This document shows positions 1 to 64,000 of a DNA stretch of 64,000 nt, piece by piece. The stretch is taken from NCBI RefSeq assembly GCF_028858535.1, contig NZ_JAPMOU010000004.1, positions 149,473 through 213,472 of the forward strand, given 5' to 3'. Source of the stretch: Spartinivicinus poritis. GTDB taxonomy: Bacteria; Pseudomonadota; Gammaproteobacteria; Pseudomonadales; Zooshikellaceae. A program made the position numbers and the translations under genes. How positions within the stretch are numbered: position 1 is the first letter of the stretch; each line of letters starts with the position of its first letter. The notes under the pieces were generated by a model, which was given only the letters and a program-made list of their open reading frames with translations, had not been told where the DNA came from and did not search any database.

Positions 1-272
1 ATATCGGTTGGTGGCGCCATAGGCGGAGCCGTTGTTTTACTCGCTGCCACCCCCTTAGTTGCACCACTCACTGAATTTGGTGTTAATAAAATTAGGGCAA
101 AAAAGTTTCTACATGAAGTAGTTACTCGTGTAGAACAAAATATTTTACAAACCAAGCCTGATGCTACTAGCGTCATTGCCCATATCGGTACTTATATACA
201 GTTACTGCCAGATTTAATACAAGCACTAAGAGTAATTAAGTAGCCAAGGGCATCTCTGTTTATAGTCTCTAA

Positions 273-1580
273 TTAAAAAACATAAAGTGCAGATAAATCA
301 TAATCTACCTGTACTGGTAAATGTGCTGACGTATTTGATTTATATATACCGAATTTAAAGTAAGGCGCCCACTCATCATTATTACCTATTGGCCCATTGT
401 AATCTGCCAGCTTTTGAGCTGTTTCAGTATTATATAGCTGAACTCTACCATACTGTAATCTATTAAAATCATCATTTTCCCAGTGTGGCCAGTTAACGAT
501 AACGGTTAATGTAACCCACTGATCAAATAATGATGGAGTGATTGGATGCTTCCAAATCACACTTACACCAGACGCCCAGTTGTTATTAAAGTGGCTTTCA
601 ACATTATTAATTGAGTTTGCCATGAAATAAGGCTTCAGCTGTTTTGTTTTATAATCACAAACATAAAACCTTCCTATTTTTGCTGGTATCTCTCCAGAGA
701 CCGAAATTTTAGGGCACCTGGTTAGCCGTCGATCATGTACAGGGTATCTATAATAATTTGCTATGAGGGCAAGATAACCATCTTTAATCTTTAATGCCAT
801 CGGAGGAAAACCTCCTTGATCAAATAAATAGTCTTGCTGTTTTAGTTCATGATATTGGTTTAAACTTGCTTCCAGTACTTTATCAGAATAGTCACTTACC
901 TCCAGCTGTTGATATTGCCAAGGTTGATCAGTTTCATGGCGATATTTTAGTCTATCAGGAGTGCCATGCCATTGAGCAATAATAACAGACATATCATCAG
1001 CCAAAATGCTCGCCTTATTTTTTTCTTGCAAAAGCGGTTTTAACTCTTCTCTAAAGGCTGATGGTATTCGGAATCGTAACTGATAATATTGATAATGAGA
1101 ATTTGTTGGCCACTGCCCTGCCATCATCGACTTGGTTTCAGATTTAAACTGTAATGCTTTCATAGAACGTTGATTAGATAAAAACTGGCTAAGAGGAAAA
1201 AAGCCAGTTGTAAACTCAACTCTTTGTCTCCCATCAGCAAGTGAACCAAACTCTGGTAATACAGTTGTCGGAATTGCTGATAATGAAACCCTATTAAGCC
1301 CATATATCTGGCTAGGTAATCTACCTAATGGATGCTTAACCCCAACAGGAGAAATTATTATTTGATTTAAATCAAGCGTGCATTTTTGATCAATTAAATA
1401 CCGTTGTGGATTGATTTTTCCGCTTATTATAGTGTTATTAATTGAGCAGTCTTGCTGAATATAATTGTTTATTGTGTGGTCTATATTTGATTGCCCAAAG
1501 CCTTTACTACTCAAAGCTAAACAAAAAAATAAAAAGTTAGCACAAACTCTCAAAATACCATCCCATTTAGTTTTTATCAC
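273..1580 (-). CDS. secreted hypothetical protein, possibly polysaccharide-lyase-like beta-jelly-roll
   Basis: 435-aa ORF with an N-terminal signal peptide (MIKTKWDGILRVCANFLFFCLALSS). The C-terminal motif YFKFGIY resembles the YFKAGVY box of PL7 / alginate_lyase2 folds. Other PL7 motifs are not clearly in the canonical order, so the function is tentative. Confidence 0.5.
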   Translation of the reverse strand: MIKTKWDGILRVCANFLFFCLALSSKGFGQSNIDHTINNYIQQDCSINNTIISGKINPQRYLIDQKCTLDLNQIIISPVGVKHPLGRLPSQIYGLNRVSLSAIPTTVLPEFGSLADGRQRVEFTTGFFPLSQFLSNQRSMKALQFKSETKSMMAGQWPTNSHYQYYQLRFRIPSAFREELKPLLQEKNKASILADDMSVIIAQWHGTPDRLKYRHETDQPWQYQQLEVSDYSDKVLEASLNQYHELKQQDYLFDQGGFPPMALKIKDGYLALIANYYRYPVHDRRLTRCPKISVSGEIPAKIGRFYVCDYKTKQLKPYFMANSINNVESHFNNNWASGVSVIWKHPITPSLFDQWVTLTVIVNWPHWENDDFNRLQYGRVQLYNTETAQKLADYNGPIGNNDEWAPYFKFGIYKSNTSAHLPVQVDYDLSALYVF

Positions 1581-1648
1581 TTTGTGCGAACTATAAGCTT
1601 TTTAAAAAAATGCTTCAATTACTCCTTCATTTTAGGCAACGAATACCG

Positions 1649-4183
1649 TTATGACTTCCTATCCTCAGGCTCTGAAACCCCTGCATTATAGCCAACCCAA
1701 CGGTTCATCAAATTGGCTAACGCTTCTTTGTCAATAGGTTTAGAAATATAATCATCCATGCCAGCATCAAAGCAATCTGCTTTATCTGCTTCCGATACAT
1801 TAGCTGTCATTGCTATTATTGGTACATGTCGATGCGGTGGTGTAACTTGCTTTAATTCTTTTACCAATAGCAAACCATTTTTATCAGGTAACTCGCAATC
1901 AAGAAATACTAGATCATAAGGATGCGCTTTATATAATAGTAATGCCTCTTTTGCATTTGCTGCGGTGGTAACATCACAGTGCATTTTCGCTAACAGACGC
2001 ACTGCCACCATCTGATTAATCGCATTGTCTTCTACTAACAGCACACGATAATGGGGCTTCTCAACTGGTTGATTTAGTAGTGGAGGATAAACAATGGCAC
2101 TATCTCGAAGCATATCTCTGGTAACAATAGAGTCGTCGTCTGTTGCTAATATCCGACAAATCATGTCCTTTAACACCTGAGCTCTCACAGGCTTCACCAA
2201 AAAGCCTGCAAACCCAGCCTTAGAAAACTGCTCAAGAGCAACCGTTTCATCTGAAGAACTAATCATTATCAGTTTTGTTTCAGCAATGGTTGGGTCTTGT
2301 TTAATACCACGACCTAGTTTTAAACCATCCATTAGTGGCATTTGAAAGTCTAGTAGCGCTAATTGATAAGGCTGATTGGCCAGAGCAGCTTGCGTAATTC
2401 GTTCTAATGCTTCGCGGGCTGAACTGGCTAAGTCACACTGCATCCCCCATTTAACCAGTAAACGATCAAGGATATAACGATTTACCTGAGTGTCGTCTAC
2501 TACCAATACTTTTATATCTGTGAGCGCTACTTCAGGTACTGGCTGTTTATGTGCCTGTTCATCCGTATACAGTGGCAATATCACAGAAAATGTAGAGCCC
2601 ACCCCGGGTTCACTAGATAGCGAAATACGTCCTTCCATCAAAGCAACTAATTGTTGGCAAATTGTCAGGCCTAAACCTAACCCCTGAAAAGCTCTAGTCA
2701 CAGATGCATCACCTAATTCAAATGCATTAAATAAACGCTCCTGCTCATCATCAGGGATACCCATTCCCGTATCTGTGATATCAAGTTGTATATGAACCTT
2801 ATCTGTTTCCTGTTGATGCAAACTGACTTCTACCATTACATAGCCAGTTTCAGTAAATTTAGTGGCATTACCAATCAGATGATAAAGAATCTGTCTTATT
2901 CTGCCTGGATCTCCTGAGAGTATTTCAGGAATATCCTCTCCATATTGCATCACTAGATCAATAGACTTTTGCTGCGCTGCACGTTGATAAAATTCAACCA
3001 CTTCATGAACCAATGCTTTTAAGTCAAAACTTACTCGTTCTAGTACTAACAGGCCTGCTTGTAATTTGGCATGGTCTAATAGGTCATTAATGGTAAAGAG
3101 TAATATTTCACCTGAGCGACGAATTTGTTCTACGTAGCTAAACTGCTCTCTATTTAATGAAGTTTCTTGTAATAAACCTGTCAAACCAATTACTCCATTG
3201 AGAGGAGTGCGAATTTCATGGCTTAATACTGCAAGAAAATCTGCTGAATGGGGTTTTTGATAAGGTATTTTTTCAACTGTTGGCTGTTCATTTTCCGTCT
3301 GACCAGCTGTTTCAGAATCATCTTGTGTGTGCTCAGCAGCAGTTTGAGAGATTATTGTCGTTTTTGGTAAATTGAATAAAATACCTAAAACAACAATACC
3401 ATAAGCAAAACTGCTTAATAGCACAGCCGCCGTATAAAATATCAATTGCGGCTGAGTATAACCTAACCCCCAGTATGCCAGTGCTGCTAGTGTTAAAAAA
3501 ATATAACCACTTACACCTGTGATAATAATATCATTTTGCTCAGATTTTAATGCCAACAAAACCCATAACGCACCTGACATTGCAATAACACTGATACCTA
3601 GTGTTAACAGTGTTTTAAAACCATCTTGCACTGTCAAAAACAAAAATAAACTCACTCCTCCTGTAATGACTGCCAACATACTTGCCACCACCCAGGCGGC
3701 TAAGCGAGGAAATAAGACACTTAATTGCTTTTGATAAAATAACGCAACTATAGAGGTAATTAAAATTAATACACTACTAATCACTTTGCTGTATAACACA
3801 GCATCAGCAATACCCAACCTAGGGGGCATAGCAATAATTGCAGGCAACTGCATTGCAGACAGTAGAATTACAATCTCTAGCGAACACCCAGCCCAAAAAG
3901 AAGTCAATAATAAAGAGGATAATGGGTTATGGTCTGTCCCATTCAGACGAGGCCAAAAAACCAAGATCGAAGTAAGTAATAACCAACAAAGCAGTAGATT
4001 TGAAAAACAAAGCCAAAGCACCGGGTGATACTGCCAGTTGGTGTCAATAGGCTCCAATCCAGGCAATTGCTGTGCAATAAACCAAGGCGTAGTGCCAACA
4101 GTACAAATAAATAGTAAGCTTAACCACTTAAATACAGCTGGTGTTTCTACTGAGGGAGCTGTGAGCGGCTGTTGCACATCCAT
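1649..4183 (-). CDS. hybrid sensor histidine kinase/response regulator (multi-TM sensor, HisKA, HATPase_c, two REC domains)
   Basis: 844 aa. The N-terminal ~280 aa form multiple hydrophobic helices. H-box HEIRTPLNGVIGLTGLL is present, along with the G-box region GTGMGIP...GLGLGL. Two receiver domains carry LVVDD and LLVEDN acid pockets. Confidence 0.85.
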   Translation of the reverse strand: MDVQQPLTAPSVETPAVFKWLSLLFICTVGTTPWFIAQQLPGLEPIDTNWQYHPVLWLCFSNLLLCWLLLTSILVFWPRLNGTDHNPLSSLLLTSFWAGCSLEIVILLSAMQLPAIIAMPPRLGIADAVLYSKVISSVLILITSIVALFYQKQLSVLFPRLAAWVVASMLAVITGGVSLFLFLTVQDGFKTLLTLGISVIAMSGALWVLLALKSEQNDIIITGVSGYIFLTLAALAYWGLGYTQPQLIFYTAAVLLSSFAYGIVVLGILFNLPKTTIISQTAAEHTQDDSETAGQTENEQPTVEKIPYQKPHSADFLAVLSHEIRTPLNGVIGLTGLLQETSLNREQFSYVEQIRRSGEILLFTINDLLDHAKLQAGLLVLERVSFDLKALVHEVVEFYQRAAQQKSIDLVMQYGEDIPEILSGDPGRIRQILYHLIGNATKFTETGYVMVEVSLHQQETDKVHIQLDITDTGMGIPDDEQERLFNAFELGDASVTRAFQGLGLGLTICQQLVALMEGRISLSSEPGVGSTFSVILPLYTDEQAHKQPVPEVALTDIKVLVVDDTQVNRYILDRLLVKWGMQCDLASSAREALERITQAALANQPYQLALLDFQMPLMDGLKLGRGIKQDPTIAETKLIMISSSDETVALEQFSKAGFAGFLVKPVRAQVLKDMICRILATDDDSIVTRDMLRDSAIVYPPLLNQPVEKPHYRVLLVEDNAINQMVAVRLLAKMHCDVTTAANAKEALLLYKAHPYDLVFLDCELPDKNGLLLVKELKQVTPPHRHVPIIAMTANVSEADKADCFDAGMDDYISKPIDKEALANLMNRWVGYNAGVSEPEDRKS

Positions 4184-4361
4184 TGTGTAAACCCCAAAGT
4201 GTAAGCATTACTCATTGCTTTGGCTAGAGATCCATACGCAAAACAAGATAACAACTTAACGCATGCAGCACTTGTTACCATTCGCATTGGCTACAGGGCG
4301 CCTCTAGCATTATTAGAAGCACCCTAATTATAAAGTTCTTTATAAAAATATAGATGAATAA

Positions 4362-5225
4362 CTATTGGCTTTCTTGTTTATTGAGAGAAGACGCTACTGG
4401 CATATCATAAAGCCAAGTACGCTTCGCCTTTTCCAGCATTCCAGACTTAGCCAAAGCCTTCATCCCCCTGTCAAAAGCAGTTATTAACTCGCTTGCTCGT
4501 GGGTTGTCTATCGCACTCACTACAAACTCATAGGTACTGTCAAATGCTGGTAACTTTCGATATTCCGTTGATTTGTTCATTTTATTTAAGGTGTAATCAA
4601 AAACAGGAAAGTAGCCTGCAAAGCCATCTACTCGGTTATTATCAAGCATTCTAAACCCTTGCAACACATCGTTGACAGGAGTCATTTTTACATTTCTTAA
4701 ATCGTCCCACTGCTCTCCATAACTCCAGCCTCTCATTAAACCAATACGAAGGTTTTTTAACCCTTGCAAACCTTTCCACTGGATACTACTGGTTTTTTTT
4801 ACATAAATTAGAAAGTCGACTTTGTTAATCGCCTTCTTTGAATATAATAAGTACTCACTCCTATCTTTAGTCCAACCAGCCGGAAATAGTAAATCAACTT
4901 TTTGTTTTTTTACCTCTTCTATAGCACGTACCCAGGGGTAAACTTTCAGATTAATGGTATAACCCTGTTGATGAAAACTACTGCGAAACACTTCCCAGCT
5001 ATAACCCATAATACTATCGGAGTCTATTCCAGGAGGAACAACTTCGTAATGAGCAACACGCAATCTTCGTTTAGCAATAATAAATGGCGGATAACCTACT
5101 AAAGTGGCTACACTAAGTTGCTTTACACTTTGAGTTTGCTCTAACTGCTCTTGACTACTGGTTTGCTCTGTAATGCCAAAAAAGCTCAGGTAAAAAGTAA
5201 CGATGTACAAGGAAGACCTAATCAT
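4362..5225 (-). CDS. periplasmic solute-binding (family 3 / PBP2-like) domain protein, orphan
   Basis: 287 aa with a signal peptide. Conserved PW.RA and G..D(G) segments are typical of family-3 substrate-binding proteins. No permease or ATPase gene is adjacent. Paralogous to 15310-16074, 44149-44919 and 51199-52023. Confidence 0.65.
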   Translation of the reverse strand: MIRSSLYIVTFYLSFFGITEQTSSQEQLEQTQSVKQLSVATLVGYPPFIIAKRRLRVAHYEVVPPGIDSDSIMGYSWEVFRSSFHQQGYTINLKVYPWVRAIEEVKKQKVDLLFPAGWTKDRSEYLLYSKKAINKVDFLIYVKKTSSIQWKGLQGLKNLRIGLMRGWSYGEQWDDLRNVKMTPVNDVLQGFRMLDNNRVDGFAGYFPVFDYTLNKMNKSTEYRKLPAFDSTYEFVVSAIDNPRASELITAFDRGMKALAKSGMLEKAKRTWLYDMPVASSLNKQESQ

Positions 5226-5713
5226 ACACTTACTGCAAAAAATTTAACCAAAACAGATATTTAAATTACTGCATGAAGTAACATATGGTGTAACCAGTAC
5301 CAGGCAAGTATATTCACCCAACAACCTAAAACTATAATCAAATTGTAGCATAACTATATAGGTGCACTTAATGTAATTAACAACCAGTATATATACTCCT
5401 CTTCATGCAGATTATATAGCCACAGCAAATGGTATAGTTAAAAACATATCAACTGTTACATTTTTGGATCGTTAATGGCATCATTTCAGTCGCATTGAGT
5501 TGCCATAAATAAGATACATAACAAGATGCGTATATCCTACATTAATAGTAATATTGCTATCATAATTATAGCCGGCTTAGGTTGTATACTATTTGTATTA
5601 GTTATGTTGTCTTGGGGTTAAATTATTTTTTACAAAAAAGGCTAGAGTAGCTCAGTGTTAACTATACTGATCTTTGCTTTGCTAGCTTGCCAACATTAAA
5701 CATGGAGATGAAT

Positions 5714-6553
5714 ATGAAAAAACCAATCTTTAGCAGGAAGCTGTCTGCTTTGTTGGTACTTCCACTGATTTTAACTGGTTGTGCCACTCAAGGCCCTTGG
5801 TATGAAGACTGGCGCAATTGTGCTTATGTAGGTGCAACTACAGGCGCGGTAATAGGCTCATTTGAAGATTCTGAAGACGCCGCTATTGGTGCAGTAGGTG
5901 GTGCACTTATTGGGGGTATCACCTGTGCACTAATGAACCGAGAGTCCGATAGCGATGGTGATGGGGTACCAAATAGTCGAGATAAATGTCCTGCAACGCC
6001 TAAAGGTGCTGCAGTTGATGTACACGGTTGTGCTTTAGATTCAGATAATGATGGTGTACCAGACTATCGCGATGAATGCCCAAATACACCAGCTGGAGCC
6101 AAAGTAAATGCTCGCGGCTGCCTGCTAGATTCGGATAATGATGGCGTTACAGATAATAAAGACCATTGCCCCAATACACCTCCTGGTGCCAAAGTTAATG
6201 CTTTAGGTTGTGTTGAAGCTCTAAAACTTGATGGTGTTGAGTTTGAGTTTAACTCTGACAAACTTACCTGGGCAGCTAAAGAGTATTTAAATACCGTAGC
6301 TGAAAAACTCAAATTACACGCTGGTACTCGTCTTGAGTTAGGTGGTCATACAGACAATATTGGTAGCAATCAATACAACAGAGACTTATCTCAAAGACGT
6401 GCAAACTCTGTTCGCAGTTATTTAATTAGCCGTGGTATTAGAACGGGTGACTTAAGAGCAGTAGGCTATGGTGAGTCACGCCCTGTTGCTGATAACAGTA
6501 CCGACTCAGGTAGAGCCCGCAATCGTCGAGTAGAGCTCAATGTGTTAGATTAA
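5714..6553 (+). CDS. OmpA-family lipoprotein with thrombospondin type-3 (DxDxDGxxD) calcium-binding repeats
   Basis: Start is preferred at the ATG at 5714 (MKKPIFSRKLSALLVLPLILTGC lipobox), with GGAG 6 nt upstream. There are three D.DNDGV.D..D repeats. The C-terminal OmpA_C-like domain shows GHTDN.GS..YN..LS.RRA. Followed by a hairpin terminator. Confidence 0.85.
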   Translation: MKKPIFSRKLSALLVLPLILTGCATQGPWYEDWRNCAYVGATTGAVIGSFEDSEDAAIGAVGGALIGGITCALMNRESDSDGDGVPNSRDKCPATPKGAAVDVHGCALDSDNDGVPDYRDECPNTPAGAKVNARGCLLDSDNDGVTDNKDHCPNTPPGAKVNALGCVEALKLDGVEFEFNSDKLTWAAKEYLNTVAEKLKLHAGTRLELGGHTDNIGSNQYNRDLSQRRANSVRSYLISRGIRTGDLRAVGYGESRPVADNSTDSGRARNRRVELNVLD

Positions 6554-6573
6554 CGCTGTTAATCTGATATAAA

Positions 6574-6596
6574 GCCCGTCATCTGACGGGCTTTCT
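6574..6596 (+). terminator. rho-independent terminator after the OmpA-family gene
   Basis: GC-rich hairpin GCCCGTCA-TC-TGACGGGC followed by TTTCTG. Confidence 0.6.
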
Positions 6597-6792
6597 GTTA
6601 TCTATTGGTAAGTGTTTTCTCCATATCATAATCATTGGTACTAACCTCTAGCACCTAAGCCACTGAGCTGTACTAGCTAAGCACTAGTAGCTTTTCTCCT
6701 TAAACATTAGTGACCTTATTTTACTTGCCCCACTAGGCAACGACCCACTAACACTTTATCCTTACGCTTTGTTCGACAACAGGTGATGGCTG

Positions 6793-7812
6793 ATGAAGAA
6801 AAAAATATACATTGCCTATACAGGCGGCACTATTGGAATGCAGCGCTCTGAAAAAGGCTATGTTCCAATGAGTGGGCTAGATGCACTAATCGCAAATAAA
6901 ATTCCTGGTCATATGTCAGCCAATATGCCTGACTATGAACTACATGAATATGATCAGTTAATAGACAGTAGCAATATTATTCCTGAAAACTGGTTAACCA
7001 TTGCAAAGGATATTGCTGACCGTTACAACGATTATGATGGCTTTATCATTCTCCATGGTACTGACACCATGGCTTATACAGCTTCTGCATTATCATTTAT
7101 GCTACAGGGGATTAATAAGCCAGTGATTGTTACTGGCTCACAAATACCATTAAGCGAAATCCGCAATGATGCGCAGGACAATTTAGTAACAGCCATGATC
7201 TTGGCAAGTCATTACCAGATTCCTGAAGTATGCTTGTACTTTAATGGACGATTATTACGCGGTAATCGTACCAGCAAGTTAAAAGCCACTGGCTTTGATG
7301 CATTTGATACACCCAATTACCCTTGGTTAGGTCAGGTAGGCATTCATATTGAAATCAACCAATCTGCTTTGTTACCTCCCTCCAGTGCAGACCCAATATT
7401 TATCTTGCCAGAGAGCTACCGCCAATGGCGTGTCATTCCGTTAGTGCTGTATCCAGGTATGCCAGCAGAGCTTATCGACAAAGTTGCCGAGCTTGATACA
7501 AAAGGAATCATTCTCCAGACTTATGGGGTAGGCAATGCTCCTGACAATGATAAAGCGCTACTTAAAGCCCTAACTAAAGCTAATGAACAGGATATTGTGC
7601 TAGTTAATTTAACTCAGTGCATTCAAGGCCGAGTTGACCAATCCAGCTATGCGACTGGATTTGCCCTGGCCGATACAGGTATTATTGGTGGCTATGACAT
7701 GACCTTAGAAGCTGCTTTTACCAAGTTACACTATTTATTAGCTCAGGATTTATCAGTAGAAGACATTCGTCAAAAAATGCAAGAAAGCCAGTGTGGAGAA
7801 CTCACCAGCTAA
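6793..7812 (+). CDS. ansA: L-asparaginase I (cytoplasmic)
   Basis: 339 aa. N-terminus IYIAYTGGTIGM matches the asparaginase TGGTIAG threonine motif. HGTDTM second active-site motif is present. Length and order match type I AnsA. Confidence 0.9.
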   Translation: MKKKIYIAYTGGTIGMQRSEKGYVPMSGLDALIANKIPGHMSANMPDYELHEYDQLIDSSNIIPENWLTIAKDIADRYNDYDGFIILHGTDTMAYTASALSFMLQGINKPVIVTGSQIPLSEIRNDAQDNLVTAMILASHYQIPEVCLYFNGRLLRGNRTSKLKATGFDAFDTPNYPWLGQVGIHIEINQSALLPPSSADPIFILPESYRQWRVIPLVLYPGMPAELIDKVAELDTKGIILQTYGVGNAPDNDKALLKALTKANEQDIVLVNLTQCIQGRVDQSSYATGFALADTGIIGGYDMTLEAAFTKLHYLLAQDLSVEDIRQKMQESQCGELTS

Positions 7813-7816
7813 ATTA

Positions 7817-7866
7817 AGGGTACCTCTAATAACACCAGTAGCAGCAAACAATTATTAGAGGTGTCT
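7817..7866. repeat. short palindromic intergenic element (GGGTACCTCTAATAA ... TTATTAGAGGTGTC), member of a dispersed family
   Basis: Inverted repeat with a ~20-nt spacer immediately 3' of ansA. The core recurs near 10003, 16090 and 54274. Confidence 0.6.
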
Positions 7867-8091
7867 ATATGCTTGAGCCAGACAATGGAAAGGCAACTAC
7901 GCAAACTTGCTTTACAAGAAATAGAGTTTCTGGCCTCAAATAGTCAAAGGCACCCCACTTCCTGATAATGACCAACTGGATAGAGTTATTGACTCTACAG
8001 TTAAAATGTTTCTAAGCTACTATGCACCTACTGATTAGTGGTGTGTGCGTAAAATAAAATGAATGAACCACTTCATCTATGGGGCGCTCTT

Positions 8092-8757
8092 TTATAAGGA
8101 TTGTGCTGAAAATATAATTTGTAAGCCTTTTTCACTCATTTTAAGTGTATGTTGGTGATCCCAGTTAACTCTGCTTACAATTTGATCTATTGCAGGCTCT
8201 ACCTGACCTGCTTTTTCAAAGCTTAAATTTAATTTACAACTATTAGTTCTACAGTCAATATTATCGAGATAAGCGCCTTCAATCTCTCCAACAGATATTG
8301 CCTGCTGAATCGAAAAAATAGCTTCAGAAGCCCATTCACCATCAACGGGTTGAGACAAATGCTGCTGTTCTGCTAAAAGCATTGGATCAATATCTGTATT
8401 ACTATCTATACTTACTTTACTGTCTGCTTCACTCACCTCATTAATAGCAGTTTCGACAGTTGGATGATATTTATTAATTTGCTCTGATAGCTTATTAATA
8501 TCCTGCAATATTAACTCATAAGAGTTAATGGTTGCTTGCTCTGGCTTTATCGCTACGGCTAATTGGCCTAGTTGTTTTTTTAAACCTAATAATTCAACTT
8601 CAACATTGTGAACGTTAAGATTATTAGTGTCATAACTCCCTTTTTGCACTGTTTTGTTTGCTTCTTGAAAGTATAAAAATAAAACATTAACTACTGATGA
8701 AACAATAATTATCAAAAACAAAGTAAAAAAATAATGTTTAACAATCGACCTTTCCAT
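8092..8757 (-). CDS. membrane-anchored hypothetical protein (N-terminal TM helix, coiled-coil region)
   Basis: 221-aa ORF with a hydrophobic N-terminus FFTLFLIIIVSSVVNVLFLYF. No recognisable catalytic motif. Confidence 0.5.
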   Translation of the reverse strand: MERSIVKHYFFTLFLIIIVSSVVNVLFLYFQEANKTVQKGSYDTNNLNVHNVEVELLGLKKQLGQLAVAIKPEQATINSYELILQDINKLSEQINKYHPTVETAINEVSEADSKVSIDSNTDIDPMLLAEQQHLSQPVDGEWASEAIFSIQQAISVGEIEGAYLDNIDCRTNSCKLNLSFEKAGQVEPAIDQIVSRVNWDHQHTLKMSEKGLQIIFSAQSL

Positions 8758-8922
8758 ATATTACACCTATTTCCCTATTTTATAGCTATTAACGTTTAAT
8801 CTATTTCCCGAATCATATCTATTCTCGTTTCCTACCTAATAGCATAAAACAGCTAATACCTGCTACATAACACAGGCATTAGCTAACGTGGCATTAAATT
8901 CTATTCATTTTTATTGCTAAAT

Positions 8923-9417
8923 TTATAATTCATTAGCTGAGTATGAATATAATGTTGTTGAAGGTGGTAACTTACACTTCATATGCATAGTATATTTTGC
9001 TCCTCCTTGATTTAAGTTTGGAAAGTCAAGTTGCTGCATTGTAGTTGAAGAGCCACTTGAGCGCTTTACATAGCCACTCGCAACGGTGCCGGTATCATAG
9101 ACACGATAAAAAGCACACTCTACATCGTCTGCTGCATTACGATCTTTTACTCTTACATAACCAGCAGATGCTTGGTTATTAGCGGTTGTATCGTCTCTAA
9201 CTAGCGGACATTCAAGATAAAGCCACTTTGAAGACGATTTATTCTGAATATATCCAAAAGGATGGCTATATCTGTATTCAGATGAATAAGAGCTACTAGA
9301 GGTAATCGGCACACAATGTGTACCTTGATAGTTTTTTATATCAGCAGCATGACTAGAAACAGTTATAGCACTAGATACCAACACACCAAATACTGTTAAA
9401 GTTTTATTTTTCATCAT
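8923..9417 (-). CDS. secreted hypothetical protein
   Basis: Signal peptide MMKNKTLTVFGVLVSSAITVSSHA. Start chosen at the internal ATG preceded by GGAG. Cys-containing mature domain; no recognised family. Confidence 0.5.
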   Translation of the reverse strand: MMKNKTLTVFGVLVSSAITVSSHAADIKNYQGTHCVPITSSSSYSSEYRYSHPFGYIQNKSSSKWLYLECPLVRDDTTANNQASAGYVRVKDRNAADDVECAFYRVYDTGTVASGYVKRSSGSSTTMQQLDFPNLNQGGAKYTMHMKCKLPPSTTLYSYSANEL

Positions 9418-10470
9418 TGAACTCTCCATGTTTACATTTAAAAATCAACCTACCTATTTACTAAGTAAATGCACAACTTATCCTGTTACTTATTATTATT
9501 TAAAATATAAGTGCTAACTGAAGAAACTTATGACAATTCATTATTTTTAAACACAAGGAAAAATAATAATATTTTTTAGGAATCTAAAGATAGAAGATGG
9601 TTTTTCAGCTGACAAAGAGTTTTCAGGAATAAGCTACTCCCTACTTATAAAAAACAATGAATAATGCTTTTATTTGATAAAGACACTACTCTAAGCGCTA
9701 CACAGACTAGAAAACAAAGCTTTTAAAGCGATTTACAAATATTACGATTAAAAGTTTAATCAAGGCAAAGAAGTTAATACTAAATAATCTTATACCTGAT
9801 ATAGTCAAAGCGAATGTTTTTTAGGTACAACTACTGAATGCCAAAACACCATAAACCTGACAATAAAATGCTCCTTAGCAATTGCTCCTGCATTACTCTA
9901 ATTGGTGGTATCCATACCATCATACATTACTATCTTTGTTGATTAGCAATGAAGATCAAGTACCCTAGAGGTTTAGATATCTTCCAAGAAGAGTATATTA
10001 TAGGGGCACCTCTAGTATTTGTTATGCCTTTCAGAACTCTCTTTTAGTTGCATAGATCATTGCAAAAATATCATAAACCGAGGATGTTCTAGTAATCACT
10101 CACCAAAGCTCATTTATCAGTCAATCTAAAAATTAACAATTGAGCATTAATTGACTTTAAACACTTTCAAGACTATCCAGTCAAATATAGCTAAATGCTA
10201 TCCTTACATACCTAAAGCGACTAAATACAACCAACTCATAGTAAGTAAGTTATTTTATACACACATTTATTTTTAACTTACAAAAATCAAATTATTTCCA
10301 GGTCTATACAACAACATTAAAATAACATTACAATGTCAACTTATTTACTCAATCCAGTTATAAAAGTAAGTAATCACAATAAGTTCGATTTGAAAGATAA
10401 CTTTTTAAAAGAGTAACTATTTTTTTGTTATCTAAAGATAACTTATTTGCCCTAGTTAGGAGTTTACATT

Positions 10471-12060
10471 TTGGAGGCACAAGAAAAAATTTCCACCCCG
10501 ATTAATGACGAGTTATCAAAGATCAAGGTTCTGTCTTATAAAGAATTATTAGAAAATAAATCTTTTAGTGGCCTAGGCTTGCATCAAAGGGAAATTACTG
10601 GAGTAACATACCCCAAAAGCAGTACAGAAGTACAGCAAATCATATCCACTGCATCCAAACAAAAAGCCCCTGTCTATCCAGTTTCATGTGGCAAAAATTG
10701 GGGCTATGGAAAGAGCTGCCCCCCTAAAACAGGTTGCATTGTTTTAGATATGCATAAAATGAATCGTATTATTGACTTTGATCCAGTATTAGGGAGTGTA
10801 GAAATTGAGCCAGGGGTAACACAAGGACAACTTGCTAACTTCCTAAAAAATACAGACTGGATGATGGATTGTACAGGAGCTGGGCCAAATACTAGTATTA
10901 TGGGCAATATACTAGAAAGGGGATTTGGCCACTCTCCACTAGGTTATCGTGTGCGCCACTTCGCTATTACCGAGTTAATACTAGCTAATGGCAATATTTA
11001 TAATCTATCACCACCAGGTAAATATGCTGGCCGCATAGGGTTAAGTGCTGGAATTCACGAAATATTTACTCAAAATAATATAGGGGTTGTCACTAAAGTT
11101 AGGATTGAATTAATCCCTCGTCCTGAGTGTAGTTTACGCTGTATAGTTAAGCTTAAGGATCATGCTGCAATTGGTGAGTACATCAATGCAATGCGAGAGC
11201 TTAAGTCTGAAGGAACTGTTGATGCATTACCACATATAGGCAACCATTATCGTATGCTTGGTATGTTTTCTCAGTTTGATTTTACCAGGTGGGATACCAA
11301 AATAGGCTCCAATAAAAGTGATATCAATGACTTGCTGAAAAAGCTTAAAATATCCCCCTGGATGGCTACGTTTTCCATCTTTGGAAATACCTCTGTTGCC
11401 AAAGCAAAAGCCAAAAGAATTAGAAAAAAGCTACATAAAGTAGCAAAAGTATATACTATTCCCTACAGCCTTTTCCAAAAAGCTCAATCTTTAGTCAACT
11501 GGTTATCATGCCACGCGAGTTGGATACCTCAAATTGAAACAGCCAATAATAAAGTTACTGAAATATCGAAAGCAATGGGAATTTTTGAAGGTATTCCAGA
11601 TAATGTTGCTCTTAAAGGCTGTTATTGGAGAAATAAAAATAGTGTCCCTCGAATAGATATAGATCCAATTGATAATGGCTGTGGCTTTTTCTGGCTTGCT
11701 CCCTCTCTACCAATGATCGGAAAAGACGTCGAAAAACTCTTATCTATAACAGAGAATGAGTTTGAACAAGCAGGTTTTGAAATGGCTGTGACATTAACAG
11801 CTGTTACATCAAGTCTTTGTCAGGCCATTATCAGTTTATATTATGATACATCAAATTTCGATGAAACGCAGTTAGCTCACGAAACTATAAAAAAACTAAG
11901 AAAAAAATATATTGAGCTAGGTTGGATACCTTACAGAAGAGCTGTTGATGAAATGCCTCTTAACGATGGACTAGAACAAGATGCCCTTTCTTTAAGAAAG
12001 ATAATTAAACAAGCTATAGACCCTCAAAATACTATAGCACCCGGACGTTATGAGTGTTAG
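10471..12060 (+). CDS. FAD-binding oxidoreductase (PCMH-type FAD-linked oxidase family)
   Basis: 529 aa. An N-terminal FAD-binding segment with a glycine-rich stretch and a GFGHS motif is characteristic of VAO/PCMH flavoproteins. A long substrate domain follows. Confidence 0.75.
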   Translation: MEAQEKISTPINDELSKIKVLSYKELLENKSFSGLGLHQREITGVTYPKSSTEVQQIISTASKQKAPVYPVSCGKNWGYGKSCPPKTGCIVLDMHKMNRIIDFDPVLGSVEIEPGVTQGQLANFLKNTDWMMDCTGAGPNTSIMGNILERGFGHSPLGYRVRHFAITELILANGNIYNLSPPGKYAGRIGLSAGIHEIFTQNNIGVVTKVRIELIPRPECSLRCIVKLKDHAAIGEYINAMRELKSEGTVDALPHIGNHYRMLGMFSQFDFTRWDTKIGSNKSDINDLLKKLKISPWMATFSIFGNTSVAKAKAKRIRKKLHKVAKVYTIPYSLFQKAQSLVNWLSCHASWIPQIETANNKVTEISKAMGIFEGIPDNVALKGCYWRNKNSVPRIDIDPIDNGCGFFWLAPSLPMIGKDVEKLLSITENEFEQAGFEMAVTLTAVTSSLCQAIISLYYDTSNFDETQLAHETIKKLRKKYIELGWIPYRRAVDEMPLNDGLEQDALSLRKIIKQAIDPQNTIAPGRYEC

Positions 12061-12661
12061 ATTAAAAATGAAAGTGACTTCAACAAGAGTAATTAAAGAT
12101 AAACAAAGTCTACAAGAATTCAAAAATAAATATCACTATATTTCTGGAAATCATGTTGACAGTAGATACCTTGAAGCTGCTTCAATTGTACGCGGTATTT
12201 ACAATAAAAATTCCGAACTAATTGGTGGTTATGTATTAAACTCAAACATTCCACATCGCTATCTTTCTGATATCCCCAAAGAAGCCATATTACAAAGCAG
12301 CACCCCATCACAAGATGACTTAGTGGAAGGTTGTTGTATATGGATGAGCAATGAACTTAGCTCATTTAAACGGGGTTGGGTTTATCTGATGACATTTTAT
12401 GATTACTTGTCCTTAGGCAAACGTTATATGCTCGGCGCATCTATTGAACCTAAAGTAGCAAAATTACAAAGGCTCGTTTTTCCAAATGTATTATACGAGG
12501 GCCCCCTTGAACATGCTCCTTGGTGCTGTATGTATTATGGAACTCGTCGTCATATGGCGAAGCTAATATTAGTTATTATCTATAAATACTGGGTATCAAG
12601 CTTTATCAAACACAGAGTAAAGTCTTTCAAAAGCCTTTTTACTTTACAAAGTAAGGCTTAG
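12050..12661 (+). CDS. hypothetical protein translationally coupled to the FAD oxidase (possible small acyltransferase-like fold)
   Basis: 203-aa ORF overlapping the upstream stop by 11 nt (ATGAGTGTTAG). No LuxI or canonical GNAT motifs were identified. Function unknown. Confidence 0.45.
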   Translation: MSVRLKMKVTSTRVIKDKQSLQEFKNKYHYISGNHVDSRYLEAASIVRGIYNKNSELIGGYVLNSNIPHRYLSDIPKEAILQSSTPSQDDLVEGCCIWMSNELSSFKRGWVYLMTFYDYLSLGKRYMLGASIEPKVAKLQRLVFPNVLYEGPLEHAPWCCMYYGTRRHMAKLILVIIYKYWVSSFIKHRVKSFKSLFTLQSKA

Positions 12662-12792
12662 TAACCCACAGACAAAAGCAGGAAAATATAGAGTGATAAG
12701 GTGTCCTAGAGCTGCTGCGCTACTCAAAGCAAACGACAGCAACCAATCAATAAAGGGGACACCTTTAATATAAAAAGTGCTAGTGGAACCAG

Positions 12793-13785
12793 CTAAAGCT
12801 CATTCCCTGACGCTATACCCTCATAAAAACACTTTGCATTAAACAGAGTAGTGCTGGCTATTGAGCTAAGTGCATCTTTTGTGAAAAAACCTTGATGTCC
12901 GGTAATCAGCACATTAGGAAACGTTAACAGCCTACCCAACACATCATCGAGCAGTAACTCATTAGAGTGGTCATCATAAAGCATTGGTTTTTCATTTTCG
13001 TAAACATCAAGCCCTAGATTGCTAATTTTTCCAGATTTTAAGCCTTCAATTACAGCTTCTGTATCAATTAAACCACCTCTGCTGGTATTAATTAACATTA
13101 CTCCTTCTTTCATTGTCTTAATAGCTTGCTCATCAATAATATGATAATTGTCCTCCGTCATAGGACAATGTAATGTAATTACATCAGATTCAGCCAGTAG
13201 CTCAGAAAGACCTACATAATTAACGCCCACATCAATGCAGTCGTTACTTTCTACAATATCATGAGCAAGTATTTTACAACCCATTCCGCTTAAAATTTTT
13301 ACTACCGCAGTTCCAATCCTGCCAGTGCCAATAACACCAACCGTACAGTTATGAAAATCAAAACCAATAAATCCATTTAAAGCAAAATTATTTTCTTTTA
13401 CTCGATTATAGGCTCGATGTATTTTACGGTTTAATGTTAGCATTAGACCAACAGTATACTCTGCAACAGACTCTGGTGAATAAGCTGGCACATTCGCAAC
13501 GGTAATACCATGCTGCTTAGCAGCAGCCAAATCCACATTATTATAACCAGCAGCGCGTAAAGCAATTAACCGAGTGCCTCCCTTTGCAAGCTGCTCTATG
13601 ACTTCTTCATCAATAACATCATTAACAAACGCACAAACTGCTGGATAGTTTTCAGCCAACTTTGCAGTTTCTGCTGTTAAACGAGGTTCAAAATAACTAA
13701 TAGACAAACCACACTGCTCGTTTGCTTCAGTAAAAAATGCTTTATCATAACTATGGGTGTTAAATACTGCTAACTTCATCAGCAT
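12793..13785 (-). CDS. ldhA: D-lactate dehydrogenase (fermentative 2-hydroxyacid dehydrogenase)
   Basis: 330 aa. N-terminus MKLAVFNTHSYDKAFF parallels E. coli LdhA (MKLAVYSTKQYDKKY). NAD-binding GxGxxG (GVIGTGRIG) and the catalytic R/E/H arrangement of D-2-hydroxyacid dehydrogenases are present. Confidence 0.85.
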   Translation of the reverse strand: MLMKLAVFNTHSYDKAFFTEANEQCGLSISYFEPRLTAETAKLAENYPAVCAFVNDVIDEEVIEQLAKGGTRLIALRAAGYNNVDLAAAKQHGITVANVPAYSPESVAEYTVGLMLTLNRKIHRAYNRVKENNFALNGFIGFDFHNCTVGVIGTGRIGTAVVKILSGMGCKILAHDIVESNDCIDVGVNYVGLSELLAESDVITLHCPMTEDNYHIIDEQAIKTMKEGVMLINTSRGGLIDTEAVIEGLKSGKISNLGLDVYENEKPMLYDDHSNELLLDDVLGRLLTFPNVLITGHQGFFTKDALSSIASTTLFNAKCFYEGIASGNEL

Positions 13786-13914
13786 ACTACATCCTCACCT
13801 TTTGCTCTTGTCTTCATGATAAACCAACAGATCAAAACTTATTTGATTTACAGCAGGCATATACCCCACATGAATCATTTTTAGGTGTCAAAAATACTCA
13901 CATATCACTTCTAC

Positions 13915-14664
13915 TTAACGCCTGGCGCCTGCCAGCTCAATAAAACTACCAGAGCAGTATGAAGCTTGCTCAGATAACAGCCACATAATTGCATTGGCTA
14001 CTTCTTCAGCAGTACCACCCCGTTTCATCGGAATAACTTCTTTTAATCGGTCAACACGACCTGGTTCACCACCACTGGCGTGGATATCAGTATAAATCAT
14101 CCCTGGCCTAACAGCGTTCACCCTTATACCTTCAGCAGCCACCTCTTTAGCCAAACCTATCGTCAAGCTATCAATAGCCCCTTTAGAGGCTGCATAATCA
14201 ACATATTCATTAGCCCCACCAATAAATGAGGCGGTAGAGGATACATTGACTATTGCCCCACCCTGCCCCCCATGCTGAGTAGACATTTGCAGGATCGCTT
14301 CACGAGCACAAAGCATACTACCAATAACATTTATATTAAAAATACGTTGCCAACGCTCAACTGACATGTGTTCAAATTTAGTTTGTTGATCAAGTACACC
14401 CGCATTATTAACTAAGCCAGTAACAGGACCTAGCTCTCTTTCCGTTAGTTCAAATAAATGCTTAACCTCTGTCTCCTTACTCACATCGGCAGCAACAGCA
14501 ATAGCCTTACCGCCCGCAGCCTGAATTGCGCTGACTACTTTTTCAGCAGCAGTGTGGTCTTTGTGATAGTTAACACAAACAGCATAACCCTGCTCAGCAG
14601 CCAGTAATGCCGTAGCCGCACCAATACCACGACTTGCTCCAGTAATAATAATTACCTTTTCCAT
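13915..14664 (-). CDS. SDR family oxidoreductase
   Basis: TGASRGIG Rossmann motif, NNAG, and YxxxK (YAASKGA). Confidence 0.85.
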   Translation of the reverse strand: MEKVIIITGASRGIGAATALLAAEQGYAVCVNYHKDHTAAEKVVSAIQAAGGKAIAVAADVSKETEVKHLFELTERELGPVTGLVNNAGVLDQQTKFEHMSVERWQRIFNINVIGSMLCAREAILQMSTQHGGQGGAIVNVSSTASFIGGANEYVDYAASKGAIDSLTIGLAKEVAAEGIRVNAVRPGMIYTDIHASGGEPGRVDRLKEVIPMKRGGTAEEVANAIMWLLSEQASYCSGSFIELAGARR

Positions 14665-14764
14665 TGGTATTCTCCAGGTTATAATTTAACTATTGCAAAT
14701 AGTAACGAGTTTGCTTTGTTAGGTAAATAGCGTTTACCTATAGCAGGGTAGGTTTTAAAAACAA

Positions 14765-15163
14765 ATGCAGTTATTTTTAATTATCTTGAGTATTTTATTC
14801 CTGCCTTTATTTTTGATTGCATTAACAAATAAAAAGATAGCAACAAACGCTATCTTTTTAGTAGTATTTTTTGCAATTATTATGTTTAGCTTAGGCAGCT
14901 GGAACTCCTTTCTTAATGGGTTAGCTTTTATTCTTCTTATTATAATAGTTGGATACCGATGTTTAGAAGCCTTTGTCGGGTTATCCATAGTAACTAAAAA
15001 AATTTTAAGTGTATGGACCGACCCTGAAAATAAAGTGGATTCAATAGTCAACAAAAAAACCCTTAAATTAATTGTTGGCCCCATCCTTATTTTTGTTATA
15101 GTGGCCATTACAGCTGCGGCTATTATACTGCTCAACCCAAAGCTAGCTGAGCTGTTCATCTAG
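14765..15163 (+). CDS. small integral membrane protein (hypothetical)
   Basis: 132-aa ORF with 4 predicted hydrophobic helices. The alternative antisense ORF 14755-15159(-) is less protein-like. No SD was identified. Confidence 0.35.
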   Translation: MQLFLIILSILFLPLFLIALTNKKIATNAIFLVVFFAIIMFSLGSWNSFLNGLAFILLIIIVGYRCLEAFVGLSIVTKKILSVWTDPENKVDSIVNKKTLKLIVGPILIFVIVAITAAAIILLNPKLAELFI

Positions 15164-15309
15164 CAAAAATGAAAAGCCTAATCCTCTACCTGCAGACTGT
15201 CGCCAAAAACTACAGGACATATACATCAAACCATTTCAAGATGAAACTAGAAGAACTATTAACAAACAAAGACTAAAAACATTCGCGCCAGTGGTTCCCT
15301 TAGTCAAAT

Positions 15310-16074
15310 TTACTTTTTATATAGTCCTCTTCGAGCGTTTTCAAAATAGGTATCATATTTACCACTAGCTTTCAACTTTTTAAGGCCAGTATTAAACAAC
15401 TTTATTATTTTTTCATTCTGTTTGACTTTTTTACTTAAAATTAAGTGATAGGTTGTAGTATTATATGGTCGAGGATGATGCGTCACATTCTTTACTTCAT
15501 CTTCAGAAAAGTTACTATATAAAATAGCATAGCCTGCATCTAAATCAGATGGCAGTATATCAACTCTTCTATTCAATAACATTTTAAATATGGCTATTTC
15601 AGAATAAGCTCTTTCAATCTTAATATCTTTGTTTGATTCAAATTGGTATTTATAACCAATCACACCACCCACTTTTACACTGACAAAATCTGAGTAGTCT
15701 TTCCAATCAAAGGGCATAGACTTCAAGTGAAATAGTACTGACCTTCCATGAATGATAATATCACTGAAGAAAAACTCCTTTTCACGATCAGGGTCAAGAC
15801 TCCAGATAAGGGAGCCATCGAATCGCCCTTCTTTTGCTTCAATATAAGCCCTTTTCCATGGCATAAAAACATAGTCTACTTTAACATCCACACTCCTAAA
15901 TGCCTCTGTCACTATGTGAGAAGCAACACCATAATGCTTAAGATTTTCCGACTGATAGGGAAGCCACTCTCCATTAGTCAAACGAACAGTTAACTGATTA
16001 GTTGCATATACAAAATTAGAGACTAGCAAGAGAAAGCCTAAAAGTAGGTACATATCAGCAACCCTATAAACCAT
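15310..16074 (-). CDS. periplasmic solute-binding (family 3-like) domain protein, orphan paralog
   Basis: Signal peptide. The W.RAYIEA / G.FDG segment is shared with the 4362-, 44149- and 51199- paralogs. Confidence 0.65.
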   Translation of the reverse strand: MVYRVADMYLLLGFLLLVSNFVYATNQLTVRLTNGEWLPYQSENLKHYGVASHIVTEAFRSVDVKVDYVFMPWKRAYIEAKEGRFDGSLIWSLDPDREKEFFFSDIIIHGRSVLFHLKSMPFDWKDYSDFVSVKVGGVIGYKYQFESNKDIKIERAYSEIAIFKMLLNRRVDILPSDLDAGYAILYSNFSEDEVKNVTHHPRPYNTTTYHLILSKKVKQNEKIIKLFNTGLKKLKASGKYDTYFENARRGLYKK

Positions 16075-16185
16075 ATATTAATAGTAGTATAGGGCACCTC
16101 TAATAATTATCTTATATAGAAAAAATTCTATTTAAAAAAGCATTTTACCTTAACCATATATTAGGTAAAACCGTATTTTATTTTC

Positions 16186-16566
16186 TTAAAACTGCTCTAC
16201 TACTGTGAAATCATCCTCAACCAACAGCCATTGGCCATTTCCCTGTCGCTGCCATAACTCTTTGCTGATATAGCCACGACCTACATTCATTTGCCAATTT
16301 GCAGACAAAACAGCATTATTCTCGTCCAACACGTCAACATTGACATCTTTATAAATTAATTCAGAGGCCCCAGTAGACTGAATAAATTGCTGCCAAAATG
16401 CCAGAATTGATTCGCGCCCGACAAATTGTCCGACAGGCCTGGCATCCATTACTGCATCAACTACATAGCCTTCTGAACAACCTTTGGCATCTCCCTTATT
16501 AAAGGTTTCAATCCATTGCTTACTCGTCGCTAATACTTGCTCTTCAACTGACTTAACATGACTCAT
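16186..16566 (-). CDS. NTF2-like / SnoaL-like domain protein
   Basis: 126 aa with a cone-shaped alpha+beta NTF2-like pattern (W..F..GD...., WQMN). Small, acidic and cytoplasmic. Confidence 0.55.
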   Translation of the reverse strand: MSHVKSVEEQVLATSKQWIETFNKGDAKGCSEGYVVDAVMDARPVGQFVGRESILAFWQQFIQSTGASELIYKDVNVDVLDENNAVLSANWQMNVGRGYISKELWQRQGNGQWLLVEDDFTVVEQF

Positions 16567-16690
16567 GTGCTTGCTCCGTATTCATCTGTTAACTTGAGTA
16601 CCATTATATTAGTATTTATTATATTGATAATTAGTCTTTTCATGAAAAGTTTGGTTAAAATTATTGAACAATAATTAGTGAGCAGGTTTT

Positions 16691-17587
16691 ATGAAAAGTA
16701 TTTACCGCATGTTAGTGTTTGCAGAAGTTGTCCAAACTGGCTCATTTACCCGTGCAGCAGAAATGCTAGGGCATACTCGTTCAGGGGTTAGCCAGCATAT
16801 CAGCCTGCTAGAAGAGGAGTTAGGGGTTAGACTGATGAACCGCTCTACTCGCCGGCTCAGCTTAACCGAAGAAGGCCGGGTTTTTGCCCGCCGCTGCCAA
16901 TCCATTAAGGAGCTAGTCAATATATCCTTCGAGGAGGTACAGTCCCAAGCCAGCAGCCCTGAAGGCCCACTCGTTATTACCGCCCCCCATGCTTTTGAGA
17001 GCCAGTTGATACTACCGACACTCACTCAGCTGTGTAAGTTATTCCCTAAAATTGAGCCAAAATTAATTATTAATGACCAACGTTTAGACTTACTTAGCCA
17101 TAAAATTGATATAGCCATTAGCGTCGGCGCATTACCCGACAGCAACTACAAAGCTAGAAAATTAGGTGAATTAACCGAAATTTTCTGTGCAGCCCCAGCC
17201 AAGTTGGAACAATTAGGTGAGATCAACCAACCAGAACAGCTGGCCGCCCTTCCTCATATAGCAACCAGCTGGCAGGAAAGACGCAAACAACAAACACTTT
17301 TATGGAATGGTGAAAAAATTAAGCTAAAACTACAACATCAGTTTAGGGTTAATACCCTGCCTTCAGCTGTTAATATCGCTGAGCAAGCATTAGGCATTGC
17401 CTTATTACCTGATATATATGCCCAAGACTTAATTAAACAAGGTAAACTAGTACAAGTCTTTCCCCATGTAAGATCTGAACCAAGGGAAGTTTATTGTATT
17501 CACCCTTATAGTCAGCAAGTACCGCTTAAAGTGCGAACATATATCAATTTACTTATAGATAGGATAAACATCGACAGAAATTCTTAA
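16691..17587 (+). CDS. LysR family transcriptional regulator
   Basis: N-terminal HTH (FAEVVQTGSFTRAAEMLGHTRSGVSQHISLLEEELG) followed by a LysR substrate-binding domain. Confidence 0.85.
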   Translation: MKSIYRMLVFAEVVQTGSFTRAAEMLGHTRSGVSQHISLLEEELGVRLMNRSTRRLSLTEEGRVFARRCQSIKELVNISFEEVQSQASSPEGPLVITAPHAFESQLILPTLTQLCKLFPKIEPKLIINDQRLDLLSHKIDIAISVGALPDSNYKARKLGELTEIFCAAPAKLEQLGEINQPEQLAALPHIATSWQERRKQQTLLWNGEKIKLKLQHQFRVNTLPSAVNIAEQALGIALLPDIYAQDLIKQGKLVQVFPHVRSEPREVYCIHPYSQQVPLKVRTYINLLIDRINIDRNS

Positions 17588-17678
17588 GCAGAGCGCCAGT
17601 TTTTTCTGATACAACAGTCATCCCTCTTAAGTTACAGTTCTATACTTCTGGAATGTGCTTAAAGGTGGAGCGATATCA

Positions 17679-18437
17679 GTGATCTCTCTTAAAAATAAAA
17701 CAATTTTACTAACCGGTGCCTCTGGTGGAATTGGCTTGGCTACAGCTAAATGCCTATTAAAAGCAGAGGCTAAATTAATTCTGCATTATAATAGTGCTTC
17801 AGAAAATATTGGCTTGCTACAAAAAGAATACGGCTCTGACCATTGTCATCCAGTTCAAGCTAACTTAGCTAGGCCAGAAGAAGTCGATCGATTATGGCAA
17901 AATGCCCTTGACTGGCAAGGCACTCTTGATGGAGTAGTCAACAATGCGGCTTTTGAGTCACCTGCAGCCATTGACTCCCCAACACAAGAGTGGAGAGATT
18001 TATGGCAAGCAACCTTAGATATCAATGTCGTCGCGGTTGCAGATTTATGCCGTTATGCAATAACACATTATCAACAATACACTGGTGGTGTAATTATTAA
18101 TTTAGCCAGTAGAGCAGCATTCAGGGGGGACTTACCTGATATGATGCATTATGCAGCCTCAAAAGGCGCTATTGTTTCACTGACTCGCTCAATCGCTAAA
18201 GCTTATGCAAAAGATAGAATTTATGCATTTAATATTGCTCCAGGGTGGATCAACACAGATCGTATCCAGGCAAAATTAGCTAAGCCTGGTAATGAAGCAT
18301 TGCTTAATGAAGTACCTACAGGCAAGCCAGCGCCACCAGAAGAAGTGGCCAATATAATTGCATTTTTACTTTCCGGCCTTTCAAATCATGCAACTGGTGC
18401 AACCATTGATATCAATGGTGCCTCCTACTTTCACTAA
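17679..18437 (+). CDS. SDR family oxidoreductase
   Basis: TGASGGIG, NNAA and YAASKGA motifs. The GTG start at 17679 is preferred because the SD AGGTGGAG sits 8 nt upstream. The ORF track gives 17655. Confidence 0.75.
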   Translation: MISLKNKTILLTGASGGIGLATAKCLLKAEAKLILHYNSASENIGLLQKEYGSDHCHPVQANLARPEEVDRLWQNALDWQGTLDGVVNNAAFESPAAIDSPTQEWRDLWQATLDINVVAVADLCRYAITHYQQYTGGVIINLASRAAFRGDLPDMMHYAASKGAIVSLTRSIAKAYAKDRIYAFNIAPGWINTDRIQAKLAKPGNEALLNEVPTGKPAPPEEVANIIAFLLSGLSNHATGATIDINGASYFH

Positions 18438-18459
18438 TTTATGAAAAAAAACATTTGCA

Positions 18460-19074
18460 ATGAATAAAGAAAAACCTGACTTAGCCAATAGTGCAGTTGT
18501 TATTATAGATGTTCAGTCTGATTATATAAGCGATACAAGAACTTTATTAGAACAACAACAAGCCAGTTTACTTGAGCAATTCCCTCATTTTCCCGATAAC
18601 ATTCGTTCACTACTGGAAAATGCGAGGAAAAATAAAGTGCCCGTTATTCATATCCGAGAGAAAGATAACAACAAAAAGAGCACATGGATTCCCTGGTGGA
18701 ATAAACTCCATCCACCGGGAAATATTGCATTAGGTGAAGGATCTCCCGAGCCCTATGCAAAAGAGCTGAAGAATGAAGCAGTGTTTATAAAGTGGACCTA
18801 CGATTTATTTCATAGTATTGGTGACGAGTTTGAAGCCTATTTAAAATGTAATAATATAAAAAGATTGTACATGTGTGGTGTATTAACTAAAGCGTGCGTT
18901 ATGTTTTCTGCTAACTCAGCCTTTTGTAAGGGATATGAAGTCTATATTCTAGAAGATTGCTGTGCAGACAGGAACAAAGCACATCATGATGCCATACTCA
19001 CTATTTACGATGGTTATCATATTAAAGTCATTAATTCAAAAAATTTATGGGAATCAACTAAAATAACTAACTAA
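18460..19074 (+). CDS. isochorismatase-family cysteine hydrolase
   Basis: VVIIDVQSDY (catalytic Asp region) and MCGVLTKACV (catalytic Cys motif) are typical of the isochorismatase / YcaC family. Confidence 0.7.
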   Translation: MNKEKPDLANSAVVIIDVQSDYISDTRTLLEQQQASLLEQFPHFPDNIRSLLENARKNKVPVIHIREKDNNKKSTWIPWWNKLHPPGNIALGEGSPEPYAKELKNEAVFIKWTYDLFHSIGDEFEAYLKCNNIKRLYMCGVLTKACVMFSANSAFCKGYEVYILEDCCADRNKAHHDAILTIYDGYHIKVINSKNLWESTKITN

Positions 19075-19076
19075 AC

Positions 19077-19937
19077 TTATTCTTCATTAATCAAACCAAC
19101 TAAAAAACTTATTAAACGAGAGTTAATAGTTTGTACTGGATGTAACAGCGTAATCTCTCTTTGGTACTTTTTAACATCCACATTGCTAATGACAATATCA
19201 TTTGCAATTTTTTCAAGGCCTTGCCAATAAGGGATTAAGCTTACTCCTACACCTTCGGATACCAATATGGCAATTGCTTCCAAACCATCTAAATCACACA
19301 AAGGATCTACCGTTATTTGTTGATCATGCAAATATTCTGTCGCTAACCGTCCACCCCACGAATGTGGGTCGTACTGAATATACGGCTTACTTTGTATAGC
19401 CTCTGCAATAGGCAAAGATACTGACTTTGATTTTATAAAGACTAGAGGCTCTACATAGAGTGTTATTTTTTTCATCATTTTTGGTGTATCAAAAGGCGGA
19501 TCAACCACTACAATAGCATCCAACTCTTCAGCTATTAACCTTTCATATAATGAGGCAGAGGTTCCTGGCACTATGCTCAGTTTAACATCTGGTGCTTGAG
19601 TCATTAACTTTTTCATTAGCTGTGGTATTAAGCCCGTTAATGCTGTTGATATAGCGCCAATACGCAGCTCTCCCGTTAGCCCTACTGGGTCTAAATCAGT
19701 TTTTAATGCTTGAATCTCTTGAACAATTTTTCTGGCCCGAGGCACCAGCCGCATGCAGCTTTCCGTTGGTTTAGCCGTATTTCCAATCCGAGAGAATAAT
19801 GTTACTCCCAATTCCCTTTCCAAAGCTTGAATACGCTGACTAACAGCAGATGAGGTTAAATTTTCATGTCTTGCTGCATCAGCGATTGACCCTTTATCAA
19901 TCACAGCCAATAAGCTTTTTAAAAAACGTACATCCAT
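19077..19937 (-). CDS. LysR family transcriptional regulator
   Basis: N-terminal HTH (LLAVIDKGSIADAARHENLTSSAVSQRIQALERELG). Divergent from a VOC-family gene. Confidence 0.85.
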   Translation of the reverse strand: MDVRFLKSLLAVIDKGSIADAARHENLTSSAVSQRIQALERELGVTLFSRIGNTAKPTESCMRLVPRARKIVQEIQALKTDLDPVGLTGELRIGAISTALTGLIPQLMKKLMTQAPDVKLSIVPGTSASLYERLIAEELDAIVVVDPPFDTPKMMKKITLYVEPLVFIKSKSVSLPIAEAIQSKPYIQYDPHSWGGRLATEYLHDQQITVDPLCDLDGLEAIAILVSEGVGVSLIPYWQGLEKIANDIVISNVDVKKYQREITLLHPVQTINSRLISFLVGLINEE

Positions 19938-20045
19938 AAGATTCCCTAATGATTAGCAACAGTAATTTTCAGTAGCAACCCGTTTCCTACTACTACTGAA
20001 TAAGTTAGGATAAATTTTATAGAAAACAACTCAGGAAATACAATT

Positions 20046-20459
20046 ATGCAGTCATTTTTTCATATTGCTTATCATGTTAATGATTTATCTGAAGCTAGAG
20101 AGTTTTACGGAAATACATTAGGCTGTAAGGAAGGGCGCAGTACTGACACCTGGATTGATTTTAACTTTTTTAATCATCAGATATCCCTACATTTAGGAAC
20201 ACCTTTTACAAGAACATTAACAGGCATAGTGGGAGAACATAAAGTACCCATGCCTCATATTGGGCTCATATTAGAACTAAATGAGTGGAATAAACTTGCT
20301 GACCGCCTATGCAAGAAAAACATCAATTTTATTATCTCCCCTACTATTAGATTTAAAGGCCAACCAGGCGAGCAATACACCATGTTTTTTTCTGACCCAT
20401 CTGGCAACCCTATAGAAATAAAAGGCTTCCGCAACCTAAATCAAATCTTTGATAAATAA
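20046..20459 (+). CDS. VOC family protein (glyoxalase/bleomycin-resistance/dioxygenase fold)
   Basis: 137 aa. The HIAYHVNDLSEAREFY N-terminal beta-alpha-beta-beta-beta module is typical of VOC proteins. Confidence 0.65.
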   Translation: MQSFFHIAYHVNDLSEAREFYGNTLGCKEGRSTDTWIDFNFFNHQISLHLGTPFTRTLTGIVGEHKVPMPHIGLILELNEWNKLADRLCKKNINFIISPTIRFKGQPGEQYTMFFSDPSGNPIEIKGFRNLNQIFDK

Positions 20460-20669
20460 AAAATGTAGGAACTATGCTGAGCTTTATACATTAAAAACAA
20501 TACTGTATTAAAAATTTATATCCAACTTTTAATACAGGAAACAATGATCTTCCAGAACAGATAATATAACTACTTTAATCATAAAAATTTTAATCAAAAA
20601 TATTTGCCGGAAAACTTGGCCACCAACTAAGAGCACATCCTTGTACACAAAAAGTAACTTATAAAGGCA

Positions 20670-21530
20670 TTACTTCTTTACCGGCATCCGGCTCGCTTTT
20701 AAGCTGTCTTTTATTGCCTTCAGGTGTTTTTGAAAATCTACCCCACGCTTCAAAGTAACACCTGTTGCTAATACATCCAGTACGGTTAAATGCACCATCC
20801 GCGATGCCATGGGCATATATACGTCAGTATCTTCCTGGGTGGTTACTCCAATTGTCAGGGTGCACTCTTCTGCTAAATAAGAGTCTGGAGCAGTAATACC
20901 TATCACGGTAGCGCCAGCTTCGCGGCCTATTTTGGCAACTTCGACTAATTCTCTTGTACGACCAGTGTAGGAAATAATGACGATGACATCGCCCGTTCTA
21001 GCAACTGATGCCACCATTCTTTGCATTAAAAAGTCATCATAAGCCATTACAGGGATATTAAAACGGAAAAATTTGTGCTGGGCATCCATTGCTACTGGGC
21101 CAGAGGCACCTACCCCAAAAAAGCTAATTTGTTTTGCTTGAATCAGATAGTCTACTGCCTTGGTGATTTCATTAGCATCAATACTTTGTCTGGCCGCGTC
21201 CAAGCTGGCGATACTGAAAGAAAAAATCTTGTCTGTGTACTCTTGAGCAGTATCATCTTGCTCTACATTACGACTGACATAAGGGGTACCACTGGCCAGG
21301 CTTTGGGCTAACTGCAACTTGAAATCTGGATAGCCTTTCGCATCAAAACTACGGCAAAACCGGTTAACAGTAGGCTCACTTACACCTGCTTCTTGAGCTA
21401 AGGCAGCGATACTGTAGCGCGTAGCAGAATGTGGGTCTTTCAAAATCACATCAGCTACTTTGCGCTCTGAACGATTTAGCGTATCTAAACTGGTTTTAAT
21501 ACGCTCAATTAAATTTATAGGTCGATTCAT
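20670..21530 (-). CDS. hexR: HexR (RpiR/MurR family, HTH + SIS domain) regulator of central carbon metabolism
   Basis: RpiR-type HTH ([45 protein letters not shown]) followed by a SIS domain. Located divergent from zwf-pgl-eda, as in Pseudomonas. Start set at the internal MNRPINL. The longer ORF-track start would read through into the repeat element. Confidence 0.8.
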
Positions 21531-21663
21531 AAAGCAATCAGAAGACCGGTTAAGTAACAGATATGCCTTCAGGGCAATCGCTGCCGCTAAAAGCGATGTT
21601 CTTTGGCTATACAAATCAGTACTTTGCCAAGCACAGTGAATAAACCACCCCAGACATAGTAGC

Positions 21664-21814
21664 TGTCGCAAAAGTACTTAAAATCAAGTTCCTTCTCCCC
21701 TGTAGGGAGAAGGTTAGGATGAGTGAGTCCGCGTAGCGGAGACTTTAAAGTAACTTCACCCTCACCCCAGCCCTCTCCCAGAGGGAGAGGGAGCTAAATA
21801 TAACTTTTGCGACA
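21664..21814. mobile_element. 151-bp MITE/REP-like element with perfect 12-bp terminal inverted repeats in the hexR-zwf intergenic region
   Basis: TGTCGCAAAAGT at 21664 and ACTTTTGCGACA at 21803 flank three perfect hairpins: CCTTCTCCC-CTGTA-GGGAGAAGG, GTCCGC-GTA-GCGGAC-like, and CCCTCTCCC-AGA-GGGAGAGGG. No coding capacity. Confidence 0.6.
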
Positions 21815-22085
21815 CCCTCTATATGAGAAAGTACGCGGTAACTCAGGGTACACCCCTTTAGGCTGACTATACTGAGTCTAAAAACGCGGCTTATCATAAC
21901 TTGGCTTACATAGTCCTACCAGTATTTAAATGGTCCAAACTTATAACATCATACTACTTACTCTACTGATATGTAGTAAATTTAACAAACAAAATTGCAA
22001 TATCAAGGTTTTAGCCCTATCATCAGGCTAAAAAAGTAATTAGATAACTACAAATTGATCGATACTATGAAAGCTGGTTGTCAGT

Positions 22086-23564
22086 ATGAATTCCAATCAA
22101 GACAAAGTTTGTGACTTAGCTATATTTGGTGCTCAAGGAGACCTGGCACTCCGAAAGCTATTTCCTTCTCTGTTTCAGCTGGATAAAGCAGGCCTGCTGG
22201 ATGCAGAAACACGCATGATCGGGCTGGCTCGCGATCATGTCGACCAACCGGGCTTTAAAGAAAATGTTACAGAACACCTGAAAAAATACATTCCAGCAGA
22301 CGAGCTTGATAACGAAGTACTACAACGTTTTTGTAGTCGGCTTCAATATATCAAGCTGGATTTTGCCACAGAAGAAGGCTATGACCAGCTGGTTGCCACC
22401 CGAGCAAAGGTAAAGCATCGCTTGATATGTTATTTTGCCACACCAGCCTCCGTTTATGGCCCCATTTGTGAAAACTTGTCTAAGCACCAGCTAATAGACA
22501 GCAAAACTCGTGTAGTACTAGAAAAGCCTATTGGTTACGACCTAGCCTCATCTTGCGAAATTAACGATCAAGTGGCTAAGTATTTTGATGAATGCCAAAT
22601 CTATCGTATTGACCACTATTTAGGGAAAGAAACTGTTCAAAACCTTATCGCGTTAAGGTTTGCCAATAATTTGTTTGGCTCACAGTGGGATTTAAATCAT
22701 ATCGATCACATTGAAATCACTGTAGCTGAAAAAGTGGGTATTGAAGGCCGCTGGGGGTATTTTGACAAAGCAGGACAACTGCGAGATATGGTCCAAAATC
22801 ACCTTCTGCAATTACTCTGTTTAATTGCAATGGATCCACCCAGTGACTTATCAGCAGACAGTATCCGTGATGAAAAAGTAAAAGTACTCAAGGCACTACA
22901 GCCTATTACACCAGAGCTATTGACGACACATGTAGTACGTGGCCAATACGGCGCTGGTACTATTGACGGCAAACCAGTACCTGGCTATTTAGAAGAAGAG
23001 AATGCCAAATCCAGCAGTAGTACTGAGTCGTTTGTTTCACTAAAAGTAATGATCAACAACTGGCGTTGGGCCAATGTCCCCTTTTACCTTAGAACAGGTA
23101 AACGGATGCCTGAAAAACTGTCGCAAATCATTATCCACTTTAAACAACAACCTCATTATATTTTTGCACCCGAGCAGCGGAGCATTGCCAGCAATAAATT
23201 AATTATCCGCCTCCAGCCTGACGAAGGTATTTCACTACAGGTGATGACTAAAGACCAAGGCTTGGATAAAGGTATGCGGTTAAGAGCTGGGCCTTTACAA
23301 TTAAGTTTTTCCGACACATTCCACGCCGATCGAATCCCTGATGCTTATGAGCGTCTGCTGTTAGAGCTGATGAAAGGCAATCAATATCTGTTTGTCCGGC
23401 GTGATGAAGTGGAATACGCCTGGCGTTGGTGTGATCGAATTATTCAGGGCTGGGAAGACCAAAATACCCGCCCACAAAAATATCCTGCAGGCTCCTGGGG
23501 GCCGGTTTCTTCAATTGCAATGATTACTCGAGACGGGAGATCCTGGTATGAAGACTCAGCTTAA
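22086..23564 (+). CDS. zwf: glucose-6-phosphate 1-dehydrogenase
   Basis: 492 aa. N-terminal NADP-binding region ([21 protein letters not shown]). The G6PD signature region RIDHYLGKE is present. Confidence 0.95.
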
Positions 23565-24276
23565 TCAGCTAGAAGCGTTGTTAAATAACAAACTGGCTAA
23601 TTTTGATAATGCTGATCAGCTAACAACTGCCCTAGCCACGGATATTACCAAACAACTAACTAAAGCTATTGCAGAAAAAGGGCATGCCACTCTGATTTTA
23701 TCTGGAGGACGCACCCCTATTCCATTATTTAAGCAATTGGCCAATACGGACATTGAATGGGAAAAAGTTTATATCACGCTAGCCGACGAGCGTTGGGTAA
23801 ATCCTGATGATGAAGCGAGCAATGAACGATTAATCCGCCAACACCTATTACAACAGCATGCCGCTAAAGCTAGTTTTACCGGTTTAAAAAATCACCATGA
23901 TTTAGCTACAGCAGGCGAAACTGAATGTAACAATCTATTAGGCAAATTACCTTACCCATTTGATGTGGTAGTGCTGGGAATGGGCAATGACGGGCATACC
24001 GCTTCTTTATTTCCAGAATCTACACGCCTGGCAGAGGGGTTAGATCCCAATAACCCTAACCACTGCCTTGCTATCACCCCAATGCACGCTCCCCATGAGC
24101 GAATGAGTTTAACCTTTGCCTCATTAAAACAAGCCAAACAGATTATTTTACATCTTTGCGGAACAGATAAATTAAATACCTTACAAACTGCCTGTGAGGA
24201 TGGACCCATAGAAGACATGCCAATCAGAGCATTTCTCCGCAGCCAGTTGCCATTGACAGTCTATTGGAGTCCATAG
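23548..24276 (+). CDS. pgl: 6-phosphogluconolactonase
   Basis: 242 aa. Overlaps the zwf stop by 17 nt. LSGGRTP motif of the glucosamine-6-P isomerase / 6PGL family. Confidence 0.9.
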
Positions 24277-24301
24277 TTAGGGATTAAAGGTTTTAAGAAA
24301 T

Positions 24302-24955
24302 ATGACAACACAACTGCCAACGTCTATCACCAGCCAAATTGACCACATTTGTAGTCAGTCTCTGATAATGCCTGTTATTACAATTAATTCTGCTGAACAG
24401 GCATTACCTTTAGCAGAGGCATTATTAGCAGGCGGTATCAATGTATTAGAAATCACCTTACGTTCTGAATATGGCTTAACTGCCATTGCTGAGCTAAGAA
24501 AAAAACTACCAGAAGCCTGGATTGGAGCAGGCACAGTCACCAATCGCGAGCTATTAAAACAAGCGCAAGAGGCAGGCGCACAATTTATAGTAACGCCAGG
24601 CAGCACTGATGATTTATTAGCAGCCGGCGTAACAGCTAATATCCCACTATTACCAGGTATTGCTACTGGCTCCGAATTAATGATGGGGCTGGAAAAAGGC
24701 TATCAACGGTTCAAATTCTTCCCTGCCGCCATAAACGGAGGAACAGCAGCACTAAAAGCATTTTCAGGCCCATTTGGCCAGGTAAAATTCTGCCCAACCG
24801 GCGGAATCAATTTAGACAATGCCGCTGAGTACTTAGCCTTAAATAATGTGATCTGTATAGGCGGTAGCTGGGTAGTATCTAAAGACGCCATCGAAAATAG
24901 CGATTGGAAAAAAATCACTACTATAACCAAAGAAAGTATTGAGCAGTTGGCTTAA
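24302..24955 (+). CDS. eda: KDPG / KHG aldolase
   Basis: 217 aa. Typical Eda fold motifs (PVITIN...LEITLRS; the Schiff-base Lys region GQVKFCPTGGI). Confidence 0.9.
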   Translation: MTTQLPTSITSQIDHICSQSLIMPVITINSAEQALPLAEALLAGGINVLEITLRSEYGLTAIAELRKKLPEAWIGAGTVTNRELLKQAQEAGAQFIVTPGSTDDLLAAGVTANIPLLPGIATGSELMMGLEKGYQRFKFFPAAINGGTAALKAFSGPFGQVKFCPTGGINLDNAAEYLALNNVICIGGSWVVSKDAIENSDWKKITTITKESIEQLA

Positions 24956-25203
24956 TATACCCAATGCGAAGGGTTTTTAGGGCTAGCCTACAGAGGTGAG
25001 GCTAGCAATAATAGCATTAACTGATAAAAGAGCGTTATCGGCAAGCCATCAAGTGACGAGTTCCAGTAGCACTTTTTATATCAATTAAAGTTGCTACCGC
25101 AAGTCTTACAGTAGTAGACTTGCCCCCATGAGCCTATATTAATAGGTGACTGGGGTGAGGAATGAAGATAACAAAACCTAAAAATGATTCGCGACGGGTA
25201 TAA
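24956..25203 (+). repeat. MITE-like structured repeat, copy 1 (full length)
   Basis: Begins TATACCCAATGCGAAGGGTTTTTAGGGCTAGCCTACAG immediately after the eda stop. About 90% identical over ~205 bp to the inverted copy at 34301-34504. Contains the hairpin GCTAGCCT...AGGCTAGC. Confidence 0.8.
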
Positions 25204-25630
25204 TACAGCTAGTGAGGCACTTACAATAGTGTTTACTAAAGGGAGTAATGACTCCCTTTACATTTGAGCATGATATTACTTTTCTACCCCACTAAACATC
25301 GTTGTTTTTTTGCCTTTAATTACTAATGACCAAGCATTTTTTACGCCCGACCCAGTGTAATTATTTTTTTCTGTATCTTTAAACCAATAATACAGTGGCA
25401 AACCATCATAAGTTAACTGTAATCAATTACAACTTAACAACAATACAAAAATAACACCAAAACAATGTTTGATGAGCATACCCCCCCATAAAAGCTCTTG
25501 TTGACTTATATCAATCATTGCTTTTTATTATAATCAAAAGATTACTTTAGAGCTGCCATTACTCTAACTGTCAAGTAAAATAAGCACACGACAATGATCA
25601 ATAACCAACCAATTTTTAAAGGAGTAACCT

Positions 25631-25744
25631 ATGTTAGCTCGGATGGCATTGGCTATTATTATATGGGCATTAACTATTACCGCCATCAACTTACAAGCAG
25701 CTGAAGTTAACTGTTTCCACACCGAGCAAACATGTAATAATTAA
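25631..25744 (+). CDS. candidate small ORF (37 aa, hydrophobic, two Cys) with strong SD
   Basis: AAAGGAGT sits 6 nt before the ATG. Peptide MLARMALAIIIWALTITAINLQAAEVNCFHTEQTCNN. Lies in a 1.2-kb AT-rich non-coding leader upstream of the GspE-like gene. Not in the supplied ORF track (too short). Confidence 0.25.
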   Translation: MLARMALAIIIWALTITAINLQAAEVNCFHTEQTCNN

Positions 25745-26390
25745 CAGCAAGGAAAGATAAATAAGGATCTATAAAAAAAGGGACAATCACCAATATCATT
25801 TAATTCTAGTAATTCCTCGTAGCTGCTCATTTAAATGACTACGAGGACTTTTATATATAGTTCTTATAGTTTGCTAAAGCTTACTCCACTTCTTAATAAT
25901 AGCTTTCTAGCCTTATATAAAAAACAAGATAATGCAAGTCTATATAACCCCTTACATAATGCAGGGCAAACATACGATGTAAGTTGATTTAACACAACAA
26001 TAATATTATTAACGATTGTTTTATTATGCTAACTTTCAGCGCTTGTGAATAATAACCAACATGCGAGCGAATTAGCATTTTCAGGCATATCTAATGATTG
26101 TTTACCCCTGAAGTCAGTCACTGCTACTATAAAAATTTTGGATACTATAATAAGGATGTAACTCACTAGTTATTTTTTACTTTCAAAAATATAGGCGCAC
26201 TATATTAATTAGAAATAATTTTGCAATTAATATAATAAACAATTATATAACAATATTTTTACCTGCTTATGTATGATTACCAAAAAAATTTGCTAGAATT
26301 ATAAAGCGCTGTTGAAGAAATTGATATCACCTATGATCAACTATTTAACCAGCTTACCTTTACAACAATTTTTAGGTTAAGGTTAAGCTT

Positions 26391-28160
26391 ATGCCTGGCC
26401 ATAATACCACTAACTTAAGTGTTCAACCTCTTCCCGAACCTATCAAGTCTTCCAGCCTTTTACTTAAAAGGCTGGAAGCTGCGAGTACTCCGGTATCTTA
26501 TCGCCTGGATATTTTACTTATTGTATTCGGTTTTCTGTCACAAGAAGCAAGACATGAAAATATTAAATATTTAAATAAACTGAACGCTGACTCAGACATT
26601 GGCCACTACTTAATAAGTAAAAATATTATAACAGAAAGAGAGTTTCAGCGTGTTTTAGCTTATAAATTAGGTATGCCTTTTGTGTCACTTATAGATTTAG
26701 AATTTGACCTAAATATTATAAATCTTTTACCTGAAGAAGTCGCTAGAGACCATACTGTATTGCCAGTATTAGATCTTGGAGAAAAACTAGTCATAGCAAT
26801 GACGTTGCCACTAAAAAGCCAAACTATAAAATATTTAAGTTTTTTAACCAATTTTGTTATTGAGCCTGTAATTGCAGAGAGAAAAGATATTGAGTTCGCA
26901 ATAGCAAGACTATACGGGACCAGTAGTGAACTTGAAGCATTAGAAGAGTTTAAAAGCAACTACCATGAAGGAAACAAGCTAACTAGCAAAGACAACCTAT
27001 TACTTGGCCAAAAAAAGCCTATTGTAAAACTTGTTCATAATATGATTCTTGATGCTATTGGTAGCAAGGCCTCCGACATACATTTGAGACCTTGTGAAAA
27101 CGGGATAGATTTATTATTTAGAATTGATGGTAGCTTAATTAAAATACGAACATTTACTAAAGGGCTACTAGCCCCCATCATAAGCAGGTTAAAAGTCATG
27201 TCAGGAATGGACCTTGCTGCACACCATTTACCACAGGATGGACAGGCTTATTTAAAAAAAGGTGATCGGCAAATTGACTTACGGTTTTCAGTTATACCTA
27301 CTATTTATGGAGAAAGCGCAGTTATAAGAATTCTTGATGCAAAGTATGGCATGAAGAATTTATCTGGTATTGGTTTCTCAGAAAAAGACTTAACCTTATT
27401 TACTAATTTATTACACCGATCAAATGGTATTATTCTAGTGACAGGACCTACTGGCTCCGGAAAATCAACAACCCTTTATGCCGCTTTACAAGAAATAAAA
27501 ATGCGTAATGTTAATGTTGTTACCGTAGAAGATCCGGTTGAATATCATATTGACGGTCTTGTACAAATACAAGTCAACCACTCGATTGGCTACACTTTTT
27601 CAAGGGCATTAAGGCATATTCTAAGACATGACCCTGATGTGCTTATGGTAGGTGAGATAAGAGATTTAGAGACAGCACAAATGGCTATTGAATGTAGCCT
27701 TACAGGACATATAGTACTCTCTACGTTACATACTAATAGTGCAGCAACAACTATAGCACGTTTACTAGAAATTGGTATTGATCCTTATCTTGTAAATACT
27801 TCCTTGTTAGGTGTTTTAGCCCAGCGGCTTGTTCGTTGTAACTGTAAACATTGCTTAGTGGAAGAAAAAGTAAGGGCTGGTGTTCACTCTTCTCTGGGTT
27901 TGAAAGATGAAGAAACTTTTTATCGAGGTAAAGGTTGCGACCACTGCCGTAACACAGGTTATTCAGGCCGGCATGCCGTTTATGAGTTACTGATTATGAG
28001 CAATGAAATTCGTCAAGCAACTATTAATGGTAGTGGTGCTGAGCTTATTAAAAATGCAGCTATAAAAGAAGGTATGACACCGCTCACACAACAAGCACTT
28101 AGCTTGGCTCGTAATAAACTAACATCGTTAGAAGAAGTATATCGAACCATTTTAGATTAA
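26391..28160 (+). CDS. GspE/PilB-family type II secretion / type IV pilus assembly ATPase, orphan
   Basis: 589 aa. N-terminal T2SSE_N-like domain. Walker A VTGPTGSGKSTT, Asp box, His box and the tetracysteine motif (C..C...C..C: CNCKHC...CDHCRNTG). No other secretion or pilus genes nearby. Confidence 0.85.
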   Translation: MPGHNTTNLSVQPLPEPIKSSSLLLKRLEAASTPVSYRLDILLIVFGFLSQEARHENIKYLNKLNADSDIGHYLISKNIITEREFQRVLAYKLGMPFVSLIDLEFDLNIINLLPEEVARDHTVLPVLDLGEKLVIAMTLPLKSQTIKYLSFLTNFVIEPVIAERKDIEFAIARLYGTSSELEALEEFKSNYHEGNKLTSKDNLLLGQKKPIVKLVHNMILDAIGSKASDIHLRPCENGIDLLFRIDGSLIKIRTFTKGLLAPIISRLKVMSGMDLAAHHLPQDGQAYLKKGDRQIDLRFSVIPTIYGESAVIRILDAKYGMKNLSGIGFSEKDLTLFTNLLHRSNGIILVTGPTGSGKSTTLYAALQEIKMRNVNVVTVEDPVEYHIDGLVQIQVNHSIGYTFSRALRHILRHDPDVLMVGEIRDLETAQMAIECSLTGHIVLSTLHTNSAATTIARLLEIGIDPYLVNTSLLGVLAQRLVRCNCKHCLVEEKVRAGVHSSLGLKDEETFYRGKGCDHCRNTGYSGRHAVYELLIMSNEIRQATINGSGAELIKNAAIKEGMTPLTQQALSLARNKLTSLEEVYRTILD

Positions 28161-28189
28161 AAAAAAACAAACTTGCTATCAATGGAGTA

Positions 28190-28447
28190 TTGACTATGCA
28201 TATCTCCTTAACGAAACCAGAGCTAGATAGAGCACTGATCAAAGCCACAGAAATGTGGGAAAAAAGTGATGATAGTGACTATTTAGCAAAATCGTTACTT
28301 TATCATAATCAGTTAGTGAAAAAGCTAGATGCTGTTTATAAGGCAGCTAAGCTATATTTACATTCAGGTAGTGGAGCAAAGGAGCATACAAAACTCATTA
28401 GAGCTATAGATATAGTAGAACAAATCGAGTCAATTAAAGAATGGTAA
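28190..28447 (+). CDS. small helical hypothetical protein cotranscribed with the GspE-like ATPase
   Basis: 85-aa ORF 29 nt downstream of the ATPase gene. GGAG lies 8 nt before the ATG. Followed by a hairpin terminator. Confidence 0.45.
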   Translation: MTMHISLTKPELDRALIKATEMWEKSDDSDYLAKSLLYHNQLVKKLDAVYKAAKLYLHSGSGAKEHTKLIRAIDIVEQIESIKEW

Positions 28448-28465
28448 AAACCATATCATAATTCA

Positions 28466-28495
28466 GGTAATAGTTTTTCAAACTATTACCTTTCC
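28466..28495 (+). terminator. hairpin terminator between convergent GspE-operon and rtcR
   Basis: GGTAATAGTTT-TTC-AAACTATTACC (11-bp perfect stem) followed by TTTCC. Confidence 0.6.
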
Positions 28496-28524
28496 AACGA
28501 AAACGGAGATAACTTTATAAACCA

Positions 28525-30147
28525 CTATGATCTAACCTGATTAAAGCTCAAACCAAACTTAGACAAATAAATCCGTAAACGATGACTATCATTATTAGAT
28601 GCTTTTTGCGTTCGAGAATAATTAAACAATTCCCTTCCTGCCGCCGATAACGACGATTGCTGCTGGCAAATAGAAATCACCTGCTGTAGTTGTAACTGAT
28701 CAAACAAATCAATTGAAGCTAATTGTTCTTCACTAAAATAATGTGCTAAGTCTACACCAAAATGATTAACTTTGGGCTGATCGGTTTGCCAGTGCTTGGA
28801 TAACCGTTCTACTTCTTCACTGACAATGATTTCATTAATTCGTCCTCCTTCTGCTAACGTTAACATCCTTTGTACGCTGGCATTTAAGTCACGAAAATTG
28901 CCTCGCCAACTGGCCTGTGAAGATGTAGCAAAAGCTAGGTATTGCTGCTTTGCCTGTTGATTAAAACTGGCTTTATGGGCTGTTTTTCGCTCATGCTCCT
29001 GTAGCTCATAATTCAAGTTTGGCTCAATATCTTCTTTTCGTTGAGCTAAACCAGGCAGCTGATAAGTCCATAAGTTGATACGAGCTAATAAGTCATCACG
29101 AAATACCCCTTCTTCAACTGCCTGATATAGATCTTTATTGGTGCCAGCTATTTGTTGAAAATCACTTTGGACAGGCTTATCACTACCTAATGGGTAGAAT
29201 GTTTTTTCCTCAATAGCATGTAGTAGCATAGCTTGTTCATCTAGCCCAAGCTCACCAATTTCATCAAGAAATAACAACCCTTGGTTTGCTGCTAATAATA
29301 AACCATCCCGCTTATTTTGAGCTCCAGTAAATGCCCCTTTAATATGACCAAATAATGCTGACATAGCATTATCACCTTTTAAGGTTGCACAGTTAACTGC
29401 AATAAAATCACCAGCAACCAAGCCTTTTTGTTGTTTTAGCTGATAAATTCGTTTTGCCAGCATTGATTTACCTGCTCCAGTTGGCCCAGTAATTAACATG
29501 GGTGCCGTACTCCGAACAGCGACTTTCTCGATCTGCTCGATCATTTGGTTAAACGCTTTATTTTTAGTTTGAATGCCACTTTTTAAGAAAGACTGGTCAT
29601 CTAAAGCTTCTTTTTGAAAACGCTGCGCTAAGGCATCATATTTAGATAAATCCAGATCAATAACGGAGTAAGTACCAATCGCATTACCTTCTTCGTCTTT
29701 TACTCCTGGAGAAGACTGCAATAAACGGGCAGGTATATAGTTAGCTTCACACAATAAAAACCAACAAATCTGCGCTACATGGGTCCCAGTGGTGATGTGC
29801 AAATAGTAGTCTTCCTTTTCAGGCTTAAACGGGTAAGACTGACAGAACTCCAATAGCACACTATAAACTTCTTCAAAATCCCAAGGGTCGATAAAGCGAA
29901 CTGAATGCAAATTGTAAGCTGTATGATTAGACACCTCCTGCACATCTTCACACACCTTAGTTGCCAAGTTTTTATCCCTTGGTTGATGCAGCAACTCTAA
30001 ACGATCTAGCTTAAGATCCTTTTGCTGAAAAATACTAACGGTTGGCCGCCAGCTACTCCAACGCTTAGTCCCTTTACCTCGACGATCCTTAGTCGTACCC
30101 AGCAAACCAATGGCAACCTTAGTTTTGTTTGTTTTTTCACTCGTCAC
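28525..30147 (-). CDS. rtcR: sigma-54-dependent transcriptional regulator RtcR (N-terminal CARF domain, AAA+ sigma-54 activator, C-terminal HTH)
   Basis: 540 aa. Collinear strong similarity to E. coli RtcR as recalled from memory, not searched (VAIGLLGTT, WSSWRPTVSIFQQ, DRLELLH, WDFEEVY, HITTGTHVAQICWFLL, MIEQIEKVA). Walker A LITGPTGAGKS. GAFTGA sigma-54 contact motif. Confidence 0.9.
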   Translation of the reverse strand: MTSEKTNKTKVAIGLLGTTKDRRGKGTKRWSSWRPTVSIFQQKDLKLDRLELLHQPRDKNLATKVCEDVQEVSNHTAYNLHSVRFIDPWDFEEVYSVLLEFCQSYPFKPEKEDYYLHITTGTHVAQICWFLLCEANYIPARLLQSSPGVKDEEGNAIGTYSVIDLDLSKYDALAQRFQKEALDDQSFLKSGIQTKNKAFNQMIEQIEKVAVRSTAPMLITGPTGAGKSMLAKRIYQLKQQKGLVAGDFIAVNCATLKGDNAMSALFGHIKGAFTGAQNKRDGLLLAANQGLLFLDEIGELGLDEQAMLLHAIEEKTFYPLGSDKPVQSDFQQIAGTNKDLYQAVEEGVFRDDLLARINLWTYQLPGLAQRKEDIEPNLNYELQEHERKTAHKASFNQQAKQQYLAFATSSQASWRGNFRDLNASVQRMLTLAEGGRINEIIVSEEVERLSKHWQTDQPKVNHFGVDLAHYFSEEQLASIDLFDQLQLQQVISICQQQSSLSAAGRELFNYSRTQKASNNDSHRLRIYLSKFGLSFNQVRS

Positions 30148-30366
30148 ACCAACCTCACCTTATTACATTGCATACAAATGCTGCTACTCGGCCCTACCAA
30201 TTAACCGCTAACATACATATTATTTATATAGATCAATATTATATCCATATAGATATTTCAACAACAAAACTTCAGCGACAGCAATTCATGCTGGCCTCTC
30301 AGGTGATTCTTGCTATACCTTGAATATCAAGGCCTCCAACACTTTTAACAAAGAAATTTTAAAAGT

Positions 30367-30382
30367 TGGCACGTTAATCGCC
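30367..30382 (+). promoter_or_regulatory. candidate sigma-54 (-24/-12) promoter divergent from rtcR
   Basis: TTGGCACGTTAATCGCC. It has an exact TGGCACG -24 element and GG-N10-GC spacing, with -12 TCGC (one mismatch to TTGC). Orientation reads rightward into the tRNA-like RNA region, mirroring the rtcR/rtcBA divergent arrangement. Confidence 0.4.
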
Positions 30383-30607
30383 TTATGATTACTGTGCAAA
30401 GCGGAATGCTTTAGCAGGTCTGGTTTTTTGCTTCAAACCAAAGCCAGCCTGGTAACTCTTGTTTCAAGTAAGTTGTACCAAAGCGTCCCAAGACACAGTG
30501 CCCTTTCTCGGCATGGATTCGTAAGAATCTTATTGGGTTTTTTATGATATGGCATACAACTGGGTTCGAGTCCCTAAAAACCACCATTCATACTGGCTTT
30601 TAACCAG

Positions 30608-30680
30608 TGCTTGATAGCTCATTTGGTAGAGCAGTTGCTTAGGGAGCAATTGGTAGAAGGTTCGATTCCTTCTCAAGCTG
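30608..30680 (+). tRNA. tRNA-like element / atypical tRNA (anticodon AGG, U1.U72 mismatch), possibly a Y-RNA-like tRNA mimic or pseudo-tRNA
   Basis: Folds into a full cloverleaf by hand. Acceptor is 6 bp plus a U.U pair. U8-A9 present. D-arm GCTC/ATTTGGTA/GAGC with G18G19. Anticodon arm GTTGC/TTAGGGA/GCAAT (U33, anticodon AGG, R37). 5-nt variable loop. T-arm GAAGG/TTCGATT/CCTTC. No encoded CCA. The body resembles tRNA-Lys but the anticodon loop is altered. AGG is not a normal bacterial anticodon. Confidence 0.5.
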
Positions 30681-30720
30681 TATAAATGTAAAAAGACTAC
30701 GCAAGTAGTCTGCAATGAAA

Positions 30721-30849
30721 TATACCCAAAGCGAAGGGTTTTTAGGTGAGGCTATCGAGTGATGAAGCCCCGTGAGCCTATAAATAATAGGTGATTGGGG
30801 TGAGTCACGATGATAACAAAGCCTAAAAGCGATTCGCGAAAGGTATAAA
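30721..30849 (+). repeat. MITE-like structured repeat, copy 2 (internally deleted, direct orientation relative to copy 1)
   Basis: TATACCCAAAGCGAAGGGTTTTTAGG ... GAGCCTATAAATAATAGGTGATTGGGGTGAG ... GATAACAAAGCCTAAAAGCGATTCGCGAAAGGTATAA matches both ends of copy 1. Confidence 0.75.
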
Positions 30850-31231
30850 AGAGGTTAGCGGTTGTTGCCGCTGTTTAGCTTAATTAAATAACAGCATTAA
30901 ATTTATCAAAACTTAAAGTGAATGCAGGAAGCAATTACTTAAGGAATGGTGACTTTAATGAGGTAGCTAAAGCTGTACTAGTAGTTACCAGTTATTTAAT
31001 TATTTGGTTCGTTATTGAATCATTCCTTACAGGGTTACATTCTGTGGATCAACCACATACGATGTACAAATGTAAGCGAACCATTCTTTAACCACCACTA
31101 TTCAAGTAACCGCCCCTAACTTCTTTAGTTATGATGAGTCGCTTTTTAGTAGTTAATCAACTACTGACCAGTACTCATCATGACTAATAAGTCCTATTTT
31201 TAAGGGCATTTAGATTTAATGGAGATGTATT

Positions 31232-32770
31232 GTGTTTAAGAAAATAGTTGTCGGGCAAAATGAGCGACTAATTGTTGTTAAAGATAAAAGATTAAGTAAA
31301 GTTCTATCGACAGGAGTACATTATCTGCCTATTTGGCAATATGATGATGTAGAATTGGTTAGTACTGAGTCAGTACGCTTCACTCATGACAGCCTAGAAC
31401 AGTGGCTAAAAGAGCCTGTATTTTTACAATATTTTGATAAACTAGAGTTAGGCCGATTTGAAGTTGGGTTAGTTTATAAACATGGTCAGCTTTGGCAGTT
31501 ATTAAACCCGGCGACTACCCACTATTTGTGGAAAAATAGTGATGATATTGAGGTGCGTACCATCAATACCGAAAATAGTTATTATCTTGAAGATGATCTA
31601 TTATGGCAATTAACAAACAAAGAGCAGTTTGTTATTAATGCTAATACCAGTAATGTTACTACCCATAAAGTTAATGCAGGATTCGTTGCTTTAATCTATG
31701 TGGACAGCCAACTTATCGATTTGCAAGGTGAAGGTGAGTTTGGAGTATGGCAGTATCAGCGCAAAATTGAAGTAGTCATGATGGATACCCGCAAAGGGTT
31801 AAAACTTGATTATATATTGCAGGAAAACTGGTTAGAAATTCCTGCTGTTGCAGAACAAATTGCGCTATTTAAAACTGAACCACAGCAAGTTGGGCTACTG
31901 TATGAAGTACAGCATGGCCAGCGTCGTTTTAATCAATTACTGCCACCAAATACTGAAATTGCTGTATGGCAACAGAATAAAGTGTGGGAGCTTGATCTGG
32001 TTGATATCAACAACGACTTTCGGGTAACCAAACCATTGCTAGATAGCTTACGTCAGTATTTAAGTGGCCAGTGGTTAACAACCTCTATCGACCAACAGCA
32101 TATCGGTTTGCTACTGCAAGATGGTCAATTGGTTAGCACCCTGAATACTGGGCTACACGCTTATTGGCCTTTTGGTCGCCAACTGGAAATAAAACAGTTT
32201 GATTTACGCTGGCAAACAGTGGAAGTCAGTGGACAAGAAATATTAACCAAAGATCGGGTTAGTGTGCGGGTCAACCTAAACGCCAACTATCGTATTTTAG
32301 ATGCGGTAACGACTTTTGAAAGCGTTAACAATGTTAATGAGTTTATTTACCGTACGTTACAGCTAGCATTACGAGAAGCCATAGGTACACGAAACTTAGA
32401 TGATTTGTTAATGGATAAAGAGCATGTAAATCAGCTATTGCTAAAGCAATCAGCGGAGCATTTATCATCTATTGGGATAGAGCTTGGTCAACTGGGAATA
32501 AAAGACATTATTTTACCTGGTGAGATGAAGGAAATTCTTAACCAGGTGGTTAATGCCCAAAAATCAGCAGAAGCTAACAGCATCAAGCGTCGGGAAGAAA
32601 CAGCTGCTACTCGTAGCCTGCAAAACACCGCCAAAGTTATGGAAGGCAACCCAACTTTGCTGCGCTTGAAAGAACTGGAGTCATTGGAGAAAGTAGCAGA
32701 AAAAATTGACCAATTAAATGTATATGGAGGATTAGAACAAGTAATGAATGGCTTAGTTAAGCTAAAGTAA
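31232..32770 (+). CDS. SPFH/Band 7 (stomatin/prohibitin-like) domain protein
   Basis: 512 aa. N-terminus VVGQNERLIVVKDKRL is typical of the SPFH beta-start. The C-terminal region carries an SPFH core and coiled-coil (ILPGEMKEILNQVVNAQKSAEA...). No NfeD partner adjacent. Confidence 0.75.
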   Translation: MFKKIVVGQNERLIVVKDKRLSKVLSTGVHYLPIWQYDDVELVSTESVRFTHDSLEQWLKEPVFLQYFDKLELGRFEVGLVYKHGQLWQLLNPATTHYLWKNSDDIEVRTINTENSYYLEDDLLWQLTNKEQFVINANTSNVTTHKVNAGFVALIYVDSQLIDLQGEGEFGVWQYQRKIEVVMMDTRKGLKLDYILQENWLEIPAVAEQIALFKTEPQQVGLLYEVQHGQRRFNQLLPPNTEIAVWQQNKVWELDLVDINNDFRVTKPLLDSLRQYLSGQWLTTSIDQQHIGLLLQDGQLVSTLNTGLHAYWPFGRQLEIKQFDLRWQTVEVSGQEILTKDRVSVRVNLNANYRILDAVTTFESVNNVNEFIYRTLQLALREAIGTRNLDDLLMDKEHVNQLLLKQSAEHLSSIGIELGQLGIKDIILPGEMKEILNQVVNAQKSAEANSIKRREETAATRSLQNTAKVMEGNPTLLRLKELESLEKVAEKIDQLNVYGGLEQVMNGLVKLK

Positions 32771-32806
32771 ACGTTGTGGTGCATATAGATGCACCACAAC
32801 GTTTTT
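32771..32806. terminator. bidirectional hairpin terminator between the convergent SPFH and 438-aa genes
   Basis: Perfect 14-bp stem ACGTTGTGGTGCAT-ATAG-ATGCACCACAACGT followed by TTTTT. An A-tract lies on the other side. Confidence 0.65.
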
Positions 32807-32832
32807 AATAAAAACAATTGATATTAAATAGG

Positions 32833-34149
32833 TTAATTACTTTCCCAATTGAATACTGTGCCGTCACTAAAATGAATCATCACTGTATTAGGCTTCACTA
32901 CTTTTTTGTTTAATAAATAATCTTTACTGCTAAAATTGGCGGTAATCGTGGAGCCATCACTAAAGGTTGTTTGTTGTACTTGTCGACTTTTAGTTAAGTC
33001 AAGAAATTTCACTAAAGCCTTATCCCAAAGTTTTTCATGAGCTATCTGAAATCCTTTCGCATAGTGTTTTAAAGCAGGCAACCGCTTTCGTAAGCTATTA
33101 CGACTAATATGCAACATTGGCGGTGTGTTATATAACATCGCGGTTAAATCACGTACCACTTTCACATCGGAAAATTTTAAACTGTCTGCCCCCCAATGGT
33201 AGCCATTAATAACAGCATCATGAAACACGGCCTGATATAACGGCAGTTTATACTCGGGCGCAAACAATAAATTTTTATAAAGCATTTTGACTTGAGCTGG
33301 CTTAAAGAAAACCTGCGGCTCGTCATTTGGCCACCAAGTACCAAGATAATATGGTGATTGTTTATTTTTACGCATGTCTGGATCACGCCAACCAAAACCT
33401 GTAGTTTGAATTCCATGAGCAAATACTATTGACGACGTATTAATTGCATTACCATCTTCAGAGCCTAATGGTAGTTGATATTGATCCACAAACCACTGCA
33501 AGCGATAATTAAATCCTTTTGCCATGGTAGACTGGGAGTGTAAACGTTTAGAATGGTAATCCTCATAAAGCATTCCAGTGGCATCAGCGTCCAAAAATAA
33601 ACTATTAAAACCACCATAGTGCATGATTTTAGCAGTACGTTGCTGATAGTAAGTTTGCATACAACTTGGATTGGTATATACTCCTTTTCCTTTATAGCCC
33701 ATTTTTTTATATCCATCTTTCTTAACAATGCCACAGTTTTCCCGTAACTGGCTAGGTATCTGAGCAGTCAGCCAATTATCATTTACCCCCATCGGTATTG
33801 CTGTATTATACGAATCATAGGTGCTTATTAAGTAGCCAGCCTGTTTTGCCGCTATGACAGCCTCTGGATGATAAAAAGCTGAGGTCCAACTGGGTGTCAG
33901 TAATAATAATTTATTCAATTTGGCTGTTTGAAAATCCTCTATGACAGGTTTGGATAATCCCTGTCCCCAATTGACTACTGGCTTTAAAAAAACTCCCAAT
34001 CTTGCTTTCACTATTTTTTTTCTTTTTTTTGCTACCAGGTACTGCTGATCAATAAAATCTCTTTTATCCGGATCAGAAGAGACTGGTAATACTTTTGTGA
34101 ACGCATGATTAAGCATTTCAATCACTTTACGCTGGTGATAGTGATTCAT
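32833..34149 (-). CDS. hypothetical protein (large, possibly carbohydrate-active/TIM-barrel-like)
   Basis: 438-aa ORF with good coding statistics. No confidently recognised motifs; the carbohydrate-enzyme idea is tentative. Confidence 0.55.
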   Translation of the reverse strand: MNHYHQRKVIEMLNHAFTKVLPVSSDPDKRDFIDQQYLVAKKRKKIVKARLGVFLKPVVNWGQGLSKPVIEDFQTAKLNKLLLLTPSWTSAFYHPEAVIAAKQAGYLISTYDSYNTAIPMGVNDNWLTAQIPSQLRENCGIVKKDGYKKMGYKGKGVYTNPSCMQTYYQQRTAKIMHYGGFNSLFLDADATGMLYEDYHSKRLHSQSTMAKGFNYRLQWFVDQYQLPLGSEDGNAINTSSIVFAHGIQTTGFGWRDPDMRKNKQSPYYLGTWWPNDEPQVFFKPAQVKMLYKNLLFAPEYKLPLYQAVFHDAVINGYHWGADSLKFSDVKVVRDLTAMLYNTPPMLHISRNSLRKRLPALKHYAKGFQIAHEKLWDKALVKFLDLTKSRQVQQTTFSDGSTITANFSSKDYLLNKKVVKPNTVMIHFSDGTVFNWESN

Positions 34150-34300
34150 CCATTGTGAATTTATACCCGTATCGAATCATTTTTAGGTTTTGTTATCTTC
34201 GTTCCTAATCACCAAGGATGGTGTGAATGCAGTTAATGCATTATGACATGGATGTCATGTATTAGGGCAATGCAGGAGTAGTTGCCTAGGAGCATTTAAC

Positions 34301-34504
34301 TGTCACCCCAATCACTTATTAATATAGGCTCATGGGGACAAGTCTACTACTGTAAGACTTGCGGTAGCGACTTTAATGGATATAAAAGTGCTACTGGAAC
34401 TCGTCACTTGATGGCTTACCAATAACGCTGTTTTATCAATTAATGCTATTATTGCTAGCCTCACTGCTGTAGGCTAGCCCTAAAAACCCTTCACATTGGG
34501 TATA
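34301..34504 (-). repeat. MITE-like structured repeat, copy 3 (inverted relative to copy 1)
   Basis: Its reverse complement begins TATACCCAATGTGAAGGGTTTTTAGGGCTAGCCTACAGCAGTGAGGCTAGC and stays ~90% identical to copy 1 through ...GGGGTGA. Confidence 0.8.
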
Positions 34505-34610
34505 TATAACGTTAAAAACACATAAATATTAAAGCAATCAATATCATAAAAAGCGTTTATAACAATTTTTTACCAGTTAGGCTTATGAAAATTATATAGC
34601 TCAGAACCTA

Positions 34611-34871
34611 TTACTGCCACTTGCACAGAGGCTGCTCATAGATAGTATATTTCTCACAGCTACTTTTAGTCCTAAATCCTCCACACCATTTTTTTAAATT
34701 AAAATCTTGCGTCTGGTAATTATTCTCTGAATTTTGTAAACAGCTTTGTGCTTTAACTTCAACATAACCTGGATATAAACTTAGCTCTGGTTTATCATAA
34801 CAATAATTCATGACTGATTCTTTATCATATGATCCAATAAATACAAATAAATTATATAATTCTTTTAACAT
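34611..34871 (-). CDS. small Cys-rich hypothetical ORF downstream of bla (overlaps its 3' end by 20 nt)
   Basis: 86-aa ORF with 6 Cys. No SD check possible. Could be spurious. Confidence 0.25.
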   Translation of the reverse strand: MLKELYNLFVFIGSYDKESVMNYCYDKPELSLYPGYVEVKAQSCLQNSENNYQTQDFNLKKWCGGFRTKSSCEKYTIYEQPLCKWQ

Positions 34872-35643
34872 GTAATGCTTCTTTTATAATCTGTTTTCTT
34901 AGTTTTCGTTGACTATCTTTCATTAGATCTATATTTATTGCAAAAAACCATGTTTGATTATCCTTCTCTAGGAAACCAACATACCAGCCTATGTCTATCC
35001 CTTTTCCATTTTTCATTACCCAACCTGTTTTTCCATATAGTTTATATGATGGATTACTTTCATTAAGCATAATCTTCTTAGTTTTTTTCTGATATTTTTT
35101 GTAGTATGGCAGTCTTTCAGAATATAATTTTTTTAGAAACTCAATTTGTTGATATGCATTGATTCGTAACTTTCCATCTAACCAAAACGTCGTTAAATTG
35201 CCTAACTCTCTATTACCATAGTTCATTTTTTTTAAGTGATACCGATACTGCAATCTCCCAACATCTTGAGCTACCTCTTGATAACACCATATACATGAAT
35301 TGGATAATGCAGACTGTAATGTATGATTTTGATTCCATATCTTCCATCCTTTATCTTTTCCATCCCATAAAAATACATGACCATCAGGATTTATAGCCCC
35401 CTCTGCAAGACCAATTAGTGTATTAGGGATTTTGAATGTTGATGCAGGTAAATAATTTTTTTTTGCTCTAGATTCATTATGTATGTACACTTTTTTTCCA
35501 TCAGTGGACGATATAACCAATGTACCATTTACATTATATTTATTGAAAATGCTTAATAATTGCTTATCCTCAACCCCATATGAAAAAACAGCCTGAATAA
35601 ATAAAAGCGAACCTAAAAATAGGTTTTTGATATGTATCTTCAT
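34852..35643 (-). CDS. blaOXA: class D (OXA-type) beta-lactamase
   Basis: 263 aa with a signal peptide. Class D motifs are present: STFK (PASTFKIPN), YGN (NYGNRELG), KTG (YGKTGW) and W.xG (IGWYVGF). Confidence 0.85.
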   Translation of the reverse strand: MKIHIKNLFLGSLLFIQAVFSYGVEDKQLLSIFNKYNVNGTLVISSTDGKKVYIHNESRAKKNYLPASTFKIPNTLIGLAEGAINPDGHVFLWDGKDKGWKIWNQNHTLQSALSNSCIWCYQEVAQDVGRLQYRYHLKKMNYGNRELGNLTTFWLDGKLRINAYQQIEFLKKLYSERLPYYKKYQKKTKKIMLNESNPSYKLYGKTGWVMKNGKGIDIGWYVGFLEKDNQTWFFAINIDLMKDSQRKLRKQIIKEALHVKRII

Positions 35644-36243
35644 GATTTTAGAAGCCTATTAATGTAAATTGAAAAAACTATTTTATATAAATAACTAAGA
35701 AACTTTGTACTTTTCTGATGATCAATTATGATAAAAAATGGCATTAAGTACCCATTTATTTAATCTTACCGAGCACCCTATTATTACACGCCTTGCCTCT
35801 CACGCTAGAATTTAAACAGTAAATTAGTATTGTATTTATTGTAATGGGTATTACACTCCAAAGGTAAAAGTCAATAAAATATTTACCTATTTACAAAGAA
35901 AAATATAGAGGGTAATCAACAAGAAAGAAGATTATTATTTAACTTGGCATTAATTATATTTACATTCTTAAAAGATGTTTAATTACACAATAAATTCTGA
36001 ACTTAATAGATATTTGTACTTATTGTGGTAGATATTCGTCCATCCAACGTACACTTTAAGTGTGAAGTTATTAAAGTGTACGCTATGACCTACTAAATCT
36101 TTAATTGAAGGGTTCGTTATTATTTTTCGTCTATATTGAGTTTAATTCTGAACAGTTGACTTGCTGGAGATAAAATAGTGATATTTCTTTATTTGATATA
36201 ATTTCTTGCTTTGGCTTTATTTTTACTGTTGCACAAAACAAAT

Positions 36244-36777
36244 TTAAAGATTGAATCCAGCTTTTATCAATGTATTTTTTTTGTGCTGGTTGATTTTTTT
36301 ATAACATGTATTTTTATCATTGCATGTCTTTCTTATATCAGTAATTGTTCCTCCCATCTGATATCCATCTTTTTCTGCATTGAATAACGTATAGCCTACA
36401 TGCACCTTAAACTGGCCATTTTTACATGGCTGAATCACTTTAGTAATTAGTGAGTTAGATTTATTATTAGGAGAATAATCTGCAACTTCGTTTAGTACTT
36501 TTTCTTTTATAATGTCTTCAAAGCTATTATATGTACGATTAGGAGAACCTATTAATGCAGCAATTTCACTTGATTCTATTCTCTTAGCAAAATCACTACG
36601 TTTTAATTTAACCTTATCAAGATCTAATTGCTTTTCTTTACAGGGAGAGCGTATAACACTTAATTCATAAGGCGTTAAATTATATACTTTAAAAGTATAA
36701 TTCTCAGGTGCAGCCTGAACTGTCAGTACTACCATTAAATTACTAATGATAGCTAGTTTAATTCTATACAACCACAT
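36244..36777 (-). CDS. secreted hypothetical protein
   Basis: 177 aa. Signal peptide ...LMVVLTVQAAP. Lys-rich and AT-rich gene in the low-GC insertion. Confidence 0.5.
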   Translation of the reverse strand: MWLYRIKLAIISNLMVVLTVQAAPENYTFKVYNLTPYELSVIRSPCKEKQLDLDKVKLKRSDFAKRIESSEIAALIGSPNRTYNSFEDIIKEKVLNEVADYSPNNKSNSLITKVIQPCKNGQFKVHVGYTLFNAEKDGYQMGGTITDIRKTCNDKNTCYKKINQHKKNTLIKAGFNL

Positions 36778-36947
36778 TATTAATTACTCAAATGCTGACT
36801 ACTTTGATATAACACTCAACAGCAGGCAGACATCTTCTAGTTCTATCAGATTACATTAAGCTGGTGAAGGATACAGATAAAGGCTCCTTTAAACATCATA
36901 GGTTACTGCCCCTATCAAGATTATTATTTTATGCCATAAATACTAAT

Positions 36948-37250
36948 CTAATTAGCATTACAAGGATATCGACTTACAAATGCTCCTTCAGGATTTTTAG
37001 TTTTTGCAAGATCGGCAACTGGATATTTTTCACACATTTTGGTAATTTTGCTACCAAGATTAAACTTATCTTCAATATGGTGTTCTTCCGACGCAATAAC
37101 CTGACCATCCTTATAAGCATAAAATGTGTAGATACCCTTTGGCAGACCACCAACTGCATTTCTTAACCATTGACTACTACAACCACTCAGCAAAATTAAA
37201 CCAACAAATAACAAGACCAATTTTTCTTTCATAACAAATCTTTTAGTCAT
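36948..37250 (-). CDS. small lipoprotein (hypothetical)
   Basis: Lipobox LLSGCSS after a hydrophobic segment. 100 aa. Confidence 0.5.
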   Translation of the reverse strand: MTKRFVMKEKLVLLFVGLILLSGCSSQWLRNAVGGLPKGIYTFYAYKDGQVIASEEHHIEDKFNLGSKITKMCEKYPVADLAKTKNPEGAFVSRYPCNAN

Positions 37251-37385
37251 ATAAATAATTGGAGATAAGTAAACTTATTATTTTCAAATAATATTAACAA
37301 AATGTCACGTGAATGTAACATTTTCAACAAATATAAGACAATTTAAGTATAAACACCTACTCTTTTTGAAGATATTGAGCGAATA

Positions 37386-37691
37386 TCAATCAGATCTGTT
37401 TTCATTTATTAGCATTGAGTAAATGCAATTCAATGTTAGACTTTCAACTACCTCTAACTCAAAACTACCAGTGTTTAAACAGTTTTTTGCAACAGTTATG
37501 ACTGAGTCAATCATAGACAATGCCCATTCTATAGGGATATCTTCTCTTAGTTTTCCTTTAAGCTTCAAAGCAATTAACTCACTTTTAAGCCTGTTTGTAG
37601 CATTAAATTTTTCACCTTGAATTAATTGTATTACTAAATACTCTATATTACATTTTTTTCTTTCAAATACAGTTGATGAGTTTTCGTTCAA
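37386..37691 (-). CDS. hypothetical protein
   Basis: 101-aa ORF. Preceded (5') by a copy of a ~40-bp motif that is also found 5' of bla. Confidence 0.4.
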   Translation of the reverse strand: MNENSSTVFERKKCNIEYLVIQLIQGEKFNATNRLKSELIALKLKGKLREDIPIEWALSMIDSVITVAKNCLNTGSFELEVVESLTLNCIYSMLINENRSD

Positions 37692-37970
37692 TTACATTTA
37701 CCTTATTATTAGAATGCCTATTACCTAACAAGCAAGTATATCCAACAGAATTGCTTTGGCAGGCAATCCTACACCAAGGCATTATAATAACAATGGTTTT
37801 ATGAAGATCAATTATGACAAAAAATGACATTAAGATAATTTTAAGTGCTCACTTTTCAACAGTGATTCCAGCATTCCAACACAACAACACCTTCTCAACA
37901 CCAATATTTACACCAATTTATTAACGACACCTGAACTATTGTAGTTACACTGCTCCTTTCCCAGACACGC

Positions 37971-38213
37971 TTGCACAGTTGGCTGTATTATCTAACGTTT
38001 ATTTTCTTAACTGCCTTTGTATTTTTAAATATGATGGTAGATACGATCTTAGATGTAATGAGCCAAGAGCAAGAAAAATTTCGCGCTGAATCTCATGGTG
38101 AAACAGAAGAAGGTGGTACACCTGCCAGTCGGGCTCAGATTGAAAAGCTAGAAAAAGAGTTAACTGAAATAAAAGCGCTATTAAAACAACAAACATCTAT
38201 CAAAGAACAATAG
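37971..38213 (+). CDS. hypothetical membrane-anchored coiled-coil peptide
   Basis: 80 aa. N-terminal hydrophobic helix then a charged coiled-coil. Weak support. Confidence 0.3.
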   Translation: MHSWLYYLTFIFLTAFVFLNMMVDTILDVMSQEQEKFRAESHGETEEGGTPASRAQIEKLEKELTEIKALLKQQTSIKEQ

Positions 38214-38277
38214 CTACTTTTAGTTAGCCCAGCGAAATTTATCTTCTGAGCTAACACAAACTGTAGGACACCTTTAA

Positions 38278-39240
38278 TCAGGAAATATAACTATTATTAA
38301 GTGCCGCAGCCGCTCCCACTAACCCAGGATATTCACTTAATACTAAATAAGTAGGTATTTTTTCTGCGTAGCTTTGTAACCGCCCTTTATTTTCAAATGA
38401 TTGCCTAAATTGACTCGCAGCAAAAAAATCTTTAAAGCGTGGAATAATACCACCCATTATGTAAACGCCCCCTTCTGCTCCCAAGATAAGCGCTGCATTA
38501 CCTGCAGCAGCACCCAACAAATTACAGAAATGGGCTAGTACTTGATGCTCTATTGAGTTTTCATCACTTAATGCTATGGATGATATATCAGCTGCTGACT
38601 GCTGCTTAACAGGTACTTTGTTTAATTGGCAATGGGCTTCATATAAATCCACCAAGCCGGCACCACATAGCAGTCTTTCAACTGATACGCGTGGATACTT
38701 TTTTAAGAAAAATTCCAGAACATCCATTTCAAAGCGATTGCGGGGGGCAAAATCCACATGGCCGCCTTCGCCGGATAATGCTAACCAACCACTGCTGGTT
38801 GAAGCTAATCCTGCCATACCTAGCCCTGTGCCCGGACCAATCACCAATTTAGTTTTATTTGCAACAGCTTCACCGCCGCCTATTTGCATTAATTCATCGT
38901 TAGTTAAATAAGGTACTGATAAGGCAAGTGCCGTAAAATCATTAATTACCTTAAATGAATCAAAACCAAATTGCTGCTGCACAGCTGACTGTGAAAAATC
39001 CCAATGGTTATTGGTCATTTTAATTCGGTCTTGATGAATAGGACAAGCAAAGGATAAACAAGCTTGTTTGACATCGGGATTGCCCACCAATGCTAAATAA
39101 TCAGCTAACGCATCTGGCATATTGTTATAGTCTGCGCAGGGCAGCACTTCGATTAACTCAGGCTGCACACCCCCATCTAATACCATGGCAAACCGGGCGT
39201 TTGTGCCCCCAATATCACCAACGACAATTGGTTGGTTCAT
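38278..39240 (-). CDS. glk: glucokinase
   Basis: 320 aa. N-terminus [15 protein letters not shown] matches the Glk ATP-binding motif. Overlaps the edd stop by 4 nt. Confidence 0.9.
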
Positions 39241-41066
39241 TTAACTTCCTCATTCGCAAAACCAAACACTGAAGCACCCTGTTCAGCACCACCGGCAAAC
39301 GCTCGCATTTGACCGAACAGCTCTCGGCCCATGCCTTGGTGAGAGTTGGATAAATCCACCTCAACTGCTGTACGCTGCAGCCATTCTTGATCATCGACTA
39401 ATGCAGTCAACTCTCCGGTTTCTGCATTTAAACGTATAACATCGCCTTCCCGCAGTTTGGCAATTGGTCCACCTTGGGCAGCTTCAGGATACACATGAAT
39501 AGCTGCCGGCACTTTACCAGAAGCACCTGACATTCGGCCATCAGTAACTAATGCGACTTTAAATCCCTTATCTTGCAATACACCCAAATAAGGCGTCAGT
39601 TTATGTAGTTCTGGCATGCCAATCGCCTGTGGCCCTTGAAAGCGCACCACAGCAATAAAGTCTCTTTCCAGTTCTCCGCGTTTAAAGGCTTCAGCTAAAT
39701 CATTTTGATCATGGAAAATTACCACGGGGGCTTCAACTATTTGATTATCCTTAGCGACGGCCGACACTTTGATCACACCACGGCCTATATTGCCATTTAA
39801 TAGTTTTAAACCACCTTCCGGGCTAAATGGATTTGCTGCAGGTCTTAGTACCTCCGCATCATGAGTTTCCTCCACTCCATCTCGCCACACTAACTTATCC
39901 CCATCCAAGAAAGGTTCTTGCGTGTATTGACGAAGCCCTTTGCCAACTACAGTTGTGACATCATCATGAAGCAAGCCACTATCTAACAATTCACGTATTA
40001 AAAAAGCCATCCCCCCAGCTGCCTGAAAATGATTAATATCTGCCTGACCATTGGGATATATCTTGGTTAATAAAGGCACCACCGAAGAGAGTTCTGAAAA
40101 ATCATCCCAGGTTATGTTTACCCCTGCTGCTGCTGCCATCGCAACTAAATGCATGGTGTGGTTAGTTGAGCCACCAGTCGCCAGCAATGCCACCACAGCA
40201 TTGATAATCGTCTTTTCAGATACCACCTGATACATTGGTGTAAAATCACTACCTAATGCAGTAATTCGAGCCGCTTGTCGAGTCGCTTCTTTTGTCAGCT
40301 CATCACGTAGCGGAGTATTAGGATTAATAAAGGATGCTCCTGGCAAGTGTAAGCCCATCACTTCAACTAGCAGCTGGTTACTATTAGCTGTTCCGTAGAA
40401 GGTACAAGTGCCTGGGCCATGGTAAGACTGAGATTCCGCTTCAAGTAATTCTTCTCTACCGACTTTACCTTCAGCAAACAATTGGCGAATTCGAGCTTTT
40501 TCCTTATTTGGCAAACCTGATGGCATTGGGCCTGCTGGTACAAATATCACAGGTAAATGACCAAAGCGTAAGGCACCTATAAATAAGCCAGGCACAATCT
40601 TGTCGCATACCCCCAGGCACAGAGCTGCATCAAACATATTGTGGGAAAGGGCTACTGCAGTAGCCATTGCAATCACATCACGACTGAATAGGCTTAGCTC
40701 CATACCCGGCTGGCCTTGAGTCACCCCATCACACATCGCCGGTACCCCACCAGCAAACTGAGCCACCGAACCAACATCATGGGCAGCTTGTTTAATTAGC
40801 TCAGGAAATACCTCCAAAGGCTGGTGTGCAGACAACATGTCGTTATATGACGAAATAATCCCTATATTGGCCTGATTCATCATCTTAAGTGCCTGCTTGT
40901 CTCCACCAGAACAGGCAGCAAAGCCGTGGGCTAAATTACCACAAGACAATACCCCTCGATGAGGGCCCTTTTGCTCCGCATGCTTCATCGCTTGCAGGTA
41001 GGCTTGCCGAGAGCGACGACTTCTCTCGATAACCCTACGGGTTACGTTATCTACTACTGGGTGCAT
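39237..41066 (-). CDS. edd: phosphogluconate dehydratase (Entner-Doudoroff)
   Basis: 609 aa. ILVD/EDD family motifs: CDGVTQG, the Fe-S Cys ligands and C-terminal GRMSGASG. Adjacent to glk and zwf-pgl-eda. Confidence 0.95.
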
Positions 41067-41327
41067 GGGGCCTCCTCATCTTTTTTCCCGAAGCATAGGA
41101 TATGGGCTTTCGTTCCTAGCAAATATTGTAATATTACATAACTTTTTAAATTTATTTCAGCATTCCAGCTTGTTAACTGGAATTTTTATTTGTAATATTA
41201 CCAAACAAACAGAATAAGAGTCTTCTTTTTATTTTCTCATAAATTTGGCAAGAGTCGCCTGTTATGTGAACGTTTATTTAAAAAGTACATGGTAATGTGG
41301 CTTGTATCAGCTTGTTAGGAGGTTTAA

Positions 41328-42332
41328 ATGACCATTCGTGTTGCCATTAATGGTTATGGTCGTATCGGTCGTAATATCTTGCGTGCTCTGTACGAAAATG
41401 GCTATCGAGACCGAATCCAAGTCGTTGCAATTAATGATTTAGGCGATGCAGAAATCAATGCCCACCTAACCCGTTTTGACAGCGTTCATGGTCGCTTTGC
41501 TGGTGAAGTAAAAACAGCAGGCAACGCTATGCAGGTTAATGGTGATACCATTCGTATCAGCTCAGAGCGTGACCCAGCCAAGTTGGATTGGAGCTCATTA
41601 AATGTTGATGTGGTTTATGAGTGCACAGGCCTGTTTACCAGTAGAGAAAAAGCCGCCGCTCACCTACAAGCAGGTGCCAAAAAAGTCATTATCTCTGCAC
41701 CAGGTAAAGATGTAGATGCCACCATCGTATATGGTGTTAATCACGACATATTACGCCAGTCTCATCAAATTATTTCCAGTGCATCTTGCACTACAAACTG
41801 TTTAGCGCCTGTAGCCAAAGCATTAAATGACAAAATTGGGATTGAGTCAGGCCTGATGACCACTATTCATGCCTATACCAATGACCAAAATTTATCTGAT
41901 GTCTATCACTCAGATATGTACCGTGCACGTTCCGCGACTCAATCTATGATTCCAACCAAAACCGGTGCTGCCGCAGCCGTTGGGTTAGTGTTGCCTGAAC
42001 TTAATGGCAAACTGGATGGACAAGCCGTGCGGGTACCCACCATTAATGTTTCACTTGTCGATTTGAACTTTGTTGCCAGCCGTGCCACCTCTATTGAAGA
42101 GGTTAACAGCATAATGAAAGCAGCAAGCGAAGCTTCAACTATTCTGGATTATAACGATATTAAATTGGTGTCTATCGACTTTAATCACAGCACAGCCTCA
42201 GCCACTTTCGACTCTACCCAAACTCGGGTAAACGGCCAGCTGGTAAAAGTAATGGCTTGGTACGACAACGAGTGGGGCTTCTCTAATCGAATGCTCGATA
42301 ACACCTTAGCTTTAATTAATGCACCTGCATAA
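41328..42332 (+). CDS. gap: glyceraldehyde-3-phosphate dehydrogenase
   Basis: 334 aa. N-terminus [12 protein letters not shown]. Catalytic region [11 protein letters not shown]. Confidence 0.9.
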
Positions 42333-42362
42333 ATTAGACGATAGCCTGTAGAAGATTACCTG

Positions 42363-43811
42363 ATGATTCGCAGAACTAAAATTGTAGCAACCCTTGGTCC
42401 TTCCTCTAGCGAGATTGAAACGTTAGAACAGATGATCGCAGCTGGGGTCAATGTTGTTCGTTTAAACTTCTCCCATGGAGAAGCCCAGGACCACATTGAA
42501 CGCGCCCAGCGGGTTCGTGAGGCGGCTGCCCGTCAACAAGCGTTTGTTGCAATTTTAGGTGATTTGCAAGGGCCAAAAATTCGTATTTCTCGTTTTAAAA
42601 ACAAAAAAATAGAATTAAAAAATGACGATACTTTTATCTTAGATGCCAAGTTAGATAAAGAAGCAGGCACTGAAGAACGAGTTGGTATTGAATACAAAGC
42701 ATTAGTCGCCGACTCAAAACCTGGTGATATTTTATTATTAGACGACGGCCGTATTGAGCTTGAAGTAACAGGTGTTACCGCTCACGAAGTCATCACCAAA
42801 GTCATTATTGGTGGTCCATTATCTAATAACAAAGGTATTAATCGCCAAGGTGGCGGCTTATCAGCAAAAGCTTTAACTGAAAAAGATAAGCAAGATATTA
42901 AAACGGCAGCAAAAATTGGCGTCGATTATGTAGCGGTTTCCTTTCCACGCTCTGCTGAAGATATGGAAGAAGCGCGACAGCTTCTTAAAGAAGCAGGCTC
43001 AAGCGCTGGCTTAATTGCCAAAATTGAAAGAGCTGAAGCAGTAAATGACGATGAAATTTTAGATGGTATTATTAAATCATCTGAAGGGGTAATGGTTGCC
43101 CGTGGTGATTTAGGTGTTGAAATTGGTAATGCCCAATTGGTTGCCGTGCAAAAGCATATTATTGAACGTGCTCGCACCTTAAATAAAATTGCGATTACAG
43201 CGACTCAAATGATGGAGTCAATGATCAGCAACCCTATGCCAACTCGGGCCGAAGTATCTGATGTAGCCAATGCTGTTTTAGATGGCACCGATGCTGTCAT
43301 GCTTTCAGCAGAAACGGCAGCAGGGTTGTATCCAGTACAAACTATAGAAGCAGTACATAATGTGTGTGTTGGCGCTGAAAAACATCCTTTAGCGTTTCGA
43401 TCTAAACACCGTATCGACGAGCCTTTTCAGCGCACAGATGAATCAATAGCATTGGCAGCTATGTATATTGCCAATCATTTGCAAGGTGTTAAAGCAATTA
43501 TTGCAATGACCGAAAGTGGGGCTACTCCATTACTGATGTCCCGCATCCGCTCGCATTTGCCTATTTTTGCTTTTTCACGCCGCAAGGACACCCAAAACCG
43601 GGTTGCTCTCTATCGAGGGGTCATTACCGTACCTTTTGATACGGATGAAATTGACAACGCTCAAGTGAATCAGTGCTCTATTGATAAACTAAAAGCACTG
43701 GATGTTGTTAATGAAGGTGACCTGGTAATTATCACCAAGGGCGATTATGCCAACGCCCAAGGTGGCACCAACACCATGAAAGTGGTTAAGGTGGGTAACA
43801 AAATTCTTTAA
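42363..43811 (+). CDS. pyk: pyruvate kinase
   Basis: 482 aa. N-terminus [15 protein letters not shown] signature region ([11 protein letters not shown]). Confidence 0.9.
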
Positions 43812-43914
43812 GTTAGTAAAAGTCATAATCACTTTTACTGGTTTAGAGAATCATGGGAAATTTTACTTAAGCTCCCAAGTGCAAGGCTGTTTTCAGTCCT
43901 GTGGACTTTTAATA

Positions 43915-43939
43915 GGGTACTTTTAGTACCCTTTTTTTT
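43915..43939 (+). terminator. rho-independent terminator after pyk
   Basis: GGGTAC-TTTTA-GTACCC followed by TTTTTTTT. Confidence 0.7.
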
Positions 43940-44148
43940 GTCTAATACAAACTAATTCAATAATATTCATACCAACAAAACCATGTTTAGCCATAATTTT
44001 GTTTATTTCCCGAGATTCTTCTAACTTAGCAAGCTCCAAGCTCCTTTTCAAAAGCTTGTTTAACTAATAGGGTCAGTTGTCAACAACTACTGTTTGTTGC
44101 TTTGCATAACGCATTGGAGCAACAAGTATAAGAACCCACAAGCTTTTT

Positions 44149-44919
44149 TTAGTAAACATCATCTACACGCCAACCGTGCTTTTTCATTATTTCTTTTACC
44201 ATTCCCTGCTGTATCAACAAACTAAACCCCTGATTAAAGTCAGCTAATACATTGTCATGCTTAGGAGATTTTTTGGGTATCATTAAAAATAACTTATGAG
44301 ATACTAATGGTTTCTCTAATATCTCCAAGCTAAAATTTCTATTTTTAAACTTTGTGTTAAGCAAGTACTGAGTTACTTTCTCTTCTGCCACAATAAGATC
44401 TAGTCGACCAATTAATAGCAAATTAATGTTTCGTTCAGTATGAACCTCTTCCAGCTTTTGCAAGTAGTGGGCTTTGTTAAATTCATCTGTATAGTGATAA
44501 CCTCTAACAATACCGATTCGATATGGAGATAAGTCTTCCAAAGCTTTATAGCTTATCTGCCCTCCTTGTTTTTGGAAAAAAACCAAATTACTGGTTGATA
44601 TAGGTTTTGAGTAGCTAAACAGCCTTTCTCGCTCTTTTGCATAAAAAGCCCCGACCAATCCATCATATTTGCCCTTCTTGCCTAGCTCAAAAGCTCGATT
44701 CCACGATGTATATAAAATACCTGCAGTTTTGCCTACTTGCTGAAAAGCTTGATAGATAATATCAGCAAAGTAACCTTCATCAGCCAGCTTAGGACCAAAA
44801 TGAGGAGGCCAGGGCTCAGTCGCTAATAAATAATCATGCTCTTTCTCTGCCATAACCATAGAGCAGACAGAAAAGATATAAATCAAAATTATCCTTTTAA
44901 AGATAAGCAGAATAGGCAT
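44149..44919 (-). CDS. periplasmic solute-binding (family 3-like) domain protein, orphan paralog
   Basis: 256 aa with an N-terminal hydrophobic signal. The W.RAFELG..GKYDG segment is shared with the paralogs. Confidence 0.6.
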   Translation of the reverse strand: MPILLIFKRIILIYIFSVCSMVMAEKEHDYLLATEPWPPHFGPKLADEGYFADIIYQAFQQVGKTAGILYTSWNRAFELGKKGKYDGLVGAFYAKERERLFSYSKPISTSNLVFFQKQGGQISYKALEDLSPYRIGIVRGYHYTDEFNKAHYLQKLEEVHTERNINLLLIGRLDLIVAEEKVTQYLLNTKFKNRNFSLEILEKPLVSHKLFLMIPKKSPKHDNVLADFNQGFSLLIQQGMVKEIMKKHGWRVDDVY

Positions 44920-45068
44920 AGTCGACTGTAGGCTTAATTACTATTAACTAAAAAATAGCATAAAGGCTCTAAATCTGTGTTTGAGAGGAATTGGAAGACC
45001 AATTAAGAAGGGATAACCAGCCTGTAAAACAGGCTGGTTATTCACGAAGGCTGATACTTGGAAAGTAA

Positions 45069-46187
45069 TTAGCGATCAATACGCTCGTCGGTCTTAGGAT
45101 CAAAAAACACCGCTTTACTCATATCAAAGCTTAAATCCAATACAGTATCTGGTCGAGCATCACAGTCAGGGGAAACCCTGGCAGAAATTTCCACACCATT
45201 TAGCTCAGACATAACTAACGTATCAGATCCCATTGGCTCTGTTACTTGAACAGGGCATGAGATTGTCCGATTAAGTGGCTTTGAAACCAAATGAGGTAAT
45301 GGCTCAGTAATTTGTTCTGGGCGGATACCTAAAATTACCTGCTTGCCAACCCAGCTTGACAGCCCTTGGCAGCGCTCAGGCACAGGTAATAACTGAGGTT
45401 GGCCACCTTGATAGCTCACTTCAACCTGCAAGCCAGAGTCAGACTCTACAATTTGCGCAGGAATAAAGTTCATTCCTGGTGAGCCCATAAAACCAGCTAC
45501 AAAGCGGTTAGCAGGGTCATCATAAATTTCTTTTGGCGTGCCCAGCTGCTGTAGCTCACCATCTTTCATAACTGCAATACGATCAGCTAAGGTTAACGCT
45601 TCAATCTGATCGTGAGTTACATAAACAATAGTGGTACCTAAACGCTGGTGTAGCTTCTTAATTTCTGTGCGCATTTCTACCCGGAGCTTGGCATCCAGGT
45701 TACTTAGTGGCTCATCAAATAAATAGATTTGTGGCTTTCTGGCTAAGGCACGCCCCATCGCTACCCGCTGCCGCTGGCCACCCGATAAATGGGCTGGCTT
45801 ACGATCAAGCAAATGCTCAATCTGGAGCATTTTCGCTACCCGCTCTACTTCTTGGGCACGCTCTTGTTTAGAAACACCCCGCATTTCCAAACCAAACGCA
45901 ATGTTATCTCGTACCTTCATATTGGGATATAGCGCGTAAGACTGAAACACCATAGCGATATCACGATCTTTTGGTGCACTGTTAGTAACGTCATTGCCAT
46001 CAATTAAAATTCGGCCGTCGGAAATATTATCAAGGCCAGCAATGGAGTTCATCAGGGTAGATTTACCACAACCAGATGGCCCTACTAAAATCAAAAACTC
46101 ACCACGATCAATGGCTATATCAATGCCTTTTAATACTTCATGGTCGCCATAGCGTTTTTTTACATTATCAATAGTTAAAGCAGCCAT
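45069..46187 (-). CDS. gtsD: sugar ABC transporter ATP-binding protein (MalK/UgpC family; GtsD-like)
   Basis: 372 aa. Walker A GPSGCGKST, signature LSGGQRQR, Walker B, and a C-terminal TOBE regulatory domain. Confidence 0.9.
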   Translation of the reverse strand: MAALTIDNVKKRYGDHEVLKGIDIAIDRGEFLILVGPSGCGKSTLMNSIAGLDNISDGRILIDGNDVTNSAPKDRDIAMVFQSYALYPNMKVRDNIAFGLEMRGVSKQERAQEVERVAKMLQIEHLLDRKPAHLSGGQRQRVAMGRALARKPQIYLFDEPLSNLDAKLRVEMRTEIKKLHQRLGTTIVYVTHDQIEALTLADRIAVMKDGELQQLGTPKEIYDDPANRFVAGFMGSPGMNFIPAQIVESDSGLQVEVSYQGGQPQLLPVPERCQGLSSWVGKQVILGIRPEQITEPLPHLVSKPLNRTISCPVQVTEPMGSDTLVMSELNGVEISARVSPDCDARPDTVLDLSFDMSKAVFFDPKTDERIDR

Positions 46188-46201
46188 TATTTATCCCTCC
46201 A

Positions 46202-47086
46202 TTACCCCTTAACAGACCCAGCAGTTAAACCACGCACAAAGTATTTGCCAGCCAGTACATACACTAACAAGGTAGGTAACGCGGCAATGATGGCGGCAGC
46301 CATTTCAACATTATATTCTTTCACGCCTGTGCTGGTATTCACTAGGTTATTCAATGCAACTGTTATTGGCTGTGTATCACCCGCAGCATAAACAACACCA
46401 AACAGGAAGTCATTCCAGATTTGAGTAAACTGCCAAATGACACAAACTACAATAATTGGTGTAGAAACAGGTAATAAAATTCGCCAGAAAATTGTAAAGA
46501 AGCCGGCTCCATCAATTTTGGCAGCACTGACTAGCTCTGAAGGCACCGACACATAGAAGTTACGGAAAAATAAGGTAGTAAATGCCATACCATAAACCAC
46601 ATGAACAAATACTAAGCCTGCTGTAGTGTTGGCTAAACCTAACCAACCTAGCGTTTGCGCCATCGGCAATAGTACTACCTGGAAAGGAATAAAGCAGCCA
46701 AACAGCAACAGACCAAAAAATAAGTCACTGCCTTTAAATTTCCACTTGGTTAATACGTACCCATTGAGTGCTCCCAGAAAAGTGGAAATGAATACTGCAG
46801 GCAAAACAATTTTAATAGAGTTTAAAAAGTAGCCTGAAACACCTTCACACGCTACCCCAGTACAAGCACTGGACCATGCTTTGCCCCAGGCATCAAATAC
46901 AAATTCTTTTGGCCAGGATATTAACGTACCTGTTCGAATATCTGCCATGCTTTTAACCGAGGTCAAAAACATAACTACCAATGGCATCAAATAAAACAAT
47001 ACTAAAAATGCCAATATAGCGTAAATAAATATCCGCCCCAGTTTTGCAGAAGAGGTTTGCGGCCCTAACACAGTACTATCATGCAT
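46202..47086 (-). CDS. gtsC: sugar ABC transporter permease (GtsC/MalG-like)
   Basis: 294 aa, six TM helices. EAA-like loop (AAKIDGAGFFTIFWRILLP). Confidence 0.9.
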   Translation of the reverse strand: MHDSTVLGPQTSSAKLGRIFIYAILAFLVLFYLMPLVVMFLTSVKSMADIRTGTLISWPKEFVFDAWGKAWSSACTGVACEGVSGYFLNSIKIVLPAVFISTFLGALNGYVLTKWKFKGSDLFFGLLLFGCFIPFQVVLLPMAQTLGWLGLANTTAGLVFVHVVYGMAFTTLFFRNFYVSVPSELVSAAKIDGAGFFTIFWRILLPVSTPIIVVCVIWQFTQIWNDFLFGVVYAAGDTQPITVALNNLVNTSTGVKEYNVEMAAAIIAALPTLLVYVLAGKYFVRGLTAGSVKG

Positions 47087-48008
47087 TGCGGGTACCTCTC
47101 AGCTCAGAATATAAATAAGGAATCAATATCGCCAATACACCAGCCAACATCATCATGGCACTGGCAGAACCTAAGCCAATTTGACCTCGGGTAAATGAGA
47201 ATGCATACATAAAGGTTGCAGGTAAGTCGGTTGAGTAGCCAGGTCCACCATTCGTCAATGCTTTAACCAAATCAAAACTCTTGATTGCAATGTGGCAAAG
47301 AATGATAAATGCACTGAAGAATACAGGACGTAAGCTGGGTAAAATAATCCGCCAATAAATTTTAGGTAAGCTGGCCCCATCAATTTGAGCAGCTTTAATT
47401 ATAGAACTATCAATTGAGCGTAACCCTGCTAAAAATAATGCCATGACAAACCCAGAAGACTGCCATACTGCTGCAATTACCAGGGTATAAATAGCCATAT
47501 CAGAGTTTATTAGCCAGTCAAAGGTGAAGTTTTCAAAACCCATGTCTTTCACTAGGCGTTCCAGACCTAAACCAGGGTTTAAAATCCATTTCCAGGCTGT
47601 ACCCGTTACAATAAATGAAAGCGCCATTGGGTAAAGGAATACTGTTCTTATCGCTCCTTCAGCACGAATGCGCTGATCCAGCAAAATAGCCATAAATATG
47701 CCTAGTGCCAGACAAATTAAGATAAATAAACCACCAAATATGAATAAATTATCTACAGCGACGCCCCAGCGTTCATTTTCAAATAATTTTTCGTACTGCA
47801 AAGTACCTGCAAATTTATAATTGGGCAAAAAGCTGGATTTAGTGAAAGAAAGTACACCGGTCCAGATAACATATCCATAGATAAACACTATGGTCATTAA
47901 AATAGTTGGTGAAAGTACCAACTTAGGAATTTGATCCGCAATAAAATCAAGCGGCTTCTTTTTTGTTTTAGCAACAACCACTTGCATCTCTTCTGCATGC
48001 ACACTCAT
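47079..48008 (-). CDS. gtsB: sugar ABC transporter permease (GtsB/MalF-like)
   Basis: 309 aa, TM helices. EAA loop (AAQIDGASLPKIYWRIILP). Overlaps the downstream gene by 8 nt. Confidence 0.9.
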   Translation of the reverse strand: MSVHAEEMQVVVAKTKKKPLDFIADQIPKLVLSPTILMTIVFIYGYVIWTGVLSFTKSSFLPNYKFAGTLQYEKLFENERWGVAVDNLFIFGGLFILICLALGIFMAILLDQRIRAEGAIRTVFLYPMALSFIVTGTAWKWILNPGLGLERLVKDMGFENFTFDWLINSDMAIYTLVIAAVWQSSGFVMALFLAGLRSIDSSIIKAAQIDGASLPKIYWRIILPSLRPVFFSAFIILCHIAIKSFDLVKALTNGGPGYSTDLPATFMYAFSFTRGQIGLGSASAMMMLAGVLAILIPYLYSELRGTRNA

Positions 48009-48157
48009 AGTACAAGCTCTCTTATACTGTAACGCTGTTTATAGAGCCTTAACCTGAAAAATCAGACTAATATTTTTTCAGCAATTTAAAATGGATTATG
48101 GAGTAATCCTAAATGCCAACAGTAGCCGTGTTATCCTCCACTGCTGGCATTGACTTC

Positions 48158-49411
48158 TTATATACTAGCTTTCACAGCCTTAGCTAATTTTTGAGCAGCT
48201 TCTTTAGCAGTTATTTTATCACTGTTAAAGTAGTTAGAGACCACATCAAAAATTGCACCTTGTATATAGGAAGTGGTAGACATGCCATGAGCCATACTTG
48301 GTACTAACCCACCAGACTTACTGGTAGATACAAAGCTATTCATGGAATCTTTGGCACAACTATCAAACTTCTCCATATTCATGCCTAAACGCACAGGAAT
48401 TGATCCTTTGTTTAGGTTGAAGACTTCTTGGAATTCAGGTTCGAGGATGGTTTTTGCCAAGGCAGCCTGCGCCTTTTTGTTTTCTGGATCTTTCACATTA
48501 AACATGGCAAAACTATCAATGTTAAAAGTAAAGCTGTTTTGTGTGCCTGGTGCAGCTACACAGAGGTAATCTTTGCCTGGTTTTTTGCCTGCAGCAGCAA
48601 ACTCACCTTTAGCCCAGTCACCCATTAATTGCATAGCCGCTTCACCTTTAATTACCATAGAAGTGGCAATATTCCAGTCACGACCTGGTGCATCTTTATC
48701 CATATATTGTTTCAAGCTTTTGAATACCTCGAACACTTCAACCATCTTGTCGCTTTGCAAGGTTTTCATGTCATGTTCAACAAAAGCTTTACGGAAAAAT
48801 TCTGGGCCACCAATGCCTAATGCTACTGATTCAAATACAGTTGCATCCTGCCAAGCTTGACCACCATGAGCTAAAGGTACAAAACCCGCTTTTTTGATTT
48901 TTTCAGCTGCGTCTTTAAATTCAGCCCAAGTAGTCGGTACTTTTGCACCGGCTTTTTTGAAGATTTCTGGGTTAACCCATAACCAGTTTACTCTGTGCAC
49001 ATTGACAGGCACAGCTACATACTGGTCATCATACTTCATCACCTTACTAACAATTTCAGGCATTAAAGAAGACCACTTGTTCTCCTCTGCCACTTTATCC
49101 AAATCAGTAAGGAAGCCTAGCTCTCCCCACTCTTGGATATCTAACCCCTTAATTTGTGCTGCAGAGGGAGGATTTCCGGAAACTGCACGAGACTTCAATA
49201 CAGTCATCGCACTTTCACCACCGCCTCCGGCAACAGCGAAGTCTTTCCAGGTATGGCCTTGTTTTTCAAGCAGTTCTTTCAGTACTGCGACAGACTTGGC
49301 CTCACCACCAGAAGTCCACCAATGCAATACCTCTACTTCACCAGCATAGGCACTTAGGCTCATAACACTGGAAGCAGCAATGGCAAGTAATGACTTTTTA
49401 AATTTTTTCAT
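48158..49411 (-). CDS. gtsA: sugar (glucose/mannose-type) ABC transporter substrate-binding protein, copy 1
   Basis: 417 aa. Signal peptide, family-1 SBP. ~65% identical by eye to the upstream paralog. Confidence 0.9.
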
Positions 49412-49816
49412 AAATCAGACCCTGTAAATAATTATTATCGTCGTCTGTCTCTGACAAATGCCCCTAAAGAGTGCACTCCTGCACTATAGCGACTACCTGG
49501 AGTGTATTAAGAGCGCTAGAGGATGTAACGTAAGATAACGCAAGCTAATGTAACAAAGTCTTACAAGTGTGGCACTTATTCTTTAAGAAGCTGTAGTTCT
49601 GGATATTTTTTATCCAAATCTATTAAGATTTGGTTACAAAAAAGTGGCGGGGTCTCAGGACTGTTAAATTTTAAGTTAAGGTAATTTGCTACAAAAGTCA
49701 CACTTCTATATTGCTACAAACAAAAGTGGGCAAGCTCTTCCTTCACTCTGAAGGTAAGTCTAAACAATAATAATGAATCATTGATGACAAAAACAATAAC
49801 AGGCAACAACTCAAGA

Positions 49817-51067
49817 TTACAAACTGGCTTGAACGGCCTCTCCAAGTTGCCGAGCCGCTTCTTTTGGTGAAATTTTGTCATTACGGAAGAATTTAGTGAC
49901 AACATCAAATATGGCATTTTGCGTATAAGTTGTAACAGCCATGCCATGAGAAAGGCTAGGTATAATCTTGGAGTCTTTACTAATAAGCACCTCTTTACTC
50001 TCTTTAGCACACGCATCAAAGTTGCCTATTGCCATATCTTGACGAACAGGAATAGAGCCCTTATTCATATTGAATGTTTGCTGAAACTCTTTATTCAAAA
50101 TATTTTTTACTAAATCAGCCTGCGCTTTTTTATTCTCAGGGTCTGAAATTTCAAACATAATGAAGCTATCAACCACATAAGGGAAATACATTGATGTAGA
50201 TGGAATTGAGACACATAAAAAGTCTTTACCTAATTGTTTTTTTTCAGTAATAAACTCACCTTTTGCCCAATCCCCCATAATTTGCATAGCTGCTTTACCA
50301 TTAATAACCATACTGGTCGCAGCATTCCAATCTCGATCTAAAATATTTGGATCCATATACTGCTTAAGCTTTCTAAAAGCCGCAAAAACACTCACCATCT
50401 TATCACTGGTTAAACTTGCATTGTCTAGCTCCACAAATGCCTTGATATAAAAATCAGCGCCATTCATCGCTAACATTAACAGTTCAAACACTGTTGAGTT
50501 TTGCCATGGCTGATCACCATGAGCAATGGGTGTTATCCCCGCTTTTTTGAACTTTTCAAGCGCTACCCAAAATTCAACTAAATTAGTGGGAACCTTGGCT
50601 CCTGTCTGCTTAAAAAGTTTTGGATTAATCCATAGCCAATTTACACGATGGATATTAACAGGTACTGCGACATAATGGCCGCCATAGCTGACAAGTTTTC
50701 GAACAAAGTCTGGCAATATTGCTTCCCATTTCTGCTCGTTAGCAATTTTGTCTAAGTTTGTGAGTAGTCCAAGTTTTCCCCACTCCTGAATATGGTGCCC
50801 TAAAATTTGTGTCGCTGTAGGAGGGAAACCCGACAGGGCTCTAGACTTTAATACCGCCATTGCTTTATCACCACTGCCACCCACTACAGCAAAATCTTTC
50901 CAGCTATGGCCCTGCTTAACCAGTTTTTGTTTGAGCACATCCAGCGAGCGGGCTTCTCCACCAGAGGTCCACCAGTGCAGTACTTCAACTTCTCCAGCAA
51001 CTGAGATTTGGCTAAGCATCATAACCAAAGCAATAAACACAGGGGAAAATCTCTGCTTAAAGTTCAT
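49817..51067 (-). CDS. sugar ABC transporter substrate-binding protein, copy 2 (tandem paralog)
   Basis: 416 aa. Signal peptide. Shares [15 protein letters not shown]...VAVPVN.HRVNWLW with copy 1. Confidence 0.9.
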   Translation of the reverse strand: MNFKQRFSPVFIALVMMLSQISVAGEVEVLHWWTSGGEARSLDVLKQKLVKQGHSWKDFAVVGGSGDKAMAVLKSRALSGFPPTATQILGHHIQEWGKLGLLTNLDKIANEQKWEAILPDFVRKLVSYGGHYVAVPVNIHRVNWLWINPKLFKQTGAKVPTNLVEFWVALEKFKKAGITPIAHGDQPWQNSTVFELLMLAMNGADFYIKAFVELDNASLTSDKMVSVFAAFRKLKQYMDPNILDRDWNAATSMVINGKAAMQIMGDWAKGEFITEKKQLGKDFLCVSIPSTSMYFPYVVDSFIMFEISDPENKKAQADLVKNILNKEFQQTFNMNKGSIPVRQDMAIGNFDACAKESKEVLISKDSKIIPSLSHGMAVTTYTQNAIFDVVTKFFRNDKISPKEAARQLGEAVQASL

Positions 51068-51198
51068 ATCTTAGCCTTATTATGATTCACTTCAGCTATA
51101 TTCATGACTTGCTGCAACGTCATTCCCTTTCTACACTATTTGGACTAACAGTGGCTTCCATGCACTTATAACTTAATATAGATGTTAGAAACTCGTTT

Positions 51199-52023
51199 TT
51201 GTACAATAAATTAATTAGCTGGTATCGCTTATTGTATATCAAAAGTATTTTGTCAATTTTATCTTACAAGCCTTTAGCCTGGCTTAACTTAGTATTTCTA
51301 ACTACTTATATTCAGTACTTGCATGCAGCCGCTACTCCTTCTTGTCAGAAAACACCTTTGACGCTTGCGGCACCATTATCTCCTCCTTACCATACCAATA
51401 ACCAACAAGGCTTTATCGATAAATTTTTAAATTTAATTTTTTCAGAAATAGGTTGCAAAATAAAAGTTATTACGCTACCTGCCATGCGCACATTAAGCGA
51501 CACCAATAAAGGCAAACTCGATGGAAATTTTATGTTTTCAGATGAACTATATATTGATAAATACCCTAATTTAATAAGAATTGAACCCAGTTACTTTAGT
51601 TATTTTTTAGCTTTTACCGGGTTTGGTAATTTACCTAAATCAGATAAAGAAATTTCCATCTACAGACTAGCAACCATTAGAGGCATGTCATTACCTAAAC
51701 CCCTTGTAGATCATCAACATGTTTTTCTTGCTAAAGATCTCACTCAGTTAACCACCTTACTACGACGCAACCGAGTAGACGTAGCTATAATGCCAGTAGC
51801 TGTCGCCTACTTTTATAAACAACAAAGCTGTTTTAAGTCATTAAATATAACTGTTTATTCAGAGTTAAGTGTTAATTTATATATTTATTTACACAAACGA
51901 CATAGTAACATCAAAGCTCCTCTCAGCAATAGCGTGCGCCGGCTTAAACGAAGCAAGCAATACCAGCAGCTTTTACAAACAGCTATCAGAAAAGGGTTAG
52001 ATATTCCGTTACCAACATGCTAA
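51199..52023 (+). CDS. solute-binding (family 3-like) domain protein, orphan paralog (start uncertain)
   Basis: 274-aa ORF. The central region aligns loosely with the other three orphan SBP-like proteins. The N-terminal 45 aa are atypical. Confidence 0.45.
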   Translation: MYNKLISWYRLLYIKSILSILSYKPLAWLNLVFLTTYIQYLHAAATPSCQKTPLTLAAPLSPPYHTNNQQGFIDKFLNLIFSEIGCKIKVITLPAMRTLSDTNKGKLDGNFMFSDELYIDKYPNLIRIEPSYFSYFLAFTGFGNLPKSDKEISIYRLATIRGMSLPKPLVDHQHVFLAKDLTQLTTLLRRNRVDVAIMPVAVAYFYKQQSCFKSLNITVYSELSVNLYIYLHKRHSNIKAPLSNSVRRLKRSKQYQQLLQTAIRKGLDIPLPTC

Positions 52024-53487
52024 TCAGTGTCTGGGTAAAACCACCCTAACGATAAGCCCACACTCATGATGGTTATCAAGTAGCAGCTCACCACCATGGG
52101 CCTTCACTATGCTTCTTGCGATACCTAAACCTAAACCAGTACCACCTGTATTGCGATTACGGGATTTTTCTATACGATAATAAGGTTCAAAAACCTGTTC
52201 CAGCTCTTCTTCAGAAATACCAGGCCCATAATCACGAATAATTATTTTAATTTCATCGACATCATCTTCTAAATTTACCTCTGCTCGTTCGCCGTAGAAA
52301 ATAGCATTATCAATCAAGTTTGTTAAACAACGTTTAAGGGCCAACGGTTTTCCCATATAAGGTTTTTTAATTTCACCATAAATTTTAATGGTGTGACCAG
52401 CCTCTTCTACATCTCTTTTTAGTTTATTAATAATATCCATTAAATTTGTTGGTGACTGAGGCTCATCAAGCTCCGTATCTTTAGCACATTGTAAAGCGCC
52501 TTTAACCATTATTTCTAACTCTTCCAAGTCGGTAACAAACTTTTCTCTGCTGGTTTCTTCTTCCAGCATTTCTGCTCTTAGCCGCAACCGGGTGATCGGG
52601 GTCTTCAAGTCATGAGAAATAGCAGCGAATAACCGAGCCCGGTCATCTATATAGCGTTTCAGCCGTTGCTGCATTGCATTAAACGTTCGTGCAGTGGCAA
52701 TCATTTCCTTACTGCCTTTTTCTGCAAGTGGAGGGTGATCTAAATCCCTGCCTAAATCATCTGCAGCTTTTGATAATCTAGCCAATGGCTCAGTCAGCCA
52801 GCGTACCGCAAAAAAAGAAATTAATAATACGCAAAGAATGGTCAGCCCTAAAAATAATACCCGTTCAAATGATATAAACTCAGTCTTAGCTAAAAAAGTT
52901 GGGTGAGGTATTAGTGCTGCAACATATAACCATTCTTTTTCTGCTAGTTTTATCTGGGTAACTAAAATTGGAGGTGATAATGGTTTAATCAGTAAACTAT
53001 GATGAGCCCAGCGAGGAGGTAAGTCGGTCAAATAGGTATTGTTATTAAAAACTTTTAGCTTTTCTGCCTCAGCAAACTGCACAATTATTCTTGGCTTGCC
53101 CCCCAGCTCTTTCCGTAAAATTGTATAAAACTGATCGACTACTATGTCATGTAAGTAACTATCTGCCAGATCGTCTACTAATATTTGTGCTTGATTGACA
53201 CTAACAAAAAAGCGCGTGCCTCCCATATTACGTAATTGATCGAGCACAATATGTCGATATTGATGGGGCAATGACTGGAAAAACTTTACCGTAGAAGCCA
53301 CACCATAAGCCATATGATTCGCCATATTAGTGACACTGGCTTCTTCTGCCCGGCGAGCCTGGGTAATCCATACAACGCTGCTGATTACCTGGGCCAGCAA
53401 AACCCCCAGCAACAGCACAACCACCAATCGCCAGCGTAACGATCCAGGCCAAAGCTTCTGTTTACTAAGTTTAGAAGTCCACTTCAT
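52024..53487 (-). CDS. gtrS: sensor histidine kinase (GtrS-like, EnvZ architecture: 2 TM + periplasmic loop, HAMP, HisKA, HATPase_c)
   Basis: 487 aa. H-box AAISHDLKTPITRLRL. N, G1 and G2 boxes present. Located upstream of the gts operon, as in Pseudomonas. Confidence 0.8.
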   Translation of the reverse strand: MKWTSKLSKQKLWPGSLRWRLVVVLLLGVLLAQVISSVVWITQARRAEEASVTNMANHMAYGVASTVKFFQSLPHQYRHIVLDQLRNMGGTRFFVSVNQAQILVDDLADSYLHDIVVDQFYTILRKELGGKPRIIVQFAEAEKLKVFNNNTYLTDLPPRWAHHSLLIKPLSPPILVTQIKLAEKEWLYVAALIPHPTFLAKTEFISFERVLFLGLTILCVLLISFFAVRWLTEPLARLSKAADDLGRDLDHPPLAEKGSKEMIATARTFNAMQQRLKRYIDDRARLFAAISHDLKTPITRLRLRAEMLEEETSREKFVTDLEELEIMVKGALQCAKDTELDEPQSPTNLMDIINKLKRDVEEAGHTIKIYGEIKKPYMGKPLALKRCLTNLIDNAIFYGERAEVNLEDDVDEIKIIIRDYGPGISEEELEQVFEPYYRIEKSRNRNTGGTGLGLGIARSIVKAHGGELLLDNHHECGLIVRVVLPRH

Positions 53488-54208
53488 CTTGCTGAGCGAC
53501 AGGTACTGCTAGTACATAGCCAACTCCCCTGACTGTTTTAATAATCTGGGGGTTCTTACCATCATCACCTAAACGATGACGCAGCCGGCTGATATGCACA
53601 TCAATAGAACGATCAAATGGGCTAGCTTCTCGCCCTCGGGTTAAATCGGAAATTTCATCTCGTTTTAAAATAGTTTGCGGGCGCTCTAAAAATAGCATCA
53701 ATAAAGCAAAGTCAGCACCTGATAAGGTTACTTCATTGCCATTATCATCAACAAGTTTTCGGGCCGTTGAGTCTAATACCCAGTTTGAGAAACAAAAGAA
53801 ACGTTTGGCAGTAACTGCCTCCTGCTGCCTGTCTGACTGCCCTGTTCTTCGTAAGATTGCTTTAATTCTGGCCAATAGTTCACGAGGGTTAAAAGGCTTA
53901 GCCATATAGTCATCAGCCCCCATTTCTAAACCCACAATACTATCGGTTTCATCTGAGCTGGCAGTTAACATAATGATTGGCACATCCGACAATTGACGAA
54001 TTTTTTGACAAAGTGAAAACCCGTCTTCACCAGGCAGCATGATATCCAGTAAAATTAAATCGACCGGCTGAAGAGGGAATAAGCGAAATAACTCTGTTCC
54101 ATCACCTGCTTGAAGTACTTGAAAACCATTTTTCGCCAGATAATCATGGAGCAACTGTCGAAGCTCAATATCATCATCGACAACTAAAATTTTTTTTTCA
54201 TTATACAT
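53471..54208 (-). CDS. gltR: OmpR-family response regulator (GltR-like)
   Basis: 245 aa. REC domain (ILVVDDD...LDIMLPGEDG) and a winged-helix trans_reg_C. Overlaps the kinase gene by 17 nt. Confidence 0.85.
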   Translation of the reverse strand: MYNEKKILVVDDDIELRQLLHDYLAKNGFQVLQAGDGTELFRLFPLQPVDLILLDIMLPGEDGFSLCQKIRQLSDVPIIMLTASSDETDSIVGLEMGADDYMAKPFNPRELLARIKAILRRTGQSDRQQEAVTAKRFFCFSNWVLDSTARKLVDDNGNEVTLSGADFALLMLFLERPQTILKRDEISDLTRGREASPFDRSIDVHISRLRHRLGDDGKNPQIIKTVRGVGYVLAVPVAQQDEVDF

Positions 54209-54301
54209 GCAGTGTTTAATTGCCCTCTATTACCAGCCATAACCACTTTTACTTTAGGGCAGAGACAGCAAACAATTATTAGAGGTGCCCTTTAGCATTA
54301 T

Positions 54302-54835
54302 TTACGACTGTATAACTATACCTAATGCGTAGGGTTTCACCAACCTACATGATGGAGGCGGAATTTTTGTGCTCTTTTCATGCTTTAGTCTTTCAACGTT
54401 CTCTCGAAGCTGCCAAATTTCCCGCTCTAGTTCCCGTATCCGCTGCTCTGTACGATAAGCACGCTCTCCCTGGTGCCAGGCCCGTAAAAACTCAGCCTCT
54501 TCCTCCTCAGAGCAAACACCAGAGTAACTATAGCCATGTCGCCCCAGATAGTAGCCATTAGCCGGACGACAATAATGGCGAACGCCTTCCTCACGACCTT
54601 GTTGATAACTAGTTAAGTCTGGAACAACCCCATACTCTGCACAAGCTTTGCGGTGCTCTGCAACAAAGCCTGGTAATCGCCCTTTAGTACCATCTTCATA
54701 ACCAATAGTCTGCCAGTTAGCAGACAAACACTCTTCCCGGCTTAGTGTGGCACAACCATTCAACCCAACAATAGCAAGTCCTATCAAGGCCCAACGCCAC
54801 AAAGGCGTTATTTTTGTTGCAATTCTGACCACCAC
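54302..54835 (-). CDS. lipoprotein (DUF2799-like, Cys-rich periplasmic domain)
   Basis: 177 aa. Lipobox LNGCAT. Conserved Cys pairs and a coiled-coil C-terminus. Confidence 0.55.
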   Translation of the reverse strand: MVVRIATKITPLWRWALIGLAIVGLNGCATLSREECLSANWQTIGYEDGTKGRLPGFVAEHRKACAEYGVVPDLTSYQQGREEGVRHYCRPANGYYLGRHGYSYSGVCSEEEEAEFLRAWHQGERAYRTEQRIRELEREIWQLRENVERLKHEKSTKIPPPSCRLVKPYALGIVIQS

Positions 54836-55054
54836 TTGCTTACCTGCCTAACCCACTTTACCCTTTTTACATTATACAACTTGTCTCCCTTCTACGTGCT
54901 ATCAAGTTGCTGGCTATCAAACTAACGGTTATCAATATACAAGCTGTTCTATATTGAACTTTGAGTCATATAGCGTAATCTTTTAAATACTACCTAAGTA
55001 GTTTATCTGTTCAAGTAGCCAGTAACCTTGATATAAGAGTAATACACAAACCCA

Positions 55055-55744
55055 ATGAAGCGATATTATAAACCAGCTGTAGCCCTTCTGTTAGCTTGCA
55101 TTTTTACCTTGACCAGTTGCTCAAACCAACCTTTCCAAATTGAAAATCTTGCAAAAACAGACACTGATTTAGTAGCTGATTCAGTTCGACAAAACATGAA
55201 CAAGCTACTTAAGCGATTATTAATTAAGCTTTATAAGCGTAACCCTGCTGAGCTAGCTAAGAATCCAAATCAAACCATTAAAACACGCACTGAGCAATTG
55301 TTTAATAATGCAAGCCTGAAACGCTATCCAGAGCTTTCGGGCAAACAGGCTATCGACGCCATGCTATTGGCATTTGATGATCATTTTCATGGTGATCGAG
55401 TATTTGCTTTGATGGCAGGCTTAACCGACATGATCAAACAGTCTTATAATTATCGTAACGAGTTTTTTGTATTAGATGAGCTAGACCAGCAAAAACTTTA
55501 CAATAGCGCAAGGAATATGGAAGTATTGGCTTGGCGATTAAACAATCGACTAAATGCCCAAGGAAAGCCTTATCTACTCACCAATGCGACTAAAACTCAA
55601 TCACTCAATCTAAGTTTTGAACGGCTATTTGGAAAAATGATCGCTTTACAAGATATGATGGCCATGATTATTGCCGATAAAACCAACAGGACAATTAATT
55701 TTATAGTTAGAGGGGTAGCAACTGGAACATTTATACCCATTTAA
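55055..55744 (+). CDS. lipoprotein (hypothetical)
   Basis: 229 aa. Lipobox FTLTSCSN. Confidence 0.55.
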   Translation: MKRYYKPAVALLLACIFTLTSCSNQPFQIENLAKTDTDLVADSVRQNMNKLLKRLLIKLYKRNPAELAKNPNQTIKTRTEQLFNNASLKRYPELSGKQAIDAMLLAFDDHFHGDRVFALMAGLTDMIKQSYNYRNEFFVLDELDQQKLYNSARNMEVLAWRLNNRLNAQGKPYLLTNATKTQSLNLSFERLFGKMIALQDMMAMIIADKTNRTINFIVRGVATGTFIPI

Positions 55745-55999
55745 TAAAACTACACTACTAATAAGCTTGCTATTATTCAAGCTCATCACTAATTTAAATT
55801 GGTAGCAAGAAACATCTCTTCCAATATGAAGCTATTCATAATTTAAATAAAGTATTAGTAATTATAGTGATAATAACTAAGCTATAGCAATTCGCTAATA
55901 GTTAATTATAAATTATTTCATTCATTTTTTTGGTTAAAGCCCCCTGATTAAGCTAGGATTGAAACGTCAGCTGCCTGCACATGAAAGGAGCCTCGTAGC

Positions 56000-56293
56000 A
56001 TGTATCTCAGGAAAATAAAGTCTCACCATTTACCTATTCATGAGCTCAACATCATTTCCCATGAAGGGGATATATACATAGCAGAAGTTCGTATCCATGA
56101 TCATATCAGCGTCATTCGAGACGAAATAACAGACCAGCCAGTTATTTTTCATAGCGTTAACAGCGTGAAGGAATGCTTTCAGGGTATTAATATCGTTTGT
56201 ATGAATCTTGTTCACTATACCCCTTATGATGAAATGATAGGTAATGATACTGAATGTGCTGGAAAAATGGTTATACATTCAAATGTTGCATAA
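56000..56293 (+). CDS. hypothetical protein
   Basis: 97-aa ORF. AAGGAG sits 9 nt upstream of the ATG. Confidence 0.4.
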   Translation: MYLRKIKSHHLPIHELNIISHEGDIYIAEVRIHDHISVIRDEITDQPVIFHSVNSVKECFQGINIVCMNLVHYTPYDEMIGNDTECAGKMVIHSNVA

Positions 56294-56541
56294 CCACTGG
56301 CCTAAAAATTGCCGTGACTTTATCTCTAATTGTTAACGCCACTCATCTATTATTCATAGCCCCATGGGTGCAAATCTGTTACTGCAGTTGCTACCCTAGC
56401 TGATCAAAAATGCTACTGGGGCTCATCACTCAGTCGTCTAACCCAAAATTCTTTTACATTGGGTATACTATTTTCATTTCCCTTAGAATATCTTAATATT
56501 CACTATTAATTAAAATATAAGTTGCTTTTTACTTATCGGTT

Positions 56542-57312
56542 TTAGTCCTCCCCAAGAAACCTCTCGACAACCCGGCAGAATAGCTCTGGTTTTTCTGCAT
56601 GCAGCCAATGGCCTGTATTTGGAATTTCCCTCACTTGAGCATTAGGGAACATTGCTATAATTTCATTTCTATGTTTTGGTAATAAATAGTCTGAGTTTCC
56701 TCCCTTAATAAACAATACATCTCCATTATATGGTTTATCAAAGGTTTGCCCATCAATAATATTTTCATACTGATTATGTAAGGCAGCTAAATTCATTCGC
56801 CAGGTAAAACCCGCTTCAGTGCTTTTAACCAGGTTTTTTAATAAAAAGCTTCTTACTGGTAATTCTTTAATGTGCTGCTGTAAAATTTTATCTGCTTCAA
56901 TACGAGATTTTATAGCTTTTGGGTTAATCGCCTGCAGCCCTGCAAATACATCATTATGCCTGGCACTATATTTAATTGGTGCAATATCAGCTACTATCAA
57001 CTTATTTACATACTGTGGATTGTTTAAGGCAAGCTGCATTACAGCTTTTCCACCCATAGAATGTCCTAATAAATGTGCCGCCTTAATTCCATGCTCGTCC
57101 ATAAAGTGAGCAACATCACCTGCCATTAACTGATGATCCATTCTATCTGAATGAGGTGAACGGCCATGATTTCTCATATCAAGAGAATAAACCATAAACT
57201 TTTCAGCTAAAATTTTGGCAATACCTCCTAGGTTTTCCAGCGAACCGAATAACCCATGCACCAATATTAAAGGTTCACCAACGCCCAATACTTTATGATG
57301 TAGTTTCAACAT
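56542..57312 (-). CDS. alpha/beta hydrolase (YbfF-like esterase)
   Basis: Start at the internal MLKLHH. HGLFGS oxyanion region, GHSMGG nucleophile elbow, and catalytic His near the C-terminus (GHWLHAE). Confidence 0.8.
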   Translation of the reverse strand: MLKLHHKVLGVGEPLILVHGLFGSLENLGGIAKILAEKFMVYSLDMRNHGRSPHSDRMDHQLMAGDVAHFMDEHGIKAAHLLGHSMGGKAVMQLALNNPQYVNKLIVADIAPIKYSARHNDVFAGLQAINPKAIKSRIEADKILQQHIKELPVRSFLLKNLVKSTEAGFTWRMNLAALHNQYENIIDGQTFDKPYNGDVLFIKGGNSDYLLPKHRNEIIAMFPNAQVREIPNTGHWLHAEKPELFCRVVERFLGED

Positions 57313-57582
57313 AGTTATTTCACTGCAGCAACATAGTACCAATCAATCATTATGATGTGATTATAATAGAATTTCGGTTATATTAAAATACACTTTTAAT
57401 TTTATTTCATTATACCTGCAAGCAATTAAAACTATTTTTTAAAAAATAAAGTAAGAACCAGTAGATTGTAGAAATTATAAATTTAATCTGAACTATCCGA
57501 AAAACTGTATTAGTATAATACTATACTCTACTTATTGGGTATAACAAAAAGGAACTTTGTACGAAAAAATAGTGGTAGCAAA

Positions 57583-58176
57583 ATGGAAATTTCTCCTTTT
57601 ATATTTTACGCCGGTATCGAAGCAATTACTGTTCTATTCTTTTCTTGCATATTTCTTGGCTTCCTGTTATTCAAGTTAAAAAAAATGCATGTCAACATAT
57701 TACATGCACTATACAATTATCAGCCTAGCAAAAGGGTTTCATTTATTGAGGTTTTCAAACATTTTAAAAATCACTCTCCAACAACAAAAATACATCAGCT
57801 TCTGTCAGTTTGTACTGAACAAGAGCAAACTATTAACATGATGAAATTACAACTAGAGAAGTTAAGTTACCAAACAGAACTTGATGAAGGGGGTCCACAA
57901 GAGTTAGTTACACAGCAGAATGAAGTTATCAGACAGCATGAGAATACTATTAACAAGCTACAACAAGAGCTTGAAAGCTCAAATTTAAAAGTCAGCGAAC
58001 TTCAAGCCTTATTAAGTAAAAACGACCTAATATCTGGCTCAGAAGAAGATCTTCGCTCTATTATCCAGCGATTCATTATCGAAATAAAAGAACTAATGAA
58101 CTGCATATATACTCTTGAAAAGGAAAATGATTCTTTAAAATCTAAGCTAGGTATGGACTCTTTTGAAATAAGCTAA
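57583..58176 (+). CDS. membrane-anchored coiled-coil protein (hypothetical)
   Basis: ATG at 57583 is preferred over the TTG at 57535. One TM helix, then a long heptad-rich region. Confidence 0.45.
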   Translation: MEISPFIFYAGIEAITVLFFSCIFLGFLLFKLKKMHVNILHALYNYQPSKRVSFIEVFKHFKNHSPTTKIHQLLSVCTEQEQTINMMKLQLEKLSYQTELDEGGPQELVTQQNEVIRQHENTINKLQQELESSNLKVSELQALLSKNDLISGSEEDLRSIIQRFIIEIKELMNCIYTLEKENDSLKSKLGMDSFEIS

Positions 58177-58640
58177 TTACCAAAAATAGATAGCTATATC
58201 AGTAGAGCCTCTTATACCTCAATGGCTTAGCCAACTCCAACCCAACACCTACTTACCGTAAATACTGCTATTAGAGTAAGGGGTATCAGCAGCTTCATAA
58301 GCATTTTCGCTTATTTATTTTTCTTCAAAAAAACACAAAATAACCGCTATAAATATTCACCGTTTTTGAAATCATAAATATGCGCTACAAACAAGCAGTG
58401 ACTAGTCTATGTTCCACGGCATACAGTGCCTGAGAATCAAGTAAGTTCTTATGTTGTAGTCATCACCACCTGAATTAAAACCATTTCACGGATTTGTAAT
58501 TTAAGGTGATTTATAGCTAATAGCTATCAAAAACTGTGAATTCAAGGTTTGAGTTTATCTCTACTTGGAACTATGTTCTATCGCCTGTTATCACCTAATT
58601 TTAGGTGAAAAAGGACGCCTTCTTTACAAAGGACAATCTC

Positions 58641-58874
58641 ATGAAAAAAGCGATCTTTTTTTTATTATTCACGGGTTTATCCATCGTGGGTTGCTCACAA
58701 AATACTATCAACAATGAATCCCTGTTCATTTCAGAAGTAGTCACAGAGGAAGCCGCTTCAACTTGCACAGAGTGGGCATTTGAAGACAAAGTACCATCAG
58801 ATGCTGTTAATAAATACGTGAATGAGTGTGTTGCCTATTTAATAGGTGAGCGTGACGAGCCAGCCTATTTATGA
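58641..58874 (+). CDS. small lipoprotein (hypothetical)
   Basis: AAGGA sits 7 nt before the ATG. MKKAIFFLLFTGLSIVGCSQ lipobox. 77 aa. Confidence 0.4.
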   Translation: MKKAIFFLLFTGLSIVGCSQNTINNESLFISEVVTEEAASTCTEWAFEDKVPSDAVNKYVNECVAYLIGERDEPAYL

Positions 58875-59029
58875 TCCTAGATATCAATAGCTTAATTAGA
58901 GTAACTGTAGCAGTGACTTTGGATTGCTAGTTAATCCCACCACTACTGCTACTGCTACTCTGATTATGTTTATTGATACTTTATTAGATTATCACAAATA
59001 CGATCTAACTCTATCTATAGCCACTTCCA

Positions 59030-59863
59030 TTATACAGCAACCGCAGCTTTAATATGCGGATGCGCCTGATAGCCAACTAGTTCAAAGTCATCGTAGCTAA
59101 ATGAAAATATATCAGTAACCTGTGGATTAACTTTCATTTTAGGTGACGGGAAGGGCTCCCTTGTCAACTGTTCTTCTGCTTGCTGTAAATGATTACTATA
59201 TAAATGAGCATCTCCTAACGTATGGACAAACTCTCCATATTCCAGGCCGCACACCTGAGCAATCATCATAGTGAGTAAACTATAAGAAGCAATATTAAAA
59301 GGAACACCCAGAAAAATATCAGCACTACGCTGATAAAGCTGACAAGATAGCTTGCCATTTGCTACATAAAACTGAAACAAGCAATGACAAGGAGGCAGTG
59401 CTTGCTTACCATTTGCAGCGTTTTCGCTGGGTTTAAGCCCTGTATCAGGGAGTACAGCAGGGTTCCAAGCACTAACCAGTAAACGGCGAGAGTCTGGATC
59501 ACGCTTAATGGCTTCTACCAGCTCAGCAATTTGATCAATCGTTTCTCCACTACTTCCCTCCCATGATCGCCACTGCTTTCCATAAACCGGGCCAAGTTCA
59601 CCTTCTGCAGTTGCCCATTCATCCCAAATTGAAACACCATGTTCTTTCAGGTATTTAATATTAGTATCACCACGTAGAAACCAAAGCAGCTCATGAATAA
59701 TTGATTTCAAGTGACACTTTTTTGTAGTGACTAAGGGGAACCCAGCAGCTAAATCAAAGCGCATTTGATATCCAAAAACGCTATAGGTACCTGTACCAGT
59801 TCGATCTGCTTTATAAACACCATGTTCTTTAACATGACGCATTAAATCTAAATACTGCTTCAT
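59030..59863 (-). CDS. thyA: thymidylate synthase
   Basis: 277 aa. [11 protein letters not shown]...TGTGT N-terminus and the catalytic Cys motif region (PCH). Confidence 0.95.
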
Positions 59864-59952
59864 ATTGTTTTACAAATAGCCAGTGCTTTTGAAAGTTATC
59901 TAGAAAAAGTCTTGGGTCTGTTAATATTTCTAAGCTCAAGCATCAATGGACT

Positions 59953-60795
59953 CTATGCTTTTGCTTTGTGCTTATCTAAAAAAGCTTGGTCATCACTATT
60001 GATCCCATTAATTAAAGGATAGCGCTGGTAAGCAAAAATGATAAAGGCCACCCCCAGGATAATCATAGGTAATGACAAGATTTGCCCCATAGTTAACCAA
60101 TCAAAAGCTATGTATTGGAGATGTTCATCAGGTAAGCGGACAAACTCAACTAACGACCGGAATAAGCCATAACCAAGCAAAAATACTCCTGATACAGCCA
60201 TTCTTGGACGAGGTTTTTGAGAAAACCAGTATAAAATCAAAAATAATACGACACCCTCTAGGGCAAACTCATACAGCTGGGATGGGTGCCTAGGTTCTAT
60301 GCCTACACTTGGAAAGATAACTCCCCAACTACCATCTGTTGGCTTACCATACAGCTCCCCGTTAATAAAATTACCTATTCGACCAGCCCCCAACCCTAAA
60401 GGTACTAGTGGGGCAATAAAGTCTGTCATTTGAAAGAAAGATTTATTAATTTTTCGGCCATAAAACAACATGGCTACCAGCACGCCTAGTAGCCCACCAT
60501 GGAAAGACATTCCCCCTTCCCACACTTTTAATAACATCCATGGTCTAGCAATAAAGTCGTCAAAATAATAAAACAACATCGAGCCTACACGACCACCGAT
60601 CACAACACCTAAAGCACCGTAGAAAATTAGGTCTGACACCTGGTCTTTATTCCATAGCCCTTGGGATTTTGCTGCCCGGCTATTAGCCAACCACCAGGCA
60701 AGCGCAAAGCCAACCAAATACATAAGGCCATACCAGTGTATCTGAACTGCCCCTAGATCCAGTGCAACCTTATCTATGTTATGGGTGTATACCAT
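59953..60795 (-). CDS. lgt: prolipoprotein diacylglyceryl transferase
   Basis: 280 aa. Lgt signature ([13 protein letters not shown]), multi-TM. thyA-lgt linkage as in enterics. Confidence 0.95.
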
Positions 60796-60959
60796 TATTT
60801 CATCCCATTAAATTAATTGAGCCAGTAGCCACGCAATAAAGCTGATACTCCTTGCGACAGATTCTTTGAATTGAGAAACAGGGTGTATGAGTGCTTAGCT
60901 ATCGTAAAAACTCTCAATATCAGTCTAAATCTTATACAAAAGCATAAAACATCAGCTGC

Positions 60960-61748
60960 TTAAAAAAACATCATATGCCCACCAACAGCGCACAATAGCA
61001 AGGCAAACAGTTGACGTACATAATTTGAAGGAAGCCTGTGTGCTAGCCATGCTCCCAGCTTGGCAAATATCACACTGGTTAAAATAATTCCTAACAAAGC
61101 AGGCAAGTATACATAACCAACAGCCAGATCGGGTAGTGCGGGATTCCCCCATCCTACCACAATATATGTACAAGCCCCGGCAATTGCGATAGGAAGGCCA
61201 CAAGCAGCAGAGGTCCCTATTGACTGCTTGACAGGCACTCCTTGCCAAGTGAGAAAAGGCACAGTCATTGTGCCACCACCAATCCCAAAAATGGCAGACA
61301 AAAAGCCGATTACACCACCACCACCACTTAATAATGGTTTATTGGTCTTTTCTCGCTGTTGGCCAGGAGACCAGTTTACCGCCATTTTTAAACCTACTAA
61401 TAATGCAAAAACTCCAAAAACCAGCTGCAGTTTATCTCCAGAGAGTGAAGCAGCAAAAAACACCCCTAAAATAGAGCCAATAATAATGCCCAAAGTCAGC
61501 CATTTCACCAGTAGCCAGTTAACAGCTTGTTTATCATGATGCGCTTTTACGGAACTTAGAGAAGTAATTACAATAGTTGCCAAAGAAGTGCCTATAGCTA
61601 AGTGAGTTAGCGTATCAGGTGCAAACTGTTGTAGTTCAAAGCATGCAATCAACACTGGTACAATAATTAACCCGCCACCTACCCCAAATAAGCCAGCAAG
61701 TGTGCCTGCTACCATTCCTACTAAGATATAAGACAAAAACAAACTCAT
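60960..61748 (-). CDS. TauE/SafE family sulfite exporter-like membrane protein (YfcA-like)
   Basis: 262 aa, 8 TM helices. Internal duplication with GGG..G motifs is typical of TauE/SafE. Confidence 0.8.
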   Translation of the reverse strand: MSLFLSYILVGMVAGTLAGLFGVGGGLIIVPVLIACFELQQFAPDTLTHLAIGTSLATIVITSLSSVKAHHDKQAVNWLLVKWLTLGIIIGSILGVFFAASLSGDKLQLVFGVFALLVGLKMAVNWSPGQQREKTNKPLLSGGGGVIGFLSAIFGIGGGTMTVPFLTWQGVPVKQSIGTSAACGLPIAIAGACTYIVVGWGNPALPDLAVGYVYLPALLGIILTSVIFAKLGAWLAHRLPSNYVRQLFALLLCAVGGHMMFF

Positions 61749-61963
61749 AAAATTATCTGCCAGGTATAGATAAACGTGTTTTCAGAATATTTTTTCATAC
61801 ATTGAACCTACAGGTATACAACGGGTCTTACTTATGCATAATTACTCACATGAATGAACGCTCAATAATACTAATAAAAACCCAAAATCGTTCAATTTTT
61901 AAACACTTTTATTTTTGGTCTTGCAAACTTGATCAAAAATTTAATTTTTGAAAGGTATTAATT

Positions 61964-62542
61964 GTGCGCAATCGAAGCATGGAACAGAAGCTGTCTCGCC
62001 GCCAGTTTCTGATGTGTTCTGCTGCTACTTTGACCACAGCAGCATTATCAAGTTACAGTCAAGCCTCTATTTTTAAAGACTTTGCTCAACCTGCTTATAA
62101 GTCTCTCGTACTAAATAATACCCACACGGGGGAAAAAGTATCTGTTACTTTTTGGGAAAAAGGCCAAATTGTAAAAGATGCTATGTCTGAAATTAATCGA
62201 GTACTTCGTGACCACCGTTCAGGTGAAACATACAGCATGGATCCAGAATTAATGGACTTGCTTTTCTGGTTACAATATCAGCTCGATTTACCAGCCAAAA
62301 CACCCTTTAATGTTATTTCAGGCTATCGCTCACCAAAAACCAATGCAATGTTGCGCCGTCAGGGCCGTAGCGTAGCTAAAAATAGCTTTCATATGAAAGG
62401 AAGAGCCATAGATATAGCTGTACCTGGGCGTAACTTAAAAGATGTAAGAGGTGCAGCACTCAGTCTGAAAGGTGGTGGAGTAGGCTATTATCCTGGAAGT
62501 GGTTTCGTTCACTTAGATACCGGCCCCACACGCATTTGGTGA
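61964..62542 (+). CDS. Tat-exported DUF882 / peptidase M15A family protein (YcbK/MepK-like murein endopeptidase)
   Basis: Twin-arginine signal SRRQFLMCSAATLTTAAL. Zn-ligand region HMKGRAIDIA and C-terminal HLD. Confidence 0.8.
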   Translation: MRNRSMEQKLSRRQFLMCSAATLTTAALSSYSQASIFKDFAQPAYKSLVLNNTHTGEKVSVTFWEKGQIVKDAMSEINRVLRDHRSGETYSMDPELMDLLFWLQYQLDLPAKTPFNVISGYRSPKTNAMLRRQGRSVAKNSFHMKGRAIDIAVPGRNLKDVRGAALSLKGGGVGYYPGSGFVHLDTGPTRIW

Positions 62543-64000
62543 AGCACTGATTTCTGTCGGGTTAAGTTCTTTGGCAGGGGTCAAAATTTTTCCCAGCCCC
62601 GCCTTTCTTAACTCCAACTCAAGTGTACTGTGAATGATCTTGGCATCATCAAGCACAAGCACCTTGCTTAGTACTTCTTTTGCCCAGCCAACACTGATAT
62701 TACTCAACACCCATTTTACTTTGGGTAAGTTCGTAGCATTCATAGACAGCACATCAAACCCCATTGCAACCAATAGTACTACTGCTAGCGGTTCTCCAGC
62801 CATCTCACCACAAATACTGACAGGCTTTCCTGCAGCATGGGCATCTTTCACAACTGACTGCAATGCATACAATACTGCAGGATGAAACGAGTGATATAAG
62901 TCAGCCACCCGCGGATTATTTCTATCCACAGCCAGAATATATTGGGTCAGGTCGTTACTACCAATGGATAAAAAGTCAACGCGTTTTACAAATTCAGACA
63001 CTTGATATACAGCACCTGGTACTTCAATCATCACTCCCACTGGAGGAAATTGTACGTTAACGCCTTCACTCACAACCTCCCCATAGGCTCGATGAATTAA
63101 GTGTAAAGCATCATCAACTTCCGCCACGCTGGAAATCATAGGCAACATAATACGTAAATTATTAAGCCCAGCACTGGCCTTTAACATGGCGCGAATCTGC
63201 ACCAAAAAAATTTCAGGATGATCTAACGTAACTCGAATACCTCGCCAACCAAGAAACGGGTTATCTTCTTCAATTGGAAAATAGGATAGTGATTTATCAC
63301 CCCCAATATCCAGGGTTCTCATCGTAACCGGGCTCGGAGCAAATGCTTGCAGCTGGGCGCGATAGATTTCCTGCTGTTCATTTTCACTCGGAAACCGCTC
63401 CCGAATCATAAAAGGTACTTCTGTGCGATACAGACCAACCCCTTCAGCCCCACGGTCTAACGAGCGCATAACATCTGTCATTAGCCCGGTATTTACCCAT
63501 AATGGAATACGAAAGTTGTCGCGTGTAATACAAGGACGCCCTTTTAATCCTTCTAAACCGGCAATAAATTGCTTTTCTTCATCAACGACTTCTTGGTATT
63601 GGTTACATAGCTCACTAGATGGACTTAAATAGACTCGACCTAAATTCCCATCGACAATCATCTTTTTGCCGCTGAGTTGGTTATACGGCAGGTCAACTGC
63701 GCCCATTACTGTGGGAATTCCCATGGCCCGAGCTAATATAGCCACATGAGAGTTAACTGAGCCCAACACTGACACCAGCCCCACTAACTTTTCTTTAGGC
63801 ACTTCTCCTAGCATGGTAGGAGTCACTTCTTCACTGATTAAAATGGTGTTTTCTGGGTAGGAGACATTAATCTTATTGTCTTCTTGAAGGTAGGCTAAGA
63901 CTCTTCGGCCTAAGTCTTTAACATCGACTGCCCGCTCTCTTAAGTAAGGGTCTTCCATCATTTCAAAGGCACGGACATGCTCTTCAATCACCTGTCTCAA
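62513..64000 (-). CDS. ptsP: phosphoenolpyruvate-protein phosphotransferase PtsP (EI-Ntr), partial (N-terminus beyond window)
   Basis: The ORF runs off the right edge. PEP-utilising enzyme domains are present, including the phosphohistidine region and a C-terminal TIM barrel (GSNDLTQY). Adjacent to lgt-thyA as in E. coli. Confidence 0.85.
   Translation of the reverse strand: MRQVIEEHVRAFEMMEDPYLRERAVDVKDLGRRVLAYLQEDNKINVSYPENTILISEEVTPTMLGEVPKEKLVGLVSVLGSVNSHVAILARAMGIPTVMGAVDLPYNQLSGKKMIVDGNLGRVYLSPSSELCNQYQEVVDEEKQFIAGLEGLKGRPCITRDNFRIPLWVNTGLMTDVMRSLDRGAEGVGLYRTEVPFMIRERFPSENEQQEIYRAQLQAFAPSPVTMRTLDIGGDKSLSYFPIEEDNPFLGWRGIRVTLDHPEIFLVQIRAMLKASAGLNNLRIMLPMISSVAEVDDALHLIHRAYGEVVSEGVNVQFPPVGVMIEVPGAVYQVSEFVKRVDFLSIGSNDLTQYILAVDRNNPRVADLYHSFHPAVLYALQSVVKDAHAAGKPVSICGEMAGEPLAVVLLVAMGFDVLSMNATNLPKVKWVLSNISVGWAKEVLSKVLVLDDAKIIHSTLELELRKAGLGKILTPAKELNPTEISASPNACGAGI

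Follow-up and report, generated by a model that had tools for sequence, protein, structure and literature searches.

The eda-glk interval of Spartinivicinus poritis, probably an old flexible region in its genus

Results

Content of the eda-glk interval

The window is the whole stretch of 64,000 nucleotides analysed here, and all coordinates refer to it. As a preliminary description of this DNA had stated, eda and glk lie 13.3 kb apart, on which coordinates and NCBIfam matches agree. The interval between them, 24956-38277, measures 13,322 bp (Table 1). It is bordered on the left by eda, the 3'-most gene in zwf-pgl-eda, and on the right by glk, the 3'-most gene in edd-glk. These flanking operons are convergent and the interval separates them, instead of being inserted inside a core operon as had been proposed. 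Its cargo is the one listed before: a GspE-like ATPase, RtcR, a tRNA-like RNA, an SPFH protein, an OXA beta-lactamase and small secreted or lipoprotein ORFs.

Table 1 Features of the eda-glk interval and its borders (window coordinates).
Feature	Position	Strand	Properties
eda (KDPG aldolase)	24302..24955	+	NCBIfam NF004325, 297 bits
MITE-like copy A	~24955-25208	+	full form, ~250 bp
37-aa ORF	25631..25744	+	strong ribosome-binding site AAGGAG; signal peptide
Orphan GspE/PilB-type secretion ATPase	26391..28160	+	Pfam T2SSE 402 bits; N-terminal MshEN 60 bits
orf85	28190..28447	+	85 aa; 30 nt 3' of the ATPase gene
rtcR	28525..30147	-	NCBIfam NF038308 equivalog, 802 bits (cut-off 650)
Sigma-54 type promoter TGGCACGTTAATCGC	30367..30381	+	GG-N10-GC; divergent from rtcR
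Predicted non-coding transcript	30393..30715	+	~320 nt, three parts; putative start and end
tRNA-like cloverleaf	30608-30680	+	ARAGORN; Rfam tRNA 59 bits
GCAA-tetraloop hairpin	30694-30711		part 3 of the transcript
MITE-like copy B	~30719-30853	+	short form, just two ends
Band-7/SPFH protein	31232..32770	+	512 aa; Pfam Band_7 122 bits
GH129-family glycoside hydrolase	32833..34149	-	5'-truncated; Pfam Glyco_hydro_129 440 bits
MITE-like copy C	34161-34505	-	long form, inverted relative to copy A
S. poritis-only AT-rich block	34611..36777	-	three genes; 30% GC, GC3 0.21-0.24
orf86	34611-34871	-	Cys-rich
Class D beta-lactamase	34852-35643	-	signal peptide; STFK, YGN and KTG motifs
orf177	36244-36777	-	secreted protein
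orf100	36948-37250	-	lipoprotein
orf101	37386-37691	-	
orf80	37971..38213	+	remnant, 3' fragment of an ion-transporter gene
glk (glucokinase)	38278..39240	-	NCBIfam NF001416, 387 bits; 100% identical to S. poritis glucokinase

The ORF of 37 residues is syntenic in S. poritis, S. marinus and S. ruber (81% identity to S. marinus and 63% to S. ruber by tblastn), with a variable mature part. The GspE-like ATPase, 84-86% identical to its congeneric counterparts, stays under the NCBIfam cut-offs both for PilB (513 of 676) and for GspE (499 of 630). Next to it, orf85 has no match in Pfam, NCBIfam or PADLOC and falls in no known family; it occupies the same place in the congeners, at 82-91% amino acid identity. 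The pair orf100 and orf101 directly follows the Band-7 gene in S. marinus, and orf100 alone does so in S. ruber; in S. poritis a 4.1-kb GH129/MITE/OXA segment parts both from that gene.

The RtcR, tRNA-like RNA and Band-7 unit

RtcR is an enhancer-binding activator of the sigma-54 class whose RtcR sensor domain is of CARF type (Pfam RtcR and Sigma54_activat). It is 91-93% identical to its congeneric counterparts and 64-65% to those of Hahella, the nearest beyond them and the phylogenetically expected neighbours. The sigma-54 type promoter is kept in the three species within a block of ~95% identity. The predicted RNA, which is the most conserved stretch in the whole interval, begins with a leader of ~215 nt containing a degenerate T-arm-like GGGUUCGAGUCCC...ACCACCA, continues with the cloverleaf and closes with the tetraloop hairpin. 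The cloverleaf is read as 'Pro AGG', has U-U at 1:72 and carries no CCA; over five sequences its pairing amounts to 96%, 4 of the pairs are compensatory, and the anticodon loop is not conserved.

The Band-7 protein shares 90-95% of its residues with the congeners and is 46% identical to its ortholog in Hahella ganghwensis, encoded next to RtcR; its N-terminal region is duplicated, matching the H. ganghwensis protein twice. The divergent layout, with RtcR on one side and the tRNA-like RNA and Band-7 on the other, recurs in H. ganghwensis and in GCA_050289245.1, and among 62 Band-7 loci from metagenomes, 46 are preceded on the same strand by a tRNA-like gene lying at most 800 nt upstream. Altogether, the three components match the "Band-7-associated tRNA" RNA-repair module, predicted by Burroughs and Aravind (2016) according to a passage in bioRxiv 10.1101/312249; unlike that module, the S. 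poritis unit is without the usual partners RtcB, RtcA and RlaP nearby. By analogy with its family, RtcR would sense 2',3'-cyclic-phosphate RNA ends and activate the sigma-54 promoter, whose transcription would yield the tRNA-like RNA and then, through read-through, Band-7.

Base composition

The interval has 35.2% GC, against 39.5% in the remaining window. With 43-44% GC, the flanking Entner-Doudoroff (ED) genes are above average and inflate this contrast. The description of the interval as markedly AT-rich is only partly true: it holds for both edges, but not for the core genes, which are ordinary in GC and GC3. GC amounts to 39.9% in RtcR, 38.9% in the SPFH gene and 36.4% in the GspE-like gene, and to 37.5% in GH129; relative to a window mean GC3 of 0.317 (sd 0.049), RtcR, SPFH and GH129 have values of 0.32-0.34, and the GspE-like gene lies 1.3 sd below the mean (0.25). 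GC is clearly low only in 24956-26390 (32.7%, mostly non-coding) and in 34611-38277 (30%, GC3 0.21-0.24).

A dispersed family of MITE-like repeats

All three repeat copies reported inside the interval were found, A and C being inverted relative to each other, and copy A indeed opens at the eda stop, on the last A of TAA. Its termini are 26-nt imperfect inverted repeats, TATACCC..CGAA...TTTTTAGG, and the element folds into a long hairpin (z = -7.4). Copy C is 94% identical to copy A and carries ~97 nt extra. The repeats had been taken for brackets of an island; the family is in fact dispersed, the 26-nt terminal pattern occurring 8 times in the window for 0.15 expected; outside the interval, further ends lie at 9800 and 13860, as well as diverged copies at ~9799-9956 and at ~56320-56430. 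Target-site duplications are ambiguous, either TA or TAATA, and no autonomous partner element was identified for the family.

Comparison with congeners and outgroups

We compared the corresponding loci of S. ruber (CP048878.1) and S. marinus (JAPJZK010000001.1), where eda and glk are 14.8 kb and 17.3 kb apart. The three species have a core in common, in the order signal-peptide ORF, GspE/MshEN ATPase, orf85, RtcR, sigma-54 promoter with tRNA-like RNA, Band-7 and orf100, all oriented alike and all lying between eda and glk. In blastn comparisons the core reaches 79-88% nucleotide identity to S. ruber and 88-91% to S. marinus, and the ED genes reach 83% and 92-95%, respectively; Eda itself is 92% and 95% identical at the amino acid level. 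The divergence of the core is about equal to that of the flanking ED genes. A syntenic counterpart exists in at least one congener for 70.4% of the interval, and in both for 48.9%. Turnover also occurs beyond it, 17590-20669 being missing in S. marinus.

Outside the genus, ED genes are normally contiguous, as had been said: GCA_028280065.1 and over 20 Marinobacter loci have ~10-1,400 bp between eda and the pyk, gap, edd and glk genes that come after it. It follows that the split between eda and glk is derived in the Spartinivicinus lineage, where the core must have taken its place at an earlier stage. The order is eda> <pyk <gap edd> glk> in Marinobacter and eda> [gap] <glk <edd gap> pyk> in Spartinivicinus, the bracketed gap standing for the interval.

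Lineage-specific parts

Copy A is present at its site in S. poritis only; both congeners lack it and have the genes to its right. Within a few bp of the same post-eda position, S. marinus has an element with an IS3-family transposase, and S. ruber has neither. S. ruber has copy B at the identical site, which is precisely empty in S. marinus.

Copy C lies where the truncated GH129 gene meets the block confined to S. poritis. Homology of GH129 to the longer S. ruber gene ends exactly at the inner end of copy C (tblastn and blastn), so that ~322 N-terminal codons are gone, signal peptide included. The S. ruber gene is full-length, IS-split and located near glk; the S. marinus interval has none. 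Abutting the truncated gene is a 2.8-kb stretch of 30% GC with MITE C, orf86, OXA and orf177, and neither S. ruber nor S. marinus has a counterpart of these three genes in its interval. The beta-lactamase scores 268 bits with NCBIfam bla_class_D_main (cut-off 250) and is under the cut-off of every named OXA family; its nearest relatives are from Zooshikella harenae (69%) and Z. marina (66%), followed by proteins at 52% or less, and it is a new class D enzyme.

Next to glk, orf80 has 77-85% blastn identity to the 3' ends of 'ion transporter' genes on Pseudoalteromonas and Vibrio replicons, and no counterpart in the two congeners. At the glk-proximal end in S. marinus, MITE pieces enclose a biosynthetic cargo of 7.8 kb. 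Neither an integrase nor att-like direct repeats nor a plasmid match were found in the interval.

Discussion

We consider it probable, at roughly 0.8, that Spartinivicinus has long had a flexible region between eda and glk and that this strain did not acquire the interval as a discrete island. An ancestor shared by all three species would already have possessed the core and passed it on vertically, 'ancestral' being used here at the depth of three genomes of one genus.

How the core arrived between eda and glk may be explained, tentatively, by an old inversion in the genus ancestor, with breakpoints just after eda and beyond glk, that turned the pyk-gap/edd-glk block and carried a resident RtcR/Band-7 unit and ATPase in between; as such an event moves resident DNA, the ED split would need nothing foreign. 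The ED block order, reversed with respect to Marinobacter, the closeness of RtcR and Band-7 to the expected Hahella neighbours and the native composition of the core are consistent with it. On the other hand, RtcR/Band-7 just beyond glk was found in no outgroup and the module has unrelated neighbours in Hahella and GCA_050289245.1; moreover, gammaproteobacteria arrange their ED genes in various shuffled orders, so the ancestral state is uncertain.

Somewhat unlikely is a single acquisition of the core as a block in the stem lineage of the genus, followed by domestication and drift of its composition to that of the genome. It would agree with the compact outgroup clusters, with the mobile-looking contexts in which Band-7/tRNA-like units often occur, such as large tRNA arrays on metagenomic contigs, and with the missing RtcB, RtcA and RlaP, as if a partial locus had been transferred; however, composition and nearest relatives fit vertical descent, and mobility genes and att sites are no longer present.

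Copies A and C provide inverted arms of 204 nt and 46 nt with 94% identity, 9 kb apart, by which 25204-34160 could behave as an invertible cassette through homologous recombination. This is very improbable: the enclosed genes keep the same orientation relative to eda in all three species, and the alternative orientation was not seen, a short-read assembly of the same strain just breaking at copies A and C. As both copies are confined to S. poritis, any flipping would be recent.

That the whole of 24956-38277 is one low-GC island, inserted at the eda stop and delimited or assembled by MITEs, as first described, is hardly tenable despite its GC content 4 points under the remaining window, the MITE that opens it, a cargo unrelated to sugar metabolism and the compact outgroup clusters, because relatives carry the same core genes there, an observation which the preliminary description had itself named as contrary, with flank-like divergence and typical GC3, next to a dispersed repeat family whose copy A is missing in both congeners, and with no integrase, att site or plasmid match. 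What stands of the proposed acquired, recombination-assembled DNA are the edges, lineage-specific, AT-rich, reshuffled recently and associated with MITEs; the core is probably old and vertically inherited.

Two observations go against the long-standing flexible region. S. poritis has copy B in common with S. ruber, the more distant species, and S. marinus, the closer one, lacks it; this requires either a precise loss or two independent insertions. GH129 lies on one side of orf100 in S. poritis and on the other in S. ruber, a difference for which no simple single event accounts.

As flexible regions go, the eda-glk interval is an ordinary one. Four slots around and within its core would gain and lose DNA in each lineage. 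The first consists of the few bases behind the eda stop, occupied by the MITE in S. poritis and by IS3 in S. marinus; a GDSL lipase lies farther along in S. ruber. The second is the stretch between rtcR and Band-7; it holds copy B and, in the case of S. ruber, a binding-protein gene. The third, at the Band-7 terminator, contains the 4.1-kb segment of S. poritis (truncated GH129, MITE C, orf86, OXA and orf177), and the fourth, near glk, the ion-transporter remnant in S. poritis, the biosynthetic cargo in S. marinus and the IS-split GH129 in S. ruber. The dispersed, non-coding, hairpin-forming MITEs with TATACCC termini would insert at TA-rich intergenic sites, and their copies would then offer homology for deletions and segment exchange, which may be why they are found at junctions, including the exact point of GH129 truncation.

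Location and age of the interval

The 13,322 bp that separate eda from glk in Spartinivicinus poritis (24956-38277) lie next to the terminal genes of two convergent operons; the interval is therefore placed between operons and not inside a single metabolic operon, as a preliminary description had assumed. That description was largely right in what it observed, and domain and profile searches bear out its gene calls, both for the Entner-Doudoroff (ED) genes and for the cargo. Between eda and glk we find a GspE-like/MshEN ATPase, RtcR, a tRNA-like RNA, an SPFH/Band-7 protein, GH129 and a class D beta-lactamase. The same genes are present in the Logan assembly of run SRR22372477. The glucokinase matches the NCBI protein 'glucokinase [Spartinivicinus poritis]' at 100% identity. 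Everything here belongs to a known kind: the region is a flexible one between operons, the repeats are a MITE family, and with them come a unit of Band-7, Band-7-associated tRNA and RtcR and an unnamed class D beta-lactamase.

Features of the interval and its surroundings, in window coordinates unless a locus is named (L083, S. ruber; L087, S. marinus).
Feature	Position	Strand	Remark
Genes upstream of hexR, absent at this place in S. marinus	17655-18437, 18460-19074, 19077-19937, 20046-20459		
hexR	20670-21671	-	
zwf-pgl-eda	22086-24955	+	
S. poritis-only pieces	24956-25198, 25281-25485, 25857-25918, 26033-26288, 34163-36921, 37832-38243		
MITE copy A	24955-25208	+	begins on last base of eda stop codon
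37-43-aa ORF	25631-25744; L083 15424-15555; L087 ~14168-14278		
Orphan GspE/PilB-type ATPase, then 85-aa ORF	26391-28447		N-terminal MshEN (c-di-GMP-binding type)
Predicted sigma-54 promoter TGGCACGTTAATCGC	30367-30381		divergent from rtcR; GG-N10-GC, conserved in three species
Leader	30393-30607		~215 nt
tRNA-like cloverleaf	30608-30680		Rfam tRNA, 59 bits; 552 nt upstream of Band-7 start
GCAA-tetraloop hairpin	30694-30711		
MITE copy B	30719-30853	+	two ends only
Band-7/SPFH	31232-32770		512 aa
Slot 3 segment	32814-36921		4.1 kb
MITE copy C	34161-34505	-	94% identical to A, extra ~97 nt
Class D beta-lactamase	34852-35643		signal peptide, STFK, YGN, KTG motifs (read in translation)
glk-edd	38278-41066	-	
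gap-pyk	41328-43811	+	
260-aa gene inserted in S. ruber	L083 8958-9740		~1.46 kb with flanks

A contig scan with Eda returned only distant relatives (at most 57% identity) and missed the genus; it served to define the outgroup arrangement. Marinobacter, with more than 20 loci, has the order hexR< zwf> pgl> eda> <pyk <gap edd> glk>, with 10-1,400 bp from eda to the next ED gene, and the ED cluster of the outgroup GCA_028280065.1 is equally compact. It follows that the Spartinivicinus lineage has the derived state, both in the ED split and in the reversed direction of its pyk-gap/edd-glk block.

A search with RtcR yielded a 91% ortholog in S. ruber, and a cluster look-up found S. marinus orthologs of both RtcR and Glk. 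The idea that the ED genes themselves had been acquired was dropped: the apparent lack of glk in close relatives came from grouping proteins at 90%, which puts the Glk of S. ruber and that of S. marinus into one cluster with the S. poritis protein.

In S. ruber (CP048878.1) the order is edd, glk, GH129 split by an IS-like insert, a 94-aa lipoprotein, Band_7 (512 aa), a tRNA-like gene ('Pro AGG'), a 260-aa binding-protein gene, RtcR, an 88-aa ORF, the GspE-like ATPase, a GDSL lipase, a 43-aa ORF, eda, pgl, zwf and hexR. S. marinus (JAPJZK010000001.1) reads hexR, zwf, pgl, eda, an IS3 transposase, the GspE-like gene, an 83-aa ORF, RtcR, the tRNA-like gene, Band_7, a 94-aa ORF, a 101-aa ORF, 7.8 kb of cargo (DinB, ornithine cyclodeaminase-like, aminotransferase, AMP-binding enzyme, DUF2000, EamA and Dabb), glk and edd. 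S. ruber has 14.8 kb between eda and glk, S. marinus 17.3 kb and S. poritis 13.3 kb.

Nucleotide identity to the window is 83% for the ED genes and 79-88% for the core in S. ruber, and 92-95% and 88-91%, respectively, in S. marinus. Syntenic DNA makes up 70.4% of the interval with at least one congener and 48.9% with both; 29.6% is found in S. poritis only. Both congeners have the core (26.3-32.8 kb plus orf100/101) in this very position. As this synteny of three genomes shows, the interval is, by all appearances, mostly old and vertically inherited. The preliminary description had supposed a single accessory insertion of low GC content: two congeners carry the same genes at that place, so this does not hold for the core, and it survives only for the AT-rich arms, about 30% of the interval.

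Two accounts are possible of how the core came to lie between eda and glk. If an old inversion broke the chromosome just past eda, this would account for the reversed pyk-gap/edd-glk block as well as for native DNA now lying in between. The core may instead have been inserted there long ago.

Other features of a classical genomic island are not found. None of the ORFs between eda and glk has an integrase or transposase domain in searches against Pfam, PADLOC and NCBIfam, and the sole match in plasmid searches is an ion-transporter fragment. The flanking repeats are inverted copies of a dispersed MITE and not attachment repeats; the tRNA-like gene is internal to the interval and part of the RtcR unit, hence not an island's tRNA target. 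The atypical composition and codon usage expected of a whole element are absent as well.

The interval resembles flexible islets, or integration hot spots, in its conserved borders (eda and glk), in cargo that differs among the three congeners, and in the IS elements, MITEs and gene remnants at its junctions. Unlike them, about half of the interval itself is conserved across the genus; it is therefore a mosaic, in which several small hot spots accompany a fixed core, and does not form a cassette that is exchanged as one piece.

Base composition

The interval has 35.2% GC, against 39.5% for the rest of the window (~38.6% as a whole); the flanking ED genes reach 43-44%, and the S. ruber genome is at 40.1% (PMC7484904). 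Across the window GC3 averages 0.317 (sd 0.049). RtcR (0.325), SPFH (0.339), GH129 (0.323) and the GspE-like gene (0.253) stay between 0.25 and 0.34, and values of 0.21-0.24 are found for orf86, the OXA-type gene, orf177, orf100 and orf101. The only clearly AT-rich parts are the left end (24956-26390; 32.7%, mostly non-coding) and the right arm (34611-38277; ~30%). Low GC content, claimed for the whole interval, is thus a property of these two parts and not of the core genes; the apparent drop is largely made up of above-average flanks and non-coding DNA.

A dispersed MITE-like family

The three repeat copies reported earlier inside the interval are all present, and a search in the relatives finds further ones in the S. 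ruber and S. marinus loci. Their ends are 26-nt imperfect terminal inverted repeats (TATACCC-N3-GCGAA-N3-TTTTTAGG), a pattern that occurs 8 times in the window, with 0.15 expected. Outside the interval we find solitary ends at 9800 and 13860 (13860-13885), and two places (~9799-9956, ~56320-56430) have diverged or partial copies. When folded, copy A forms a long hairpin (z = -7.4). Copies A and C are points where the strain's own short-read assembly is interrupted. Copy B is precisely missing in S. marinus and copy A is missing in both congeners. All three copies are flanked by TA; copy A is compatible with a 5-bp TAATA duplication, or else the TA is part of the terminus.

These repeats are a dispersed, non-coding, MITE-like family of 130-345 bp and not the pair of island borders for which they had been taken, since copies lie elsewhere in the window. 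Bacterial MITEs and modular intergenic repeats include Correia/NEMIS of Neisseria, ERIC, RUP and the TA-targeting MITEs of IS630/Tc1 type. Compared by description, the family resembles them in size, in being non-coding, in its imperfect terminal inverted repeats and strong hairpin, and in length variants that arise through internal modules. It is likewise intergenic and TA-flanked, differs in presence between species, and breaks short-read assemblies. The elements would transpose into TA-rich intergenic sites, and their copies would then act as substrates for deletion and segment exchange.

Variable slots

The core is conserved in place, the arms turn over, and MITE or IS copies sit at the junctions. 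Slot 1 directly follows the eda stop codon: it holds copy A in S. poritis and, within the same few bases, an IS3 element in S. marinus, whose termini (TGTGGACCCC) are unlike those of the MITE; S. ruber has neither at this place. Further right, homology to S. marinus begins again with 25199-25280 (90% identity). Just downstream of eda, all three species have a small ORF of 37-43 aa behind a strong ribosome-binding site; it has a conserved signal peptide and a short, variable mature part, which in S. poritis includes two cysteines (AEVNCFHTEQTCNN).

Slot 2, between rtcR and Band-7, contains copy B in S. poritis and S. ruber, next to which S. ruber has a second, short, inverted copy. Also in S. 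ruber, a gene for a 260-aa periplasmic-binding-protein-like product, 39% identical to window 15310-16074, is inserted with its flanks between the rtcR start and the conserved sigma-54 promoter block, which moves the activator gene off its target promoter.

At slot 3, past the Band-7 terminator hairpin, orf100 and orf101 follow at once in S. marinus; in S. poritis a segment with GH129, copy C, orf86, the beta-lactamase and orf177 comes in between. S. ruber also has GH129 (87% at the nucleotide level); its gene stands on the other side of orf100 and encodes ~322 extra N-terminal residues, a signal peptide among them. Homology stops exactly at the inner terminus of copy C, and the S. poritis GH129 is therefore a 5'-truncated copy. 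We sought a single event behind the differing GH129/orf100 order of S. poritis and S. ruber and found none.

Slot 4 adjoins glk: in S. poritis it is 0.4 kb holding orf80, the 3' end of an ion-transporter gene with 77-85% nucleotide identity to annotated Pseudoalteromonas/Vibrio replicon genes, and in S. marinus it is the 7.8-kb cargo, bracketed by MITE pieces. Gene flux is not peculiar to the interval: 17590-20669, upstream of hexR, is another variable slot. S. marinus does not have its four genes here; the next genes after hexR in that species are homologs of 16691-17587 and 16186-16566.

The class D beta-lactamase block

The beta-lactamase passes the general class D model NF012161 (268 bits, cut-off 250) and stays below every named OXA cut-off. 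By profile the nearest families are OXA-198-like (the best, 227 bits against 515) and OXA-372-like, neither cut-off being reached. Close relatives come only from the sister genus: Zooshikella harenae has one at 69% and Z. marina one at 66% identity, all others being at most 52% identical. The Zooshikella gene has unrelated neighbours. Protein-database entries of S. ruber and S. marinus include no homologue, and orf86 and orf177 have no counterpart in any retrieved locus. The block is therefore lineage-specific within the genus.

With the nearest relatives in the sister genus, transfer within the family, or vertical descent with loss, is more likely than a distant low-GC donor. The donor, if there was one, is thus likely to have been a relative; vertical descent would require two losses and stands as the alternative to transfer.

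RtcR, its promoter and the tRNA-like RNA

RtcR is an equivalog of NCBIfam NF038308 (802 bits, cut-off 650) and also matches PADLOC RtcR--CARF_AAA_HTH and Pfam RtcR and Sigma54_activat; its architecture is the expected one, with a CARF-type sensor, an AAA+ sigma-54 interaction domain and an HTH. PADLOC matches no other protein of the interval to a known defence-system model. Next to rtcR throughout the genus, and not in Hahella, stands the pair of the orphan MshEN ATPase and the 85-aa ORF; this ORF belongs to no known family, and there are no other secretion or pilus genes near the ATPase.

From the predicted promoter to the GCAA-tetraloop hairpin the three species are ~95% identical, above any protein-coding part. 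The leader contains a degenerate T-arm-like GGGUUCGAGUCCC...ACCACCA and is followed by the complete cloverleaf. In this cloverleaf the anticodon is AGG, U faces U at 1:72, and the CCA is not encoded. At a permissive threshold, Rfam finds only tRNA in 30150-31250, and no Y-RNA-like family. In minimum-free-energy folding, the 327-nt RNA region does not significantly exceed its shuffles in stability (z = -1.55), so we claim no structure for the leader; it could be a first tRNA-like unit that has degenerated. ARAGORN reports a tandem pair in some nine of the metagenomic Band-7 loci, with an aberrant 'tRNA-???' directly 5' of the Band-7-associated tRNA.

Hahella ganghwensis and GCA_050289245.1 have the same layout, with RtcR divergent from a tRNA-like gene, Band_7 and RlaP, and with RtcB and RtcA downstream of rtcR. 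We compared the five tRNA-like sequences of S. poritis, S. ruber, S. marinus, Hahella and GCA_050289245.1: acceptor and D arms are common to all, and the anticodon is AGG, UUU or replaced by an aberrant loop. In the shared cloverleaf 96% of cells are paired, with four compensatory pairs; with the partners slid, the figure is 33-47%.

We scanned metagenomes with an alignment of Band-7 and obtained 80 loci. Of the 62 that have enough upstream sequence, 46 show a tRNA-like gene on the same strand at most 800 nt upstream, at a median distance of 401 nt and with very diverse anticodons. On six contigs (L097, L101, L110, L122, L128 and L160) Band-7 and the tRNA-like gene are inside arrays of 13-21 tRNA genes, often with no RtcR or RtcB within 5-8 kb.

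The Band-7/SPFH protein (Pfam Band_7, 122 bits) is 46% identical over 368 aa to the Hahella Band-7 beside RtcR-RtcB-RtcA. Relative to that 391-aa protein, an N-terminal region of ~180 aa is duplicated in Spartinivicinus, and in tblastn the Hahella N-terminus matches Spartinivicinus Band-7 twice.

The 64-kb window contains no RtcB or RtcA (tblastn with Hahella queries) and no RlaP, and the same is true of the two congeners' intervals. RtcR occurs in five of the metagenomic loci with at least 5 kb on either side, and each of these five has RtcB. In the Zooshikella harenae locus L085 (JAGSOY010000041.1), an RtcR homolog of 58% identity adjoins sbcCD and a GDSL lipase, with no Band-7, tRNA-like gene, RtcB or RtcA within 10 kb of rtcR.

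Comparison with known systems and significance

A Band-7-associated tRNA was predicted by Burroughs and Aravind in 2016, as related in bioRxiv 10.1101/312249, by whose account it was then still without experimental validation. The rtc locus of Pseudomonas aeruginosa includes the gene of an SPFH protein, PaFlo8 (PMC13086221). Judged by sequence and position, the tRNA-like RNA of S. poritis is this predicted Band-7-associated tRNA: rtcR is divergent, there is a putative sigma-54 promoter, a same-strand tRNA-like gene precedes Band-7 by a few hundred nucleotides, compensatory changes keep the cloverleaf, and the anticodon varies freely. The S. poritis unit differs from the module in having no RtcB ligase, RtcA cyclase or RlaP in the interval, the window or the congener intervals, in the duplicated part of its Band-7, and in the conserved leader ahead of the tRNA-like part. 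Of the marks of an Rtc RNA repair system, it has RtcR and the divergent promoter and lacks adjacent RtcB/RtcA.

The rsr-yrlBA-rtcBA operon of Salmonella combines RtcR, Ro60 and Y RNAs with a tRNA-like domain (PMC7790460, PMC4201824). Like it, the S. poritis unit is a putative RtcR/sigma-54 operon that opens with a tRNA-mimicking non-coding RNA; unlike Salmonella's, the S. poritis unit has no Rsr/Ro60 and no rtcBA, and its RNA is a complete cloverleaf instead of a Y RNA with a Ro-binding stem.

RtcR would bind tRNA fragments with a 2',3'-cyclic phosphate, as in Salmonella (PMC7790460), and turn on the sigma-54 promoter; the tRNA-like RNA would be made from it, and read-through of the hairpin, which has no U-tract, would yield the Band-7 mRNA. 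It is conceivable, at roughly one chance in ten, that in Spartinivicinus, and perhaps in Zooshikellaceae, RtcR has been uncoupled from RtcB/RtcA and now controls only the tRNA-like RNA, with its degenerate tRNA-like leader, and an enlarged Band-7 membrane scaffold, the MshEN-type ATPase and orf85 being possible partners. Such a unit would raise an alarm at the membrane upon RNA damage or phage attack, and not ligate RNA.

The region is chiefly a correction: a stretch of unrelated genes between two halves of a metabolic cluster that looks like an island and starts with a repeat turns out to be mostly old. It is also a clean natural case: where sister species have gained, truncated or replaced genes, MITE and IS copies stand exactly at the junctions. 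The unnamed class D beta-lactamase lineage, so far confined to Zooshikellaceae, matters for surveys of resistance reservoirs in the environment.

The Band-7-associated tRNA, which still awaits validation, gains independent comparative support from the covariation and the metagenomic positions. E. coli RtcR is reported to need RtcAB for its activation (PMC9650030); were the uncoupling true, RtcR activation would be possible without them. A lineage that keeps the RtcR/Band-7/tRNA-like unit without adjacent RtcB/RtcA could help to separate the roles of its parts.

Follow-up and report, generated by a model that had tools for sequence, protein, structure and literature searches.

Probable ERIC-type MITEs with IS630-like ends at TA sites in the coral-associated bacterium Spartinivicinus poritis

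ERIC repeats (also known as IRU or RU-1, and as MITEEc1, MITEYpe1 and MITEPlu5 in ISfinder) are MITEs that have inverted ends terminating in TA and that duplicate their target (PMC2229807), and their reported host range is the Enterobacteriaceae and Vibrionaceae (PMC10969869). An effect of ERIC on transcript levels in Yersinia is attributed to De Gregorio 2005 in the summaries given by PMC2229807 and PMC10969869. A TA target and its duplication are also features of IS630-family insertion sequences and their MITEs, such as RUP of S. pneumoniae with IS630-Spn1 and the 'CCC-type' ISPlu3, ISPlu8 and ISPlu19 of Photorhabdus, and an ERIC-type MITE of Photorhabdus is known to resemble 'CCC-type' IS630 ends (PMC6267812). 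The elements we describe here from Spartinivicinus are like the Correia elements of Neisseria (CREE or NEMIS) in having 26-bp inverted ends which start TATA and a TA duplication, the Correia elements being co-transcribed hairpins of 100–160 bp, and are unlike them in both host and core. To our knowledge, the two have no sequence similarity past TATA.

The repeat family found in the S. poritis A2-2 window (the 64,000 nucleotides of DNA analysed here) is real and beyond chance, and consists of copies A–E plus three fossil pieces (Table 1). The left-end 26-mer has three matches in the window with no more than one mismatch compared to none in 100 shuffles, and the generic end pattern TATACCCNNNNNGAANNNTTTTTAGG has eight with no more than two mismatches, again compared to none in shuffles. 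Each element is an imperfect palindrome in which an ERIC-like core (CCCCATGAGCCTAT..TAGGTGAYTGGGGTGA) lies between terminal inverted repeats of 26 bp (TATACCC..GAA..TTTTTAGG), with the left and right ends complementary at 20/26 positions, and all of the full copies start with TATACCC (TATAGTC in copy E) and end with ..GTATA. The basic form is 127 bp, and in long forms it is extended by one or two modules of about 120 bp and 96 bp that have internal structure; the elements range from 127 to 343 bp, are AT-rich and have no coding capacity. Copies A and C are 94% complementary across 122+85+46 nt, and the diverged copy E retains a left end (TATAGTCAAAGCGAATGTTTTTTAGG), module II (HMM E 3.8e-23) and a right end (..GAGTATA). 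Amongst the fossil pieces, the first overlaps the 3' end of a 2-hydroxyacid dehydrogenase gene and is also found in S. marinus, the solo terminal repeat lies in an intergenic spacer and matches the IS end at 21/26 positions, and the piece within the DUF2799 gene is conserved in S. marinus and is probably an ancient fossil.

Table 1. Copies and fossil pieces of the repeat family in the S. poritis A2-2 window, in order of position.
Feature	Position	Strand	Description
Copy E	9800-9997	+	Full copy, diverged, about 67% to other copies; without module I
Fossil fragment	12760-12845 (about)	-	Left-end-like plus module I-like piece; weak match, E 0.04
Solo terminal repeat TATACCCCACATGAATCATTTTTAGG	13860-13885	+	Right-end/IS type; exact match to end pattern
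Copy A	24956-25202	+	247-bp long form: 26-bp ends, ERIC-like core and module I (24982-25123)
Copy B	30721-30847	+	127-bp short form, colinear with 127-bp ERIC
Copy C	34162-34504	-	343-bp long form: copy A layout plus 96-bp module II (34207-34302)
Left-end-like piece (TATACCTAATGCGTAGGGTTT..), 21-24 nt	54317-54340	+	Inside last codons of DUF2799 gene
Copy D	56301-56468	-	168 bp, old, diverged; part of module I; right end lost

An initial annotation of this DNA had recognised a family of four copies, which holds, but gave copies C and D too short and missed copy E and the three fossil pieces. Copy C had been placed at 34301-34504, omitting a far end (34162-34206) which is set apart by the extra 96-bp module, and copy D, which has lost its right end, had been reduced to about 56408-56468; the ends of copies A and B move only slightly, from 25203 and 30849 to 25202 and 30847. 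An 8-bp hairpin (GCTAGCCT/AGGCTAGC) said to be shared by the family exists in the long copies A and C and in no others. The proposal that these are non-autonomous MITE-like elements is borne out by the inverted ends, by the TA duplication and the empty sites of a sister species, and by the variation in size together with the absence of coding capacity, but the suggestion that they might be REP-like does not fit AT-rich elements of 127–343 bp with 26-bp inverted ends and no GTAG/CGTC head. REP/BIME elements are GC-rich palindromes of 20–40 bp with a GTAG/CGTC head and an associated RAYT transposase; this reading was rejected on architecture and synteny, together with those of an integron attC and a composite transposon.

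The history of the insertions was followed by comparison with S. ruber and with S. marinus, which is the closer relative of S. poritis. The copy A site is empty in S. marinus, and removal of the element and one TA from the S. poritis sequence leaves GGCTTAATAATACAGC, which gives a gap-free alignment to the S. marinus sequence GAGTTAACAATACAGC; the copy B site is also empty, with TA at the junction and a flank alignment that needs short gaps. These empty sites demonstrate a TA target-site duplication, which the initial annotation had named along with a cognate transposase as a feature to look for. The corresponding S. marinus spacer lacks copy E but, because it has been rearranged, provides no clean empty site, and copy D is represented there by a 66-bp mini copy (L057 8421-8486) with the same left junction, gaaaatag-TATACCC. 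In S. ruber, eda is followed by unrelated sequence with no element, and there is none at the position of copy C upstream of GH129. S. ruber has a copy B orthologue of 126 bp in the same position (L054 20488-20613), and the 91% identity between the two matches that of the adjacent tRNA-containing flank. It should be noted that copy B is found in S. poritis and S. ruber but not in the closer relative S. marinus, a distribution that calls for loss, recombination or repeated insertion. Copies D and E and the fossil pieces are decaying, and the insertions appear to have piled up over a long time, with copies B and D old and common to species, and copies A and C, which are 94% alike, specific to S. 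poritis.

A link to the IS630 family comes from two metagenome contigs (L106 and L107) containing intact 1.12-kb elements which are TA-flanked and have perfect ends (TATACCCGTAGCGAATCATTTTTAGG), and whose proteins match NCBIfam NF033545 transpos_IS630 at 207 and 225 bits, respectively (cut-off 100). Like these, the Spartinivicinus elements begin TA-TACCC, and the right ends of copies A and C are identical to the L106/L107 ends at 25/26 positions. We therefore regard the family as an ERIC-type MITE, for which an IS630-family transposase acting in trans is the most likely means of movement. Compared with IS630-family insertion sequences and their MITEs, the elements have no transposase gene, a left end that has drifted (20/26) and an interior which is ERIC-like and not the remnant of a transposase gene, and the partner IS was not found in the Spartinivicinus DNA searched. 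When the window and related Spartinivicinus loci totalling 105 kb were searched by tblastn with the metagenome transposases, no IS630-family transposase gene was found. The best 120 relatives of the metagenome transposase were metagenome proteins only, none of which had a Spartinivicinus name, and plasmids searched by tblastn with the metagenome IS630 transposases returned only relatives at 46% identity or less. Partner elements of 1.1–1.2 kb would be expected to have the end sequence TATACCCGTNGCGAATCATTTTTAGG.

Colinear with the ERIC repeat, the basic form shares with it an imperfect palindrome of 127 bp, TATAC..GTATA termini with TA duplication, the conserved central core CCCCxxGAGC..GTGAyTGGGGTGA (the region of the ERIC1R/ERIC2 primers), shorter and longer variants, and an intergenic location adjoining stop codons. 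Identity to E. coli and Vibrio ERIC is 67–69%, with copy B having 85 positions identical to the E. coli repeat (also 127 bp; z 6.6, in the forward orientation only) and 88 to that of Vibrio (z 8.2). Over its positions 28–97, an 11-sequence ERIC profile matched copies A, B and C as well as the two copies in S. ruber (E 8.8e-6 to 2.4e-4, with copy A at 8.8e-6 and copy C at 1.5e-5), and nothing beyond the element copies in 169 kb up to E 10; a single ERIC sequence used as the query also matched only the element copies in the 169 kb. The profile had no match in 933 kb from 48 other gammaproteobacterial genomes or in 286 kb of metagenome loci. Copy B of S. poritis and that of S. ruber each form a single long hairpin, as E. 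coli ERIC does, and the hairpin architecture is common to the element and ERIC, with 18/30 pairs kept via changes on both sides.

The likeness to ERIC is limited to the central 70 nt and the terminal TATAC. Just inside the termini, the arms of 20 nt differ completely, being replaced in Spartinivicinus by GCGAAGGGTTTTTAGG / CCTAAAAATGATTCGC; the ends have 12–13/26 positions in common with those of E. coli or Vibrio ERIC, the ERIC-type arm (..AATAATTCGAGTTGCAGG..) is not matched, and the arms are instead of the IS630 'GAATCATTTTTAGG' type. As ERIC-type arms are missing, we consider this a divergent branch and not canonical ERIC. The long forms with their structured modules of about 120 bp and 96 bp are a further difference, as is the host, a coral-associated member of the Oceanospirillales (Zooshikellaceae-type) outside the reported ERIC range, in which the closest Zwf proteins from beyond the genus are 70% identical (Pseudomonas, Halomonas and Balneatrix). 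No match was obtained when BLAST was used to compare copy B to 28 Gb of E. coli genomes or copy A to plasmids, and a match at 67% would be missed in an E. coli database of this size, so pairwise and profile tests were used instead. An exact scan for the left end also found no match in metagenome contigs or in a genome collection without Spartinivicinus.

The elements lie close to genes, and the initial annotation had them abutting gene ends each time. This is true of copy A, which is inserted at a TA directly 3' of the eda stop codon and ahead of the conserved eda terminator hairpin, but copy C has its right end 12 nt 5' of the annotated start of GH129, copy B, between tRNA-Pro(AGG) and the SPFH gene, is 40 nt 3' of the tRNA, and copy D is 73 nt 3' of a hydrolase stop codon. 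Copies A, B and C are in the sense orientation relative to both flanking genes (3/3 informative cases, a small number), and the spacer occupied by copy B contains, in S. ruber, a further copy whose orientation is opposite (antisense). As RNA, the elements form very stable folds (z -6.7 to -9.1), and in 15/15 short forms from three bacterial orders the same strand is the more stable as RNA, by 5–17 kcal/mol, which is also like ERIC, where one strand folds far better than the other. Rfam scans at the gathering threshold and with permissive settings found tRNA-Pro only, and the repeats match no known RNA family. The positions of the elements suggest that they would ride in neighbouring transcripts, as in the case of copy A between the eda stop codon and terminator, where a transcribed element could fold into a very stable RNA hairpin, which may alter the stability of the mRNA in the way reported for Yersinia ERIC.

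Taken with the directly observed inverted ends, TA duplication, presence and absence between species, ERIC similarity and near-identity to IS630 ends of this repeat family, we judge it likely (a probability of roughly 0.8) that the copies are an ERIC/IRU-type non-autonomous MITE resident in Spartinivicinus, with IS630-type ends and TA insertion, and mobilised in trans. An IS630-family (Tc1/mariner-type DDE) transposase acting in trans would recognise the ends, insert the element at TA and duplicate the TA, and from the end sequences such an enzyme is the most likely mobiliser in S. poritis. This adds a coral-associated genus of the Oceanospirillales to the hosts of ERIC-type repeats, and gives a closer link than before between ERIC-type ends and a defined clade of IS630-family transposases, which makes ERIC-type mobilisation experimentally testable. 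More tentatively, the Spartinivicinus elements may be a 'bridge' form in which an ERIC body lies between ends that match, at 25/26 positions, the ends of IS630-family insertion sequences which are intact and widespread. If it were true that this clade mobilises ERIC-type repeats generally, there would be a concrete and testable transposase for ERIC, a repeat family that has lacked a known mobilising enzyme since 1990, and ERIC-type MITEs would reach well past the Enterobacterales and Vibrionales, possibly via end-swapping between MITE bodies and new transposases.

An alternative is that this is an IS630-derived MITE unrelated to ERIC, with the interior likeness due either to convergence or to chance, the two being AT-rich palindromes of similar size. 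The poorly matching arms and the failure of the E. coli BLAST search would agree with this, as would other metagenomic MITEs with the same ends and unrelated interiors, which indicate that interiors are exchangeable. However, we think it improbable given the equal length, colinear identity and z scores of 6.6–8.2, the profile matches that fell on five independent loci and nowhere else in some 1.4 Mb of control DNA, an orientation-specific match and the same strand asymmetry of RNA stability, with the BLAST miss explained by database size. It is also rather unlikely that the copies are kept mainly as RNA elements, acting as hairpins in 3'- or 5'-UTRs in mRNA decay or termination, with mobility no more than their origin. 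Stable folding from a consistent strand, the sense orientation of copies A, B and C, the location of copy A, the conservation of copy B at the level of its tRNA-containing flank and the effect of ERIC in Yersinia noted above would all be in keeping with such a role, but the second S. ruber copy is in the opposite orientation in the same spacer, many copies are decaying, and paired changes are equally expected for inverted ends bound by a transposase.

Copies A and C lie in inverted orientation at a distance of 9 kb and have 94% identity, and repeats of 200–250 bp are able to support homologous recombination. The initial annotation had suggested that this pair could be the ends of a composite unit that delivered the intervening cargo, or a means of inverting it, and we consider either very improbable. 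In S. marinus and S. ruber, a block encoding a T2SS-E ATPase, RtcR, tRNA-Pro(AGG) and an SPFH protein (plus GH129 in S. ruber) follows eda in the same order and orientation, so that these genes are in place without copy A and/or copy C, and no inverted arrangement of the segment was seen among the three species. Copies A and C each have their own TA flanks, and the GC content of 25–34 kb resembles that of the rest of the window. Given this synteny, the empty site A of S. marinus and the lack of an element at the site-C position in S. ruber, we regard the two copies as independent, recent single insertions; recombination between them is possible in principle and nothing shows that it has occurred. 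What appears to be cargo bracketed by repeats is ordinary chromosome dotted with single MITE insertions, from which a mobile island or switch should not be inferred, and the elements account for breaks in short-read assemblies of this S. poritis strain at these points.

The related non-coding elements in this window of Spartinivicinus poritis A2-2 form one family, recognised by reading the sequence at four places and by a repeat search, and we give a probability of about 0.8 to their being ERIC-type MITEs mobilised by an IS630-type transposase. The initial annotation had described four MITE-like copies, and both the family and its MITE-like nature were borne out, the left-end 26-mer (TATACCCAATGCGAAGGGTTTTTAGG) occurring three times at no more than one mismatch compared with none in 100 shuffles. 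That description lacked the 26-bp terminal inverted repeats (20/26), as the opposite end of each element is CCTAAAAATGATTCGCGACGGGTATA, an imperfect reverse complement of the left end; a generic pattern for these ends gave eight matches where none were expected. No ORF of 50 aa or longer was found in copies A or C. The extents of two copies needed correction, as C had been cut short and D reaches further than was recognised (see the table). Short-read contigs of the same strain end within copies A, B and C, as expected of repeats. The two fossil pieces, which form the last codons of genes, are also kept in S. marinus, and old MITE ends therefore appear to have been absorbed into the coding sequence of both genes.

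Members of the repeat family and neighbouring features in the window
Feature	Position	Strand	Remarks
Copy A	24956–25202		
Copy B	30721–30847		Short form
Copy C	34162–34504		343 bp; far end at 34162–34206, beyond an extra 96-bp segment
Copy D	56301–56468		Right end lost
Copy E	9800–9997		Fifth full copy, diverged; low-stringency BLAST and profile searches
Solo end	13860–13885		Low-stringency BLAST and profile searches
Fossil piece	~12760–12845		Same searches; last codons of 2-hydroxyacid dehydrogenase gene (12793–12845)
Fossil piece	54317–54340		Same searches; last codons of DUF2799 protein gene (54302–54340)
Palindrome pair	21690–21790		Between hexR and zwf
rtcR	28525–30147	minus	
Promoter-like site	30365–30383		Sigma-54-type, divergent from rtcR
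tRNA-Pro	30608–30680		Unusual anticodon AGG
Low-GC stretch	34505–38277		GC 0.31; includes small ORFs
Beta-lactamase gene	34852–35643	minus	Class D (OXA-type), in low-GC stretch

Insertion sites were compared with orthologous loci, reached via proteins, from the relatives S. marinus (L050, L057 and L058) and S. ruber (L054 and L056); by gene identity the three species group as ((poritis, marinus), ruber) (zwf, 94.7% vs 84%). Site A without the element and one TA reads ..GGCTTAATAATACAGCTAGTG.. in S. poritis, and aligns without gaps to ..GAGTTAACAATACAGCTAGTG.. in S. marinus after excision of an unrelated IS3-family insertion from the latter; the target-site duplication is thus of TA. Site B lacks the element in S. 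marinus, where the junction has TA and the flanks need short gaps to align, and in S. ruber exactly this position carries an element of 91% identity, a level comparable to that of the flanks. At site D, the left junction and downstream gene are held in common with a 66-bp S. marinus derivative which keeps both termini. For site C, the region upstream of GH129 in S. ruber holds no element. These comparisons show that the family inserts at TA and duplicates it, and that there are both shared, old insertions (B and D) and lineage-specific, young ones (A and C, which are 94% alike and have no counterpart in the sister species). Copy B is missing from S. marinus despite this being the closer relative of S. 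poritis, and loss, local recombination or repeated insertion are possible explanations. The IS3-family element of S. marinus lies directly after eda (L050 10661–11900, flanks ACAAT(A)), only a few bases from the TA which holds copy A in S. poritis, and the position following this stop codon of eda has thus been struck twice by different elements. In S. ruber (L054 20488–21012) the spacer between tRNA-Pro and SPFH holds two short forms in opposite orientation and 283 bp apart, the second having lost both TATACCC termini.

The locus falls between two halves of the Entner–Doudoroff genes, hexR–zwf–pgl–eda and glk–edd, and the initial annotation had proposed that the inverted pair A and C delivered the intervening 9 kb as composite cargo or could invert it. 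This is wrong, as in all three species eda is followed by a T2SS-E-type ATPase, a small ORF, RtcR, tRNA-Pro(AGG) and SPFH in identical order and orientation, the S. ruber block continuing with GH129 and then glk–edd. The enclosed genes are therefore ancestral here and were not brought by the repeats, and no inversion of the segment was seen among S. poritis, S. marinus and S. ruber. Immediately outside copy C, the low-GC stretch is a species-specific variable segment adjoining the MITE; its place in S. ruber is taken by other genes (L056 7080–9867), and the beta-lactamase has no relative of at least 90% identity in the protein collection.

The ends of the Spartinivicinus elements are IS630-type. 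The generic end pattern found 40 loci in metagenome contigs, of which L106 and L107 each carry one complete 1.12-kb element with TA on both flanks, perfect ends (TATACCCATCGTGAATCATTTTTAGG and TATACCCGTAGCGAATCATTTTTAGG) and a single ORF of 343 or 353 aa. The two products score 207 and 225 bits against the NCBIfam IS630 transposase model (cut-off 100) and also match Pfam DDE_3 and HTH_33. Of the 26 positions in the L107 end, 25 are identical in the right ends of copies A and C. The L106 and L107 transposases are just 56% identical while their ends agree at 23/26, which makes the end sequence a stable marker of this IS630 clade. The clade provides a concrete candidate for the transposase. Neither the window nor 105 kb of related Spartinivicinus loci contains a transposase of this type, the end pattern is absent from the genome collection, which does not include the genus (best Zwf relative 70% identical), and the best 120 relatives of the metagenome transposase in the protein database are metagenome proteins. 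The ERIC–IS630 link is not new, since the ERIC-type MITEPlu5 of Photorhabdus has been reported to resemble 'CCC-type' IS630 ends and to duplicate TA (PMC6267812), but it is much tighter here. Other metagenome loci have IS-sized end pairs as well as many MITE-sized pairs (67–220 bp) with unrelated interiors. A widespread environmental IS630 clade (contigs L069–L108) is marked by the end sequence TATACCCGTMGCGAATSATTTTTAGG and includes many such unrelated MITEs of 67–220 bp; some of the matching contigs belong to very large assemblies (JACCDN01.., JAEEGH01..).

Resemblance of the core CCCCATGAGCCTATATTAATAGGTGACTGGGGTGAG to ERIC primers prompted a comparison with ERIC, described in reviews as a MITE of the Enterobacteriaceae and Vibrionaceae with inverted ends, target duplication and TA termini (PMC2229807, PMC3184786, PMC10969869), and this showed that the elements have an ERIC-like body. 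Copy B has the same length, 127 bp, as an E. coli ERIC (ybhJ–ybhI spacer) and is colinear with it in one orientation only, with 85 identical positions (z-score 6.6, 2000 dinucleotide shuffles), and shares 88 with a Vibrio ERIC (z 8.2); the E. coli and Vibrio ERICs share 102. In 169 kb, nhmmer with a single ERIC query matched only Spartinivicinus elements, as did a profile of 11 copies from E. coli, Salmonella, Klebsiella and Vibrio (E 8.8e-6 to 2.4e-4, with no further match up to E 10). Searches with this profile of 933 kb of DNA drawn from 48 additional gammaproteobacterial genomes and of 286 kb of metagenome loci had no matches. The predicted hairpins share the same architecture, 18 of 30 consensus pairs in the joint alignment are kept through two-sided changes, and RNA stability favours the same strand by 5–17 kcal/mol in all 15 short forms. 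Copies A and C reduce to a 129-bp ERIC-like form when three inserted stretches are removed; of the extra structured segments in long forms, module I (~120 bp, itself palindromic) is also found in D and among the copies of S. marinus and S. ruber, and module II (96 bp) is common to C and E, its small hairpin being maintained by compensating changes. The elements extend the host range of ERIC-type repeats.

We suggest that the MITE would be mobilised in trans by an IS630-family transposase. Copy A lies between the eda stop codon and a terminator hairpin conserved in S. marinus, and elements are therefore likely to be co-transcribed with neighbouring genes, where by analogy with ERIC the element hairpin might influence mRNA fate. 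Near copy B, the promoter-like site (TTGGCACGTTAATCGCC) is followed by a conserved leader of ~230 nt, containing a tRNA 3'-half-like piece (GGGTTCGAGTCCC..ACCACCA), and then by tRNA-Pro. No rtcB, rtcA or rsr gene lies near the rtcR locus, the arrangement is kept in S. marinus and S. ruber, and 30365–30680 may represent an RtcR-controlled tRNA-like or Y-RNA-like transcript. The GC-rich palindromes between hexR and zwf (CTTCTCCCCTGTAGGGAGAAGG and CCCTCTCCCAGAGGGAGAGGGAG) are repeat-like and unrelated to the MITE family, and a short-read contig of the same strain (L001) begins within the pair, which suggests that it belongs to a second multi-copy family.

Follow-up and report, generated by a model that had tools for sequence, protein, structure and literature searches.

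An orphan GspE/PilB-family ATPase of Spartinivicinus poritis, the small helical protein encoded next to it and the mosaic DNA upstream

What is the role of a secretion or pilus-assembly ATPase whose gene stands apart from all pilus and secretion genes, behind a long AT-rich region containing a small, strongly initiated reading frame? The question is raised by a 64-kb stretch of DNA of Spartinivicinus poritis (the window), which was analysed in comparison with S. marinus and S. ruber. A preliminary description of the locus had considered a regulatory leader peptide or a small-protein/ATPase module. The picture that we favour, with about even confidence, is not one module behind a long leader but four unrelated units that are neighbours in a low-GC, variable part of the chromosome (Table 1). 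In this picture the ATPase would be a motor that serves, in trans, filament machinery with genes elsewhere, and the 83-aa product of the next gene would be its accessory. Orphan paralogues of PilB/GspE are widespread, and hardly any have been characterised. A clade whose members consistently lack linkage to platform genes is a well-defined subject for the question of what motors of this kind do. Nothing presented here overturns current understanding.

Table 1 Features of the locus (positions in the window; promoters and terminators are predictions from sequence)
Feature	Position	Strand	Remarks
MITE-like dispersed repeat copy	24955-25203	+	Directly 3' of eda; 94 % inverted repeat with the copy at 34161-34505
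Terminator-like hairpin AAAGGGAGT-aatg-ACTCCCTTT	25238-25259	+	Fold z = -2.5
Upstream region of mini-ORF	25501-25534	+	Palindrome TTGACttatATCAA 25501-25514, TATAAT 25529-25534; conserved in all three species
Mini-ORF (37 codons) with SD AAAGGAGT	SD 25618-25625, ORF 25631-25744	+	N-terminus signal-peptide/TM-like, tail polar and variable
Predicted terminator hairpin of mini-ORF unit	25814-25847	+	9-bp stem, then CUUUUAUAU; fold z = -2.4
GDSL-lipase gene scar	25876-26032	-	Remnant of last 14 codons (25876-25917) joined to former upstream region (25919-26032)
Candidate promoter of ATPase operon, TTTGCTAGAAT	26289-26299	+	Extended -10-like; about 90 nt before ATG
GspE/PilB-family ATPase, 589 aa	26391-28160	+	Pfam match, below NCBIfam cut-offs; dN/dS 0.07-0.13
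ATPase, degenerate MshEN four-helix segment	aa 38-92, nt 26502-26666		
ATPase, T2SSE_N	aa 93-179, nt 26667-26927		
ATPase core	aa 208-585, nt 27012-28145		
83-aa gene with SD GGAG	28184-28447 (SD 28184-28187, ATG and ORF 28196-28447)	+	Predicted three-helix-bundle protein; unnamed family of about 90-aa proteins
Strong hairpin, 12-bp stem	28465-28491		Between convergent 83-aa gene and rtcR; -14.4 kcal/mol, z = -4.9, 0/200 shuffles as stable
rtcR	28525-30147	-	Context only; convergent with ATPase operon, drives separate divergent unit; Pfam and NCBIfam
Sigma-54-like promoter, RtcR side	30366-30381		Directed away from rtcR, towards non-coding RNA and SPFH gene

The ATPase and its clade

The 589-aa protein is a member of the GspE/PulE (T2SSE, PF00437) superfamily. 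It was matched by the Pfam models T2SSE (2.4e-120, 402 bits; cut-off 24.9) and MshEN/T2SSE_N (2.6e-16), and all four motifs could be located, namely Walker A (GPTGSGKS at residue 352), the Asp box (VEDPVE at 379), Walker B (DPDVLMVGEIRD at 414) and the His box (TGHIVLSTLH at 438). The tetracysteine motif consists of CKHC at 485 and CDHC at 516; C485, C488, C516 and C519 do not vary across the clade alignment, and a tetracysteine zinc site of this kind is characteristic of the PilB/GspE subgroup. With these matches and with all motifs intact, the initial assignment as a secretion or pilus-assembly ATPase with a T2SSE_N domain, Walker A and B and a tetracysteine motif was confirmed. Since the catalytic motifs are intact, the ATPase is predicted to be active. 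Its length is identical in the three Spartinivicinus species, and the low dN/dS (Table 1), over dS values of up to 1.7, indicates that it is under purifying selection. PilF, PilB and GspE motors are its closest matches among solved structures.

The protein scored below the cut-offs of the three more specific models: 513 bits with the PilB model TIGR02538 (cut-off 675.65; ten clade members 512-534), 498.8 bits with the GspE model TIGR02533 (cut-off 630.25; the window contains no gsp genes) and 424.6 bits with the TfpB model NF053534 (cut-off 850; 430-460 for the ten clade members tested). By model score, the clade is about equally far from PilB and GspE and further from TfpB. As its TfpB score is lower than its PilB and GspE scores, the ATPase is not a TfpB orthologue by that test, although the NCBIfam model for TfpB may be narrow and limited to Acinetobacter.

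No platform, secretin or pilin genes were found in the 64-kb window by Pfam searches of ORFs of at least 110 aa, a six-frame search for T2SSF and a search for prepilin motifs, which upholds the orphan status proposed for the ATPase. Excepted from the Pfam scan were three ORFs identified only via their S. marinus counterparts and two that overlap larger ORFs. Orphan status extends to the whole clade, which is monophyletic in a neighbour-joining tree of the ATPase core and shows 60 % core identity internally and at most 48 % to platform-linked members. A T2SSF gene was present in the flanks of none of seven independent clade lineages as against 57 of 79 other family members. These 79 controls are near-randomly sampled GspE-family members from a search of contigs with the clade alignment, which had one clade member only (L009) among the matches listed. 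The clade is habitually encoded away from platform, pilin or secretin genes. A position next to pilC or other pilus genes, by which PilB is recognised, is not found for the S. poritis ATPase; in all seven lineages the gene is an orphan, and in this it agrees with the gene of TfpB, a paralogue of PilB that lacks synteny with pilC. Apart from P-loop noise, neither the ATPase nor the 83-aa protein was matched to a defence system by PADLOC.

The ATPase resembles the c-di-GMP-binding ATPases MshE and PA14_29490 in length and in domain order, with a four-helix segment followed by T2SSE_N and the core (PMC4624772, PMC5013675), and its residues 37-170 align to the N-domain of MshE (PDB 5HTL; E = 6e-7). 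The c-di-GMP-binding motif of MshEN consists of two tandem 24-residue sequences, RLGxx(L/V/I)(L/V/I)xxG(L/V/I)(L/V/I)xxxxLxxxLxxQ, with a 5-residue separation, 53 residues in all (PMC5013675). Unlike those of MshE and PA14_29490, both 24-residue motifs of the S. poritis protein are degenerate. In motif I, RLDILLIVFGFLSQEARHENIKYL, D replaces G, R replaces L and L replaces Q; in motif II, DIGHYLISKNIITEREFQRVLAYK, D replaces R, N replaces the turn G and K replaces Q; the spacer measures 7 residues, not 5. The replacements include both terminal glutamines, the arginine of motif II, the RLG glycine of motif I and the turn glycine of motif II. Among the 120 best-matching homologues of the ATPase, just one has even a single canonical motif. 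The proposed comparison with MshEN-type c-di-GMP binders yielded a match to the domain but a degenerate motif, and on sequence grounds a function as a c-di-GMP receptor is not supported. In addition, the genes of MshE and PA14_29490 are located in pilus or T2SS operons, whereas that of the S. poritis ATPase is not.

The downstream gene and the probable operon

A small partner gene does follow the ATPase gene, as had been noted, but the length of 85 aa and the 29-nt gap given for it were not retained. The most likely start is the ATG at 28196, which yields a protein of 83 aa at a distance of 35 nt from the ATPase gene, with GGAG 8 nt upstream. Products of 83 aa are also recorded for the orthologues in S. 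ruber and S. marinus; S. ruber has an 88-aa gene call as well. The orthologues are 84-92 % identical, and a dN/dS of 0.05-0.09 indicates strong purifying selection. The helical nature ascribed to the protein is in line with its structure model (pLDDT 91.6), a predicted three-helix bundle; fold searches returned generic helical-bundle matches only.

With a full-length profile, 88 cluster representatives of the family were matched at E ≤ 1e-3 and 11 at E ≤ 1e-10. The family consensus is ...ELxxAL..A..MRE.G.D...LAK.LL.L..R...LE.V..AA..YLHSG....EH..L.RA..., and the S. poritis protein has a conserved Glu/His cluster (E9, H56, E63 and H64). No Pfam or NCBIfam model matches the family. CBS pairs are found fused to some members. 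These fusions and the Spartinivicinus operon are the only hints as to the function of this family of small, well-folded proteins. The S. marinus orthologue is labelled HEPN in UniRef. This assignment was rejected, as there is no Pfam or NCBIfam match and the Rx4-6H motif is lacking: neither R12 nor R69 is accompanied by a histidine at +5 to +7.

The 35-nt spacer between the two genes has no structure, and the small gene is followed by a strong hairpin that is probably a bidirectional terminator. Because of the unstructured spacer and the hairpin after the small gene, the ATPase and 83-aa genes very probably constitute a bicistronic operon. A wider small-protein/ATPase module, for which a genome co-occurrence analysis had been suggested, is not supported: in the contexts examined for both families, the two never occur together outside Spartinivicinus. 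The family of the 83-aa protein is encountered as solitary genes in unrelated contexts, so the adjacency to the ATPase in one genus may be fortuitous.

Possible roles of the ATPase

Most likely, the ATPase would assemble as a Zn-stabilised hexamer and work in trans on type IV filament machinery from elsewhere in the genome, in the manner of TfpB in Acinetobacter baylyi. TfpB is a PilB paralogue that is not syntenic with pilC and without which T4P are not extended; in P. fluorescens A506 the T4P machinery is accompanied by a tfpB homologue only (PMC8213720). As a second extension motor, TfpB shows that an orphan ATPase can work in trans on a pilus machine (PMC8213720). Both TfpB and the S. poritis ATPase belong to the PilB/GspE family, have a length of about 580 aa, are encoded apart from pilC and pilus genes and represent a lineage distinct from canonical PilB and GspE. 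They differ in the score on the TfpB model, as do all ten clade members tested, a comparison made by model score and not by tree. The paper describing S. ruber gives no information on pili or secretion.

Since the MshEN-like four-helix segment lacks the c-di-GMP consensus, it probably serves as a docking or regulatory surface, not as a c-di-GMP sensor. The 83-aa protein would be a lineage-specific accessory that was taken over from an independent family and serves the motor as adaptor or regulator. Precedents could be CpiA of A. baylyi and Aqs1 of a phage, both small and alpha-helical, which bind PilB and inhibit it (PMC8213720). The 83-aa protein is likewise small, all-helical and lineage-restricted, an action on a PilB-type motor being hypothetical in its case, but it shares no sequence similarity with either of them. 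Moreover, cpiA is paired with a repressor gene and is not co-transcribed with the motor gene, while the 83-aa gene is part of the predicted motor operon.

PA5210/PA14_68820 of P. aeruginosa is an orphan ATPase. We know of no function for it, and none was found in the literature on this protein. It is annotated as a probable secretion-pathway ATPase of about 575 aa, which is as long as MshE, and it is not among the ATPases reported to bind c-di-GMP (PMC4624772). Judging from the gene numbering in Table S2 of PMC8213720, it may be the TfpB homologue of P. aeruginosa. The 120 best matches of the S. poritis ATPase include no P. aeruginosa proteins.

An unlikely alternative is a module made up of the ATPase and the 83-aa protein that is complete in itself and independent of a platform, for instance a signalling or remodelling ATPase operating via the small helical protein, without a role in pili or secretion. 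The lack of platform neighbours throughout the clade would agree with this, as would the genes for HDOD and cNMP-binding signalling proteins downstream of clade ATPases in other lineages, the CBS sensor pairs fused to relatives of the 83-aa protein and the tight adjacency of the pair in three species (dS up to 1.3). PilB of M. xanthus is reported to be a signalling protein in EPS regulation (PMC5544727). The restriction of the pairing to one genus argues against such a module, and so do the retention by the ATPase of every filament-motor feature, the Zn site included, and the fact that TfpB, the one characterised orphan paralogue, acts on a pilus machine. More doubtful is the bolder proposal that the orphan clade constitutes a class of motors with a new function, other than driving filaments, and that the Spartinivicinus pair is a new two-component ATPase module with a partner recruited from an uncharacterised, CBS-associated family, in which the Glu/His cluster could be a ligand or metal site.

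The orphan position in a stretch of variable DNA of low GC content, where MITEs, an IS element and a gene-deletion scar are also found, together with the degenerate MshEN motif, might suggest a functionless or decaying relic of a lost pilus or secretion operon; this is very improbable in view of the selection on the ATPase, its intact catalytic motifs and constant length, and the orphan state common to a whole conserved clade.

Equally hard to defend is the idea that the ATPase operon is a functional part of the adjacent RtcR stress-response locus. The location next to rtcR that had been pointed out is correct and is seen in all three Spartinivicinus species. The rtcR product scored 802 bits with NCBIfam NF038308 (cut-off 650), and the Pfam models RtcR and Sigma54_activat were both matched, as befits an RtcR with a CARF-type RtcR domain and a sigma-54 AAA+ domain. 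However, the two units are convergent with the strong hairpin in between, and the sigma-54-like promoter on the RtcR side points the other way. A search upstream of the ATPase gene found no sigma-54-type promoter, so nothing ties the ATPase to RtcR but adjacency. RtcR was seen in none of the six ATPase contexts outside the genus (L009 is not annotated). For the RtcR-linked RNA, RNAalifold detected no covariation among the three sequences, which are near-identical and make this analysis uninformative; the RNA had no match in two metagenome pattern scans.

The region upstream of the ATPase gene

The preliminary description had taken the DNA before the ATPase gene for an unusually long, very AT-rich and non-coding leader. 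The gap (24956-26390) is indeed long: with 1435 nt it is the second longest of 44 gaps, four of which exceed 1 kb. Its AT-richness, on the other hand, is not exceptional: with a GC content of 0.327 (0.308 for 25204-26390) as against a mean of 0.338 for window gaps of at least 200 nt, it is typical of the local intergenic DNA. Nor is it empty: the supposed 1.2-kb leader is a mosaic in which a MITE-like repeat is followed by a small gene with signals of its own, a GDSL-lipase gene scar and a conserved promoter-like motif. A simple scan for sigma-70 promoters and terminators did no better on this DNA than on shuffles.

The mini-ORF has the textbook SD that had been claimed for it, with 6 nt between the GGAG and the ATG. 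Together with its SD it is kept in S. marinus (81 % amino acid identity) and S. ruber (63 %), so the proviso that it might be conserved in no homologous locus does not apply, and its dN/dS is 0.11-0.19 over the first 24 codons. Conservation in all three species indicates that the mini-ORF is a real gene. Of the hydrophobic two-Cys 37-mer that had been described, the hydrophobic core stands but the cysteines are not conserved, S. marinus having one and S. ruber none. A homologue search with the 43-aa S. ruber version retrieved only itself and no relative outside the genus, and the product is suggested to be a genus-restricted small membrane or secreted peptide. Its positively charged start gives way to a hydrophobic core some 15 residues long; next come a site resembling A-x-A, with AQA↓A in S. 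ruber and LQA↓A in S. poritis, and a short polar tail. This n-h-c organisation, visible in the sequence, is like that of Sec-signal-peptide pro-peptides, and the charged start and core also recall type I toxin-like membrane peptides; the strong SD and own terminator are further points of likeness to such small hydrophobic proteins. Unlike type I toxins, the mini-ORF has no identified antisense RNA or antitoxin, no antisense element having been found, and it has no family match. The palindrome upstream may resemble FNR/CRP-type boxes.

That the mini-ORF is a leader peptide, or the AT-rich region a regulatory leader (attenuator, sRNA or H-NS-silenced) controlling the ATPase, is scarcely credible, even though the mini-ORF is strongly initiated, conserved and located upstream of the ATPase on the same strand in AT-rich DNA. 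Leader peptides and attenuators lie directly upstream in the same transcription unit and their linkage is conserved. The mini-ORF, by contrast, has its own conserved upstream region and a terminator hairpin, the stem of which is kept in S. marinus via a compensatory change (C-G to U-A on both sides). Its end is 646 nt away from the ATPase start, and the spacing differs again in S. marinus. Mini-ORF and ATPase are separated in S. ruber by a GDSL-lipase gene of 363 aa on the opposite strand, because of which the former is not considered a leader peptide. Among the 300 nt that precede the ATPase gene, the TTTGCTAGAAT block alone is strongly conserved in all three species, and it is a candidate promoter. 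An Rfam E-value scan of 24900-31300 matched a tRNA-like element only, and the supposed leader has no match to an Rfam family. Synteny has already largely refuted the leader reading.

The lipase gene that is still present in S. ruber has been lost in S. poritis. The scar DNA matches S. ruber locus L001 at 8528-8562 and 9603-9716, which flank the lipase CDS; the remnant itself gave a weak tblastn match (E = 0.29). What looks like a long, AT-rich "leader" containing a strongly initiated mini-ORF can turn out to be composed of a mobile repeat, a small gene that stands by itself and the scar of a deletion. The MITE-like repeat occurs in four copies in the window, with about 0.1 expected by chance, and the copy at 30718-30850 is missing from the same site in S. 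marinus. The block at 25199-25280, which holds the first terminator-like hairpin, is 90 % identical to S. marinus locus L002 9124-9205, and in that species an IS3-family transposase gene lies between eda and the mini-ORF.

Orphan state and lineage of the ATPase

A homologue search with the window ATPase returned a GspE/PulE family protein from Spartinivicinus poritis at 100 % identity. The hallmarks of a secretion or pilus-assembly ATPase that the preliminary description had listed could all be located: it matches the Pfam T2SSE and T2SSE_N/MshEN domains and carries Walker A, Asp box, Walker B and His box motifs as well as the tetracysteine site (CxxC...CxxC). Its best solved structural relatives are the PilF, PilB and GspE motors. 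The gene was also rightly seen as an orphan, as no platform (GspF/PilC-type), pilin, or secretin gene was found in the 64-kb window using Pfam scans, a T2SSF profile, and a prepilin-motif search. The Pfam scans covered ORFs of at least 110 aa, with two ORFs overlapping larger ones left out and three ORFs identified only via their S. marinus counterparts; E. coli HofC and GspF served to build the T2SSF profile, which was run on all six frames.

Features in and around the ATPase operon, in window coordinates
Feature	Position	Strand or remark
MITE-like dispersed repeat, copy 1 of 4	9808	
hexR	left end of local gene order	minus
zwf, pgl, eda	after hexR	eda end at 24955
Intergenic gap	between eda and ATPase	1435 nt
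MITE-like repeat, copy 2	24955-25203	leftmost in gap
Terminator-like hairpin	25238-25259	
Conserved block with mini-ORF	after the hairpin	
Palindrome	25501-25514	in three species
Mini-ORF	25631-25744	37 codons
Hairpin	25814-25847	3' of mini-ORF
Deletion scar	25876-26032	
ATPase-proximal region	last part of gap	
Promoter-like block	26289-26299	
ATPase	26391-28160	
Small gene (83-aa protein)	28196-28447	
rtcR	28525-30147	minus
Non-coding stretch with tRNA-like element	between rtcR and SPFH/Band_7 gene	1.1 kb
Sigma-54-like promoter	30366-30381	divergent from rtcR
T-arm-like element, then ACCACCA	30562-30590	
tRNA-like gene	30608-30680	
Hairpin	30693-30711	
MITE-like repeat, copy 3	30718-30850	
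SPFH/Band_7 gene	31232-32770	
GH129 glycosidase gene	beyond SPFH/Band_7 gene	minus
MITE-like repeat, copy 4	34161-34505	
glk-edd, gap, pyk	farther along than GH129 gene	

The nearest relatives of the ATPase outside the genus are 47-56 % identical to it. Six independent contexts of such relatives were examined (L004; L005 and L006, one lineage; L007 and L008, one lineage; L009; L089; L090), and none of these contains a platform or pilin gene. The downstream neighbours in the five gene-called contexts are mutually unrelated (HDOD, MotY, TonB-dependent receptor, SEC-C, and cNMP-binding proteins). A T2SSF gene was present within the fetched flank in 57 of 79 control loci, an essentially random sample of other GspE-family loci, versus none of the seven clade lineages; by our own arithmetic, with 0.72 as background rate, seven misses have a probability of ~1e-4. 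Neighbour joining on the ATPase core placed all sampled clade members and the L009 protein in a single group, with all 79 controls, E. coli GspE and E. coli HofB outside it. The core is ~60 % identical inside the clade versus at most 48 % to platform-linked members. The S. poritis ATPase and ten clade members scored ~500-540 bits with the NCBIfam PilB and GspE models and 425-460 bits with TfpB, in each case below the curated cut-off. Because of the tree grouping, the lack of platform linkage, and the sub-cut-off scores, the clade constitutes a distinct, habitually orphan lineage. The ATPase itself is an orphan GspE/PilB-family member of an already-known kind; new, if minor, is that it belongs to a coherent clade whose members consistently lack a linked platform gene.

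Many members of the clade are 700-890 aa long and have extra N-terminal domains (PF22478 and PF14332 in precomputed Pfam assignments), among them the database homologues P0055, P0059, P0069-P0071, P0074, and P0079-P0081. This suggests that different input domains have been fused to the clade motor in different lineages.

The 83-aa partner and the proposed mode of action

The small partner proposed earlier is real, but a product of 83 aa starting at ATG 28196, which is preceded by GGAG at 8 nt, is more likely than one of 85 aa. Products of 83 aa are on record for S. ruber and S. marinus, the former also having an 88-aa gene call. With 84-92 % identity among the three species and a dN/dS of 0.05-0.09, the protein is as constrained as the ATPase. 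The two genes, which look co-transcribed within the genus, have a structure-free spacer of 35 nt between them and a strong hairpin (z = -4.9) downstream of the second.

A word-based search with the 83-aa protein gave matches in the genus only, while a HMMER profile search retrieved a family of ~90-aa proteins with 88 cluster representatives, for which there is no Pfam or NCBIfam model. The AlphaFold model, based on a 46-sequence alignment, shows a three-helix bundle with high confidence (pLDDT 91.6), and fold searches with it returned generic bundles only. The UniRef label "HEPN" was unsupported. In at least 90 % of the 46 sequences in the alignment, E9, D26, G58, and H64 are conserved; H56 is part of the family consensus. 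E9, H56, and H64 would be located at one end of the modelled bundle and may form a ligand or metal site. Relatives also include tandem duplicates and proteins in which the small domain is fused to the C-terminus of a CBS pair (homologues P0138, P0151, P0210, P0124, and P0147).

Co-occurrence of ATPase and partner was not seen beyond the genus. In four contexts of 83-aa relatives (L091; L092; L095-L097, one lineage; L098) these were solitary genes among unrelated neighbours, none of them an ATPase gene, and the family profile had no match in any non-genus ATPase locus. The pairing is therefore specific to the Spartinivicinus lineage. That the operon partner in this genus comes from an unnamed small-protein family is a second new, minor point.

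That the ATPase is a relic is argued against by purifying selection (dN/dS 0.07-0.13) and intact motifs. A role as MshEN-type c-di-GMP binder, raised in the preliminary description, is also unlikely. The c-di-GMP site of MshE consists of two 24-residue motifs with five residues between them (PMC5013675). ATPase residues 38-92 align with this segment, but motif I differs from that of MshE by G to D, L to R, and Q to L changes, motif II by R to D, turn G to N, and Q to K, and the spacer has seven residues instead of five. These changes at key positions make c-di-GMP binding unlikely. Of the 120 closest homologues, 5 retain the motif II glutamine and 12 the motif I arginine; a single protein has even one canonical motif. 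The Pfam "MshEN" match comprises residues 93-179, the T2SSE_N part, outside the nucleotide-binding helices.

The best precedent for the window ATPase is TfpB of Acinetobacter baylyi, a PilB paralogue that is non-syntenic with pilC and as distant from PilB as GspE or MshE is; pilus extension requires TfpB, which acts on machinery encoded elsewhere (PMC8213720). P. fluorescens A506 has a tfpB homologue only, and CpiA, a small helical protein, is an inhibitor that binds PilB (PMC8213720). By analogy with TfpB, the ATPase would most likely be a filament motor acting in trans, with a lineage-specific helical accessory. An assignment as TfpB proper was unsupported by the NCBIfam test. P. aeruginosa PA5210/PA14_68820 carries the annotation "probable secretion-pathway ATPase", matches MshE in length and is not among the ATPases reported as c-di-GMP binders (PMC4624772); judged by gene numbers, the TfpB homologue in Table S2 of PMC8213720 may be this protein.

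The upstream gap and the mini-ORF

The region upstream of the ATPase had been described as an unusually long, AT-rich leader. It is long, the second longest of 44 gaps, but not unique, as four gaps exceed 1 kb, and its GC content (0.327) matches that of other intergenic DNA (mean 0.338). Comparison of the window with the loci of S. ruber (L001) and S. marinus (L002, L003) indicates that the "leader" is a mosaic. In S. ruber, an opposite-strand 363-aa GDSL-lipase gene separates the mini-ORF from the ATPase; in S. poritis the stretches flanking this CDS are directly joined, a clean loss of the gene. The S. marinus locus has eda separated from the mini-ORF by an IS3-family transposase gene. The only well-conserved block in the 300 nt immediately upstream of the ATPase, TTTGCTAGAAT, resembles an extended -10 promoter. 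A promoter search revealed no sigma-54 promoter upstream of the ATPase, and no Rfam family matched this region.

The mini-ORF and its SD exist as described, and both are kept, the SD being identical, in all three species. Its first 24 codons, encoding the hydrophobic N-terminus, are constrained (dN/dS 0.11-0.19 at dS up to ~1), but the polar tail is variable and neither of the two cysteines in the peptide is conserved across species. The palindrome TTGACttatATCAA, 117 nt upstream of its start, and a TATAAT, also 5' of the mini-ORF, are conserved. TTGACttatATCAA resembles the FNR/CRP-family consensus (TTGAT-N4-ATCAA); its spacing to the TATAAT does not match that of a standard class II promoter. 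Pairing in the hairpin 3' of the mini-ORF is kept in S. marinus via a change on both sides. No relatives were found outside the genus by homologue search. Given its changing neighbours, its own flanking signals, and its genus-only distribution, the mini-ORF is an independent, genus-restricted small gene and not the regulatory leader peptide suggested earlier, which its own hairpin and the intervening lipase gene in S. ruber contradict. Leader, mini-ORF, ATPase, and partner do not form the single unit that had been proposed.

The variable segment and the rtcR-side locus

As glk-edd, gap, and pyk lie farther on, the ATPase is within a segment of ~13 kb (24956-38277) that interrupts an Entner-Doudoroff/glycolysis supercluster, separating these genes from hexR-zwf-pgl-eda. 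This variable, low-GC segment (~0.29-0.40 versus 0.42-0.47 on both sides) is what had been called "the insertion". Its gene content varies among Spartinivicinus species; the cargo comprises the ATPase operon, rtcR, the SPFH and GH129 glycosidase genes, and a gene for a 263-aa protein with a PBP-transpeptidase (beta-lactamase-like) domain, with several intergenic stretches of 0.6-1.5 kb and copies of a MITE-like repeat. The repeat, of which four copies were observed in the window versus ~0.1 expected by chance, ends in imperfect terminal inverted repeats (TATACC...GCGAAGGGTTTTTAGG / CCTAAAA...GGTATA). Copies 2 and 4 form a 94 % inverted repeat bracketing 25204-34160. Copy 3, found in S. poritis as well as S. 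ruber, is missing from the same site in S. marinus, an insertion polymorphism among species.

Next to the ATPase operon, and more striking, is an rtc-type locus (30148-32770; 14833-17748 in L001 and 13756-16246 in L002). RtcB and RtcA were not found among the scanned ORFs of the 64 kb. The sigma-54-like promoter TTGGCACgttaaTCGC is followed by ~340 nt that are nearly invariant in the three species, the dS of the neighbouring genes being 0.6-1.3. Inside this stretch are the T-arm-like GGGTTCGAGTCCC with ACCACCA after it, the tRNA-like gene, and a hairpin. The tRNA-like gene is a full cloverleaf (Rfam tRNA, 59 bits) with anticodon AGG, a U1-U72 mismatch, and no encoded CCA; Rfam Y-RNA gave no match at this locus. 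A conserved 380-nt leader and the SPFH/Band_7 gene come after the near-invariant stretch. Judged from these elements, the locus looks like a unit of a structured RNA and an SPFH gene under RtcR control. The rtc locus of P. aeruginosa also contains an SPFH gene, PaFlo8 (PMC13086221).

Follow-up and report, generated by a model that had tools for sequence, protein, structure and literature searches.

What does RtcR control at a locus where the divergent transcript does not begin with the RNA ligase and cyclase genes rtcB and rtcA? This question is raised by the 64-kb stretch of Spartinivicinus poritis DNA analyzed here (hereinafter the window), in which an intact rtcR gene faces a tRNA-like RNA and, further downstream, a gene for a Band-7/SPFH protein. 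The locus is a reduced member of the predicted RNA-repair module that combines a band-7-associated tRNA-like RNA (b7a-tRNA) with a Band-7 protein, and does not constitute a new class of system.

RtcR and the predicted divergent sigma-54 promoter

The rtcR gene (28525-30147, minus strand) encodes a sigma-54-dependent activator of 540 aa, the N-terminal part of which is a CARF-like RtcR domain. The assignment of this protein to RtcR in the first-pass annotation of the sequence is corroborated by Pfam, where the RtcR domain (PF06956, 5e-79) is aligned over the complete profile (1-183 of 183) and is accompanied by the sigma-54-interaction AAA+ domain (Sigma54_activat, PF00158, 4e-49), by the NCBIfam equivalog RNA_repair_RtcR (NF038308; 802 bits with the cutoff at 650, covering positions 2-528 of 530), and by the presence of both the GAFTGA and the Walker A (GPTGAGKS) motifs. 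The ligand of RtcR in Salmonella, which is bound by the CARF-like domain, consists of tRNA 5' fragments ending in 2',3'-cyclic phosphate (PMC7790460).

Divergently from rtcR, a sigma-54 -24/-12 element of the form TGGCAC-N5-TCGC (TGGCACGTTAATCGC) is located at 30367-30381 on the plus strand, and transcription is predicted to start from it at about 30392-30394. This element is the sole match to TGGCACN5TYGC in the window, a count that by itself amounts to weak evidence because shuffled sequence contains 0.23 matches on average and at least one match in 20 of 100 shuffles. The position of the motif is more informative: of the 30 intergenic regions between divergent rtcR and Band-7 genes of other organisms, 21 contain an equivalent sigma-54 motif at a distance of 129-170 nt from the start of rtcR. 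A sigma-54 promoter at this place, already proposed in the first pass, is thus borne out as a motif, and the motif together with its conserved position suggests that RtcR activates divergent transcription at this locus as well. The -12 element of the predicted promoter reads TCGC, not TTGC, which counts against the explanation favored below.

The tRNA-like RNA and the structured regions around it

As pointed out previously, the first recognizable product on the divergent side is not rtcBA but a near-perfect tRNA cloverleaf. This b7a-tRNA (30608-30680, plus strand) is 73 nt long and forms a full cloverleaf that is detected by ARAGORN, by Rfam and in the family alignment described below; ARAGORN reports it as tRNA-Pro(AGG), with no other tRNA called in the window, and the Rfam tRNA model matches it with 59.4 bits (E 2.5e-10). 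The RNA is, nevertheless, neither a decoding tRNA nor a Y RNA. The high score of the tRNA model and the 7-nt anticodon loop UUAGGGA, with U33 and a purine at position 37, are what an ordinary decoding tRNA-Pro(AGG) transcribed from its own promoter would display, but this identity appears extremely improbable in view of the U1-U72 mismatch, G73 and the lack of an encoded CCA (UAU comes next). Furthermore, the body of the molecule resembles tRNA-Lys rather than tRNA-Pro (among the E. coli tRNAs, the best matches are the tRNA-Lys genes, with 80% identity over positions 4-63), a nearly identical body is combined with UUU, GAG, CAU or a 6-nt loop at the syntenic position of relatives, and no sigma-70-like promoter was detected. 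An A34 in a proline anticodon is, in addition, atypical of bacteria. The comparison with Y RNAs, for which an Rfam run had been proposed as a check, is not upheld either: within 30150-31300, no Y RNA match was obtained at the gathering threshold or at E-values up to 10, the tRNA match being the only one, and no TROVE/Rsr domain was identified by Pfam among the 20 open reading frames of the window that were scanned, so that the Y RNA identity is rejected.

Between the predicted transcription start and the cloverleaf lies a structured 5' leader (30393-30607, plus strand), delineated by sequence inspection and folding; the fold of 30393-30900 yields z = -4.9 relative to shuffles. The leader contains a hairpin closed by a GUAA loop at 30515-30530, the sequence GGG-UUCGAGU-CCC at 30562-30574, which resembles a degenerate T arm, and, directly adjoining the tRNA-like RNA, a further hairpin at 30593-30607. 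In addition, GAAUG at 30404-30408 can pair with CAUUC at 30585-30589, although this helix of only 5 bp is absent from the minimum-free-energy fold. The leaders of the Hahella and Gynuella loci are bracketed by the same GAAUGU...ACAUUC motifs, and in other lineages these two positions are occupied by different but complementary sequences. This pattern of a closing helix was recognized by eye, from blocks of 7-11 nt that are complementary and occur at fixed positions; the corresponding RNAduplex z-scores, which come from folding whole 40-nt segments and are poorly suited to the detection of such blocks, are non-significant.

On the 3' side, the tRNA-like RNA is followed by a 7-bp GCAA-tetraloop hairpin, AGACUAC-GCAA-GUAGUCU (30694-30711, plus strand), in agreement with the GNRA hairpin recorded previously; it has no U-run after it. 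Tetraloop hairpins occupy the equivalent position in several of the surveyed loci (L002-L005, with UUCG, UCCG and GCAA loops, and L008, with a GCAA loop). The long spacer, or 5' UTR, that comes next (30712-31231, plus strand) was characterized by folding and by a scan for terminator-like structures. Folding predicts a long, irregular hairpin in it at about 30722-30850; a second hairpin, at 30856-30873, is weakly terminator-like, and its tail, TTTAGCTT, is a poor U-run. A covariance model of the 3' RNA domain of the Hahella group (R1) matched only its own training sequences and, at a borderline level, L036 (E 0.28); it found no match in the window, even with filters off, so that homology of 30712-31231 to that domain is unsupported.

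The Band-7 gene

The gene that probably completes the unit is absent from the first-pass annotation. It encodes a soluble Band-7/SPFH protein ("slipin") of 512 aa (31232-32770, plus strand; Pfam Band_7, 4e-35) and starts 551 nt 3' of the tRNA-like RNA, on the same strand, with a GTG codon that is preceded by GGAG 7 nt upstream. The protein consists of two N-terminal beta-rich repeats (approximately residues 1-135 and 140-275), a stomatin-like SPFH domain (approximately 282-430) and a long C-terminal helix. It shares the SPFH domain with the membrane proteins of the stomatin and HflKC types but lacks their N-terminal membrane anchor: the highest Kyte-Doolittle mean over 19 residues is only 1.02, and a beta-strand is modeled from residue 2. 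Its scores with the NCBIfam HflK and HflC equivalogs are far under the respective cutoffs. The homologues P0002 and P0003 are 90% and 96% identical to it. A 16-bp palindromic hairpin with flanking T and A runs (32769-32804) is predicted to be a strong bidirectional terminator that closes the operon; beyond it lies a convergent GH129 gene (32833-34149, minus strand).

The gap between the tRNA-like RNA and the Band-7 start includes a 350-nt AT-rich stretch in addition to the weak terminator-like hairpin; because these two intervene, it is conceivable that the Band-7 gene is transcribed from a promoter of its own or that the RNA is the main product. No sigma-70-like promoter was detected on the plus strand between the RNA and the Band-7 gene.

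Conservation of the module

A survey of 92 Band-7 loci, of which the 69 with at least 900 nt of upstream sequence were considered informative, shows how regularly the two components occur together. In 47 of the 69, ARAGORN identified a same-strand tRNA within 1.3 kb upstream of the Band-7 gene, and the Rfam tRNA model added four more, so that a tRNA-like element accompanies Band-7 in 51 of the 69 informative loci (about 74%); the spacers between the element and the gene are 200-800 nt long across the related loci. In an alignment of 46 elements, namely the one from the window and 45 others linked to Band-7, the D and T arms are invariant, 92.9% of the stem cells are paired, and the covariation score is 0.674, with slid controls reaching at most 0.13. 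The anticodon, as inferred, differs between elements (CAU, GAU, UUU, GAA, AGG and others), with some loops of 5-6 nt, the 1:72 pair is broken in 32 of the 46 elements, and most family members have no encoded CCA. Two or three elements in tandem are found at some loci (L017, L025 and L030).

In the relatives, the operon runs on into rtcB, rtcA or rlaP, or rtcBA adjoins rtcR. The order of genes divergent from rtcR is, in P. luteoviolacea, the tRNA-like element, Band7, RtcB, RtcA and RlaP, in Shewanella algae, three tRNA-like elements, Band7, RtcB and RtcA, and in V. quintilis, the tRNA-like element, Band7, a gene for a 171-aa protein, RtcB and RlaP. In Hahella and Gynuella, the tRNA-like element, Band7 and RlaP are on one side, in this order, and rtcR, rtcB and rtcA on the other. 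A search of 2.9 million viral contigs yielded a single related locus; a phage origin is accordingly rejected, and the module appears to be essentially cellular.

The window differs from these relatives in its lack of repair genes. No match to RtcB, RtcA or RlaP was found in it by tblastn at an E-value of 1e-5, and this result, together with the Pfam scan, bears out for the window the initial observation that no rtcB, rtcA or rsr follows. When RtcB was searched for with a Hahella query, none of the best 120 matches listed (all at least 71% identical, many of them nameless) carried the name Spartinivicinus.

Functional interpretation

The most likely explanation of these findings, to which a probability of roughly 80% can be assigned, is that RtcR drives a single unit of leader, tRNA-like RNA and Band-7 that acts in the response to tRNA damage. 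By analogy with Salmonella, binding of tRNA 5' fragments with 2',3'-cyclic phosphate ends to the CARF-like domain would activate RtcR, and the active regulator would open the promoter at 30367-30381. Transcription would proceed rightward through a highly structured leader with a tRNA-Lys-derived cloverleaf whose anticodon loop is non-cognate and whose acceptor end is frayed, continue into the gene for the soluble SPFH protein, and stop at the terminator around 32800. The tRNA-like part would then be cut out or exposed by tRNA-processing enzymes, and the RNA and an oligomeric Band-7 scaffold could form a ribonucleoprotein cofactor in the tRNA-damage response, which may hand broken tRNAs over to repair enzymes whose genes lie elsewhere or, alternatively, may soak up or report anticodon nucleases. 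Promoter use, cotranscription with Band-7 and RNA processing are all predicted here from sequence features.

The principal alternatives concern the extent and the fate of the transcript. The first-pass annotation proposed a minimal or rewired Rtc module with a non-coding tRNA mimic as its regulated output. The minimal aspect of this proposal fits the window, in which no gene for a ligase, cyclase or nucleotidyltransferase was found; a purely non-coding output does not, given that a Band-7 gene on the same strand follows the RNA and is probably part of the unit. For the RNA to be the sole regulated product, transcription would have to end before a separately expressed Band-7 gene, as the terminator-like hairpin with its weak T-tail and the 551-nt gap might indicate; yet the U-run of this hairpin is poor, no promoter for separate expression was detected in the gap, and same-strand pairing over comparable spacers prevails among the informative loci, which makes such an output unlikely. 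[quoted passage not shown] The strongly structured context of the element, the apparent pairing, in several lineages, of the 5' end of the leader with the bases right before the tRNA-like RNA, and the prevalence of broken 1:72 pairs and missing CCA in the family are all compatible with this scenario, whereas the tandem arrays look more like the substrates of tRNA-precursor processing, and the D/T elbow that is recognized by processing enzymes is invariant; on balance, a purely cis-acting role has a small but appreciable chance of being correct.

The absence of repair genes from the window also could mean that the locus is a decaying remnant, in which rtcBA and rlaP were deleted and the leftover RNA and Band-7 gene are non-functional. 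That the operon of relatives contains or adjoins rtcB, rtcA or rlaP is in line with such a loss. Decay is, however, very unlikely considering that RtcR and Band-7 are full-length and intact, that the cloverleaf is near-perfect, that a Band-7 homologue with 90% identity and a like length (508 aa) is encoded in another genome, and that stand-alone pairs of a tRNA-like element and Band-7, with neither RtcB nor RtcR within 5 kb, are found repeatedly in other lineages (among them Competibacter loci L018-L020 as well as L023, L026, L040, L069, L085, L086 and L095).

A more far-reaching version of the preferred, RtcR-driven unit can be put forward only as a speculation with a low likelihood. The RNA and the soluble protein with its repeats, SPFH domain and helix might assemble, on induction by RtcR, into a vault-like ribonucleoprotein that is self-sufficient and does not depend on an adjoining ligase; the tRNA-Lys-derived cloverleaf, whose acceptor end is frayed and whose anticodon loop differs from lineage to lineage, might be a decoy or sentinel for anticodon nucleases, and fragments cleaved from it could feed back on the CARF domain of RtcR; and the leader of about 200 nt and the downstream hairpins might be functional parts of a larger, undescribed non-coding RNA.

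For the b7a-tRNA/Band-7 pair, a role as an RNA-repair cofactor is predicted, and a locus where RtcR apparently drives only the RNA and Band-7, and where genes for a ligase, cyclase and nucleotidyltransferase are missing in cis, offers a clean genetic setting in which the role of the pair alone can be addressed, along with the question of whether RtcR senses damage to it. The invariant D/T elbow, the freely varying anticodon, the habitually broken 1:72 pair and, in this clade, the tRNA-Lys-like body suggest specific hypotheses on how the RNA is recognized.

Relationship to known systems

The arrangement was initially thought to be undescribed, but Burroughs and Aravind (NAR 2016) had already predicted a b7a-tRNA/Band-7 pair adjacent to RtcB, as outlined in a later preprint (bioRxiv 10.1101/312249), which treats the b7a-tRNA as lacking experimental validation as of 2018. 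In the literature searched, no later paper that uses the term b7a-tRNA was found. Going by that outline, the window and the published module have in common a non-coding RNA strongly resembling an authentic tRNA that is located directly upstream of, and co-oriented with, a Band-7 gene in an Rtc-type locus; expression of the RNA and its binding to Band-7 are predictions. The published pair adjoins RtcB, whereas the window has no rtcB, rtcA or rlaP within 64 kb, and its Band-7 protein is a long form with a duplicated N-terminal domain.

Other systems are similar in part. The E. coli rtcR-rtcBA locus has the RtcR equivalog and a divergent sigma-54 promoter, present in the window as a motif, but in the window this promoter faces the tRNA-like RNA and Band-7 rather than the ligase and the cyclase. 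The rsr-yrlBA-rtcBA locus of Salmonella (YrlA, YrlB, Rsr/Ro60) likewise has a divergent rtcR and a sigma-54 promoter, and in both cases a tRNA-mimicking non-coding RNA is encoded together with a putative scaffold protein; the window, however, has neither an Rsr/TROVE gene nor an Rfam Y RNA match, its RNA, unlike the Salmonella Y RNAs, retains a complete anticodon arm, and the partner is an SPFH protein, not Ro60. The eukaryotic vault particle (major vault protein and vault RNA) also is counted among the closest known systems. In cyanobacteria, long tRNA arrays are co-regulated with rtcB (PMC8421152, where Band-7 is unmentioned); here, too, extra tRNA genes are tied both to RtcB and to stress that affects translation or damages RNA, although the window contains a single non-canonical element and no array. 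Arrays of 10-23 tRNAs are located directly upstream of the genes in many metagenomic Band-7-RtcB loci.

A Band-7 Locus under Probable RtcR Control

The reverse-strand ORF at 28525-30147 encodes a 540-aa RtcR that matches PF06956 (RtcR, CARF-like) over its full length (5e-79) and the sigma-54 interaction domain (4e-49), scores 802 bits against the NCBIfam RtcR equivalog (cutoff 650), and carries the GAFTGA and Walker A motifs. On the opposite, forward strand, the sigma-54 -24/-12 pattern TGGCACN5TYGC has a single match in the 64-kb window (0.23 expected), TGGCACGTTAATCGC at 30367-30381, located 220 nt from the rtcR start; the motif lies 129-170 nt from the rtcR start in 21 of 30 divergent rtcR/Band-7 intergenic regions. 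The only tRNA detected by ARAGORN in the 64 kb, read as Pro(AGG), is found on the same strand at 30608-30680 (59.4 bits with the Rfam tRNA model, which marks a U1-U72 mismatch), with a 7-bp, GCAA-loop hairpin at 30694-30711 (forward strand; sequence and terminator-like scan). All four elements had been listed in the first-pass annotation and are present at the positions given there.

The proposal that the RNA is the sole output of this promoter is not supported, because the ORF that comes after it on that strand is a Band-7 gene (31232-32770, forward; SPFH/Band_7, 512 aa, Pfam 4e-35), with GGAG 7 nt upstream of its GTG start, and a simple scan detected no forward-strand sigma-70-like promoter from rtcR to this gene. 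The only terminator-like hairpin that the simple scan placed between the two genes is weak (30856-30873), and a 16-bp palindromic terminator follows the Band-7 stop codon, facing the convergent GH129 gene. [quoted passage not shown] Judged by its sequence, it is a gene-poor member of this known, predicted b7a-tRNA/Band-7 class under probable RtcR control. The abstract of a 2016 paper by Burroughs and Aravind reportedly pairs SPFH/Band-7 modules with "a novel tRNA-like molecule" as possible cofactors with a scaffolding role. The arrangement, taken in the first-pass annotation to be undescribed in standard rtc loci, is on record: according to Wang et al. [quoted passage not shown] Beyond that paper, no use of the term b7a-tRNA was found in the literature searched.

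The module is flanked by genes for an MshE-type ATPase (26391-28160) and GH129 (32833-34149) and lies among core carbohydrate metabolism genes (zwf, pgl and eda upstream, 22086-24955; edd and pyk downstream, 39237-43811); the GC content falls to about 31% at 34-38 kb.

The Band-7 protein is 100% identical to an S. poritis "slipin family protein". Its AlphaFold model (pLDDT 86.8) comprises two beta-rich N-terminal repeats, which are mutually related (local alignment z 6.9), an SPFH domain resembling that of stomatin and, C-terminally, a long helix; the protein has no hydrophobic anchor (the 19-residue Kyte-Doolittle mean peaks at 1.02). Short forms in relatives (about 380-400 aa) contain a single N-terminal repeat, and a free-standing copy of the repeat is encoded in Vibrio quintilis.

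The tRNA-Like RNA Family

The best matches of the window element in E. coli genomes are tRNA-Lys genes (80% identity over positions 4-63), so that a Pro anticodon is carried on a tRNA-Lys-like body, and no 3' CCA is encoded in the sequence. The mutual discordance of body, anticodon and acceptor end argues against a decoding role. In an alignment of 46 Band-7-proximal elements, 92.9% of the stem cells are paired, compared with 67% in shuffles, and the covariation score is 0.674 against at most 0.13 with slid partners; because the elements were picked by a tRNA finder, the cloverleaf is partly built in, whereas the compensatory changes, which occur at every acceptor-stem and anticodon-stem pair, are not. 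No variation is seen in the D arm (U8, GCUCA, G18, AGAGC) or the T arm (GGUUC.A..CC). The inferred anticodon is free to vary (most commonly CAU, but also GAU, UUU, GAA, AGG and others), and some anticodon loops are just 5-6 nt long. Non-standard pairs occur at 2:71 in 11 of the 46 members and at 1:72 in 32, so the U1-U72 mismatch of the window element is a family trait rather than decay.

Gene Order in Related Loci

In Hahella and Gynuella (L002-L005), RtcR is 63-65% identical to the window protein, and the divergent strand carries a tRNA-like element at a distance of about 300-370 nt from rtcR. Its body is near-identical in each, with anticodons UUU, GAG and CAU and one 6-nt loop; it is followed by genes for Band-7 and the nucleotidyltransferase RlaP. 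In these loci and in a related gammaproteobacterial MAG (L013), rtcB-rtcA lies downstream of rtcR on the same strand (about 12000-15400) and is not divergent; the MAG has rtcR-rtcB-rtcA without Band-7 or a tRNA-like element, and its rtcR match consists of two overlapping pieces, which may reflect a frameshift. Divergently from rtcR, Pseudoalteromonas luteoviolacea encodes the tRNA-like RNA, Band-7, RtcB, the cyclase RtcA and RlaP; Shewanella algae, three tandem tRNA-like RNAs, Band-7, RtcB and RtcA; and V. quintilis, the tRNA-like RNA, Band-7, a 171-aa protein, RtcB and RlaP. A second RNA-repair cassette, with one gene for an RNA_ligase (PF09414) and another for an HD/AAA_33 kinase-phosphatase-like protein, is found in V. 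quintilis (L021, 113-2027) a few kb from this operon.

Eighty metagenomic Band-7 loci were scanned as well, with annotation by tblastn and ARAGORN. Upstream sequence of 900 nt or more was available for 69 loci, 47 of which have a same-strand ARAGORN tRNA within 1.3 kb of Band-7; the Rfam tRNA model added four tRNA-like loci (L016, L027, L045, L097). In the metagenomic loci L034, L041, L048, L056, L057, L061, L062, L064, L070, L074, L083 and L100, arrays of 10-23 tRNA genes directly precede (b7a-tRNA)-Band-7-RtcB. Long tRNA arrays linked to rtcB are known from cyanobacteria, in a report that does not mention Band-7 (PMC8421152).

Leader and 3' Structures

The stretch 30393-30900 folds much more stably than its shuffles do (z -4.9). 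For the four Hahella/Gynuella loci, RNAalifold predicts 114 pairs, 34 with compensatory changes, including a helix of GAAUGU at the transcript 5' end with ACAUUC directly before the tRNA-like RNA and, 3' of the latter, a tetraloop hairpin and a large domain. In other lineages, the same two positions are occupied by complementary blocks of different sequence (CCAAGUCGC/GCGACUUGG, UCUGAUUA/UAAUCAGA, GUGAUG/CAUCAC, AUGUGAAA/UUUCACAU); a duplex-energy test of this pattern gave no significance, and the window counterpart (GAAUG, 30404-30408; CAUUC, 30585-30589) spans only 5 bp. Between the tetraloop hairpin and the start of Band-7, L002-L005 carry a structured domain about 190 nt long (about 9390-9600, reverse strand) with many compensatory pairs; it matched no Rfam family and was not found outside this group except for a borderline match in L036. 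A covariance model built on the Hahella 3' domain did not match the window.

A degenerate stand-alone T-arm-like motif, GGGUUCRAnUCCC, occurs near the tRNA-like RNA in several loci, on its 5' side in the window (30562-30574) and L016 and on its 3' side in L004, L005, L018 and L021. This variable placement suggests a decayed second tRNA-like unit; three full tandem units are present in Shewanella (L017, L025).

Possible Functions

In Salmonella, the activating ligand of RtcR is a tRNA 5' half with a 2',3'-cyclic phosphate end (PMC7790460). The same signal would switch on the window promoter, yielding a structured RNA that bears the b7a-tRNA, plus the Band-7 mRNA. The invariance of the D/T elbow points to binding of b7a-tRNA by tRNA-shape-recognising proteins; the free anticodon and frayed acceptor end point to an uncharged RNA. 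The proposal in the literature is that b7a-tRNA works with Band-7 in repair, as cofactor or scaffold; b7a-tRNA could instead serve tRNA nucleases as a decoy or sponge, as has been suggested for YrlA (PMC7790460) and for array tRNAs (PMC8421152). RlaP, present in relatives and absent from the 64-kb window, extends RNA 3' ends by one or two nucleotides (PMC12776372). In Candidatus Competibacter (L018-L020, about 3890-7150), where neither RtcR nor RtcB is encoded within 5 kb, a CCA-adding enzyme gene (PolyA_pol and HD) lies directly upstream of the tRNA-like RNA and Band-7, which hints that CCA may be added to the 3' end of the RNA.
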